Source: Felis catus
Taxonomy: Eukaryota
Assembly: GCF_018350175.1 (NCBI RefSeq)
Contig: NC_058368.1
Span: forward strand, 85,748,001 to 85,812,000
Direction: 5' to 3'
Length of the DNA: 64,000 bases
Shown: positions 1-64,000 of the stretch, piece after piece
Numbering within the stretch: the stretch's first letter is position 1
How the letters are laid out: every line of letters begins with the position of its first letter
Notes under the pieces: model-generated
Databases searched by the model: none
What the model saw: only the letters and a program-made list of their open reading frames with translations
Told to the model about the DNA's origin: nothing
Position numbers and translations under genes: made by a program

Positions 1-520
1 GGAAAATTTGTACAACATACAAAAAGAGATGGATAATGTAAGCAGAGATATGGAATCTCTAGGAAAGAATTAAAAAGAAATATCCTAAATCAAAAACAAT
101 GTAACACAAAGGTAAAATGCCTTTATGGGCTCATCAATAAATTTGACATGGCTGAGGAAACACCAGTGAGTTTGACAAAAGGTCAATAGAAACTTTCAAA
201 ATGGAAACTTAATGATAAAACATATGAGTAGCTAAGTACTGTGAGATAATTACAAAAAGGTGTTATATACATGTGATAAGAATACCAAAAGGAGAAGAAA
301 GTGGTAAAAGAATATAAGAAACATTTGAAGAAATAATGGCTGGGAATTTCCCAAATTAATGACAGACACCAGACCACAGATAAAGGAAACCCAGGAAACA
401 TGGAAATGATAAATACCTTAAATTACAATGAGGCATGTGATATTCAAACTGCTAAAAATCAAAGACAAATACAAAAAAAAAAACTTGAAAGAAACAATCA
501 GGGAGGAAAAACACCTTTTA
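1..520 (+). mobile_element. Old L1 (L1M-type) ORF1-region fragment
   Basis: A-rich degenerate L1 ORF1-like sequence (aatgcctttatgggctcatcaataaatttgacatggctgaggaaa; tattcaaactgctaaaaatcaaagacaaa). Confidence 0.7.
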
Positions 521-544
521 TTGTAGTGGAAATAGATGCCCAAG

Positions 545-1810
545 TGACTGAGCCCCTAAGGGTCCCCTTTCTCACTCTTCAAGCAGTGGTCTTATGTAGG
601 AGATGACCTGTGGGGTCAGGAAGCACAATGTCTCTTGGCCCCCAGAGCCAGGTTCTGGTGTTGTCCATTTGTGGGATGTTTGCAAACTCTTCTTAAGGCA
701 GGACAGCAGGTGTGACATGTTGGTGGTGGGGTTAGCACACAGTCTGGCTACAGGACGAGGCTTCAGATGCTGTGGCATGTTGGTGGCAGGGATGGCCCCA
801 GCCTGACTATAGGACATTTGCATGACTCCTGCTCTGCAGGGAGGGTGGGGATGGATTCCTTCTTGGTGTGTTAAGTGTCTCTGGCTGCTGTGCTGCATCA
901 GTGGGTGGAGCTCTCAACAGAACATAACCACTGGTGTTAGCAGGTAAGAGACAGAATTCCAGTGTCAGGATGGGTAAGGTAGACTGAGACCAGAAAATAG
1001 TTTCTTCTATTATCTTAGTTTCTGGGGAGAGTCCCACCCATTTCCTGTCTCTATGGCAAACACTTTAAGGTTAAATATCTCCTTTACCTCAGGTCTATGC
1101 ATTTTTCAAATTGGTGATTTATGCTGGTTTTAATTTGAGCTCTGAATGCATGGACCTTAAGCGCAGGTTTTCCAAACCCTATTGTTTTATAGTTTTCTTA
1201 AATGAAATCCCCATTGATTTTGTTTTATTTTTAAAGTGTATTTATTTATTTTGAGACAGAAAGAGTGCACAGAGGAGGGGCAGAGAGAGTGAGGGAGAGT
1301 TTCCCGAGCAGGCTTCACACTATTTGCGCAGAGCCCAATGCGGGGCTCAGTCTCAAGAACTGTGAGATCATGACCTGAGCCCAAATCGAGAGTCAGATGT
1401 AATTGACTGAATAATCCAGGTGCCTCAATCTCCATTATTCAAAATGCTTGGCGTTTTGGAGGCATTATCTTCTTTGTGCAGGATATAAGCATTGTGGTTC
1501 CTGATGTAGAGCTTGAATCACTCACTCCTCAGCAAAATTTGTATAGAAAGTGTGAGAGGAATACTTTGGTATCTCTCTTGATTGTGACACATCACAATGA
1601 GATGTAGTTTTTTTTTTTTTTCCCAAGTGAGCCCATATCTCTGTGCCTTTCCCATCTCAATAAATCATTTTATTCTTTGTGGAGACTCTGTACAATTTTC
1701 AGCTTCCTTTAAGAGGTATTATTACATGAGTAGTTGTAGATTTTTTTTTATTTGAGTGTCTGTGGGAAGAGGTGAGTTGAAGATGTTGCATCATCACCAT
1801 CTTAAACCCA
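545..1810 (-). mobile_element. Old carnivore L1 5'UTR fragment, interrupted by a SINE
   Basis: The minus strand at 1810 starts gggtttaagatggtgatgatgcaacatcttcaactcacctcttccc, resembling the L1 5' end at about 30430. Confidence 0.55.
1221..1427 (-). mobile_element. Can-SINE, older feliform type; shared with the right arm (44973-45202)
   Basis: tRNA-derived head, CT-rich region and A-tail on the minus strand; same flanks as the paralogous copy. Confidence 0.9.
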
Positions 1811-3075
1811 ATCTCCCATCGTTTGCATGCAAATATCCACTTTTCCCGCAACAATTATTGAAGAAACTATAATTTCTCCATTATGTGTTCTTGACATCCT
1901 TATAAAAATTAATTGACTCATATGTGTAAATTTATTTCTGGACTCATATTTCTCATTAATTGGTTGATGTGATTTTTTTTAATGTCATATTATGTTTGTT
2001 AATTCATTCATAAAGAACATTCTACTGTGCATTAACTATATAGTTGAATATGTGAAATCAAAGACATGCCTGTTTAGTGAGATAGCATAAATGGAATATG
2101 ATTATGTTAGAGTTTTCTAAGATTTGCATCATATATATTGATGTAGATGTATAGAAGCTGAAGTGAAGGCAAAGTAGCCTGGAAGAAAGCATGGAAGACT
2201 TGGTATAAAAGTCACTCAACTCAGTGTCTGTCTGTAATATACGTATGTAAAGAAGAAATAAACTGTGCAATACCAAGTAAGAGATTTATATTGTGACTTT
2301 AACACAAGGCAAGTAGAAAAGAGGCAAGTTGAACAAAGCAAGTTGAAAAAACACCATAGACAGAAGGCACAGCCTATGTCAATACGAGAAGCACAGGAGA
2401 AGCTTTGAAAGAGATCACCCATCTTTAGATTTGGTCATGGGGGTTCCCACCTTGGGCTCTGTGTTTAGAGATCCTCACACTGCACAAGTAATAATAATAA
2501 AACATTTTTTTTTAGATATATGGATTGAATTTGGCAACAAAGTGTGTTTTTTTTTATGTCCACACTACAATAAGTTAAAGAAAGTGTTTTTCTAGAAACA
2601 TAAGGACACAGAAAGAAAGAATGATTTGATACCTTCTTTAATAATATGAGGGGCAAATGCCAAGTGGAAGAGGACAAGTCATGACAATGAAATATTGTCA
2701 CCAAGGGAATTAGAATGGAATGGTGTCAAAAGGAGAGATAGGAAAATGGTCAGTGGGAAGGGCATAACCTATTTGTTTCTCAGACACATGAAATGAAAAG
2801 GGACAGTAAACCATTTCACAGAGTATGAAGAAGGAGATGAGATTATATCACCAGATTAAATGTCAGTGTGGTATAAAGGAATGAGGAGATTAACCAAATT
2901 TTGATACAGTTTCAGGTGGTGAGGGGTGGAAAAAAATCTTGAAAGAAAAACTTTGAATTACTAAAGGGAATAACTGACAACACAGACAGATATTGTTGAA
3001 ATTAAATCCTGCAGTGTAGCCATTTGTCTATTGTACATAACCAACTGCTTTAGAGAAAAAAAAATAGCAGATTTA

Positions 3076-3356
3076 GGGGTTTCTGCATGGCTCAGTCAGT
3101 TAAGCATCAGACTCTTGATTTTGGCTCAAGTCATGATCTCAAAGTTCGTGGGATTGAACCCTACATTGGGCTCCACACTGAAATCATGGAGCCCACTTGG
3201 GATTCTTTCTCTACCTCTCCCTCTGCCCCTCTCCAACTCATTCTCTCTCTTTCTCCGTCTCTCTGTCTCTCAACAGAAAAAGAAAGAAAGAAGGAAATAA
3301 AGAGAAAGGAAGGAAGGAAGGAAGGAAGGAAGGAAGGAAGGAAGGAAGGAAGAAAA
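3076..3356 (+). mobile_element. Can-SINE, older feliform type, with (GAAG)n-expanded tail; shared with the right arm (43140-43367)
   Basis: tggctcagtcagttaagcatcagactcttgattttggctcaagtcatgatctc head, CT tract, then GAAG microsatellite at about 3307-3350. Confidence 0.9.
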
Positions 3357-3573
3357 TGAGTAGCAAGTTTAAAATAGTCCAGGGTTAGTGATTTTCCTTC
3401 CATTCTAAATGAAGAACAAGATTGACCATTTTTATAAGACCATATTTGAAGTGATAGGGATTTCATGTCTTGATTGAAAAGAAAGTAAAGACGGAATATG
3501 ATGGTAAACATAAAAGAAATCAAAAGACAAAGGATTAAAATTTTCTCGGTTACTGTTTAATTAGAATAATTGT

Positions 3574-3722
3574 GGGGCACCTGGGTGACTCAGCTGGTTA
3601 AGAGTCTGACTTCAGCTCAGGTCATTATCTCACAGTTCATGAATTTGAGCCCCTGGTCGGGCTCTGTGCTGACGGTGTGAGCCTGGAGCATGCTTCAGAT
3701 TCTGTATCTCCCTCTCTCTCTG

Positions 3723-3769
<47 letters not shown>

Positions 3770-3800
3770 GATAAACATCGAAAAAAAATAAAAGAAAAAT
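3574..3800 (+). mobile_element. Can-SINE, intermediate felid type; left arm only
   Basis: ggggcacctgggtgactcagc head, (CT)n, A-tail, aataattg TSD. The paralogous site near 42945-42960 is empty. Confidence 0.92.
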
Positions 3801-4749
3801 AATAATTGCTATAGTGGAGGAACAGGGTAGAAAATAGAAGCATACAAAATTGTAATCAGAACAGAATATCTTTTGGCATTATCACTTCAAATTTCCTGTT
3901 ACTAACCTTACCTACCTTACGACCATGGGGCTGAGTAGATAATGTAGTAGAGCCAAATTACCTGCACTGAAAGATGTTAAACAGCATTCATCCTACATTT
4001 CCATTAACTCACATATTAGAACCCACTTTTACTCCAATTAGTTCCCAGAACCTAATATTTCTGTTAATTTCCATTAGCAATAAACTAGTATGGTTTTCAT
4101 TGTTCTTTGGGTCTGTGAATTTGTCAGAAGAATCTTTAGCCAATCATTTCTATTAGGTGATCAGCACAATGTATCTCTAATATTTCAGCCAGAGGAATTT
4201 GCCTAAAATACCACTTAACAAACCACTTTATTTTTCAAGAGTCCTTAATAGATTCTTATGTTTTATTTCACAATGCTAGTTTTCAATTTCTATTAGACTG
4301 TGGATCTTAGGGCATGTACTGTTTTTCCCCTTTCTGCTTCCCAATATGGTGTATCCATTCTAGTTAGTTCTGAATCCTCATTTCTCAGCAATGCCCTCAG
4401 TACTTGACCATTTGTTTCTATATAGAAAAAGTCTTTTCATATTTATGTGTGTAAATCCAATAAACATCCCAACATGTGGCCCATAGAAGACACTCAGTAA
4501 ATATGAGACAAATGTATAATATGTCTCATTTATCTCAGTCTCCATTCATGTTATTCCATCTTCCAAAATGACCTTTCTATTTCTCAATGCCTTCCCAAGT
4601 GCTGTTCATCCTTCAGAGGCCAACTTTATGCAATTATACAATGAATTCCACTGCTCTGTCTTCTAGTTTGTTGATACTTTTTTGTGCTTCAATCTGTTCC
4701 TGCTGTTTAATCTCTGTACTGAAATTTTCAATTCAGTTATTGTAGCCTT

Positions 4750-4960
4750 TCTAAAAATTTATTTATTTTTATTTATTATTTTAAGAGAATAAGCATGCAA
4801 GTGGGACAGGGACAGAGAGCAAAGGGAGAGACAATCCCAAGCAGGCTCCACACTGTCAGCACAGAGCCCGATGGGGGCTTGAACTCATGAACTGTCAGAT
4901 CATGACCTGAGCCAAAATCATGAGTCGGACACTCAACTGAGTGAACCACCCAGGTGCCTC
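4750..4960 (-). mobile_element. Can-SINE; left arm only
   Basis: SINE head ends caggtgcc at about 4958; flanked by tcagttattgta / tcagtattgta. The paralogous site near 42002-42015 is empty. Confidence 0.88.
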
Positions 4961-7900
4961 TCAGTATTGTATTATTTACCTCCTAGTGGCTCCTAGTGGT
5001 TGAAGATATGACAAAACATGTCAGCATAATAAAGTGGAAGATCTCAGGCCACACCTAGATGAGATTCAGTCTAATGGGAAGTGAGACCTTAGGGTAGCAG
5101 GGTTTAAAGTATGAAAATAGTTTATTTCAGGATAAGACTGGGATATTGGTGTTTCTGCCTATTCCCTCTTTGTTGAGTCCTGAGTGTATAGGTAATTAAG
5201 AAGTTTGTTTGTTGGTGGTTGTTTACAGTCCCTTGAGACCTGTGAATGTAACCCTGTTACCAGAGTTAGGCAATCAAAGAAAGTGCTGCTTGGGTGGTGG
5301 ACACAATAGCTGAGGTGCCTGAAAATGCACAAAATCTTCACAGAGAGATGCCAGCAACCTGGAGCATGGCAGATAGATAACACAGTTACAGCACAAACCA
5401 ACATCCTCAGTTTCTAGAGATTTGACTCAGCTTCTGGATGTGTGTTATGTTAGAAGTCTTGGCTTCAGCCTCCAGCTATATAAATATGCAAATAAACTTC
5501 TGTCAAGAAATTACTGAGAGATAGGAACTTCTGTTTGCTGCCTTTGCATTGAACCATGAGGGCATAGCCAGTTTCTATGTTTTCTTCCATCCCTTTGAAC
5601 CTGTGAACCAAGCCCTACTGGATACCAGAGCCAGACTATCAAGGGATGTGTCCTCTTGTAAGCAACCACAAAACCTGGGATGCAAGATATGTGCACAAAC
5701 TCCTTTTGGCAAGATACTGACAACCTGAAATAAGGCAGAGGGAGAACACAAAAGTGACATCTCTCAGCTTCCGAAATCATTAGAGAAAATTGTTGCCAGT
5801 CTCTAGATTCTTTTAAAGTTTTGTGTTTGACTCCCAGGCTGCATCTTTTAAGATATGCAGTAGACTGAGGGCAATTTGTAAAGTCTTCCTCAAGAATCCT
5901 CCCATTCCCTCCCCCAACCAGTTCTGGATGACCACAAAATTTTTAAATCCCATTATTTGTGTTCTCTTAGTAATTATGAGACTTACATTGTTCTCTTTCC
6001 TTCATTTGGTCATACTCATTATTTTCCAAGCTCCCTTTGCAAGCAAATGCCCTGCTTTCTTTGTGTGTGTTTCATAAAGTAAAATTTAGGCATTGTTATT
6101 TGACTATGCTTTAGGCTTTTGTAAAGACCATGTGAATAGTATAAATACTAAGCCTTTAATCTTATCACAAATCTTAAGAACATTATTCAGTATCAATTTC
6201 AATTTCTCTTAGTGTTTTACGTTAGGAAACAAGGTACTTGTAATACTGAAGGAATTTCCTTCAGTACAGTTCTTGTATTCTGGATATGTTAAAACTCAGT
6301 CAATTCTATCAAAAGCTAATATCACTTTCTACCAATTGTGTTCTCTCAATAAAGTGAAATAACAGGAACTAAAGGTCCTTTTCCACTCACATCCAATCTC
6401 TAGTCTTTGCATAACTTTAACTTGAAATTTAACTTATTAGAAAGTATTTTACCCCTATTATTTGAAGATTATTTTGAATACATTAATCTCTAGTATTAAT
6501 GGGGAAAAAAGGAAACTGGAGCTAATATTCTGTGTCTTGTTCATTCTTATTGGATACGGTTTGAATCTCACTTGAGTAAGGCTGTCTCTGTGAAATTCCT
6601 CTGAGGCTCCTGCTAATAGAAATGGATGCAATTAGAAGGAAATAAAACTAAATTGCCCTAATCAGGATATTCAGTGGAATTTGCCCCAATGCAATCAGTA
6701 TTACTGATAAGGCTGTAAAAGCTTTGTATAATGATTAATAGACAAAATTAGAGTGAATACCCTCTGGTAATTATTCACATTCAGTCATAGACTAGTTGAT
6801 CAACATGATGTGACTAGAATGTACATTGAGCTTGGCACCAGGAATCACTATGTGTTAGTATAAAGTCTAGAAAGAAAACAGTTTTAACCCAAATAGAATA
6901 ATAATTGCAAGAAAGATGTGAATGGAAAAGATACATGGGGACTTTGACAAGAATGATTCCTTATCCTCCTGTGATATAAAGAGTCTAATCTATAATATTC
7001 TCCAGTCAAAGATCATGGATTATAGGAAGAAAATACGAGCCAAAATCTCTCAGCTAGTTGGCTTCCATATGGAAAAGAGAATGCAGTTACTTTCAATTTC
7101 CTCATGTGCAAAATATGATTGATAAGGCATATCTAATGCAGTAGTTTTAAGAATAAGCAACTTGCGGAGCCTAGGAAGATGGCTGCGTAGGAGGATGCTG
7201 GGCTCACTGCACGTCCTGCTGATCACTTAGATTCCACCTACACCTGACTAAATAACCCAGAAAACCACCAGAAGTCTAGCAGAACGGATTCTCCAGAGGC
7301 AAAAGCAGATGAGAGGCCCACGGTAGAGGGTAGGAAGGGCGGAGAGGCGGTGTGCACTACACGGACTGGCAGGAGGGAGACGGGGCAGAGGGGCAGCCCG
7401 CTGGCCAAGCAGAGCCCTCGAGTCTGGCTTGCAAAAGTGGAGGGGCCGCACAGAGTGTGTTGTGAAAGCAAGAGGACTTAACATCTGGAAGGTTATAAGC
7501 TAACAGCTCTGCTCAGAAAACGGGAGTGCCAGAGGACAACGGGAGGGAGAGTTGTTGAGCTCTGGAAGACAGAGCTCAGCTTTGCAGGGAACAAAGGTGC
7601 TCACCAGCACCATCTCCCTCGCTCATCCCCCAGTGAAAATCCCAAAGGGAACCAGTTCCTGCCAGGGAACTTGCTTGCACCACGCAAACACCCAACATTG
7701 TGCTTCTGTGGTCCATTCCTCCCGCGGTGGGTCTGACTCCCTTTGGTGCCACAAGGCCCCTCCAGAAATGGATCTACCAAAGGATAAACAGGCTAAGCCT
7801 GCCCCTCCTGCCCCTGTGCACCTTGCCGATCCACCCCAGCTAATACGTCTGATCCCCAGAACCACAAGCCTGGCAGTGTGCAAATAGCTCAGACAGGCCA

Positions 7901-8087
7901 CGCCACCCCACAGTGAATCCCGCCCCTAGGAGAGGAGAAGAGAAGGTACACACCAGTCTGACTGTGGCTCCAGCGGTGGGCTGGGGGCAGACATCAGGTG
8001 ACTACGGCCCCGCCCACCAATGCAAGTTATTAAGACAGCACAGGGGAAGAGGCCTGCAGTTCAGCAACACTTCAGGGACTAACCAAA

Positions 8088-8978
8088 ATGAGGAAACGGA
8101 AGAATTCCCCTCAAAAGAATCTCCAGGAAATAATAGCAAATGAACTGGTCAAAAAGGATTGAAACAATATAACAGAAAGTGAACTTAGAATAACAGTCAT
8201 AGAATTAATCACTGGGCTTGAAAACAGTATAGAGGACAGCAGAGAATCTATTGCTACAGAGAACAAGGGACTAAGGAACAGTCAGGAGGAGCTAAAAAAT
8301 GTTGTAAATGAGCTGCAAAATAAAATGGAAACAACCATGGCTCGTATTGAAGAGGCAGAGGAGAGAATAGGTGAACTAGAAGATAAAATTATGGAAAAAG
8401 AAGAAGCTGAGAAAAAGAGAGACAAAAAAATCCAGGAGTATGAGGGGAAAATTAGAGGACTAAGTGATGCACTAAAGAGAAATAATATATGCAAAATTGG
8501 TATTCCAGAGGAGGAAGAGAGAGGGAAAGGTGCTGAGGGTGTACTTGAAGAAATAATAGCTGAGAACTTCCCTGATCTGGGGAAGGAAAAAGGCATTGAA
8601 ATCCAAGAGGCACAGAGAACTCCCTTCAGATGTAACTTGAATCGATCTTCTGCATGACATATCATAGTGAAACTGGCAAAATTCAAGGATAAAGAGAAAA
8701 CTCTGGAAACAGGTAGGGACAAACGTGCTCTAACATATAAAGGGAGACCTATAAGACTCGTGACTGATCTCTCTTTTGAAACTTGGCAGGCCAGAAAGGA
8801 ATGGCAGGAGATCTTCCATGTGATGAACAGAAAAAATATGCAGCCGAGAATCCCTTATTCAGCAAGTCTGTCATTTAGAATAGAAGGAGAGATAAAGGTC
8901 TTCCCAAAAAAACAAAAACTGAAGGAATTCATCAGCACTAAACCAGCCCTACAAGAGATCCTAAGGGGGATCCTGTGA
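8088..8978 (+). pseudogene. L1 ORF1p, disrupted by in-frame stops
   Basis: ATG at 8088 (MRKRKNSPQK...), coiled coil, IGIPEEEE and ENFPDL motifs. TGA at 8160-8162 and 8655-8657; natural stop at 8976-8978. Confidence 0.93.
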
Positions 8979-9028
8979 GACAAAGTACCAGAGACATTGC
9001 TACAAGCATGAAACCTACAGACATAAAA

Positions 9029-12000
9029 ATGACTCTAAACCTATATCTTTCTATAATAACACTGAAGGTAAATGGACTAAATGCACCAACCAAAAGACAT
9101 AGGGTATCAGAATGGATAAAAAAAAACAAGACCCATCTATTTGCTGTCTACAAGAGACTCATTTTAGACCTGAGGACACCTTTAGATTGAGAGTGAGGGG
9201 ATGGAGAACTATTTATCATGCGACTGGAAGCCAAAAGAAAGCTGGAGTAGCCATACTTATATCAGACAAACTAGACTTTAAATTAAAGGCTGTAACAAGA
9301 GATGAAGAAGGGCATTATAGAGTAATCACAGGGACTATCCATCAGGAAGAGCTAACAATTATAAATGTCTATGCACCGAATACGGGAATACCAAATATAT
9401 AAAAAAATTACTCACAAACAAAAGCAACCTTATGGATAAGAATGGTGGTAATTGCAGGGGACTTTAACACACCACTTACAGAAATGGATAGATCATCTAG
9501 ACACACGGTCAATACAGAAACAAGGGCCCTGAATGATGCATTGGATCAGATGGACTTGACAGATATATTTAGAACTATGCATCCCAAAGCAACAGAATAT
9601 ACTTTCTTCTCCAGTGCACATGGAACATTCTCCAAGATAGATCACATACTGGTCACAAAACAGCCCTTCATAAGTATACAAGAATTGAAATCATACCATG
9701 CATACTTTCAGACCACAATGCTATGAGGCTTGAAATCAACCACAGGAAAAAGTCTGGAAAACCTCAAAAAGCATGGAGGTTAAAGCACACCCTACTAAAG
9801 AATGAATGGGTCAACCAGCCAATTAAAGAAGAAATTAAAAAATATATGGAAAAAAATGAAAATGAAAATACAACAATCCAAATGCTTTGGGAAGCAGCGA
9901 AGGCAGTCCTGAGAGGAGAATACATTGCAATCCAGGCCTATCTCAAGAAACAAGAAAAATCCCAAATACAAAATCTAACAGCACACCTAACAAAATAGAA
10001 GCAGAACAGCAAAGGCAGCCTAAACCCAGCAGAAGAAGAGAAATAATAAAGATCAGAGCAGAAATAAAAAATATAGAATCTAAAAAAACTGTAGGGCAGA
10101 TCAACGAAACCAAGAGTTGGTTTTTTGAAAAAATAAACAAAATTGATAAACCTCTAGCTAGGCTTCTCAAAAAGAAAAGGGAGATGACCTGAATAGATAA
10201 AATCATGAATGAAAATGGAATTATTACAACCAATCCCTCAGAGATACAAGCAATTATCAGGGAATACTATGAAAAATTATATGCCAACAAATTGGACAAC
10301 CTGGAAGAAATGGACAAATTCCTAAACACCCACACGCTTCCAAAACTCAATCAGGAAGAAATAGAAAGCTTGAACAGACCCATAACTAGCAAAGATATTG
10401 AATCGGTTATCAAAAATCTCCCAACAAATAAGAGTCCAGGACCAGATGGCTTCCCAGGGGAGTTCTACCAGATGTTTAAAGCAGAGATAATACCTATCCT
10501 TCTCAAGCTATTCCAAGAAATAGAAAGACAAGAAAAACTTCCAGACTCATTCTATGAAGCCAGTATTACTTTGATCCCTAAACCAGACAGAGACCCAGTA
10601 AAAAAAGAGAACTACAGGCCAATATCCCTGATGAATATGGATGCAAAAATTCTCAATAAGATACTAGCAAATCAAATTCAACAGCATATAAAAAGAATTA
10701 TCCACCATGATCAAGTGGGATTCATTCCTGGGATGCAGGGCTGGTTCAACATTCCCAAATCAATCAACGTGATACATCACACTAATAAAAGAAAAGGTAA
10801 GAACCATATGATCCTGTCAATTGATGCAGATAAGGCATTTGATAAAATCCAGCAACCTTTCTTTTTTTTTTTTTTTCAACACTTATTTATTTTTGGGACA
10901 GAGAGAGACAGAGCATGAACGGGGGACGGGCAGAGAGAGAGGGAGACACAGAATCGGAAACAGGCTCCAGGCTCGGAGCCATCAACCCAGAGCCTGACGT
11001 GGGGCTCGAACTCCAGGACCGCGAGATCATGACCTGGCTGAAGTCGGACACTTAACTGACTGCGCCACCCAGGCGCCCCACCAGCAACCTTTCTTAATAA
11101 AAACCCTTGAGAGGGTTGGGATAGAAGGAACATACTTAAAGAACATCAAGCCATTTATGAAAAGCCCACAACTAACATCACCCTCAATGGGGAAAAACTG
11201 AGAGCTTTTTCCCTGAGATCAGGAACACGACAGGGATGTCCACTCTCACCGCTGTTGTTACCATAGTGTTGGAAGTTCTAGCATCAGCAATCAGAGAACA
11301 AAAGGAAATCAAAGGCATCAAAATTGGCAAAGATGAAGTTAAGCTTTCACTTTTTGCAGATGACATGATATTATACATGGAAAATCCGATAGACGCCACC
11401 AAAAGTCTGCTAGAACTGATACATGAATTTAGCAAAGTGGCAGGATACAAAATCAATGTACAGAAATCAGTTGCATTCTTATACACTAATAATGAAGCAA
11501 CAGAAAGACAAATAAAGAAACTGGTCCCTTTCACAATTGCACCAAGAAGCACAAAATACATAGCGATAAATCTAACCAAAGATGTAAAAGATCTGTATGC
11601 TGAAAACTATAGAAAGCTTATGAAGGAAATTGAAGAAGATATAAAGAAATGGAAAAACATTCCATGCTCATGGATTGGAAGAATAAATATTGTCAAAATG
11701 TCAATACTACCCAAAGCTATCTACACATTCAATGCAATCCCAATCAAAATTGCACCAGCATTCTTCTCAAAACTAGAACAAGCAATCCTAAAATTCATAT
11801 GGAACCACAAAAGGCCCCGAATAGCCAAAGGAATTTTGAAGAAGAAGACCAAAGCAGGAGGCATCACAATCCCAGACTTTAGCCTCTACTACAAAGCTGT
11901 CATCATCAAGACAGCATGGTATTGGCACAAAAACAGGCACATAGACCAATGGAATAGAATAGAAACCCCAGAACTAGACCCACAAACGTATGGCCAACTC

Positions 12001-13078
12001 ATCTCTGACAAAGCAGGAAAGAACATCCAATGGAAAAAAGACAGTCTCTTTAACAAATGGTGGTGGGAGAACTGGGCAGCAACATGCAGAAGATTGAAAC
12101 TAGACCACTTTCCCACACCATTCACAAAAATAAACTCAAAATAGGTAAAGAACCTGAATGTGAGACAGGAAACCATCAAAACCTTAGAGGAGAAAGCAGG
12201 AAAAGACCTCTCTGACCTCAGCCATAGCAATTTCTTACTTGACACATCCCCAAAGGCAAGGGAATTAAAAGCAAACATGAACTACTGGGACTTTATGAAG
12301 ATAAAAAGCTTCTGCACAGCAAAGGAAACAACCAACAAAACTAAAAGGCAACCAACGGAATGGGAAAAGATATTTGCAAATGACATATTGGACAAAGGGC
12401 TAGTATCCAAAATCTATAAAGAGCTCACCAAACTCCACACCCGAAAAACAAATAACCCAGTGAAGAAATGGGCAGAAAACATGAATAGACACTTCTCTAA
12501 AGAAGCCATCTGGATGGCCAACAGGCACATGAAAAGATGTTCAACATCGCTCCTCATCAGGGAAATACAAATCAAAACCACACTCAGATATCACCTCACG
12601 CCAGTCAGAGTGGCCAAAATGAACAAATCAGGAGACTATAAATGCTGGAGAGGATGTGGAGAAAAGGAAACCCTCTTGCACTGTTGGTGGGAATGCAAAT
12701 TGGTGCAGCCACTCTGGAAAGCAGTGTGGAGGTTCCTCAAAAAACTAAAAATAGACCTACCCTATGACCCAGCAATAGCACTGCTAGGAATTTACCCAAG
12801 GGATACAGGAGTACTGATGCCTAGGAGCACTTGTACCCCGATGTTTATAGCAGCCAATAATAGCCAAATTATGGAAAGAGCCTAAATGTCCATCAACTGA
12901 TGAATGGATAAAGAAATTGTGGTTTATATACACAATGGAATACTACGTGGCAATAAGAAAGAATGAAATATGGCCTTTTGTAGCAACGTGAATGGAACTG
13001 GAGAGTGTGATGCTAAGTGAAATAAGCCATACAGAGAAAGACAGATACCATATGTTTTCACTGTTATGTGGATCCTGA
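9029..13078 (+). pseudogene. L1 ORF2p (endonuclease/reverse transcriptase), frameshifted and SINE-interrupted
   Basis: MTLNLYLSIITLKVNGLN, CCLQETH, GDFNTPL, SPGPDGF, FADDM and [18 protein letters not shown] motifs spread over several frames. Confidence 0.95.
10864..11080 (-). mobile_element. Young felid Can-SINE (SINEC_Fc-like) inserted in L1 ORF2
   Basis: Perfect 15-bp TSD ccagcaacctttctt at 10849-10863 and 11081-11095. Confidence 0.97.
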
Positions 13079-13303
13079 GAAATTTAACAGAAACCCATGG
13101 GGGAGGGGAAGGAAAAAAAAAGAGTTTAGAGAGGGAAGGAGCCAAAGCATAAGAGACTTAAAAACTGAGAACAAACTGACGGTGATTGGGGGTGGGAGGT
13201 AGAGGAGGGTGTGTGATGGGTATTGAGGAGGGCACCTTTTGGGATGAGCACTGGGTGTTGTATGGAAACCAATTTGACAATAAGTTTCATATATTAAAAA
13301 AAA

Positions 13304-13690
13304 TAAAGAAAAATTAACAACTATACTTCACAATTCTTTCAAAAAATAGGAGAGGCACATTCAATAAATCATTTTTTCTAAGTTAAACATTACCTTGATA
13401 CCAAAGCCTGATAGAAAAAAAAGAGATAATACAGACTAATATCCTTAAGAATAATAATGCAAACAACCTTCAATAAAATGCAAGCAAATTGAATCTAACA
13501 GCATTGTATACAACATAGTAAAAGATCCATGCACTATGATCAAGTGGGATTTTCCCAGGAATACAAGAGTGTTCCAACATAAGAAAGTCAACAAAAGTAA
13601 TTGACCACAATAGCAGATTAAAGGTAGAAACCTACATGATAATCTCAAATGATGCAGAAAAGACATTTAAAATGAATCTATCACTCCCGT
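13304..13690 (+). mobile_element. Old L1M ORF2 (RT region) fragment
   Basis: Degenerate cattaccttgataccaaagcc, catgcactatgatcaagtgggattt, gatgcagaaaagacattt. Confidence 0.85.
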
Positions 13691-14532
13691 AAAAAAAATG
13701 ATTTTTATGTATAGGTTTTTCTTTGTCTGTTGTTTTGTTCCTTGTCTTTCTAGAATATGTAGAAAAGAGAACATGAGTTCTGTTTTCTTTCCTGTTCTAA
13801 GGATTAAAGATCACTTAATACCTAGTTTTTACAGAATCACTTATGTCAAAATTAATTTCTTATATTTACTTCATCTTAAATTGGTCTGAATCTCATGTCT
13901 TTGGCCATATACCCCTAGGTCAAAAGTAAGGCAAGGTGAATAATCTTGTACGGTAGCTGCCTAGTAATTAACTTCCCCATGAGACTTTCAATTAAGCTCT
14001 ATGTGACCTCAGGACAATCATGTGTAGGGAGGACTTCCTAAGAGAGTTACTAAGTACTCATACCTATGAAAGGATATCAATGGTTTTGGAATTCGGAGGA
14101 AACCCTTGAGGAATCCCCCAAAATCCTCCCCAGAAGAAAAAGTGAGAATTTGAGCATCCCACACAGATGAGTCTCATGTGAGACTAGTTTTTCTCCTTCC
14201 TTTCCACAAACCCACACTCTGCTCCACCTTTAGCTTTCTTTCCTGAAGGAACCACAATATTCATGGGAGGAGAGAGGAGGTAGGAAACCTGAGGCAGATG
14301 GGGCAAAGGGCATGGTATGGCCTGTAGAGTTTAATACTCAAAATCGACATGGAAAAATAATTCTGGGAAATGTATTTGAAATGGTAATAGTGACTGAATC
14401 AGGTTGTTTCTTGTATAAACTTAATGATTTTCAAGTTATTCTACATACTAGTTATAAAGGCAGGTATAATTATGTGTACTGTAGTCACATTTGGTCAAAT
14501 AACTAATAAATAGCTATTTTGAAAATGTACTT

Positions 14533-14570
14533 TTTTTAAATTTTCTTTTTAATGTTTATTTATTTTTGAC

Positions 14571-14618
<48 letters not shown>

Positions 14619-14784
14619 AGTGGAGGAGGGGCAGAGAGAGAGAGGGAGACACAGAATCTGAAACAGGCTCCAGGCTCTTAGCTATCAGCACAGAGCCCAA
14701 CACAGGGCTCAAACTCATGGACAGTGAGATCATGACCTGAGCTGAAGTTGGACGCTTAACTGACTGAGCCACCCAGGGGCCCCA
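14533..14784 (-). mobile_element. Can-SINE, intermediate felid type
   Basis: SINE body with (GA)n; aaaatgtactt TSD on both sides. Confidence 0.93.
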
Positions 14785-17358
14785 AAAATGTACTTATTTA
14801 AATGAATTTGCTATTCCAAGAAACATACTGTATTATTATCTACTTAAGAAACTTCTCAAGAAAGAACTTGTGAACACTTTTGCTGACTCTTTTCTGAAAT
14901 ACTCAAATCAATAGATTATCATGATGTGGTTGAGGGTAAAAACCATTGAATTCCAATTGATCCTAAGTCTGCAGCCATCAAGAGTTCATTCTGGAGGGCA
15001 AATCTTCAGTAAATTCAGATTAATGTAAGATATATGTGGGAGGTTTCCAAGATTGTTCAACTAAACATCCTATGGTTTGGAACATTTTAATGTGTAGTTC
15101 AGGAAACCATCTCCTTATTTGTAAAACTCCAAGACCCATGTCCGAGTTTTTATGGTTGGCCAAAATAAAGGATCTATTGCTTAGGCTGAGTACCTAAGGA
15201 AACCACCACATTAATGTATGGTAAGCCAAAGCAAACCACCGCTCTGAGGAAGTCCTCATTTCTCAGTTTTTTTTCCCCTCCTTCATTTTCTTCATATCCT
15301 CTTTCAACTATTATAAGTGAAATGTGATAGAATGAAGTCCTGAAGGCTAGTTTCATACTATACTCTTATGCTAGAAAGAATGGGTGGAAGTTGTAGCTCC
15401 TTGGCACCTATTTTTTCAACTTCAAGACCTCATCCAAAAGAGACTCTAATATCCTGTTTTAAATCCATATAATCACATTTACAAATCAAATAGTATTTTT
15501 TGGTTTGTGTTTATTACTGTTATTATTAACATTATTATTGTGAAAATAAGTATCTCTGTGTCAGAGATATATACTGGATCATCAAGTCTTTGGTCTTAAG
15601 GTCTCTGTTTTAAAGTCAAGACCAAGTACTAGGACAGATTTTCCATGAATAAGGATAGGAGGACAAGTTATAACATACTTTTATTTTGTTTATTTCTTTA
15701 TATAGGGAAAATAGAAAAAGAGAATGGTAAGCAATATTTATATTTGACTGAAGCAGTCTTTGAACATTCCACACTTGATGTTCTTTAATTATTATTTAAA
15801 ACACAAAATCCGGACACCCCATTTATGAACTAAATATGTTTAGACACAACTAAAATATCTTTCTGCTATTTTCTTAAAAAAATGAACATAAGTATTCATA
15901 AGACAGGGAAGCTTATAGGCATAAATGGAGAAGAATAAGATGCATCAGCTTGTGCTTTTAAGGCTGGAACTCAGGTCTTAACATCTGCCCTATTCGTTGA
16001 AGGCCATCATCTCCTGTGCATATAGTAATTAACTACCTATTTTATACTCAGTGCTTAAGAAACACTGAGGAGTAAAGACTCTCTTTCTCTATGGAAGTTG
16101 CTATCTTAAGACAGATGCAAATTCCACAAGTAAATAATAAATGTAAAACAAATATTCTAATAGTGTTATGGAAGAGGGCTCATGATGCCATGAACACATA
16201 CAATAGTGAGATTGTACTTAGTCACGGGGTTGTGAATTTGCTGAAAAAGCTCAATGCAGAAGAGGCTAGTGCTATTGAAGAGGACAGGTAGGTCAAAGAG
16301 AGGACTACCATGTGTAAAGGAGAAAGCACAACATGTGTTAAACTCTGGGGATAGGGGAGTGAGCCCCTGCTTCCATGAGAGGAGACAATATTAGCCAGGT
16401 TACTCTGGTTCAGAAAACCCAGACAAGATTATAGGATAGGCAAAGACTGGGAAATGCAACATCTCTTTACCATTATAAGAATTTTGAATGCCACCCAAGA
16501 AACAGAATTTTGAATATTATCTAAGAAAATCAGGAAATCTTAGAAATGTTAAACAAACCAACAAAAGAAGATGCAATGTCAAAATTTTATTTTCAAAAAT
16601 TTATTTATTTCTGAAGGTAAAGAACAGATTATATGGTGAGTGGTTAAAAAAAAGAAAAACTAGGGAGAATCCCTCTGAGATATACACTCAGCTAAATAAA
16701 CAGGCCTCAAAAGTCTGTACATGCTTACTTATTTCCTATTTCTGGTTAGTCTTTAAGGCCAGCAATTGCATATATTATGTAGTTATTATATAAGTCTAAA
16801 AGTCTCTTTAATTAAAAAGAAAAAAAATCCTGGGTAAATTGGCAATTTAATGAAAGAGAAAAATTCTGTGTAAAATCTGTGGTTGCATTTTGATTCTGAG
16901 ATTCTTGGTCTGGAAGCCTATGCCATAGTGTCTGCAGTTTTGTCCCTGCTTTACCTGACTTTGGAATCCTATTAAGATTTAGATTTTCGGTGTGACAGAC
17001 TTTCTCCTTTAAGGAAAGTTGTTGATCAAACCTAAAAGTGCTCTGAAATGGTCTATATAACATAAACCCACTCTCATTGAAATCAGAATTAACCATAGAT
17101 TAATCCAAACCTAAAAACCACTACGCATAAATTTATTACATTTCCAATATTTCTTCTCAACTAATTTTCCCAAAATTGAATTAATACTTCTTTGAAGTAA
17201 AGAAAACTTGAATTCATGTCACAAAGAGTGCCAACACACAACTTTACTCTTATTAAAAAAAAAAAATAAGTGATACATGGAAGAATGAAAGCATTTATGT
17301 ATAGTTACCAAAGGTAGGTTAGTCATGAAGGACATATCCTGACAAGAAAATGTATTTG

Positions 17359-17400
17359 TCATCATCATCATCATCATCATCATTATCATTATCACCATAA
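17359..17400. repeat. (CAT)n microsatellite
   Basis: tcatcatcatcatcatcatcatcattatcattatc. Confidence 0.9.
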
Positions 17401-17947
17401 TCGTCAACAACAGTCTACATTTAATTATTATAGTTTTTTATACCAAAGATATTGTGCTGTACAATGATAATACATAGGGGAATATGAAGCACATATTCTT
17501 TCCTTCATGTGGTCAACATTAAAACACAAATAAAAATTATTAAAGTAATATGATGTCAAAGAACTAGGAAAAACTATCAAAGAGGAGGTAGACAAAAGGC
17601 ATATCATAACCAACCTGCCACTTTTAGAATTTAATCTTTATCCTATGAATGGTGAAAGCACCTGAGAAATTTTGAGTAGGTATGTATCCTAAAGATTATA
17701 AGATTGATATTTTAGAAAGACTGCATTAAAGAATCCACTAATGTGTGTAGGAGTGGGCATTGGGAGAACAGTATAGTGGCTGTCCCTCTTTCTGGCCTAT
17801 CCAAATGGATACATTCATTTTTTCCCTGAGATGATAAGAAAATTCAACACTTAATATCAGTAATTCATCAACTCTCTTAATATTAGTGATCTTTTCAATT
17901 ACCTAAACGTCGGATAATTGGAACCAGGCACTCAGTGACACTTGGCC

Positions 17948-17952
17948 AAAAA

Positions 17953-17991
<39 letters not shown>

Positions 17992-17992
17992 A
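17948..17992. repeat. (AAAT)n microsatellite
   Basis: About 10 tandem aaat units. Confidence 0.95.
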
Positions 17993-18701
17993 TTCCATTC
18001 TCTGCTTTTAATTTGTTGCTTTGACTTTGGGCTGTATACTCACAAACTACACTTTTACTTTACCTGCTTTTTGGTCCAAAGTCATTTTTCTGCATGCCAC
18101 TTGTCTTTTATTCCCTTTTTGTAAGATCATTTCAGGGATGGGATTTATAAATGAGCAATAGTTTTTGTGTGTGTGCATGTGTGTGTATGTGTGCGTGTGT
18201 GTATGTGTGTATGTGTGTATGTGTCTTTGTGGTTTTTTTTTCTTTTATCAGAGTAAGGGAATAATCAGTACCTCACTGTACAAAAAAGAACTAGTTTATT
18301 AAATTTTATTTACAAGAAGGTAAATCACTCATTCACTGAAATATGCAATAGAAGAGTGCTTATTTTCATGGAAAAAATTACAATTTATTTTGATATAAGA
18401 ATAAATTGTGAAAAACATGTATTAGATTATTCCTTTTGTTATTGTGGGGTAAAACTATTCTGGATATTTAGATGATGAAAATATGACAAGATTTATTAAA
18501 GGGGGTAAAACTGGGCAATAGAAACCTCATGGGATATTTTTTCTTGGATTTTTAAAAAATACATTAACACATTTTTGTAATAAGTTATGTTTATAATTAT
18601 ACATAAAGAAAATAATACTTGCCAAAGTTAGCAGGAATGCCCTTGGTGACCCTTCTTGTTCTTAAAGTACCTGCATTTTATAATGTTGTTTCAATTGGCA
18701 G

Positions 18702-18796
18702 ACAGCTTCTCGATGTCTCTGTGGATGGAGATACTATGTCATATTTGTTGGAAGGTTTTTTTTTTCCAATTAAATTAGGAATGTCATGAATAAAAG
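18702..18796 (+). pseudogene. Degenerate transmembrane exon of the BTN-like pseudogene
   Basis: ttgtttcaattggcag| acceptor; phase-1 start reads (D)SFSMSLWMEIL, like the S/P-W-M start of BTN TM exons; ends ATA AAA G|gtaata. It is 95 nt long with a frameshift and stops. Confidence 0.5.
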
Positions 18797-19094
18797 GTAA
18801 TAAACAGTACTTGTGGATGTATTAGATAAGTTAAATACCAGATGATGAATGCAGAATTTTGTATTTTTTTCACATTAGCTCAATTATCCAGCATGTTGTA
18901 GATAACAATGTCATCCTAACTTAAGATACTTTCTTGATCACACAGATCATCCTTGGTAAAGATATTATTTTGTTATAGTTTGCTTTTTATAATTGAGTTG
19001 TATGTGTTCTTCATATATTTTGTATATTAACTCTTTTATCATGATTTGCAAAAATTTTCTACCATTCTGTATGTTGTCTTTTCACTTTACTGAT

Positions 19095-19387
19095 TTCCCT
19101 CAGTTCTGGAAGCTGTGAAATCCAAGGTCAAGGCACCAGTAGATCTGGTGTCCAAGGGTCCACTTCCTGGTTTGCCAATGGCCATGTTCTCACTGTTCTC
19201 TCACATGACAGAAAGCTGAGAGCAAGAACAAATTCTCATGTCTCTTCTTATGAGAGACTAATACTATTCATGAGGGCTCCACTGTAATGACTTAATTACT
19301 TTCCAAAGACTTCATGTCCAAATATTATTACATTGGGGTTAGAATTTTAACATATGAATTTTGTAGAAAGAAATTCAGTCTATAACA
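19095..19387 (-). mobile_element. MLT1A-like MaLR LTR fragment
   Basis: cagttctggaagctgtgaaatccaaggtcaagg...attcatgagggctcc...acattggggttagaattttaacatatgaatttt...tcagtctataaca. Confidence 0.85.
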
Positions 19388-20370
19388 TGACATTAGAGGC
19401 ATGGTAGTCAAAAACTTTCTTGGTGACATATTTTTAAAATATAAAACCTAGTAAAATGGTTACAGAATTTTATATTTGTTGAATTACTAGGAAATACCTA
19501 TGTACTACAATAACAGGACACTACCTTGAAAGAGACCTGAGCTTTCTACCTCCCCTACCTCCACCTCCATGCCCAACAACTTGTGCAAAGGAATAAAGAA
19601 AAAAAAAAAAGGACAGTGATGAGGACAAAGAGAAATAAAAGAGAAAAATAATAGAAAACAAATATGAATAAAAACCAAAAAATGAAGGGCATAGTACTAT
19701 GCACCATTGGTGAGGGTGGAAGATTGGAATTTTGTGATGTGGCAGGACAGTTTTAATATCAGTTGCAGATGGGTGTATTTCAATGTCCTTCTAAGATTTG
19801 TACATATATGTATGTATGTTTGTGTATGATTTTATGTTGTATGTATTTCTACAACTCTAGACTTAACCGGGTACTTCTATCCTGTAAAATCATACATAAA
19901 AAGTGAAAAATTCACAATACACTCAAATTCTTTCTTAATATGTTAATTATATTAGGACAAATTTGCAATTTGAAAACAAGCAATATTGCAGAACTAATTG
20001 CATTTAGTTTTAATTCCTCCAGTGCAGAGAAATAGAAATGATATTCAAACCTCACTGTTGCTTTCAGTGCTAGCTTCTTAATATTTACACTTTCTGGAGA
20101 GGACAGTATGTAGGAGTCCATATGCTTAAAGCAAACTCCTCAGGAGAGGCTATTTCTGGGCAAAAATTTGCTTTATGGTCCTTCGAATTATGCTAACACA
20201 AAGAGAACCAATAAGTTTTTAACCATTATTTATTTTCGATATCTGTAACTTACATCCAACCATTGTCTTTTTTCCTTACCTCAATGATTTACATGTGTAA
20301 GTATTAGACAGTCTAGTTAACAATTCCTAACCAACTTCCCGCAACGATTTGTCACTGTTTTGCATTGTAA

Positions 20371-20391
20371 GAAAGCTTCATAAAGAACCTG
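20371..20391 (+). pseudogene. 21-nt heptad micro-exon (xKLHKEPx)
   Basis: GA AAG CTT CAT AAA GAA CCT G followed by a gtaagt donor. The acceptor reads ttgcattgtaa, i.e. AG apparently lost; a cryptic AG 1 nt later would give 20 nt. Confidence 0.75.
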
Positions 20392-20493
20392 GTAAGTAAA
20401 ATATCTCTGTGAAGATAGAAATGCAAATATATTTTTAAAAAAGATATATAAATATATTTCAAAGCAATCTCTCACTACCTCCCACTCTTTCAG

Positions 20494-20520
20494 AAAGGAT
20501 AAAACTCCAGGGAGAAGAAG
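20494..20520 (+). pseudogene. 27-nt micro-exon (ERIKLQGEE)
   Basis: cctcccactctttcag|AAAGGATAAAACTCCAGGGAGAAGAAG|gtgagt: canonical splice sites, phase 1-1, open. Confidence 0.85.
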
Positions 20521-20723
20521 GTGAGTAATGAAAATGGCCACCTCTAGCCCCCACTCGTGCAGCTGTGTTTTGACCACTCATCACTTTCCTGTTGTATTCA
20601 CTGTTAAATCTTGGTTCATAGATAGAGAGATATCTATATATACATATTATACATGTTATAATATATACATAATATACATATTATGATAGATAATATATAT
20701 TATATTAATAATATTAATTTTAG

Positions 20724-20750
20724 GGTTGAAATTTGCTCACCGCTATGCAG
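20724..20750 (+). pseudogene. 27-nt micro-exon preceding B30.2 (GLKFAHRYA)
   Basis: aattttag|GGTTGAAATTTGCTCACCGCTATGCAG|gtagct; ends in YA, like the KYA/KHA end of the BTNL pre-B30.2 exon. Confidence 0.85.
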
Positions 20751-21694
20751 GTAGCTAGAGAGTGAAGTATTTGGGTAGTTATTCTTATTTTTAGCCAGCA
20801 CATTAGGATGCCAGACAAGGGAGACTTACACTCAGAAACTCACACATAACACCCGCCCCCCCCCCCCACACACACATATTTTTTTTTCTTCAGAACTTCC
20901 ACTTTGTCACTCTTATTTTTGAGTAGTTTATAGCTACAGCTCCTTATATATCACAAATGCTGTTGCTCTCTGAGGTTTAGTAATAGAGGGAAGCAGAATA
21001 TTATAACCCAAAATGACATCATTAAAAATGCTTTTCAGAACAAGAAATGAGTTGGGGGATGATTCTAGGTGGTAGCTTAGAGAGAATGGGGTAAAGAAGG
21101 TTGCCTCTCTTCTATGTTAGGATGGAGGCTAGTGACACAAAATGACAGTAATTGCCTATGGATCACAATCAGTGGTCCATCAATTACTTTATCAAATTAA
21201 AAACTCCTACCTCCTTTAAAGATACCTTTTGACTTTTAACAAATTGTCAACTTTATGACCTCTTTTTAATATTAGGAACAATAACAATTTGGGTTACATT
21301 TTCCAGCTTTGTATTATTTCAAACAAAGTGTTTTCATTTAATTTACAAAAATAAAGTGAGAAGAATAAAAGTCAGGTATTAACACATTGTTTTTATAAAG
21401 AAATATGTGATAAGTGTTCCTAGGAGATTTCTCCAGTTTATATAAATACTTGACATAATATTCACATTCATTAGAGAACTAAAGAAGCACATTTACTAAT
21501 TGAAAAAAAGTCAGCCTAGATATTAGATATTGGTTTAAAAAATGCCCCTGAGCAATTGAGTTGCAGTGACTTTAAGGGTACATAATTCTATATTTACAGT
21601 GCTAACATATCAGAGTCTTTAGTTATTTTATAGTACATTAATAGTAGTGAATTTTCTTTGTGGTTACGCTGATACAAATAAAAATTAGTTTTAC

Positions 21695-21925
21695 GGGGGC
21701 GCCTGGGTGGCTCAGTGGGTTAAGCGTGCAACTTCAGCTCAGTTCATGATCTCCCAGTCCGTGAGTTTCAGCCCCGCGTCGGGCTCTGTGCTGACAGCTC
21801 AGAGCCTGGAGCCTGTTTTGGATTCTGTGTCTCCCTCTCTCTCTCTCTCTCTGACCCTCCCCCGTTTCATGCTCTGTCTCTCTCTGTCTCAAAAATAAAT
21901 AAACGTTAAAAAAATTAAAAAAAAT
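21695..21925 (+). mobile_element. Can-SINE, intermediate felid type, in the last intron of the pseudogene
   Basis: ggggcgcctgggtggctcag head, CT tract, A-tail; tagttttac TSD core. Confidence 0.95.
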
Positions 21926-22199
21926 AGTTTTACTTACAACTATGAGAACTTAATTCATAACAGCAACACTTTTAGCCTATATTAACAGAATCCTATGTAA
22001 TTTGGTGAATATCTGGATCATTTTTGGATTGTGTGTTTATATGCTTTCAACATTTTAAAATTTATGTTTGGATTCTTGTGTATGTGAAAATATGTACCCA
22101 TGTGAAAGCAATTTTAGGAAAAGAAATGGAGAAAATCTGGTTAAACTTCATGAAGTCATTTAGGGCAAATTTTAAATTGTCAAAGCATTCAGATTTAAA

Positions 22200-22490
22200 G
22201 TAAATATATTTTATATATACATATATGCTGATATGTAAATTATAATTATTAAATTATTATAATAAAATTATAAATATAATATATAAAATATAAATACTTA
22301 ATACTTAAATTATAAGTATTATTAAATTATAATTTAAATTGTATTTTAATTATATTTACTTTAATTATATTTTAATTATATTTTAAAATTAATTAATTTT
22401 AAATTAAAATACATTTTAATTTAATATTTTAATTATATTTTAATTTAAATTATAATTTAAATTATACACAAACACACACACACACAAACT
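22200..22490. repeat. AT-rich low-complexity tract with short palindromes
   Basis: Almost pure A/T; includes the 24-bp palindrome taatttaaattataatttaaatta at 22441-22464. Confidence 0.9.
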
Positions 22491-22967
22491 GTTTTTCATT
22501 AATTCATGAATTGAATCAGAGATCTGGACTTTAATCCAAACATCGATGTATATTAGTAATCATAGTTGGACAATTTCCCTTAATCTGTGCTGTCTCAACT
22601 ACAAAATGAAAATATATCTCCCATTGCCTTGCTATGAAAATTATTTATAAATATGCTTCAAACAACATGAGGCACATAAGTGTTCATACTACATTGGCCA
22701 TATTCATAAGTCATTTTGAATAGAAAATATCTGCATGTTTAGATACTATTTTTTCTATTCTGAATAAATACTCATTATCGAGTTCTCAACTGTGTGAGTT
22801 AATAAATTGAGGTGATATAAATAGTATGAGATGAGGGAAAGGATCCACTTCATTTGAAGAAAGCTAAAGAAAGATCCTAGATAGAGGAAGGACTCTTGTA
22901 TATTATGTTAATTATTGTTGATGATCATTGATCATAGCCAAGACTGACAACCTGTTTTTCCATGTAA

Positions 22968-23536
22968 AATGTTACCTTGGATCCAGACAGAGATCTTTCA
23001 AATCTCCAAATTGCTGAAGACAAGAAAAGTGTGAAAGGAAGTGAAATCTTTCAGGAAGTACCCAAATGTAGGCAGCAGTTTGATAACCAGGTCTGTGTAT
23101 TGGGTGAACAAATTTTTTTTTCAAAGGTAGACACTATTGGAAATTGAGTGTGAAAAAGAAAATAAAATGGACTATAGGCATTTGTGAGGATTCTGTTTGC
23201 AGATGAGGAGAAATCATGGTGTCCCCAGAGACTGGGTTCTGGACACTATGCTTGAATAGAAGTAATAACTACCAAGCACTTGCAAATCTACAGATAATAC
23301 TCCACCTTGAGGAATCTCCTGATATAACTGGTATCTTCCTGGACTGTAAGGCTGGAAGGGTGTCCTTTTATAATGTGACCAACCTGTCTCACATGTAAAC
23401 CTATAGAAAGTTCTTCACAAAGCCCCTCAGGCCATCCTTTTGTCCTGGCCCCCTCTACAATGGTCAACATAGACATCCACTCACCATTCTGCCACTAAGT
23501 AATATTGAAAAGCCAGGAAGAAGATGTTCTTTGTGA
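22968..23536 (+). pseudogene. B30.2 (PRY-SPRY) terminal exon, disrupted
   Basis: NVTLDPDRDLSNLQIAEDKKSV...[15 protein letters not shown] [frameshift near T9 run 23113-23121] [40 protein letters not shown]...GIFLDCKAGRVSFYNVTNLSHM*TYRKFFTKPLRPSFCPGP...PLTILP. Stops at 23204 and 23396. Branch-point-like ctgac and a pyrimidine tract lie upstream; AATAAA at 23784. Confidence 0.95.
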
Positions 23537-23574
23537 CTGAGGAAGAGTTGCTCTATTTTGAAAATTTGAGAATT

Positions 23575-23742
23575 TATATATGTAGTTTATAGTTTTATAT
23601 ATAGATATATATATATAGTTATATGTATAGTTATATATAGTTATATATATAATTATATATATAGTTATACACATAGTTATATACATAGTTATATATATAG
23701 TTATATACAGTTTTATATATATAGTTATATAATATATAAATA
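23575..23742. repeat. (TATAGTTATA)-type low-complexity repeat
   Basis: Repeated tatagttata / tatata units. Confidence 0.9.
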
Positions 23743-24103
23743 TTTTCTTTTAGAATGACTAGAAGTATGTACTTCTTCCATCAAATAAATCTAAAAATCA
23801 TTTTGGTGTCATAATTTATACATTTTTTATTATTCCAGTTCCCAATATGTCCATTTGCTAATAGACAGGAATTATTTGATTTGAATTACATGCTGTTGAA
23901 TTTACTTGATGACAATTCAAGTTCATAGAACATAAATACAAAAGCAAAAGCAAGTATCTTACTTGTGCAATTGGTGAAAGAAAGTTAAAACTCAGGTGTT
24001 CCCTGATGGGTATGATTTCTCCTTCATTAATGTTTTGACATGGAAGAGGACCTGGAGTCTATTCTGCATCATCAGGAAATTGGCTGGAGCCCATACCTTT
24101 TTA

Positions 24104-24324
24104 TTTTTTTTTAATTTTTTTTCAACGTTTATTTATTTTTGGGACAGAGAGAGACAGAGCATGAACGGGGGAGGGGCAGAGAGAGAGGGAGACACAGAAT
24201 CGGAAACAGCTCCAGGCTCTGAGCCATCAGCCCAGAGCCTGACGCGGGGCTCGAACTCCCGGACCGCGAGATCGTGACCTGGCTGAAGTCGGACGCTTAA
24301 CCGACTGCGCCACCCAGGCGCCCC
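24104..24324 (-). mobile_element. Very young felid Can-SINE (SINEC_Fc-like)
   Basis: CpG-rich intact body; perfect 17-bp TSD gagcccataccttttta at 24087-24103 and 24325-24341. Confidence 0.97.
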
Positions 24325-25151
24325 GAGCCCATACCTTTTTAATTTTGCCTAAGCCTAGAAGAGCATGATGACTTTGATAAGAGATTTATCAACCTGGCCT
24401 ATGTACTCTTTACTACAAAAATATCTTCAAGTGAATATGACTTCCAGCCACTTGTTTCTTTACCTTTTCACCTCTATGCTGTTTTGAAGTTTAAATGACC
24501 TCATCTCCAACTTAATTTGGTATAACAGTATCATTTATTCGTCTACTCAACAAATGCAAAATACAAAAGTATTGCATATGTGTTTTAGATATCCATTAAC
24601 TACAACACTGTAACTTGTCTATCTGTAACTGTTACTATGTATCTGGTACTGACAATAAACAGATAAACACTGACAAATAGTTACTAATTTCAAAATAGTG
24701 TGTGGGAAAGGCTAAATGTATTCAGATATAGAATGATAGTGAGTGGGTTCACTTCAATCTTGTCATCAGGAAAACTCTCACTGAGAAAGTGATGCATAAA
24801 AAATGGACATTTCCACATGCACAGCTGGAAAGATTCAATTCAAGACAACATTCAAAATGCAGAAAGAGTGGGCCTGGGTGAGAGAGTAGAAGACCTATGG
24901 GGCTCAGATGATGTTGGGACAGAATGGTTTTAAATTAGGTAGAGGCAATTAGCTGAAGCAACACGACAGGCTGAATGAACTGAGATAGATTTTCTTTCTA
25001 CCACAAACAGATTTTTTGGGTTTATTATATTTAAATGTTATTTAAATATTTAACATATAAGTAAAGAAATGTTAAAATGAAAATGTTCAGCAAAAAATAA
25101 AATTTAGTAAAATACTCCAAAAGAATAGCAATCTTATTGTCAAAGATTATT

Positions 25152-25357
25152 TAATTTATTATATATACACATATATTGAAACAGAGAGAGTGAATGGGGG
25201 AGAGTAAAGGAGAGACGGAGCAAGAGGAGATCCCAAGCAAGTTCCACACTAGCAGCATGGACCCGATGTGGGGCTCGAACTCACAAACTCACAGATCATG
25301 ACCTGAGCTGAAACCAAGAGTTGGACACTTAACTGACTGAGGCAACCAGGTGCCCCA
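25152..25357 (-). mobile_element. Can-SINE, older feliform type
   Basis: SINE head ends ccaggtgcccc; diverged TSD tgtcaaagattattt / tgtcataggttattt. Confidence 0.9.
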
Positions 25358-26025
25358 TGTCATAGGTTATTTTAGAAGAGGTGCACTAAATCTAGTTACA
25401 TGAATCTAACTGCTCATGGGCATGGAATACTTAATAGAGTCAAGAGAGAACATGAAGTTTAGGGAAAGTTCTGTATGTATATTCTAAGTTATTGTCCCAG
25501 AAAATTGAGGAGATAGTATGGTTGCCTGCACCTCACTTAAAACATATGGGAAAAAGTTAAGAGGTTGATCTGCCTCGAGAAATGTAAAAAACTCGGTGGA
25601 CCTATGCTTCCTTCTTTCTTAGATATTGAAAGTGAGAGAAGGGCCAGTAGTTTCTCTGTAGTGTGATGGAGGAGTGCGGCATTGCATGACATGTGCACTT
25701 AGGGCCTTTCTGGGTGAAGATCTCTTGTTTTCTGAAGGCTAGACTATGGTTCATGCAAAAGAACTCCTCTGGGATGCTGCCTGCAGTAGAAAATACATAT
25801 TAGTGGAAATCAGATTGCATATCACAAGATGCCTGATGGCTCAGAAAGGATCATGACAAGCCAAAATACAGACATGTTTCACCTTCAAGTTAACAGTAGG
25901 ACAAAGATCCTTAGCTATTTGAGGGTCTTTGAAGAACTAAGGAGGGGAAAATGAGCTTGAAATGCTTTCTCCATGTAGCTCATTTCAGTAATGATGAAGT
26001 AAAAACTTTCTCATTCTTGTTACAA

Positions 26026-26066
<41 letters not shown>

Positions 26067-26464
26067 GTAGCTCAGAACAGTAATAACTAAGTAAGAATAT
26101 TCTCATTCCTGTTATCTTCATTTCCTCCTTATTCAGACACTCCACAATTCTCTACAATGTACACTTTACCTTATTGCATTGAGTAACATACCAACTCATT
26201 CAATCACAGGTGTTTTCCTGGTAACTTTACATAGATGGTATTGATAAATGTTAAGGAGAATAGACATCTATCATATTGAGGCATCTTTCCACTAACATTA
26301 AACTTTCTTGTAGAATAAGGTTTAGAGAATGGATAATTTAGAGCAAAGGGGACATTCATGACAAAAGTAATTTGCCAAACTACCTATTCCAGTTGCACAA
26401 GACACAATACAATCTCATCGTACTGGAATGCCTGAAATTCTGCTTTAATTAAAAATAAGAGAAT

Positions 26465-27844
26465 GAGAGAGGAGTAAATGGTGGAAGAGTAAGGAGACTT
26501 CTCTAAGTTTGCTTCAGCCTTCAAACACAGCAAGATAAATAACAAATCATTATGAACAATCAAGAAATAGATCTGAAGACTGAGAAAACAAAACTGCACA
26601 TCTACAAGTAGAAACAATACCATATCATGGTAGGTAGGAACTGCAGAATTTTCATATGGGAGAGAAAAGAACTGTGAGTGCTGCAAAAGGGAAAGAGCCT
26701 TGATTACAGAGAGAAGAGTGAGCTAGCAAGCAAGAGAGAGAGAGACAGAAAGAGCGAAGCATCAGGCAGAGGATTACATCAGGAAAATTCTTCCTGTAAT
26801 GCACTGATTGGAAAAAGGGGCTGACTCTTGCAAGTCATTATAAGCAGCAAACACAAGTCTGAAGTTTTAGAAAAATACGCCATTGACTGGGGTCATGGCT
26901 GGTGGGCTTAGTGGTGTTCCTGTTAGGAAGGAGAGTGAAGACATGGGATTGGGCAGCCAGGTGTGAGGATCACCGGGGTCACATAGGTGAAAGCACTTCC
27001 TCTTTTTGGAGTGCATTTGGGAGTGGTGGCGCAGCCTCTCTGGGTCAAAAGGACTGGTGGTGTCAACGTGTTGCCCTGCTGAGGGCAACAAATCTTTGTG
27101 TTGACCGTTTTCTGAGTTTTACCATAAACTCTAAATAAATGTGGGGTCATACAACTACTTTTCTGGGACAAACCAGAAAATTGCAAAAGCACAGTGAGAC
27201 CCTTTACCCCAGAAGAACTGTGTAAGTCTGTGTTGTGTGGGTTCATAAAATTTGAAGTTTTGAAACCAGACACATACCTGAGATAAAACACAGGAGTTTT
27301 GTCCCCCCTTGCAGGTAGGAAACTCAGACACAGACAAAGTGAAGGCAGGGATCCCACAAGAGTGCCATTCTGTAGCAGCCACCCTGTACCCTGAAACTAC
27401 ATGTTCACTAGACCAGTTAACCTGAGAATCAGTGCAGCAGGACACTTGCCCAAAAGACCAGCAAAAAACCTCTAACCCCAAGTCCACTGATCATAGAGTG
27501 GTCCAAAGCTTCAGCACTCGGGGACATAGGATCTAGCTTATTTTTTATTGTTTTGTTTATTTTATTTTATTTTATTTTATTTTATTTTATTTTATTTTAT
27601 TATGTTGATCTGGTTTATTTCACAAGCATACGAAAAGACACATAATGTTAAAACTTACCACAAAGTGTACAATGTCCAAACACCCCCCACTGCAGGCAAG
27701 GAGAAACTCTTCAGAGAACTGAAGTGAGGGTATAAACAACCAAAACACAACAGCAGAGTACATATAAGAGCTCCCCTTTTTTATGGACCTCTTCTTAGTT
27801 TAGGCATTACTCTCAGGAACAGGAATAACAGGCTTTCTTAACAA

Positions 27845-27881
<37 letters not shown>

Positions 27882-28302
27882 GTGAACTAGACAAAATGAC
27901 AAGATGGAGGAATTCACCCCAAAAGAAAGACAGGAGATCTCTGAAACAGAATTAAAAAAAAAACATTATAAGGATATGAACTGGGCTTGGGAAAAAGCAT
28001 AGAAAGCAACTAAAGAATCCCTCACTGCAGAGATAAAAGAACTAAAAACTGGTGAGCCTTAAATTAAAAATGCTATAACCAAGATACGAACCTGACTAGA
28101 TGCCATGACAGCAAGGATGGATGAAACAGAAAAAAAATAATGATATAGAGGATAAAATTATGGAAAATAATGATTCTGAAAAGAAGAGGGAGAGAAAGGC
28201 ATTGTATCAAAAGGCAGACTTAGCAAACTCATAACTCCATAAAGTGTAACAAAATCTGTGATAGGAGTCCTAGAAGAGAGAGTAAAAGGGGCAGGAGGTT
28301 TA
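26465..28302 (+). mobile_element. Older carnivore L1 5'UTR and ORF1 start, with (ATTTT)n and (CA)n tracts
   Basis: ORF1-like aaaatgacaagatggaggaattcaccccaaaagaaag at about 27895 and gaggataaaattatggaaaataat, homologous to 8088-8530. Confidence 0.85.
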
Positions 28303-30290
28303 TTTTAGTATTTGGAATTTTTTGTGGTTCCATTCTAATATTAGGGCTGATCTTGCTCTGCAAAGAATGCTGATGGTACTTTGGTGAGGATTGCATTATA
28401 TGTGTAGATATCTTGGATAGTATAGACATGTTAACAATGTTTATTCTTCCAATCTATGAGCATGGAATGCTTTTCTATTTCTTTGTGTCTTCTTCAATTT
28501 CTTTCATATACCCTCTATAGTTTTTTGTGTATAGTTCTTTTACTTCTTTAGTTAGGTTTATTCCTAGTATCTTATGGGTTTTGGTGCAATTATAAATGGG
28601 ATTTATTCTCTGATCTTTTTCTGCTGCTTCATTATAGGTGCATGGGAATGTAACAGCAACAGGTTTCTGCACTTGATTTTATATCTTATGGCATTTCTGA
28701 ATTCTGAGAATTAGTTAGTATTAGTTCTGAGAATTTCTTGGTGGAGTCTTTTGGGTTTTCTACATAGAGTATCATGTCATCTGCACCAGTGAAGTTTTGA
28801 CTTCTTCCTTACTGAATTGGATGCTCCTTATTTCCTTTTGTTGTGCCTGATTGCTGAGGCTAAGACTTTCATTGTGATATGAAATAGTAGTCGTGAGGGT
28901 GGGCATCCTTGTCTTCTTCCTGACCATAGGAAAAAGGATCTCAGTTTTTCCCCATTAAGGATGTTATTAACAGTGGGTCTTTCTTATATGACCTTTATGA
29001 TGCTGAACTATGTTCCATATATCCCTATCTTGTTGACGATTTTTATCAAGAAAGGTTGCATTTTATCAAGAAAATGCTTTTTCTACATCTATTGACAGGA
29101 TCATATTTTTATTATCCTTTTTTAAATATGGTTTATCACATTGATTGATTTGTGAATATTTAACTAGACTTGCATCCCAGTAAAAAATCCCACTTAGTTA
29201 TGTTGAATAATTCTTTAATCTACTGTTGAATTAAATTGCTAGTATCTTGATGAGAATTTTGCATCCATATTCACCAGGGATATTGGCCTATAATTCCCTT
29301 TTTAATGTGTTCTTTGTCTGGTTTTGGAATCTTTGAAAAAGGAAAACAAAACTGGAGGCATTACAATTATGGATTCCAAGTTATACTACAAAAATGTAGT
29401 TATCAAGAAAATATGCTACTGGCACAAAAACAGACACACAAAGCAATGGAACAGAATAGGATACCCATAAATATACCCACAACTATATGGTCAAGTAATT
29501 TTCAACAAATCAAGAAAGAATATCCAATATATAAAAGACACTCTGTTCAGCAAATGGTGTTAGAAAAACTGGATGGTGACATGCAGAAGAATGAAACTGG
29601 GCCACCCTCTTGCACCAAACACAAAAATTAATTCAAAATGGAAGAGAGACATAAATGTGAGGCAGGAAACCATCAAAATCCTTGAGGAGAATACAGGCAG
29701 CAACGTCTTTGACATTAGCCCTAGAAACTTCTTACTAGACACATTGCTGAAGGCAAGGGAAACAGAAGCCAACACTAACCATTGAGATTCCATTGAGATA
29801 AAAACCTTCTTCACAGAGAAGGAAACAATCAAGAAAACTAAAACGCAGCCTATGGAATGGGAAAATGTATCCTGCAATCGCACTACTAGGTATTTACCCG
29901 AAGGGTACAGAAAAAAAAAGATTCAAAGGGGTACATGAACCCTGATGTTTATAGCTGTATTATCAACAATAGCCAAACTATCCAATATCCATAAAATAAT
30001 GAATGGATAGAGGAGATGTTATTATATATAATGGAATATTGTTCAGCTGTCAAAAAGAATGAATTTGTGCCCTTCACAATGACATGGATGGAGAATAAGT
30101 GTATCATGCTAAGCGAAATAAACCAGAAAAATAAAAATACTATATGATTTTCATGTGTGGAATTTAAGAAACAAACAGATGAATATATGAGAAAGGGGAA
30201 GAAAAGAGAGAGAGTGGAAAACATGCATAAACCTCTCATAAGAGACTATTAACTGTGGAGAACAAACTGAGGGTTGATAGAGGTCAGTGG
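28303..30290 (+). mobile_element. 5'-inverted truncated L1 (antisense 28303-29331, sense 29332-30290)
   Basis: The antisense part matches about 10573-11829 of the full-length L1; the sense part resumes at about 11835. An internal deletion occurs near 29880. Confidence 0.85.
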
Positions 30291-30424
30291 AATATTTGAT
30301 AAAATATAAAATTTTCTTTGTTGCTTCATGGACTGGTGTATTTTTAAATAAAATATTTTAAAAAGGATCAAATTCATTGACAACAACAACAAAAAAGGAT
30401 ATAAAGGTTTTAGGCTCTCTAGGT

Positions 30425-32735
30425 CCAGAAGTCTGGGAAGATAGCACAGTTGGAGGATCTTAAGCTCACATCATTCCATGGGCACACTGAGATAACAGCC
30501 ACATCACTGCACCTAACTAAAATAATAATAATAATAATAATACTGAAAAACTGGTATATTCCAGAGATAATCATAGAGAAAAGCCACAAAAAAAAAGACA
30601 TGTGGCGATATGGTTGGGAGCCAAAACTTTTGCTAGACTAAAGATAAATGTGGGGAGGGGGGCACTACAAGCATGGAGAAGTGAAAGGATCAGACCCCAC
30701 ACCATGTACCCCAGTCAGGGGGACTGACACTGGAAAGATAAGTCCTCATCACACTTTGCTTGGAAAACCAGTGGGACTTAGCTTTGTGGGTTTTAACAGT
30801 CAGCAGAGATTAACTCTAGGCACCTTAAAACTCAGTTGGTGTCACTCTGGGTGAGTTGGAGGGCAATAGGAAACTGAGTCCCTGCCCTTAAGGAGACAGT
30901 ATAACAAATAACACCCCCAATATATCACATAAAAGCAGCAGTTGGATAAGAGTCTGGGGTATTCATAAAGGAGATTTATTTACTAATCTCAGAATATGTA
31001 CTGGAGATGCAGGAAGTTTTAGAAGATTTCTTCAAGAAGAAAAGACCTGACGGGTACATTTATCTCCCTTTCCCTTCAGCTTAGATAGCCAGACACTTGT
31101 GGGAAAAAACATGAACACTCCCCACCTATCTTGCTACAACACATGCCCCACCCAATTAATTTTCTGTTTATTCACTCCATCCAACCTGCCCCACTCAATA
31201 ACATCCCTCCAAAGAAACTCCAACCCCAAAACACACTGAAAGCAACATTGGCAGGTACCAGTGCCACTACAAAGTGATTCCTGTCCTGGGGAGAGAAGAA
31301 AATAAGCCCCAGTGTGCTTGGAGTCCCACCAGACAAAAGTTCTAGCTGGCAGGGCAAAGAATTTCCTGCCAATCAAGGCAACTGGAGCTCCAGAAGACAG
31401 ATGAGGGAGAGGCATCTAGTCTGGCTGCATGCCTGCTCAACAACAAAAACCTCTCAGAAGGCAGCACGGGATGTGGGGAACCCTGAAATTCACTATGACT
31501 ACAGCTTCAACAGACAGATTAGGGGTAGGCATCTGTCTGATGACAGGCCCAGCCCACCAGTGAAAATTTCCCAGGAGACAGCACAGGTAAGGGCCCTGAG
31601 GCTAGCATGACTACAGTTCTAGCAGATGGCTTGAAGGCATTCATCTGGTCCGACTCTTGATATCACCCTGTACAAGCCTGCAGCAGCCCCAGACTGTCTC
31701 CTTAATAGAACAGGGAAGAAACCTGGCTTGCTGCACCATACCAGACAAAGTGGACCAAATGGACCAAAACACAGACACTCACCTGTAGCTAAGTTGGATG
31801 CATAGCACGTACAAGAGACACCTCTGAAACACCTCATTATGGAACACTAAAGTGCACCACAAGGTCTCTTCATCATAATGGCACAACTTGCAAGATCAGG
31901 AGACATGCCTGACTTTCCTAAAGCATAGAAATAAACACAGAGTTATGAAATGAGGAGAAAGAGTAACATGTCCCAAATAAATGATCAGAAGCAAAACATA
32001 TCATATTAGCTACCTAAAACAGTGATGAACAATATGCTTGATAAAGAATCCAAAGTAATGGTCACACATTGGACTTCAAAAAAGAGTGGAGAATCTCAGT
32101 TAGACATTCAACAAAGGTATGTCTCCTTGTTGAATATCTAACTGAGATTCTCCACTCTTTTTTGATTCTCCACTAGCTGAGAGAGAGAGAAAGAGAGAGA
32201 AAGGGAGAGAGAGAGAGGGAGAGAATGGATCAAGAACCTGAAAGAGATAGTAATAAAAAGCAACCAAACTGTACAACAGAAAGAATGAAAGAATAATACA
32301 AATGACAGCATGTTAGGGGAATTCAGTGACATCATCAGTGACATCATGAAGCCTAGTAGCACTCACATCATAGAGAATCCAGAGGGAGAAGGGTGTGTGG
32401 GGAGTGCTGGTGGTGTAGGAAATGCTTTGATGAAATAACAGCTGAATTTTTTCTAATCTCAGCAAGAAAGCAGACATCCAGATACAAGAGACACAAAGAT
32501 CCCCCAACGAAATTAACCCAAGGAAAGAACAAATTTTCACTGGTAAATGCCAACATAATATGAAAGCATTATAATTTATATGTGTAAAATTGGGCAAAAT
32601 ATTCACAGAATAAAAAGGATGTAAATGATGACATCATGTACATAAAATGTGAGGACAGAAGTAAAAATTTAATGATTTTAGAATGGTTTCAAATTTAAGT
32701 AACCATAAACTTGATACAATCTATTGCATGCTTAT
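30425..32735 (+). mobile_element. Old carnivore L1 5'UTR and ORF1 fragments
   Basis: gggaagatagcacagttggaggatcttaagctcac 5' end; ORF1-like aaatgaggagaaagagtaacatgtcccaaat and gaaataacagctgaattttttctaatct. Confidence 0.75.
32076..32165. repeat. 39-bp-arm inverted repeat (fold-back) with a 12-nt loop
   Basis: 32076-32114 is the reverse complement of 32127-32165 with one mismatch. Confidence 0.95.
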
Positions 32736-32744
32736 CCAAGATTT

Positions 32745-33832
32745 GAGAACCTCTCTTGACCAAGTACAGGGGATTGAGGAGTACTGAGTGTCCCAATTAT
32801 TTTTTGCAAACAGCTTTTAGAGCACAAATTCTATGCATTTGGAAGTGCATGGCTTTCTCAGGAGTAGAGCTGTTGTGTGTGCTCCTGGGGAGGAAGGTCC
32901 TGGTCTTGGGGTACATACTGTGGTGGAGTTATCTCTGGGGTGCACAGGGAGACAAGAGTCAACTTCCTGGAGTACTTTTGGAAGAGGGTTTATTGCCTCT
33001 CCAAGAAAAAAAGGCCTTTTTGTGACAGCAAAGGACTTTCATCATTAGGGTGGAAAGTACTGTGGAGGAGGGGAACGGATACACACCTTGCTGGTCCATT
33101 AAGACTTTGGGTTTTGAACCCCAGAAATGTGCCAAGTGCTGGGTCTTTTAAGATTTTGGGTTTTGAAACACCAAAGAAACAACACAGCAGAGTTTTGGGG
33201 CAGGGCAAGCTGGCTTCCCTTGCTATTCCACGAGGTCTGCCTGAACAGCAGGGGTTGAGATCCCTAGTCTTAGAATGAAAGATAGGGGTGGCACCATTTT
33301 CCCCTCAACATCAACATGGTAGGACTTCAGAGAGCAACACAGCAGCCTCCAATGGAGTCAAGACTTACCTACATAAAACCCTGCCCTTCTATACCTGCAA
33401 TAAGTGGCAACTTGCTGAGGAAAGAGTGATCCTGAGCCAACATAACCGGCCTCTCTTCCAGACCAGCACAGCCACCAGCTAGCACCCAGCCACCAAATGA
33501 CAACTTTTTTTAACCTGTTTTTTTTTTTTCTTTTGAAATCAGGCTCATAGTGTCTGATTTGATTTTTGTCATTCCCTTTCTTCTTTTTTTTTTTTTTAAA
33601 TCAGGCTTTTTCTATTCTTTTTTCCCTCCTTTTCCCTTTTCTTCTGTTTTTTTTTTTTCCTTTTTGTTCCCCCTTTCTTTTTCCTTAAAAGCAGCCTTAT
33701 AGTATTAGTGTTTTGATTCTCTGGTTTTTCTTTTTTTGTTGTTTTTAGGGTGTATGGTTTGCTTGTTTGTTTGCTTTGTCCCTATTCTTTTTCTTTTTTT
33801 ATGGATCAGGCTATACCACTCTTTCTTTCTTT

Positions 33833-33872
<40 letters not shown>

Positions 33873-36550
33873 TTTCTTTCTTTTTAAGGATCACATCAAC
33901 AAATCCTAGTTAAAGGTCCAAAACATCACCACTGCAAGCAAGGGGAACTCTGCAGAGGACTGACAAGTGGGAAAGAGCAGCCCCAAATGAACATCATAGT
34001 TCACACAGCATATACCAGAAATACTTCCTGGAGTGCCAGGCCAGGAACAGTGTATAACCACTTTTTAATGTAGTAGTAACCTCAGTTGCAGGAGCAGAAT
34101 AAGCTTTTAAAACATGCAAAAGACAGAATATTAGCCAATGTAGCAAGATGGAGGAATTCTCTCTGAAAGAAAGGTCAAATCACGGCCAGGAACGTGCTCA
34201 AAACAGATATAAACAATATATCTGAATAAGAATTTTTAACAGCAGTCATAAGGATACTAGCTTGGCTTGAAAAAAGCATAGAAGACACCAGATACACCTT
34301 TGCTGCAGAGATCAAAGACCTAAGAACTACTCAGGATGATTTTAAAACTTCTATAACTGTGATGCAAAACAAACTAGATACAGAGACAGTCAGGATTATA
34401 TGAAGCCAACATTACCTTGGTTCTAAAACCAGACAATAACCCCAGTAAAAATGATAATTATAGGCCAATATTCCTGATGAACTTGGCTGCAAAAATTCTC
34501 AGTAAGATACTCGCAAATCTAATTCAGGAGTACATTATAAGAATTATTCACCACTGTCAAGCATAGTTTATTCCTGGACTGCAGGTCCAGATCAATATTC
34601 ACAAATCAACCGAAGTGATATATCACATTAATAAAAGAAAGGATAGGAAACATTTAATCCTTTCAGTAGATGCAGAATAAACATTTGACAAAACATAGCA
34701 TCGTTTCTTGATAAGAAACCTAAAGAAAGTCGGGATAGAAGTAAAATACCTCAACATCATAAAAGCCATATATGAAAGGCCCACAAGAACTATCATCCTC
34801 AATGGGGAAAAACTAAGATGTTACCCTCTTAAGTCAGAAACACAACAGTGATGTATGTACACTTTCACCACTGTTGTTCAACATAGTACTGGCAGTCCTA
34901 GCCTCAGCAATCAGAAAACAAAAATAATTAAAGGCATACAAATTGGCAAAGAGGAAGTCAAATTTTCACTTTTTACATATGACAGGATGCTTTGTATGGA
35001 AAACCAAAAGAACTGCACCAAAAAACAAAACAAAACAAAACAAAACACCCAAAAACTGTTAGAACTGATACATAAATTTATCAAAGTAACAGAATATAAA
35101 AATCAACGTAGAGAAACCAGTTGCTATTCTATACACCAATAATTAAGCAACATAAAATCAAGGAATCGATCCCATTTACAACTACACCAAAAACCATAAG
35201 ATACTTAGATCTAAACCTAACCAAAGAGGCAAAAGATATGCATGCTAAAAACTATAAAAAGCTCATGAATTAAATTGAATAAAACACAAAGAAATGAAAA
35301 AAAATCCATGTTCATGGATTGGAAGAATTAATACTGTTAAAATGTCATACTACCCAAAGCAATTTACATATTCAATGCAATCCCTATCAAAATAACATCA
35401 ACATTCTTTACAGAGCCAGAAAAAACTATTCTTAAAAAAAGTGTGGAACCAGAAAATACCTTAAAAAACCAAAGCCATTTTGAAGAAGAAAAGAAAAGCT
35501 GAAGGCATCACAATTTCAGACTTTAAGCTGTATTACAATCTTGTAATCATCAAGACAGTATGGCATTGGTACAAAAAGGCACATAGATCAGTTGAACAGA
35601 ATATAGAACCCAGAAATGGACCTGCAAATGTATGGCAGGTCTCAACTAATCTCAACAAAGCAGGCAAGAGTATCCAATGGAAAAGTCAGTCTCTTCAGCA
35701 AATGGTACTGGGAAAACTGGACAGCCACATGCCAAAGAATGAAACTGGACCACTTTATTACACCATACACAATAATTAATTCAAAATAGATGAAAAACCT
35801 ACATTTAAGAAAGGAAACCACCAAAATCTTACAGGACAAAACAGGCAGAAACTTCCTTGACTTCGGCCACAATAACTTGTTAACAGACATGTCTCCAGAG
35901 GCAAGGGAAATAAAAACAAAAATGATCTATTGGGACAACATGAAGATAAAAAAGCTCTGCACAGTTAAAGAATCAAGAAAACTAAAAGGCAACTGACAGA
36001 ATTGGAGAAGATATTTGTAAATGACATAATTGATAAAGGGTTAGTATCCAAAATCTATAAATAACTTATCAAACTCAACACCCAAAAAAACCAAATAACC
36101 AGGGCTGAAGACATGAATAGACAGTGTTCCAAAGAATACATCCAGATGGCTAACAGACACATAAAAAATTCTTAATATCGCTCTTCATCAAACTACAATG
36201 AGATACCACTTCACATCAGTCAGAATGGATAAAATTAACAACTCAGGCAACAACAGATGTTGGCGAGGATGCATAGAAAGAGGATCTCTTTTGAACTGCT
36301 GGTGGAAATGAAAATTGGTGCAGACACTCTGGAAAACAGAATGGAGGTTCCTCAAAAAGTTAGAAATAGAGCTACTTTACAACCCAGCAATTGCACTACT
36401 AGGTATATATCCAAGGGATACAGGTGTGTGGCTTCAAAGGGGCAGATGCACCCTGATATTTACAGCACTGCAATAGATAATAGCCTAAATATGGAAAGAG
36501 CCCAAATGTCCATCAAAAGATGAATGGATAAAGATATATATATATATACA

Positions 36551-36587
<37 letters not shown>

Positions 36588-37050
36588 TTATATATATACA
36601 TATATACACACACAATGGAGTATTACACTGAAATCAAAAAGAATGAAAGCTTGTCATATGCAACAACATAGATGGACCTAGGGTGTATTATGCTAAGGAA
36701 AATTAGTCAGAGAAAAACAAATATCACAAGACTTCACTCATAAGTGGAATTCAAGATACAAATCAGATGAACATAAAGGAAGGGAAGCAAAAATAATATA
36801 AAAACAAGGAGGAGGACAAAACATAAGAGACAAATACAGAGGAACAAAATGAAAGTTGCTGGAGGGATTGTAGGTGGGGGATGAGCTAAATCAGTTAGGG
36901 GCATTAAGAAAGACACTTGTTGGAATGAGCACAGGGTGTTATACATAGGGGAGGAATCACTGGAGTCTATTACTGAGATCATTATTTCACTATATGCTAA
37001 TTAACCTGGATGTAAATTAAAAATTAATTAAGAAAAGAGAAAGAATAAAT
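32745..37050 (+). mobile_element. Feliform L1, internally deleted (ORF1 joined to ORF2 RT at about 34396), with 3' end
   Basis: 5'UTR, ORF1 start at about 34140, jump to tatgaagccaacattacc, ORF2 remainder, 3'UTR and tail (ctggatgtaaattaaaaa). Confidence 0.88.
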
Positions 37051-39010
37051 ATGTTCAAATCTCTACACTACACAAACTCCTCTACAGATGTAAGCAATCC
37101 CTGTCAATATAGCAACAACATTCACAGAACTAAAACAAAATATCCTGAAATTTGTATGGAACCACAAAAGACCCTGAATAGCCACGGCAATATTGAAAAA
37201 GATAAACAATACTAAATGTGTCACAATTGATGAAATCAGATTATATTACAAAGCTATAGTAATCAAAACAGTATGGTACTATAAAAAAATAGACACATAA
37301 ATCAGTGTGAAAGTGTAGAAAGCTCAGAAATAAATCCATGATTATATAGTTGATTAATCTTCAATGAAAGAGGCAAAAAAGGCAAGGGGAAAAGGAAAGT
37401 CCCTTCAACAAATGGTATTGGGAACACTGGACAGTTGCATGCAAAGGAATGAAACTGGATTTCTTTCTTACTCCATACATAAACATAAATTTAAGATGTA
37501 CTAAGGACCTAAATATGACAAGTGAAACCATAAAATCCTGAATTAGAGAACAGGAAGTAATATCTTCGTCATTGGCTGTAACAACAGGTTTCTAGATATG
37601 CCCCCCTAGGTAAGAGGAACAAAGAAAATATAAACTATTGGGACTTCATCAAAATGAAAGATTCTTCCACAGCAAAGAAAACAACCAACAATACTAAAAG
37701 GCAACCTACTGAATAGGAGGAGATATTTGCAAATGCCATATCTGATGAACGGTTATTTTCTAAAGTATATAAAGAACTTGTACAACACAACACCATAAAT
37801 TCTAGCAATACAATTAAAAAACGGGCAGAAAACAAGAACAGGCATTTCTCCAAAGACATCCAGGTGTCATATCAAAAGATATCCAGAGACATATCAAAAG
37901 ATTCTCCACATCTTTCAGCGTGAGGGAAATGCAAATAAAAACTAAAATGAGATATCACCTCATATCTGCCACAATGGCTAAAATGGAAAACACAAGAAAC
38001 AAGTGTTGGCTAGCATGTGGAGAAAAAGAAACCCTTGTGCTAGTGCTGGTAGGATGCAAACTGGTTCAGCACCTGTGGAAGAGAGTATGGAGGTTCTTCA
38101 AAACATTAAAAGCTATCCAGTGGTTGCACTACTGGGCATTTACCCAAAGAATACAAAATGATTAATTTAGGAGGATATATGCACGCCTATGTTTATTGCA
38201 GAATTAATTACAATAGCCAAATTGTGGGAGCAGTCCAAATCCATCAATAGATAAATGGATTGCAGTAGGGTCCCCTCCCTAAGAAATGAAAAAAAAAAAA
38301 AAAAACTCAAGGCCACCTGGCCACATGACATCCCTCACAACCTTGTAATGTGAAACCACTTAATCAGACTGCATATTTGTGTGTTACCATATATGGGAAA
38401 CAAAAAAGTAGAAAATATATAAAACACTATGTCACGTTGTTTTGGGCCTCAGTTCCTTGGGTAGAAACCAAACTGAGTGTGTTGAAAAAAAACAAAAAAC
38501 AGAACAAAAGTTGCTTCCTGGAAAGAAAAACCGTGGTGTCACTACTCTGTGTGCAAATCCTGCCACAGGATAAGGGAAGAATGGAATGCATATACAGTGG
38601 AATATTATTTTTTCATACAAAGAATAAAAGATTTCTTTTTATAACATTGATGGATCTAGAGAATATAATACTAAGTGAAATATGACAGTCAGAGAAAGGA
38701 AATACCATAAGATTTCAGTCCCATGTGGAATTTCAGAAACAAAACAAACACAGGATAAAAGGGACATAACCACCAACATGTGTTTAGCTATAGAGAAGAA
38801 ACTGATGGTTACCAGAAGGGAGGTGGGTGTGGGAAAGGGTGAAAGGGTGAAAGTGATTAAGAGTACACTTATGTTGGTGAGCACTGTGTAGTATACAGAA
38901 CAGTTGCATCACTACATCATACAATGAACACTAATATAATACAGTATGTTAACTACACTGGAATTAACATATAATGAAATACAAAAAAATTAAAAATTGG
39001 AAAAAAAATA
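37051..39010 (+). mobile_element. Older L1 ORF2 3' part, 3'UTR and A-tail
   Basis: aaatttgtatggaaccacaaaagaccctgaatagcc...; ends actgtatgtt-like acagtatgttaactacactggaatt...aaaaaaa. Confidence 0.88.
38261..38567 (+). mobile_element. Solo LTR (ERV1-type, 307 bp) inserted in L1
   Basis: Starts TG, ends CA, 4-bp TSD ggat (38257-38260 and 38568-38571); internal tatataaaa. Confidence 0.85.
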
Positions 39011-39254
39011 ATTCCATCTGCTAAAAGTACTACTTCATTTATTTCTTCATTATTTATTTCATTTATTTTCAAAAATCACATTGCATGGTAATATGTATTG
39101 AGTTTGGGAATTTACCTGATAATGATGTTAAATACATCAAAATCCTGATAAGTGGTAATACTGTGTTGCACCTGGTTTTAGTGGGAAAGCTGTGTTTACC
39201 CAGTACATATTGACACTACATGATTACTGAATACTTCTTAGAAAGATGCTTATT

Positions 39255-39485
39255 TTTTTTATTTTAATACTTTATTTATTTTTTTTTTTTTTGAGAGAGA
39301 GAGAGAGAAAGAGAGTGAACGACGGGGGGGGGGGGGGTGACAGAGAGAGAGGGAGACAGAATCTGAAGCAGCCTCCAGGGTCTGAGCTATCAAAACATTG
39401 CCTGATATGGGACTTGAACTCACAAACCTGATCATGATCTGAGCTGAAGTTGGTCGCTTAACAGTCTGAGCCACCCAGGTGCCCG
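39255..39485 (-). mobile_element. Can-SINE at the inner boundary of the right arm
   Basis: TSD gaaagatgcttatt (39241-39254) / gaaaggtgctcatt (39486-39499). Confidence 0.93.
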
Positions 39486-41395
39486 GAAAGGTGCTCATTC
39501 TCTAAAACAATCCCATTAGATATACCTTAACAATTGTATTTTGCATATGAAGAAATTAAAAATAACTCCATTCTCCTTTGTCATATGGAAGCTATGTAAA
39601 AAAATTTTGACTCATATTCTGTCCATATAGTCCACAATCATTCACTGTAGTATTATAGCACTCTTTATATCTCAGTTGGATAAATAATCATTTTTGTCAA
39701 GCCCCCATGCATCTTTTCCATTTACATTTTTCTTGCTATTATTATTCTATTTGGGTTAAAATTGCTTTATTTATATCCTTTATACTGACACATGATGATT
39801 CTTAGTACCAAGCTCCATGTACATTCTAGTCACAACATGTTGATTAACTTTCCATGATTGAGTTTGAAGAATTAGCAGCGGGTATTCATTCTGATTTTGT
39901 CTATTAATCATTATAAAGAGGCTTTACAGCCTTATCTGGAATGCTGATTGCTTTGGGTCAAATTCCACTGAATATCCTGATTAGGGAAATTTAGTTTTAC
40001 TTCCGTGTAATTACACCCATTTCCATTAGCAGGAAGCTCAGAGAAACTTTTCAGAGATGGATTTACTCAAGTAATATTCAAACCCTATCTAGTTAGAATA
40101 CCAAGAATACCAAGATACCAAATATTAGCTCCAGTTTACATTCTTTGTCAGTATTTATTGATTGATTTGAAATAATCTCTAAGTAATAGGGTAAAAATAC
40201 TTTATAAAAATTTCAAGTTAAAATTGTGCAAGAACCAGAGATTGAATGTGATGGATTAGGACTTTTAGTTCCTGTGTTTCATTATATGGGGAGACCACAA
40301 ATGTTATTAGCTTTTGATAGAATAAGCTGGGTTTTTAGCATATCCAGAGTACAAGAACTGTACTGCAGGAAATTTCTTCAGTATTAGAATTACCTTGATT
40401 CCTGAGTTAAAGCATTTTGAGAAATTGCAATTGATACTGAAGAATTCTCTCAAGAGTCATGATAAGATTAAAGGTGCAGTACTTACAGTATTTTTATGAT
40501 CTTTATAAAACTCTAAAGCATAGTCAAATAACAATTCCTAAATTATACATCACAAAACACACATAATTAGAAGCAGGACACTTGCTTGCAAAAGGAACTT
40601 GTAAAATAATGAGTATGCCCAGATAGAGGGAAAAGAACAATGTAAGGCTTAATAATCACTGTGGAAATAAAATAATGAGATTTAAAAATAGTGGAGTCAC
40701 CTAGAACTGGGTGGTAAGGGAAGGATTCTTGAGGAAGTCTTTTCAAATTACCCTCAACTTACTGTATATCTGGGAGCAGCCTGGGAGTCAGACACAAGAC
40801 AACACACATACAGAAACCGACAACAATTCTCTTCAGTGATTGGGGAGGCTAAGAGATGTATTTGTTTGTTATCCCTCTGTCCTATTCCAGGCTGCCAGTA
40901 TCTTACAGAAAAAACACCTTGTGCACACATCTTGCATCCCAGCATTTGTGGCTGCTTCCCAGGGGACATATCCCTTGATAGTCTAGCTCTGGATTCCAGT
41001 AGGGCTTGGTTCATAGGTTCAAAGGGGTGGAAGAAAGCAAAGAAACAGACTATGCCCTCATGACTCAGTGAAAAGCTAGTAAACAGAATTTCCCATTCCC
41101 AGTATTTTCCTGAGAGAAGCTGATCTGCAGATCTTAAAAGCTGGAGGCTGAAGTTGAGACTACTAACATAACACACATCAAGGAGCTGAGTCAAATCTCT
41201 GGAAACTGGGGATGCTCATTTGTGCAGTAACTGTGTTATCCACCTGCTCTACTCCAGGTTGCTGGCATCTCCCTGGGAAGATTTTGTGCATTCTCAGGTA
41301 CCTCAGATATTGTGGTCATGAACCAAAGAGCACATTCTATGGTTGCCTAGCTCTGGTGACCCACAGGGTTACATTCCCAGATCCCAAGGGACTGT

Positions 41396-41407
41396 AACAA
41401 CAACTTC

Positions 41408-41443
<36 letters not shown>
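41396..41443. repeat. (CAA)n microsatellite, expanded relative to the left arm (5203-5225)
   Basis: About 15 caa units. Confidence 0.9.
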
Positions 41444-41445
<2 letters not shown>

Positions 41446-41658
41446 GAATCTTAATTATCTATTATCTCAGGACTCAACAAATATGGAAAAGACAGAAACA
41501 CCAATATCGCAGTCTTACCCTGAAAGAAGCCTATTTTCATACTTTAAACCCTGCTACCCTAAGGTCTAACCTCCCTATTAGACTGCATCTCAACTAGTAA
41601 TCTCTAGTGATGTTCAGATAACTAAGTACTTAATAAAGAACTCAGAAAAGGAGTTCAA

Positions 41659-41872
41659 GGAGATCCTAGGTGGCTCAGTCTGTTGAGCTTCTGACTTTGG
41701 CTCAGGTCATAATCTCACGGTTTGTGAGTTTGAGCCCTGCATTGGGCTTTGTGCTAACAGCTCAGAGCCTGGAGTCTGCTTCAGATTCTGTCTCTCCCTC
41801 TCCCTCTGCCCCTCCCCTGCTTTCTCTCTCTCTCTCTCTCTTTCTCTCTCAAAAATAAATAAACGTAAAAAA
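41659..41872 (+). mobile_element. Can-SINE; right arm only
   Basis: SINE body flanked by aaaggagttcaa / aaagagttcaa. Confidence 0.9.
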
Positions 41873-43139
41873 AGAGTTCAAAATAATAATCATAAGGATG
41901 CCTTCTGAGGTAAGAAACAAAATGCATGAACAAAGAGAATTTCAACAGAGAAAATATTACAGAATACTAAACTCACAGACTGAACTCACAGAACTGAAGA
42001 ATACAATAACTGAATTGCAAATCCTAAAAGAGGGATTAAACAGTAGGAACAAAATGAAGCAGGAAAAAGTATCAACAGAATAGTTGACAGAGCAGTGGGA
42101 TTCATTGAATAATTGGACCAAATTGCCTTCAGTATGATGAACAGCATTTGGGAAGCCATTGAGAAATAGAAAGTTCATTTTGGAAGATGGAATAATATGG
42201 GTTGAGACTGAAGAAAAATATGACATAGTATACATTGTCTCATATTTACTGAGTGTCTTGTATGGGCCACACATTGGGATATTTACTGGATTTACACACA
42301 TAAATATGAAAAGACATTTTCAGTATAGAAAGAAAAAGTCAGGTACTGAGGGCATTTGCTGGGAAATGAGGATTCAGACCTAAGTAGAATGGATAAAGCA
42401 TTTTGGGAAACAGGAAGGAAGATAAAAAAGAAAAGAACATCCCTTAGGATCCACACGCTAATAGAACTTGGAAATTAGCATTGTGAAATAAAACATAAGA
42501 TTTTATTAAGGGCTTTTGATACAGGAAGTGGTTTGCTAAGTGTTCTTTTAAAGAAATCCCTCTGGCTGAAATATCACTGATAGATTGTGCTGATTACTTA
42601 ATACAAAGGATCAGCCAGAGTCTCCTCTGACAAACACACAAACACAAAGAATAAAGACAACCACACTAGTTTATTCTCAATGGAAACTGGACAGAAAAGT
42701 TGGGCTCTGGGAACTATTTTAAGTAAATAAGTGAGGGCTAATAGGTGAGTAAATGGAAATGCTGAATGAATGCTGTTTAGCATCTTTCATTGCAGAAAAT
42801 TTGGCTCTATTACATTTCATATTCAACCCCATAACCATAAAGTAGGTAGTGTTACTAAAAGAAAATTTGAAATACTAAATGCCAAAAGATAATTCTGATC
42901 CTAATTTCCTATGCTTCCATCTTTTACCCTGTTGCTCTCACTCTAGCAATTATTCTAATTAAACACTAACCAAGAAAATTCCTATCCCTTGACTCTTTGA
43001 CTATGTCTACTATCACATTCATCAAGCCATGAAATCCCTGTCACTTCAAACATGGTGTTATAAAAATTGTCAATACCCCTTCAGTTTATTTAGAATGGAA
43101 GGCAAATCCCTAACCCTGGAATTATTTAAGCCTGCAATT

Positions 43140-43168
43140 CTATTTTTATATGTTTATTTATTTATTTT

Positions 43169-43206
<38 letters not shown>

Positions 43207-43367
43207 AAGTGGGAGGGGAAAGGGCAAGATAAAGAGAGATTTCCAAGTGGACTGGATGCTTTCAGTATGGAACCCATTTGGGGTTCAATCCCATGAATTT
43301 TGAGACCATGATTTGAGCTGAAATCAAGAGTCTGATGCTTAAATGACTGAGCCACACGGACATCCCT
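43140..43367 (-). mobile_element. Can-SINE, paralog of 3076-3356
   Basis: Same flanks and same diagnostic changes (e.g. gggattgaaccc) as the left-arm copy. Confidence 0.9.
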
Positions 43368-44972
43368 TAATCTGCTGTTCTTTTTTCTCAAAAGTAGATG
43401 GTTATATACAAAAGACAAATGGTTACACTGCAGGGTTTTAATTTCAACAATATCTGTCTGGGTTGTCAGTTATTCCCATCAATAATCCAAAATTTTCCTT
43501 CCCAGCATTCTTTTCCGCCACTCACCACCTGAAACTATATCAAAGTTTGACTAATCTCCTCATTCCTTTATATCACTCTAACATTTAATCTGGTGAGATA
43601 ATTTCATCTGCTCCTTCAGACTCTGTGAAATGGATTACTGTCCTTTTGTATTTCATTTGTTCGTGGAATAGGTTGTGCCCTTCCCACTGATCATTTTCCT
43701 ATCCCTTCTTTGATACTATCTCATTCTACCTCTTCTTGTGGCAATATTTCATGTCATGGCTTACTTTCTTTCACTTGGCATTTGTCCCTCATATTATTAA
43801 ATAAGCTCTCAGATCACACTTTCTTATCCATATATCCTTACAATATAATTCTAGAAAACCTCCTGGGTATGTCTTGCATACCACGACACCTTCCCTAGTT
43901 TACTGTAGTCTGGTCATAAGCAACCATTTTGTTGCCAAATCCAATCTGTATATCCAAGATAAAAATAAAAATCTTTGATTTTCATTATTTGTGCAGTGTG
44001 AGGGTTTCTAAACACAGAACCCAAGGTCGGAAACCCCATGACCAAATCTGAATGTGGGTCTTCTCTGTTTCTCATATTGACATAGGTTGTGCCTTCAGCC
44101 TATGGTGCCTTTTCAACCCCTTTCCTTGTGTTAAAATCACAATGCAAAGCTCTTACTGGGTTTTGTGCAGTTTATTCATTTCTTCTTCACCTACTTATCC
44201 TACAGCGAGGCACTAAATTGAGTGACTTTTATAGTAAGTTTTTCATGCTGTTTTTCAGGCTACTTTGCCTTCACTTCAGCTTCTATACATTTAATCCATA
44301 TTTATGGTACAGAGCTTAGAAAACTCTCACATAATCATATTCTGTTTATATTCTCTCACTAAATAGAAATACCCTTGATTGTACGTATATGTTTATATAG
44401 ATAATGTCCATAGAATGTGTTTTATCGGTGAATTGACAAACATACCATGACTTAAAATAATCACATTGATTAGGAGAAAAAGAACCCAGAAATAAATCTA
44501 CACATATGCAATCAATTAATTTTTATAAGGATGCCAACAACACATGATGGATAAATTATAGTTTCTTCAATAAATGTTGCTAGGAAAAGTGGATATTTAC
44601 ATGTAAACAATGGGGTATTGGGTTTAACATGGAGGTGATGCAAGATCTTCAACTCACTTCCTCCCACAGGCACAAAACATCTACAACTACACATGGAATA
44701 ATATCTCTGATAGGAACCTGAAAATTGAAGGCACAGAGTCTCCACAAAGGATTAAATGACTCTTTGAGATGGGAAAGGGGGATGAGATATTGGCTCACGA
44801 GGGAAGAAAGTGCACCTTATTGTGATGTGTCACAATCAGGAGGGATGTCACACATATAGACCTTTTGTTCAGAGTGAGGGATTCAAGCTCTACATCACAA
44901 TCCCCAATCCTTATATCCTGCACAGAAAAGATAAGAACCCCCAAAACCGCGTATTTAAAATTAATGGGGATT

Positions 44973-45202
44973 GAGACACCTGGGTGGCTTAGTCAGTTAA
45001 GCTTGGAGTCTCCTTTTCGCCTCGGGTCATGATCTCACAGTTCATGAGACTGAGCCCCACATAGGGCTCTGTGCTGACAGCCTGGAGCCTGCTTGGAAAT
45101 CACTGTCTCCCTCTTTCTCTGTCTTCCCTCCCTGTGTGCTTGCTCATTCTCTCTCTCTCCCTCTCGAAATAAATACATAAACTTTAACAAAATAAAATAA
45201 AA
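44973..45202 (+). mobile_element. Can-SINE, paralog of 1221-1427
   Basis: aatggggatt TSD on both sides; same flanks as the left-arm copy. Confidence 0.9.
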
Positions 45203-46402
45203 TCAATGGGGATTTCATTCAGGAAAACTGTATAACTATAGATTTTGGAAAACATGCCCTTAAGGACCATGCATACAGCACTCAAATGAAAGCAAGCACA
45301 AAATCACTGCTTTGAACAGTGGATAGAGCATAGGTCAAGGAGACGCACTTGCTAACCTTAAAGTCCTGGAAATAGGAAATAGCAGGGACTCTCCTGGGAG
45401 CTGAGACAGCAGAAGGAACCATATTGTGATCTCGTTCAACCTTACTGATCCTGCCACTTGACTTCTGCCTCCCACCTGCTAACACCAGTGGTTATGCTCT
45501 GCTGAGAGCCCCAACCACCAATATAGCACAGCAGCCAGAGACATCCATCACACTAAGCAGTGAACCATCCCTACCCTCCCTGCAGAGTGGGAATCATGCA
45601 AATGTCCTATAGTCAGGCTGAGGCCATCCTTGCCCCCAACATGTCACAGCAGCATCTGAAGCCTCATCCTGCAGCCAAACTGTGTTCCAATCCCACCACC
45701 ATCATGTCACACCGCTCCCCTGCCTTAAGAAGAGTGTGCAAACATCCCACAAATGGACAACACCAACACCTGATTCTGGAGGCTAAGAGACATTGTGCTT
45801 CTGGGCCCCAGAGGACATCTCCTACATAAGGCCACTGCTTGAAGACTGAGAAAGGGACCCCTTGGGGGACTCATTCAGTTGAGCATTAGTTTCCTGTATA
45901 ATAAAAGGTGTTTTTCATCCCTGATGGCTTATTTCAAGGTTTCTTTTTTATTTGTCTTTATTTTTTAGCAGTTTGAATGTCAAGTGCCTAGGTGCAATTT
46001 TTAAGACACTTATCTTTTCTATATTCTCTGAGTTTCTTTTATCTGTGGTTTGGTGTCTGCCATTAATTTTGGGATTCTCAGCCATTATTTCTACAAATGT
46101 TTCTTGTATACTTTTACCTCTTCCTTCTCCTTCTGGTATTCTTATCACATGTATATGACACCTTTATGTAATTGTCTCATAGTCCTTAGCTATTCATAAG
46201 GTTTACATTAAGTTTCAGTTTTGAAAATTTCTATTAATCTTTTGTCAAATTCACTAGTATTTCCTCAGCCATGTCAAATTTATTGATGAGCCTATCAAAG
46301 GCATTTTATATTTGTGTTACAGTGTTTTTTTTTTTTTTATTTCTAGCATCTTTTTTTAATTCTTTCTTAGAGTTTCTATCTCTCTCCTTACATTATCCAT
46401 TT

Positions 46403-47493
46403 TTTTTATATATGAAATTTATTGACAAATTGGTTTCCATACAACACCCAGTGCTCATCCCAAAAGGTGCCCTCCTCAATACCCATCACCCACCCTCTCC
46501 TCCCTCCCACCCCCCATCAACCCTCAGTTTGTTCTCAGTTTTTAACAGTCTCTTATGCTTTGGCTCTCTCCCACTCTAACCTCTTTTTTTTTTTTTTTCC
46601 TTCCCCTCCCCCATGGGTTCCTGTTAAGTTTCTCAGGATCCACATAAGAGTGAAACCATATGGTATCTGTCTTTCTCTGTATGGCTTATTTCACTCAGCA
46701 TCACACTCTCCAGTTCCATCCACGTTGCTACAAAAGGCCATATTTCATTTTTTCTCATTGCCACGTAGTATTCCATTGTGTATATAAACCACAATTTCTT
46801 TATCCATTCATCAGTTGATGGACATTTAGGCTCTTTCCATAATTTGGCTATTGTTGAGAGTGCTGCTATGAACATTGGGGTACAAGTGGCCCTATGCATC
46901 AGTACTCCTGTATCCCTTGGATAAATTCCTAGCAGTGCTATTGCTGGGTCATAGGGTAGGTCTATTTTTAATTTTCTGAGGAACCTCCACACTGCTTTCC
47001 AGAGCGGCTGCACCAATTTGCGTTCCCACCAACAGTGCAAGAGGGTTCCCGTTTCTCCACATCCTCTCCAGCATCTATAGTCTCCTGATTTGTTCATTTT
47101 GGCCACTCTGACTGGCGTGAGGTGATACCTGAGTGTGGTTTTGATTTGTATTTCCCTGATAAGGAGCGACGCTGAACATCTTTTCATGTGCCTGTTGGCC
47201 ATCCGGATGTCTTCTTCAGAGAAGTGTCTATTCATGTTTTCTGCCCATTTCTTCACTGGGTTATTTGTTTTTTGGGTGTGGAGTTTGGTGAGCTCTTTAT
47301 AGATTTTGGATGGGGGATCCTGTGAGACAAAGTCCCAGAGACATCACTACAAGCATAAAACATACAGACATCACAATGACTCTAAACCCGTATCTTTCTA
47401 TAATAACACTGAATGTAAATGGATTAAATGCTCCAACCAAAAGACATAGGGTATCAGAATGGATAAAAAAACAAGACCCATCTATTTGCTGTC
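46403..47493 (-). mobile_element. Young felid L1, 5'-inverted and truncated (3' part 46403-47311 on -, inverted part 47312-47493 on +)
   Basis: tatccattt TSD at 46394-46402 and 47494-47502; open 207-aa ORF2 C-terminus; the paralogous site at about 20-45 is empty. Confidence 0.95.
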
Positions 47494-47899
47494 TATCCAT
47501 TTCTTTTTGTGTGTTGTAGAGTATTTCCGTTAGAAACTCTATCCCATTAATTTTGTTTTTATTTCCTAGTCTTATAATTTATACACCTCTTCTTTTTTAA
47601 CATGATTATATTAATTCTTAGTATATTTATATTTGCTTATATTAATATGTGTGATTTTTTTTTGAAATCTGACACCATGCCTCCAGTTTTCTCTCCTAAG
47701 CATTAACATGTTTTTTCAATGAACTTTTCTTATTTTATTGATAACTTCTATTTTTTCTTACTATTTTAAATAATTCAAGTTTTATATAAAGCTAATTTAT
47801 TGAATCACACCATACATTACAGTGTTTCTAATCATGTAACAACATTTCTTTTCTATATATAAATTCAACCTATTATTTAGTATCTTTGGTTTTACTATG

Positions 47900-48860
47900 A
47901 CCTTGTCTTTCTTAAATTTTACACTTTTTTTATTTTTAAATAACTGTAGATTTAATGAAAAGGAGCAAACTTAATACAGAGAATTCCCTTCTCCTGTTTT
48001 GATATGACTATACTCCACAAAAAATATTCAGATGTTACAGTGTTACAGTTGTTACACACACTTCATGTGTGTGTTTGTGTGTGTGAGAGAGTAGTTTTAT
48101 ACAATGTTACTCCATGATTAAATATGGGTAACAACTTCAACCAAGAAGTAGAAAAGTATGATCACCACAAAGATCTCTTGCGTTACTCCTTTAGAGTCAC
48201 ATTTGCCTTTCGCCCCACACCTCAACCCTATTCTCAGTCTCTAACCCCTGTGAACCACTAATCTATTCTCCACTTATATAATTCCATAAAGAACATTATG
48301 TGAATAGACACATGCAATCTTTGTCACTGGTGTTTCACAGTGTAATTCCACTGAGATCCATTCAAGTTCATTTGTGTACCAATACTTCCTTTTTAATACG
48401 AGTAGTAAACCGCAGTACAGATGTGCCACAGTTTGTTTAACTACTCACCCACTGAAGGACATTTGGATTACTTCAAATTTTTGACTATTACCAAATAGCT
48501 TTATAAACATCTTTACACATTTTATATGAATAAAATTTTTATATTTCTGTGAATATGGTCAACACTTACAACTATTGTGTCATGTGGCATTTGGATATTT
48601 ATTTTAATAGAAATTACAAAATTATTTTTTTAGAGTTTGTGTACCATTTCACATTCTCATTAGCATTGTACGATTGATCCATTTTATCTGTTATCTTTAC
48701 AAGTATTGGCATTGTCACTTAAAAAAAAACAAAAAAAATGTTAATTTGTTAAAATAATTGTGTAGTGATATCTCATCATGTTTTATTTCATATTTTTTAT
48801 GGCTAATGATTTTGTACATATTTTTATAAAAATATTTATGCACCTATGTATACTCTATGA
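47900..48860 (-). mobile_element. Old L1M 3'-end fragment
   Basis: aaccactaatctattctcc, ctactcacccactgaaggacatttggattacttc and gtgatatctcatcatgttttattt: antisense L1 3' features. Confidence 0.8.
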
Positions 48861-49350
48861 CTAACATAGAGTAACCATGCCAGGCCTGTTTATGTTGTTT
48901 CACCCAGTTTTGTAACTAGATCATTTTTTTCATTTTTGCTTTGATTTATGATGTTTATGTATAAATAATAGCTAAAATATGTAGAACAGGTGCTCCCATG
49001 TTTACGCCCAAAAGTAAGATGAAAGAAGGAGAAGAATCCTTGTATAGAAACTCACCCTCTCTCTTGGGATATTGAGATCTAGGCATCTCACAACCTCTGT
49101 ACCTGTACACAGAACTTCTCACTGCTTTATGTGACACTGTTCATGCTTGCCTTCTGCCAATTAAGACGAGTTGAATGTCACTAATTTTGTTTTCCTTGAA
49201 AGAGTAAAAAAGTGGTTTAAATTCTAATTCAGAAAACCAATCTCCTTACTGAAATGAAGGGTTAAAGTTTTCTTCATTCTGTCAGGTGATTGTTTCATCC
49301 TATAATCAATAACCTTGCTTTAACTTTCTTCCTTAATTAGTCCTTTCCTG

Positions 49351-49390
49351 TATAAAAGCAATAGTCAGTTTGTTTAGAGTCCACTTCCTG
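49351..49390 (+). promoter_or_regulatory. Candidate core promoter (TATA plus Inr/ETS)
   Basis: TATAAAAG at 49351; Inr match CCACTTC with its A at 49383, 32 nt downstream and overlapping the ETS core cacttcctg. Confidence 0.35.
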
Positions 49391-49514
49391 CTTTCACTCT
49401 TCCCTATGTGAGTGGCCTAACAAGTTAGTTTTTTTGTGAATCATGTTCACAGTGTTCTAGAAACAGTGTGAATGTAAGTGAACCAGATCTTAGGACTGTG
49501 ACCCTTGATAGCTC

Positions 49515-49629
49515 ATGGGAGGACAGACGTCTGACCTTCTAGCACTGAGACCACCAACTGGGATGCAGCTTTTCTGCGTGAGCATCAAGACCCTTCTTCT
49601 TTCAGTTCTGCTTCCCTGGCCAGGTGCAG
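49515..49629 (+). CDS. Candidate leader (signal-peptide-like) exon of an unidentified gene
   Basis: Open frame MGGQTSDLLALRPPTGMQLFCVSIKTLLLSVLLPWPGA ending in phase 1 at the consensus donor GCAG|gtaagt. Confidence 0.4.
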
Positions 49630-49775
49630 GTAAGTAGGACAGAGGAACAGATGTGTTTTTCTTTACCTTGGAACTAAGCTTAGAAGTCATTTTTTTTTCC
49701 ATAGAACACTCTCAGGGCTTCAGCTCTTTTCCCATTATCTGGAACTGAAGACCTGAGAATTGTTCTCATTTCAGT

Positions 49776-49783
49776 CTCTCTCT

Positions 49784-49832
<49 letters not shown>
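49776..49832. repeat. (TC)n microsatellite
   Basis: More than 25 tc units. Confidence 0.95.
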
Positions 49833-49835
<3 letters not shown>

Positions 49836-50509
49836 TGCCTTACTGTGTACCTTTCCTTTTCTGTACCTTTTGGGATAAAATCATGTAATTTTGTCAAAGC
49901 GACTTGTAAACTGTAAATAAGAGGAATATTTCAAAATGCTCTGTTTTTAATGTTCTACCTAGTTTATATGACACATTTTCTAAGCTTAGCCTAAAAGAGA
50001 AAAGTCAGTTTTCAGCCCTAAGGGATGTTCTCTACCACTGCTGCCAGAACCTAGAGCCAAAAGCTTTGGGATTCCATTGTCATGTTGCACCCTCCTTCTG
50101 CATGTCCTTGGCAGGGTTATTAAATACTTTGGCTGTAATAAATCCCCTTATGTTAATGTGAGTGCTCTTGAGCTAAGACTGAATATTATTTCCAATAAGT
50201 AAAGTTTATGTTTAAATAAGGTTGTGAGGAAATTGGTCCAATTAAGAAAACATGCAATTGCCAGACAGCAGGTTAATTGAAAGAAGTACACAATATACCA
50301 TTTCCTACCAAATGTAAATAGTGAAATATCAACAAATTTTGGTAGAGCTAGTTCATATTGATTTTAATGAAAGATTTTGTATTAAACAGTAAGGCAAATA
50401 CACATACTTTTCAAAGAAATATAAAGGAAAATTCCAAGCTCTAAAATGTATCTGAATCCCCTACCTTAGAAACATAATCTAATAAAAATATAAGAAATCA
50501 ATTAGTAAA

Positions 50510-50710
50510 GGGGCACCTGGGTGGCACAGTCTATTAAGTGTCTGCCCCGTGATTTCAGGTCAGGTCTTGATCTCATGGTTATTGAGATTGAGCCTTATGA
50601 CAGGCTCTGTATTGACAGCATGGATCCTGCTTGAAATTCTCTTTCTCCCTCTCTCTTCCCCCTCTCATGCTCTCTCTCTCAAAATAAATAAATACACTTC
50701 AAAAATAAAT
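50510..50710 (+). mobile_element. Can-SINE, older type
   Basis: ggggcacctgggtggcacagtc head; aaatcaattagta / aaatcaatgagta TSD. Confidence 0.9.
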
Positions 50711-51337
50711 CAATGAGTACATTAGAAAATAAATTTGGTAAATAAATACATAAATACATAAATACATTTGAGATATAACTATAAATTATAATTTATATCT
50801 CTGAAGTTTTATTTTTAAATTTAGTTTTATTGAGGTAAAATTTATATACAAAAATGCACATACTTAATATATACAATTTGTGAATTTGGAGATTTGCTGT
50901 TTTGTTTTGTTTCATTAGATGATCAATCAGGTGCAACTGCCAGAGGGAATACAAGAGAGGGTCAGGAAAACACAACTTGTTTCTCTCCAATGTCCTAGGG
51001 AAACAGTGATATTCCATGAAGGGGGTTACATGGAGAAAGACAAAGGAAGTGCCAGGAGGGGTGGTCAGCTAAGCAGTTTGAGAGTCTAGACAGTGGAAGG
51101 CTCATGGGCAAGTATCTTATTGGGGTGAGGTGGGATACATAAATAAAAGGCACAAATAAATTTATTCATTTGAATGTCAAAAGAACTCATATTCTGTAAC
51201 TTTTCCAACCTGCAAACTGATGGGGGTTGTATAGATGTCCCTATATGGACTTCAATTGGTCACTATCTGTCCTACAAGTAACTATTACAGAAGGTCATTG
51301 TTGTAGGGTCCTGAGTGGTCATCAGGGTCAATTTGTT

Positions 51338-51900
51338 TCAAGTAAAAGGACCAGATGTTGACTGGGCAAAGGACACAGGAAATAGTTGCATGTGTCTCAA
51401 CCAAAGGAAATAAATAATGTGAAAGGGACAATATATCAGGATTATTACTATAATAAAAATAAAAGGTGTGATAAGAATACCTTTTAGCATGGACCATAGT
51501 CCACCTCCCAACCATGATCTCAGCCAATCTTTAAGTGACAATGTAGGGTATTTAAGAGCACCAATTTGGTTATTTGTATCAGTATGTAATCCTGTTATAG
51601 TTTTGTTATAGTGTGTATTGTAGATGTAACATTCCACTTTAATAATGGCATAAGTTCCTCTTGTGCTGCTGTTATCTAAGTTATCTAATGCCATTCTGTT
51701 GTGTAGAATTTGTTTATTCATGTGAGTTACTTTAGTGTTTAACAATGTAAAGCTGTTTTGTGAGTTAAGGCATTAATTTTGTATTTATCAAGGAGCTCCG
51801 TGTGCTACATGACATCTCCTAAACCTGCTGAAATGAGAAAAATACATGTCAGATGGTAATACCAGTGAAACATGGATCTTATGTATGATTGTTTTAGATA
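51338..51900 (-). pseudogene. Retroviral env transmembrane-subunit remnant
   Basis: LHNRMALD immunosuppressive motif, decayed CX6CC (YAIIKVECY), DWLRSWLGG, hydrophobic anchor GILITPFIFIIVIILIYC. The upstream fusion region is frameshifted. Confidence 0.9.
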
Positions 51901-54519
51901 TGGAAAGTAAGGTGGACTTGTGATACACTCAGTGCTACAACCATATATCCAGGCATAACCTATAGTGCATCTTCTAGTTCAGCTTGGTGAAAGTCATGAC
52001 CATTAATTTGCCCCACATAGCAATTGTATTCCATTAGAAGTTAGCCATATGATGTCTCTGGTCCCCTTGTCCAGGAAGTAGCAAACCAATTGGTTGCCTG
52101 TAAAATAATGGTATGGTCACAGGCTTCCTGGGGGGAGACATTTCTTTGGTGAGTACTATAGTGTCATGAATCAAGTGTATGGTTTCTCTGTTCCCAGCAT
52201 AAAAGACCCTATTGACTTAGTTGTGTTATTGTAGGAGTAAGCCACATATATCCATCCCATATTTGATATAATCCTTCCTGAGTGTATTGATAAGAAGGAC
52301 TATGTAGATGGGGAAAGTGTGGTAATGAGCCTATCTATTGGTTGGCATATTCAGTTAAAATTTTGATAATTCAAAGGCAAGAGAAAGGCCCCCTATGTCC
52401 TGGAGTGTTTGTTTCATGTAATATTTAGCATAGATCAGTAAGAAATATTATATTTAGTGATATAAATATTCCTCTATGTGCTGGTATTGGGGTGACTTTG
52501 TGTTGGATTTCATTAAAGGTGGCCACTGTATACGTGGCTAAGCCTTTACTTGCAATTTTACATTAAAAGAGGTGGGTCCTATAATAAATATGACTAAGGG
52601 ATAAAAGTATTAAGAAGGCTTCTTTGCCTGATGTCTAGCCTTAACCATATCATACTTGCAAGGAATCACTGGTAAGTAGGAGATGAATTGTTTTGGGAGA
52701 TAAAAGCATCCCCAAGTTCATTCTCCAATCAAATGATAAGGAATGTGGGGCCATCCATTATATTCACAAGTTCAAAACTAAACCCATAGAGTGGGATATG
52801 CTCTGACTTTTAAGGAGATATTTTATTATCCAAGTCACATGAATTGATCAAGGTGACAACTGAGTTACACAGTTGTTTTGGGAGTCCAAACCATTGTCCA
52901 GATGTTTAAATAAGCATGTGTCCATGGGGCTCCTTTTATTAGCTATAGAGTAATAAGCATGGAGATTGTCTATATGTGGGGTCTTATGACAGTCTCTCTG
53001 AAGTTTACCGCAAGTTGTCCATCTTAGGCAAATAACCAATTCTTAAAGACAATTAACCAAAATTAGAATCTAACATCAAAAAAGATATATTATTGAAACA
53101 TATAATATTTCTCTACATTCACCTTTATTTCCAGAGCTGGTCAAACCAGGACGAATTTGTTTGTAAAATAAGTATAATTTTAACAGAATTGGCATAATTA
53201 TTTACATAACCTCACCAAGAATAGTGATTGATCTTATGGATCCTTTAAAATCTTCTTGCTGGAACTTCTTATAAAGAAGATTGAACTTTTATTAGCTTCT
53301 TGAGACCAGAGACAAGCAAATATTTGTCATCAGGCTTGTCTGCAATAGCTGTAGATTTGGGTGTATTCTTCTTCTCAATGTCTCCAATATATCTGGGAAA
53401 TATATTTCCTCCAACATCTGCAGAAATCCTACACCCGCCAGTAAGATACACTGTCAGCTGGTAAGGCTGCTGGGAACTCTGTAAGCAAGGTATCAGGCCA
53501 ACATTCTCAAGGGGTTTATTGCTTTCCCAAACTCAACCTTAATTCCTTAAAGCTATCTGGTCATGTCTGAGTCTATGCATGTTTCTTTCAAATATGACAT
53601 TCCATTCAAAGCCTTGGTAATGTAACCAATGTTTCCAATGGTGCCCTGTTACAAGGAGAACAGGTTCTCATGGAACTTATGCAAATAATTATAAATACCA
53701 TGGAAGAAAGAACACTTACTGAGAGTTTCTGAATTCTGGAGATTTCAGGTAGGGAGAAATTTTAAATGCTTCCATTGGTTCACAAAGTAATATTCTATCA
53801 TCGTCTTCAATACAGTTAGTTCTATGTATTTAATTTTGTTCATCTTAAGTGCAACTTTCCCATTAGTTAAATTCTTACCCAGGTTGATTTTGTTTTTAAA
53901 GATACAAAAAAACTATTTTCCCAAAAATCCTTTTTATGAATCTCCTTGAAGATGAAATACATTTTGCAAGAGCATTAGAATAGTAAGTATAAATGACAAT
54001 AATAATAATAATAATAAGTAAAAAAATAAAATTAAAAAAATCCTCAGAAATGGTTAAAGATCTGATATGGGAGTTTATTATAATGCAATTGATAAGGAAT
54101 TCTGATTATTTCTGTGACGTACAACATTTCAATAATTCAAGTAATGACTCTCTATGAGGACATATTATAAATTTTGTTAATTTCATATATTTTCTAGATA
54201 CTTATAGATTTACCTGTAAAATACAACCTAAACATTTCATTCTTGGTTTGACATTGTTGTCCAGGTAACTTCACATACCAAATAAGGAACATAATTATTA
54301 AAAATAATATTTCATTTATGATTTAAAACTTGTAAATCTTGTTAAAACACTCAGAAAGCTTGAAAACACATGCCTAAAACGTATTATATGTTATTATAAG
54401 TGTAATATTTATATTTAACCAAAATGACAATAAGGGATTCCACAGGAAATTACATATTGTTTAGCAATACTTAGCTCCTTCAACATCGAGAAGTTTTAAG
54501 TTTCACTCTTTTTCATTTT

Positions 54520-54618
54520 TTTTTTCATTTTAATAGGCTCCACACCAAATGTGGCTTCTGAACTCACAACCTTGAGTTAAGAGTCCCATGTCCTATCTCC
54601 TGACCCAACCAGGCACTT
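54520..54618 (-). mobile_element. Short tRNA-head-only Can-SINE / tRNA retropseudogene
   Basis: aggctccacaccaaatgtggcttctgaactcacaaccttgagttaagagtc...caaccaggcac, preceded by a T-tract. Confidence 0.7.
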
Positions 54619-55516
54619 TCTTAAGTAATCAAAGTCCTGATAAAGACAAAACATACAAGCTATGGTTTTCTGGGAAGATAAAGTAAAACACTGGTTTTCT
54701 GGTTGGTAACAAGAGAAAAAAAAAACAACTTTGATTACATTTTCTTATAAAGAGCAAACAAAATAAAAAAAAAAACTTTGTCTTTTTAACAAAGATTAAA
54801 ATAGTTTCAAACTTAATGCCGTGCACTTTCAAATCCCATTCATTTCAAACTTACTACTAACCACATATAAAATTATTTTCCAAGGATTCCCCTTCACAAA
54901 CCTTCCACAGCTTTCTTTTCATTCAGATTTTGTCCTAAGCCTATTCTCTTCAAACAATATGTCTCATTTTAGGACAAAATTACTTCATTTTTCCTTCAAC
55001 AATATGCATTCACATTCCTTATACCTTTTGTATTAAAAACAAATATTTTCTTGTATACAGAGTTGCTTCCCTTATTTCCATCAGTTTTAATTATATTTAG
55101 CATAATTTTAACTCTTAGAAACTTTATTCTCCAGTGAAAATTAAGTAGTGAAAAAATGTGAACTGCTTCCTACACCAGAATTCTTGAGATATGAATACAG
55201 TGTATATGAATACATTGCATAATTCTAAAACCATGTTTTTCTGCCGTACAGTCTTTCAATAAAGCATAACACATGTTTACCAACAGACCCAAGTATCTTC
55301 AGCTTCTCTTCAATAAGAAACCAAAGGCATGAAACTATGTTCAGCCATCAATGCTTCACTACTTTACTGTTTTGACAAAACTTAGATATCCAATGTATCC
55401 ATTCCAATTTATCATTTACCTTAGCAAGACTTCCAAGTTTGAGGTGACCAAAGATTTTGAAACCTATGAAAACATTTATATATAAACCTCTTAATTTATT
55501 TAGCCTACTTGTTTTT

Positions 55517-55629
55517 CTATTTTTTATTTTTATTTTCTACTTTTTTAATATGAAATTTATTGTCAAATTGGTTTCCATACAACACCCAGTGCTCATCCCA
55601 AAATGTGCACTCCTCAATACCCATCACCC
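55517..55629 (-). mobile_element. Severely 5'-truncated felid L1 (last ~85 nt plus tail)
   Basis: Matches the reverse complement of about 13207-13300; acttgttttt TSD at 55507-55516 and 55630-55639. Confidence 0.9.
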
Positions 55630-56556
55630 ACTTGTTTTTTTAAAACTACCCATGAAAAGTTTGAAGGAAATGAAAGTGGTATCATTTTAGGTCATCTTTT
55701 TGCTGACAAATGACAACAGAGATAGCATGGGCTTATTTCACCTTTAGTAAACCTTGGTAGAAGAAACGTTTTATATTTAATGCTGATAACTCTAAAGACA
55801 AGTCTTCCTTAATTAAACTAACAAACTTAAATTAGCTTAAATACTGAATGTGTTGCACTTCGGTTGACTTAAGAGACAATCCACTTATTCCCACTGTCCA
55901 TGTTGACCTGGGGCACTTGTAGGGAAAGAAATTGGGCATTTTAAGTCCAAGAGAACCCTTGGGCCCTTTCGTATTGATTAGGGAAGGGTCCAGTTTGAAC
56001 CTCATAAGAAGGTGTTGCAACAGCTGGAGGTGCTCTTTGCTCCTAGATACCAAGAATAGAAGGAGCAGGAGCCACTGGCACTGGAGGCATGAAGACTGGT
56101 GCAGGAGCCAGTTATGCTTGCTGTACCCATGGTGGTGCAGAAACAGGAGGAGGGGTAGGTAGAGGCAGAAGAGGTGAGGTACTGCCAGGAAGTCTGGATG
56201 GAGAAAAAAAGCCCAGAGTGAAGACAAACAAGACTCCCAGTTCTAAAGCTCATCAGTTTGGACAGAGGAACAGATGCACATTTCTTTCCTCCAACAAAAA
56301 GCAAAAATAGGCAGTCCATGTGGAGCTGGAGAAGTCAGGGAACTGTCTGAAACAAAAGAAGTTTTGGCCATTGCTTGGGAATATTTCTTACAGTCCCTGT
56401 GCAGAGGTAGCTGAACCAGATAATTGGCTCCAATTAGGATATCCATTAACCTTGTTAATATATGAGGGAGAAAAATTCACATAGAACAATACTCAGGCAA
56501 TATTCCTCCAGGACTCTCAAAATCTATACCAGAACCAACACACAAAGAAGAAACAA

Positions 56557-56770
56557 GGGGCGCCTGTGTGGCTCAGTTGGTTAAGTGTCCAACTTGGGCT
56601 GAGGTCATTATCTCAGGGTTTGTGGGTTCGAGCCCCACGTCAGGCTATGTGCTGACAGCTCTGAGCCTGGAGCCTGCTTCAATTTCTATATCTCCCTCTC
56701 TCTGCCCCTCCGTTGTGTGCTCTCTCTCTCTCTCTCTCAAAAATAAATAAGCATTAAAAATAAAAAAGAA
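56557..56770 (+). mobile_element. Can-SINE, intermediate type
   Basis: ggggcgcctgtgtggctcag head; aaagaagaaacaa / aaagaggaaacaa TSD. Confidence 0.92.
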
Positions 56771-57809
56771 AAAGAGGAAACAAACAAACAGGGGACCAGT
56801 GACTCAGAAAAGATACAGGAGGCATGCATATTATCTTGGCAGTCAAGTGTTTATAACAGAGATAAGGGGAGCTCATAAGCTTAAAACTACACTAAAATTG
56901 TTGTGAGCCCCTGCATTAATCTACTCTCTCACCATCAGTGCAGAAATATGCCAGTTGCTTCTCAACCTCCCAATTTTTATGTTTGTGGGTTTTGTTTTTA
57001 GTTTTGGGGGGATAGAAACAAACTTGTGCATGCAAAGTTATATCACATTTCCTTAATTACCAGTGTGATCGTCCTCTTTTATGTTGGGGTGTCCTTTTCT
57101 ATGTTGTGTCTCTATGCCTTCTGATAGTTTGTCTATTAGCCTGCTTGCATTTTTCTTTGTTTATAGACATTTTAAAACCTGAAAACTTGAATAATACCCT
57201 TATGCTAGTTACATGTGCTGTAAGTCTCATCAACCAAATGAGTTCTTGACTCTTCCTTTACTTATTTTGAGAAAGAGATGGATTGAGAGGCCAAGAGAGC
57301 AGGAGAAAGAGAATCAGTGTTGACAGCATGGATTCTGACACAGGGTTGTATCTCATGAACCTTGAACACACCAAAATTTCATAGCAAGCTAATCATTGCC
57401 CCTAAACTGAAAACTTTCATCATCCATTTTAGAAAAGTTTCTTCAAGATGAGACTCATCCACAAATGAGAAAATTCCACATAACTACTGTTTTTGATAAC
57501 TTCTATTTTTGCCTTCCTTTCCCATATGGATTGTCTGCGGCATTCCTCTTGTCCCAGAATATTTGGAGTAGGGTTTGAGGCTAATAAAAAACGTCAGACT
57601 AAATTCTGAGTTTATTCCAGCATCAAGTTCTGACCTACCATTATTTTTTATTTCAGTAGCTATTGCAAAAACAAATTGATTACATATTTTGCTTTTTTCC
57701 TAATTGATTTCCACATCTTTAAGTGCCCAGTGAACCAATTCCCAGAAGTAGGATCCATTATTTCTTAATTCCTTTTATGCCTTTTATCCTTTATATTTTC
57801 AAACCACAT

Positions 57810-58528
57810 GTTTCTAATCAATTTTCCAATGCCAGTGGGTTGTTCAATCATTTAATAAAATTCTGACACTATTTACTCCAAACTATGTTGATCCCTGAAG
57901 TTAAGACTTAGTCCCACAAGACTATCCCCACTTCAGACACCAGCCACCAATGAGACCTTGAGGCTATTCACATTCTGCGAGGAAGACTAAAAGTTCAGGG
58001 GTTCCCCAAACTCCCCTCATTTGTGGTAATTGTTGAGAATGACTCAAAAAACTCAGGAAGAGAATATATGTATGCTCACAGTTTTATTACAAAGGTTACA
58101 ACTCAGGAATAGTTAAATGGAAAAGATAAGTGGAGCATAGAGTAGAGTAGGGATATAGAGCTTTCATGTCTCTCTAAGCAGGTCATTTTCCTATCACTTC
58201 AGTATGTGCACTGACATGAGGTTCTCTTAGCTTCATTGTTTTATAATGTTTGTGGAAGTTTCAAAATATAGGCATGAGTGATTATATCATTGGCAACTGA
58301 TAATTGGACAACTCTATCCCACTCATCTCCATGGGGTAAGGTACATAGTTTTAATCCTCCAATAACATTTTTTGTTCTTTTAGGGACAAATCCCTACCCT
58401 GTAGCTATCTAGGGGCCCCACCTTGAGTGACCTCAATAGCAAAAACTCAGGTATAGTAAAAAGGGCTTGTATAAATATCAAGATATTTGTATCACTCAGA
58501 AAATCCTAAAGTTTTAGGAGTCTGTTGT
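57810..58528 (-). mobile_element. MER21-like LTR
   Basis: Recognised motifs ttctgacact, agtcccacaagact...cacttcagac, aaaggttacaactcaggaa, gctatctaggggccc, atcactcagaaaatcctaaagttttaggag. Confidence 0.8.
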
Positions 58529-58760
58529 ATTTCTATACTCAAATAATAAAGCAGAAGAAAGAGAAATTAAGAAATCAATCCCACTTACAATTGCATCAAA
58601 ACCCATAGGATACTGAAGGATAAACCTAGCTAAAGATGTAAAACAAACAAACAAAAACCTTTATTCTGAAAACTATATTTCAGTGATGCAAGTAATTGAA
58701 GATGACACAAAAATAGAACAACATACCATGTTTATGGATTGGAAGAACAAATATTATTAT
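58529..58760 (+). mobile_element. Old L1 ORF2 fragment
   Basis: gagaaattaagaaatcaatcccacttacaattgcatcaaaa...catgtttatggattggaagaacaaatatt. Confidence 0.85.
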
Positions 58761-58837
58761 TTAATCTTTGCCAGGTATATTTCCAAGCAGATTTCATTAA
58801 ACCATCTCCTGAATTGTTAGGAAGGTAGGAAGATTAG

Positions 58838-60731
58838 GTCCTCTCAATAGATGCAGAGAAAGCATTTGACAAAATACAGCATCCTTTCTTGATAAAAACC
58901 CTCAAGAAAGTAGGGATAGAAGGAGCAAACCTCGAGATCATAAAAGACACCTATGAATGACCCAATGCTAATATCACCTTCAGTGGGGAAACACTGAGAG
59001 CTTTCCCCCTAAGGTCAGGAACAAGACAGGGATGTCCACTCTTTCCACTGTTATTCAACATAGTATTGGAAAGCTTAGCCTCTGCAATCAGACAACACAA
59101 AGAAATAAAAGGCATGAAAATCTGCCAGGAGGAGGTCAAACTTTTACTCTTCACAGATGACATGATAGTCTATATGGTACACCCAAAAGAGTCCACTAAA
59201 AAATTGCTAGAACTGATTCATGAATTCAGCAAAGGTGCAGGATATAAAATCAATGCACAGAAATCAATTGCATTCCTATACACCAACAATGAAACAAGAG
59301 AAAGAGAAAGCAAGGAATTGACCCCATTTGCAATTACATACACACACACAAAAAAAACATAAAATACCTAGGAATAAATCTAACCAAAGAGGTGAAAAAT
59401 CTATGTACCGAAAACTATACAAACCTTATGAAAGAAATTGAAGAAGACGCAACAAATGGAAAAAGATTCCATGCTCCTGGATAGGAAGAACAAATATTGT
59501 TAAAATGTTAATAGCACCAAAAGGAATCTACATATTCAATACAATACCTATCAACATAACAACAGCATTCTTCACAGAGCTAGAACAAGCAATCCTCAAA
59601 TTTGTATGAAACCACAAAAGACCCCATATAGCCAAAAAATCATGAAAAAGAAAACCAAAGCTGGAGGCATCACAATCCCAGACTGCAAGCTATACTACAA
59701 AGCTGTAATCATCAAGACAGTATGGTACTGGCCCAAGAACAGACACTCAGATCAATGGAACAGAATAGAGAACCCCCAAATGGACCCACAAATGTATGGC
59801 CAACAAATCTTTGACAAAGCAGGCAAGATTATCCAATGGAATAAAGACAGTCTTTTCAGCAGGTGGTGCTGGGAAAACTGGACAGCAACATGTACAAGAA
59901 TGAACCTGGACCACTTTCTTACACCATACACAAAAATAAACTCAAAATGGATGAAAGACCTAAATATAAGACAGGAAGCCATCAAAATCCTCGAGGAGAA
60001 AGCAGGCAAAAACCTCTTTGATCTTGGCCACAGCAACTTCTTACTCAACACGTCTCTGGAGACAAGGAAAACCAAAAGAAAAATGAACTATTGGAACATC
60101 ATCAAAGTAAAAAGCTTCTGCAGAGCAAAGAAAACAATCAGTAAAACTAAAAGGCAGCTGACGGAATGGGAGAAGATATTTGCACACGACATATCAGATA
60201 AAGAGTTAGTATCCAAAATTTATAAAGAACTTATCAAACTCAACACCCAAAAAACAAATAACCCTATGAAAAAGTGGGCAAAAGACATGAAGAGACACTT
60301 CTCCAAATAAGAAATCCAGATGGCCAACTGATGCATGAAAAAATGCTCCACATCACTCATCATCAGGGAAATACAAATCAAAACCACAGGGAGATACCAT
60401 CTCATACCTGTCAGAATGGCTAATATTAACAACTCAGGCAACAACAGATGTTGGTGAGGATGCGGAGAAAGAGGATCTCTTTTGCACTTTTGGTGGAAAT
60501 GCAAGCTGGTGCAGCCACTCAGGAAAACAATATGTAGGCTCCTCAAAAAAATTAAATATATACTACATTACAACCCAGCGATTTCACTACTAGGTATTTA
60601 TCCAAGGGATACAGATATGCTGCTTCAAAAGGTCACATGCACCCCAATATTTATAGCAGCACTATCAACAATAGCCAAAGTATGGAAAGAGCCCAAATGT
60701 CCATCAATGGATGAATGGATAAAGAAGATAT

Positions 60732-60774
<43 letters not shown>

Positions 60775-61224
60775 ATAATATGATATATGTATACACACAC
60801 ACACAATTGAGTATTACTCAGAAATCAAAAAGAATGAAATCTTGCCATTTGCAATTACGTGGATGGAACTAGAGAGTATTATACTAAATGAAATTAGTCA
60901 GAGAATGATAAATTTCATATGACTTCACTCATATGAGGGCTTTAAGATACAAAACAGAAGAACATAAAGGGAGGGAAGCATAAATAGCAAATAGCATAAA
61001 AACAGGGAGGGGGGACAAAACATAGGAGACTCTTAATTATAGAGAACAGAGGATTGCTGAAGGGGTTGTGGGAAGAAGATAGGCTAAATTGGTCACGGAA
61101 TTAAGGAATCTACTTCTGAAATCTCTGTTGCACTCTATGTTAACTAACTTGGATGTAAATTAAAAATAAAAAGTAGAATAAAACAAAACAAAACAAAACA
61201 AAACAAAACAAAACAAGAAAAAAA
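58838..61224 (+). mobile_element. 5'-truncated feliform L1 (RT to 3' end) with (GT)n and (AAAAC)n tail
   Basis: ORF2 pieces 59066-59362 (FTDDM), 59606-60310 and 60482-60778; 3'UTR of the same type as 36700-37030. Confidence 0.95.
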
Positions 61225-61474
61225 TATGGTAGAGGACTAACTGTTGGAACTCTAACATCTAGTGATGGGACAGTATGGTTGGTTGAAGAAAATTTCCATA
61301 TTGTGGTTTTTTAAATTCTTAGTTTAGCAACCAATTACCTCATATATCTTAATAAGTAGTTTTGCAAAGTTTTTTGAGCATATAGGCTTATTTTTACATT
61401 GTTAGGTGCTCTATGGATTTGGAAAATAATGAATAATACATCCGCTGAAGGCTTTGTAAAACAAAAACATATTT

Positions 61475-61654
61475 TAGAAAATGTTTATTTATTTATTTTG
61501 AGAGAGAGGGAGAGACAGTGTGAGAGGGGCAGGGGCAAAAGAGAGTGAGGCAGAGAATCCCAAGCAGGCTCCATACTGTCAATACAGAGCCTGACATGAC
61601 TTGTGGTAAAATGAAGAGTTGGATGCTTGACCAACTGAGCCAACTAGGCACCCT
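61475..61654 (-). mobile_element. Can-SINE, older type, internally deleted
   Basis: gagaatcccaagcaggctcc...ccaactgagccaactaggcaccc. Confidence 0.88.
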
Positions 61655-61856
61655 GAGAACACAAAGCTTTTGATTAAAGAGGTGGTCATACAGGATAATA
61701 TGCTTGTAGCTACCTGTATTAACACAGGATATTATATCTTCTAGTTCTTTTTCTGAAGTAATCACACTGAATAATCACATTGAGTCCAACTGAATATTTC
61801 TTCTTTTGATAATTATTAACTATTTTAGTCTATTTTTATTTATGCAAACATTTTTA

Positions 61857-62072
61857 TTTTTTTTAATGTTTTTATTTATTTTTTTAGATAGAGAGCGAGA
61901 GAGCCAGAGCATGAGCAGGGGAGTGGCAGAGAGGGAGACACAGAAGCCAAAGTAGGCTCTAGACTCTGAGCTGTCAGCACAGAGATGATGCAGGACTCGA
62001 ACTCACAGACTGAGAGATAATGACCTGAGCAGAAGCTGAATGCTTAACCGACTGAGCCACCAAGTTGCCCCA
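61857..62072 (-). mobile_element. Can-SINE, intermediate type
   Basis: 16-bp TSD tatgcaaacattttta at 61841-61856 and 62073-62088. Confidence 0.93.
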
Positions 62073-64000
62073 TATGCAAACATTTTTAAATTAACTTATG
62101 GTTTAAAGTCTTAAGCTTCCTCAAGTAATTTCCTTAGCCCCATTATCATTAAATGACACAAATTTTTACACTGACTGAATGACAATTCATCCATTTGTGT
62201 GTGTCACAGTGGTTAATTAGGAAATAACAGTTGGATAAATTGATATATGTATGTTACCACCTCATCTTTGACATGGAAGATTACCAGATAGTTCCATCCC
62301 CTCAGCAGAAATTCATTTGCTTATAACTGTGAAGAGATTATAAGCAAGAAGTGCAGAATGTCAGAGTACAGTTAGTTGTCTTTACTGCCATATTATCACA
62401 CGATAGCTGCTGAATCCTCCACCAACAGTGAAAGAAAGACAACCCACTCAGCACATGGGACAGTGCATTGAAAGTGTACCATTCTTGACCTCCCTTTTTT
62501 AAAGATTCTGCTGAGATGGTGCTTGCCCTTATTATTATGTAATAAACTCAGCTTTTCTCCATCAATCATTTCAGGGATCCTTCTGAGGACTTACAGATTG
62601 TCACCTGACTAAAATCACATGCAATTTCATAATATCTGAGTCAGAAATTCCAGCTCCAAATGGTACATGTGCCAAGTGCCCAAGTCTATGTGGATAGTCT
62701 AACAATCTCTTGTCATTTCCAATATAAATTGGTAAAAACATGTACCACTGAACTCTGAGCCTTCTGTACCATTTAATTAGTAGTCTCCTGACTATCTGAA
62801 GTGCTACAATGCCCATGATTTACGTTATGTTTCATGCAGATTTACATGCTAATTATATACAAAAAAATGTGTCCATAGTTTGTTTGACAACTTGTGCTCC
62901 ATACCTACCCTACTTAGTTCTTCTCAGATTTACCTTGCCTAGTCAGTTTTCACTTCCTGTTCTTGCTTTCAACTATCAAGCTGCCCAGTCATCCATTGTT
63001 TATGCAGCACTAACAGTATGGGTTGACTATGTGGAGAAACTCATATAAGAAGCTGAGTAAGGCTTAGACAAAAATGAAAATAACTTATTAACAGATTTAT
63101 AGTTAATAGAATCTTGGCTATGGAAATATGAAAGTGTACTTAAGGAAATACAAAGAAATATTTCCTGACTCTGGAGTGATCAGGTGCCCACCAAACCAAA
63201 GATGTGACTATTCCTGGGTTCAGCTCCCATGACAATTTCTGACATACACAGCTCATGCTGTTCTTTCTGGTGCATCTCATCCTTTTCAAGAAGACTTTCC
63301 CCTTTCATCTATCAGATCCCTCTGTTAGCTTTCCCAATGTGTGGCATCAGAATCTTTTCTGATGTAATACATACAGTCATAAAAGGAATACGCTGTAGAG
63401 TTCTGAAAAGAGACAAGGGAATCCTTGACTGCTAGTTTCTTACCATTTATCAGCTTTTTTCATAGTCTTGATTATGATGTGACACATTAAATACATAACA
63501 ATTAAGTTGGAATGGATGAATGTTGAAAGAGAAGACATTCTTTTGTTATATGCTTGATGCCCAATTTGTTTTCTGATGAATCTTATGAATTACTACATAG
63601 TGTCTGCAAAGAAAGAGACTGCATTAGAATTAATTATTCATTGAGCAAAAAAATGCAAGTCCTGAAAAAATGGAATTAAATTTTTCTTTTACTTTGATCA
63701 GATAAATGTTTTTGTTACTATCTTTGTATTTCTGACTGTACAAAAGTAGATGCATTATTTCTATAAATAAGATCTTGAACTACAAATAAGAAGTAAAATA
63801 AAAATTCAATTAGTCCAAATGGGAATAATGTATGATCAATAATAATCTTAATTCTCTTGATGAATTTGAGACATTTTAAGTATATATTTTACTTGCATTC
63901 AAAATAGTAGAGGAAAGTTTGATTACTCTTGGAGGAATAATTAAAAAATAAATTTGCCTGCCAACACAGAACATTTTATCCACAAACATAGAAAAGAACT

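What the first reader, a model, noticed from the sequence alone, without database searches (positions are those of the whole stretch)
20371..20750. Hidden 21/27/27-nt micro-exon array identifies a butyrophilin-family gene invisible to the ORF track
Seen: three tiny segments with GT donors (two also with canonical AG acceptors), all phase 1-1, which join to the B30.2 exon as xKLHKEP-ERIKLQGEE-GLKFAHRYA-xNVTLDP. Established: BTN/BTNL/ERMAP genes encode their juxtamembrane coiled coil in 21- and 27-nt exons just before the B30.2 exon, unlike the TRIM exon layout. Inference: the SPRY relic belongs to a butyrophilin, not a TRIM. I cannot match the peptide to a named gene, so it may be a divergent or lineage-restricted paralog.
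Basis: partly seen in the sequence, partly recalled or inferred. Interest (0 to 1): 0.75.

Follow-up and report, generated by a model that had tools for sequence, protein, structure and literature searches.

The report
Headless relic of unnamed butyrophilin subfamily
The three tiny segments are real but belong to a broken, headless tail fragment of a cat immune-type (butyrophilin) gene from a cluster whose intact relatives in many mammals likely form an unnamed subfamily, and one neighbouring copy is predicted to have more than doubled its inner stalk by tandem duplication of such tiny exons.

Summary
But this copy is a dead 3' fragment: two of five acceptors are mutated, the B30.2 exon has a frameshift and two stops, and no leader, IgV, IgC or transmembrane exon lies upstream on its strand. 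It sits in a cat cluster of such genes between TRIM58/OR2W3/OR2AJ1 and OR2L8-like genes. Its B30.2 falls in a strongly supported clade of Ig-TM-B30.2 proteins from carnivores, bat, golden mole, anteater, squirrels, hedgehog and marsupials, apart from cat BTN1A1-, BTN2A-, BTNL9-type genes, ERMAP and TRIMs; databases give only generic names and ten paper searches found no description. So 'butyrophilin, not TRIM' holds; 'lineage-restricted gene' does not. More interesting: the neighbour whose first coding exon lies at 49563 carries seven 12.2-kb tandem units, each with two heptad exons (predicted stalk 136 residues versus 38-59 in other cats), chicken-BG-like, but possibly an assembly artefact. 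The scan noted related heptad-exon B30.2 designs earlier in sharks (unchecked).

The parts
20371..20391 (+). 21-nt heptad micro-exon (h5), acceptor mutated to AA, donor intact
   Evidence: AG in paralogs A and D
20494..20520 (+). 27-nt micro-exon, AG/GT intact
20724..20750 (+). 27-nt micro-exon, AG/GT intact
22966..23536 (+). broken B30.2 (PRY-SPRY) terminal exon: acceptor GT instead of AG at 22964-22965, 2-nt insertion near 23112, stops at 23204 and 23396, original stop at 23534
   Evidence: (PRY E 1e-9)
13693..33326 (+). collinear block homologous (70-83% per piece) to the 3' half and downstream flank of the paralogs; the extent of the relic
13290..13686 (+). about 400 nt matching the TM-to-h1 intron of paralog D (76%), followed by a jump of about 21 kb in D's coordinates; likely trace of an internal deletion (the piece is itself an old L1 fragment)
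7174..13320 (+). about 6.1-kb L1 at the junction between the relic and the upstream flank of the opposite-strand paralog A; no target-site duplication found
1..7163 (-). upstream flank of paralog A (minus strand, leader exon 4.2 kb left of the window), homologous to the upstream flanks of paralogs B and E
49563..49629 (+). first coding (leader) exon of paralog B, the only copy here with an open predicted frame; its other exons lie right of the window up to G000:C1:85,969,376

Best explanation
The segments are heptad micro-exons of a broken, headless 3' fragment of a butyrophilin-type gene that likely lost its front half by deletion and would make no protein. Shown: four micro-exons plus a B30.2 exon remain; leader, IgV, IgC, TM and three further heptad exons are absent on this strand; two acceptors, the frame and two codons are broken. 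Shown: it is one of five B30.2 and four IgV copies of one subfamily in a 600-kb cluster. Inferred: an old tandem duplicate stayed under selection for a time (exons 88.5% identical to paralog D, flanking blocks 74-81%), then lost its 5' half at an L1-containing junction and decayed. Inferred from established butyrophilin biology: in intact paralogs these exons build the juxtamembrane coiled coil that pairs chains and spaces the cytosolic B30.2 ligand-binding domain from the membrane; each 21-nt phase-1 exon adds one heptad, so exons can be gained, lost or skipped in frame.
For: Lesions. Missing 5' half: tblastn and DNA search with 12 paralog exons and flanks find only h4 and h5 here; the genome search lists 4 IgV exons of the subfamily at 70-100% identity, none upstream on the + strand, against 5 B30.2 copies. 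Homology to IgV-IgC-TM-B30.2 proteins, best 77% to a seal protein, none near-identical among 16 hits of 125 candidates. Tree: 17-row clade 100/99, 25-row clade 99/99 of 64 rows; IgV tree of paralogs 26 of 34 rows, SH-aLRT 95. Private changes in B30.2: window 11 synonymous/25 non-synonymous, pN/pS 0.62, not different from neutral (p 0.13), versus B 0.48 (p 0.013) and D 0.33 (p 0.010). Two RNA-library contigs run unspliced across the dead acceptor and share the first stop. Coiled-coil role of the BTN juxtamembrane region: PMC10665462, passages; heptad exons: PMC6790196, passages.
Against: The deletion is inferred without a second felid genome; a partial duplication or an inversion leaving one orphan half would look similar. 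No target-site duplication does not prove L1 recombination, and the L1's parts do not show a clear chimera. The selection test has little power (36 changes). Three of four micro-exons keep perfect splice sites. Splicing of the micro-exons was not tested on reads; two raw RNA runs gave no reads but only 1-2% of each was read and without a positive control.
Confidence: 0.88

Rival explanations
1. The fragment never had a front half: it arose as a partial (3'-only) segmental duplication, or as the orphan half left by an inversion that re-paired paralog A's front half with another tail.
For: A second orphan 3' fragment (C, G000:C1:85.99-86.00 Mb) starts in the same intron, and an orphan front half (E) exists at 86.23-86.27 Mb; the relic abuts paralog A's upstream flank in opposite orientation.
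Against: Exons are better conserved than introns against every paralog, as expected after a period as a working gene; a piece matching the TM-h1 intron survives ahead of it; no paralog is a close donor (78-85% in the B30.2 exon).
Confidence: 0.2
2. The relic is still transcribed (from the L1 or paralog A's promoter run backwards) and its three intact micro-exons are spliced into a non-coding or short-peptide RNA that could regulate the paralogs.
For: h4 and both 27-nt exons keep canonical sites; 4 runs on record as RNA hold part of the B30.2 exon.
Against: The two laid are metatranscriptome contigs that cross the exon boundary unspliced and may be DNA; no functional constraint shown.
Confidence: 0.08
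3. It is the tail of a TRIM gene.
For: Best solved-structure matches of the paralog's B30.2 are pyrin and TRIM21 (166, 159 bits) ahead of BTN2A2 (148); one cat TRIM has a 27-nt exon before B30.2.
Against: No RING/B-box in 860 kb; all close database relatives carry IgV; paralogs A, B, D have leader, IgV, IgC, TM exons upstream.
Confidence: 0.01

Closest known systems
RefSeq 'butyrophilin subfamily 1 member A1-like / 2 member A1-like / ERMAP-like' models, e.g. XP_030170666 (Lynx), XP_047712925 (Prionailurus), XP_060492527 (Panthera), XP_039741479 (Pteropus), XP_076994395 (Tamandua)
   Same: Same subfamily: same micro-exon peptides in the same order, B30.2 62-77% identical to the relic's C-terminal part.
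   Different: They are full-length IgV-IgC-TM-heptads-B30.2 models; the window copy lacks the front half and is broken. Their names are automatic and inconsistent within one cluster.
Named butyrophilins BTN1A1, BTN2A, BTN3A, BTNL3/8/9/10, ERMAP
   Same: Domain order in the paralogs, and 21- and 27-nt phase-1 exons ahead of the B30.2 exon (PMC6790196 passages).
   Different: Not orthologous to the cat copies tested by tree; paralog B's IgV is about equally far from MOG (111 bits), BTNL3, BTN2A1, BTN3, BTNL8, BTN1A1 (94-100), Skint1 (85), BTNL2 (84); different locus, among OR2W3/OR2AJ1/OR2L8-like genes next to TRIM58; up to seven micro-exon types instead of two to four.
Chicken BG genes (PMC4046983, passages read)
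   Same: Cytoplasmic coiled coil built from 21-nt exons whose number expands and contracts; paralog B behaves so among felids.
   Different: BG has one Ig domain and a long heptad tail; the paper contrasts this with butyrophilins, which have 'a few' heptads and B30.2 and were thought fixed in number within a species. Paralog B keeps IgC and B30.2.
TRIM58 and other class-IV TRIMs
   Same: B30.2 domain; TRIM58 lies 360 kb away.
   Different: RING/B-box absent; TRIM loci show 23 + 101-116-nt candidate exons; outside the clade.

Membership tests
Butyrophilin (BTN/BTNL) gene | Leader, IgV and IgC exons | tested here: not met
   Absent upstream of the relic on its strand; present in paralogs A, B, D. 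Hence filed as a fragment derived from a butyrophilin gene, not as a member gene.
Butyrophilin (BTN/BTNL) gene | Single transmembrane exon | tested here: not met
   Absent in the relic, present in paralogs A, B, D.
Butyrophilin (BTN/BTNL) gene | Short phase-1 heptad exons (21, 27 nt) before B30.2 | tested here: met
   Four present, one with a dead acceptor.
Butyrophilin (BTN/BTNL) gene | Intact terminal B30.2 exon | tested here: not met
   Recognisable (PRY) but acceptor dead, frameshift, two stops.
Unnamed therian butyrophilin subfamily (as a pseudogenic fragment) | B30.2 inside the clade of the IgV-bearing paralogs and their database relatives | tested here: met
   17-row clade 100/99, 25-row clade 99/99.
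Orthologue of BTN1A1, BTN2A, BTNL9, BTNL10 or ERMAP | Clusters with the cat copy of that gene | tested here: not met
   Labels: BTN2A, ERMAP by 84% to P0023; the BTN1A1, BTNL9, BTNL10 labels are recalled from sequence and position, not from a call.
Orthologue of BTN3, BTNL3/8, BTNL2, SKINT or MOG | Closer to that gene than to other butyrophilins | tested here: inconclusive
   Only search scores, roughly equidistant; these sequences were not in the trees.
TRIM (class IV) | RING and B-box exon upstream | tested here: not met
   No hit in 860 kb at E 0.01 with two TRIM N-termini; both RING control tiles hit.
TRIM (class IV) | 23-nt plus about 100-nt exons before B30.2 | tested here: not met
   Seen (both or one) in 5 of 6 cat TRIM loci; the relic has 21/27/27.
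Chicken BG (considered for neighbour B) | One Ig domain, long heptad tail, no B30.2 | tested here: not met
   B has IgV, IgC and B30.2.
Chicken BG (considered for neighbour B) | Heptad-exon number varies by duplication and splicing | tested here: inconclusive
   Seven tandem units in this assembly against 0 to at least 3 copies in models from other felids; not verified on reads or transcripts.

The most novel reading that the evidence does not exclude
The relic marks an undescribed, therian-wide butyrophilin subfamily beside TRIM58 and the OR2W3/OR2L cluster, kept and multiplied in carnivores, bats, squirrels, moles, afrotheres, xenarthrans and marsupials but lost from human and mouse; in the domestic cat all copies but one are dead, and the survivor has more than doubled its juxtamembrane coiled coil by tandem duplication of a 12.2-kb two-heptad-exon unit, a mammalian counterpart of the length-variable tails of chicken BG proteins.
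Probability: 0.5. Interest if true: 0.68.

Novelty: new member of a known kind. Interest (0 to 1): 0.42.

Why it matters
The relic itself is an ordinary pseudogene fragment. Its value is as a pointer. Butyrophilins select and activate gamma-delta T cells and the juxtamembrane coiled coil decides how chains pair (PMC10665462, passages), yet the family is catalogued from human and mouse. A separate, old subfamily that those two species seem to lack would be a candidate ligand set for T cells of carnivores, bats and squirrels, and a paralog whose stalk length differs from 38 to a predicted 136 residues among cats gives a natural test of whether membrane-to-B30.2 spacing matters for signalling.

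Tried and rejected
Splice-pattern statistics as proof: rejected, 7 of 11 motif triplets in 860 kb are not the homologous sets. TRIM origin: rejected. Intact orthologue of the window copy in protein databases: none among 16 hits of 125 candidates, best 77% (only proteins of 234-2000 aa searched). Profile search for named mammalian BTN references returned mostly turtle proteins (120 of 631 listed), so cat genomic copies served as references. L1 target-site duplication: none better than 8 nt with one mismatch. Raw RNA runs X24 and X21: zero reads in 1-2% of each run, no positive control, so no test. The 14 runs holding all 73 sampled words of the B30.2 exon (6 studies, 3 flagged as possible source) were ranked for perfect match and say nothing on allele frequency. 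Papers: ten searches found no description of this subfamily or locus; the library lacks most subscription journals, and supplements were not read. PMC11102460 (passages) compares only human, mouse and naked mole-rat BTNs; PMC8968916 had no occurrence of five terms tried. Rows left out or flawed in the B30.2 tree: cod TRIM7 dropped (cut failed); the row for paralog A contains an overlap from two joined matches; fragment C fills 43% of columns; midpoint root.

Full report
Observation. The first has AA for an acceptor; the other two are canonical. A pattern-only scan shows that such triplets arise by chance: 11 hits in 860 kb on both strands, 4 anchored on the homologous exon of this family. What makes them real is homology: the same exons with AG..GT sites occur in neighbouring paralogs and their peptides stand in order in database proteins of lynx, fishing cat, jaguar, bat and anteater. 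A fourth 21-nt exon at 15706-15726 was missed.

The copy is dead and headless. The B30.2 exon has GT where all four paralogs have the acceptor AG, a 2-nt insertion in a T run near 23112, and stops at 23204 and 23396. Searching 860 kb (G000:C1:85.43-86.29 Mb) with full-length relatives and with 12 paralog exons plus flanks finds no leader, IgV, IgC, TM or h1-h3 exon upstream on this strand. Genome-wide the searches list five B30.2 copies and four IgV copies of the subfamily, all in this cluster; such searches give lower bounds. Collinear homology to the paralogs starts at 13693 and runs to about 33300; window 1-7163 is the upstream flank of paralog A on the other strand; a 6.1-kb L1 without a found target-site duplication lies between. 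A 400-nt piece at 13290-13686 matches the TM-h1 intron of paralog D at 76%, suggesting a second deletion, though the piece is an old L1 fragment. Micro-exons are 85 of 96 nt identical to D against 74-81% for flanking blocks, and the relic's private B30.2 changes (11 synonymous, 25 non-synonymous) do not differ from neutral, unlike B and D (low power). I infer a once-working duplicate that lost its front half and decayed. Two RNA-library contigs cross the dead acceptor unspliced and share the first stop; one also covers and shares the second stop; the other has a longer T run, still out of frame. They may be DNA. Splicing of the micro-exons was not tested on reads.

Where it lies. Neighbouring receptor ORFs match Felis catus proteins exactly (3 of 4 genes looked up) and their clusters are named OR2W3-like, OR2AJ1-like and OR2L8-like; TRIM58 is 360 kb to the left. 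That this order matches human 1q44 is recalled, not tested. The cluster holds: A (minus strand; frameshifts in IgV and B30.2), the window relic, B (leader exon at window 49563), fragment C (3' part only), D (frameshifts in IgC and B30.2 in this assembly, intact in lynx and other felid models) and E (front part, stop in IgV).

Butyrophilin or TRIM. The 17 best relatives of B's B30.2 among 102 hits all carry IgV. No RING/B-box exon is in the region while controls hit. In a 64-row B30.2 tree the relic lies in a 17-row clade (100/99) of carnivore, bat, golden-mole and anteater sequences, inside a 25-row clade (99/99) adding squirrels, chinchilla, hedgehog and two marsupials; cat BTN2A, ERMAP, pyrin, TRIM58, other cat BTN- and TRIM-type exons and turtle BTNs fall outside (names, others recalled). 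An IgV tree gives the same group (26 of 34 rows, SH-aLRT 95, quick method) and adds bushbaby and moles. BTN3, BTNL2/3/8, SKINT and MOG were compared only by search score and are about equidistant. No human, mouse, dog or cow name appears among the listed close relatives, which is weak evidence of absence because the lists are partial. The rule works for the set, not for a lone 27-nt exon.

How the intact relatives likely work. Established: BTNs have short heptad exons between TM and B30.2 that can be skipped (PMC6790196, passages), and the juxtamembrane coiled coil controls chain pairing (PMC10665462, passages). Database isoforms of paralog D differ in steps of seven residues by these exons. 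Ligand and tissue are unknown; a T-cell co-regulatory role is inferred from the family alone.

The neighbour. Paralog B contains seven tandem 12.18-kb units at 99.9% identity, each with two 21-nt exons with AG..GT sites and a third with a dead donor. If all 19 micro-exons are spliced the frame is open for 592 residues, 495 of 516 identical to the fishing-cat protein, with 136 residues between TM and B30.2 against 38 in jaguar, 45-59 in fishing cat and 52 in Geoffroy's cat; other Geoffroy's cat models show three units. This resembles the length-variable heptad tails of chicken BG genes (PMC4046983, passages). Against it: units 2-6 have no substitution between them, so an assembly artefact is possible; no cat protein of this form appeared; nothing was checked on reads.

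Novelty and verdict. Ten paper searches found no account of this subfamily or locus; only listings were seen for most, passages for PMC4046983, PMC6790196, PMC10665462, PMC11102460, and a null term search in PMC8968916. The proteins are in databases under generic names. The finding proper is an ordinary pseudogene fragment with a correct family call; its context raises it to moderate interest, 0.42.

Noticed in passing
G000:C1:85,887,225-85,965,193 (L039-L042, L007-L011); gene starts at window 49563-49629: Seven 12.18-kb tandem units inside paralog B, each with two heptad micro-exons; predicted stalk 136 residues versus 38-59 in other felids; units 2-6 identical, so real recent expansion or assembly artefact.
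   Followed up: partly
G000:C1:86,111,869-86,196,284 (L054-L057, L015-L019): Paralog D has frameshifts in its IgC and B30.2 exons in this assembly although its orthologue is modelled intact in lynx, leopard, cheetah, puma and others: possible recent loss in the domestic cat.
   Followed up: partly
G000:C1:85,991,962-86,002,875 (L014, L043): A second orphan 3' fragment (C) begins in the same intron as the window relic and lacks h5 and the second 27-nt exon hits.
   Followed up: partly
G000:C1:86,225,316-86,280,000 (L060-L065): An orphan front part (E; IgV with a stop) is 84-89% identical, inverted, to paralog A's front part and flank, closer than any other pair; an isolated minus-strand leader exon lies at 86,102,620.
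   Followed up: no
G000:C1:85,845,517 and 85,884,337 (paralog B): Two heptad exons of B have acceptors changed to AT; database orthologues skip the first and use a 12-nt remainder of the second through an internal AG, breaking the heptad register by three residues.
   Followed up: partly
window 51338-51772, minus strand: 144-residue stop-to-stop frame that resembles, from recall only, a decayed retroviral envelope transmembrane segment, inside intron 1 of paralog B.
   Followed up: no
G000:C13:31,296,200-31,306,199 and 31,393,300-31,403,299 (L132, L135): Two B30.2 genes with three consecutive 27-nt candidate exons; one groups with an opossum butyrophilin-like protein at 100/98, perhaps another old unnamed lineage.
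   Followed up: no
G000:C1:86,060,704-86,061,636 (L049): An intact OR2L8-like receptor gene sits inside the butyrophilin cluster, between fragment C and paralog D.
   Followed up: yes
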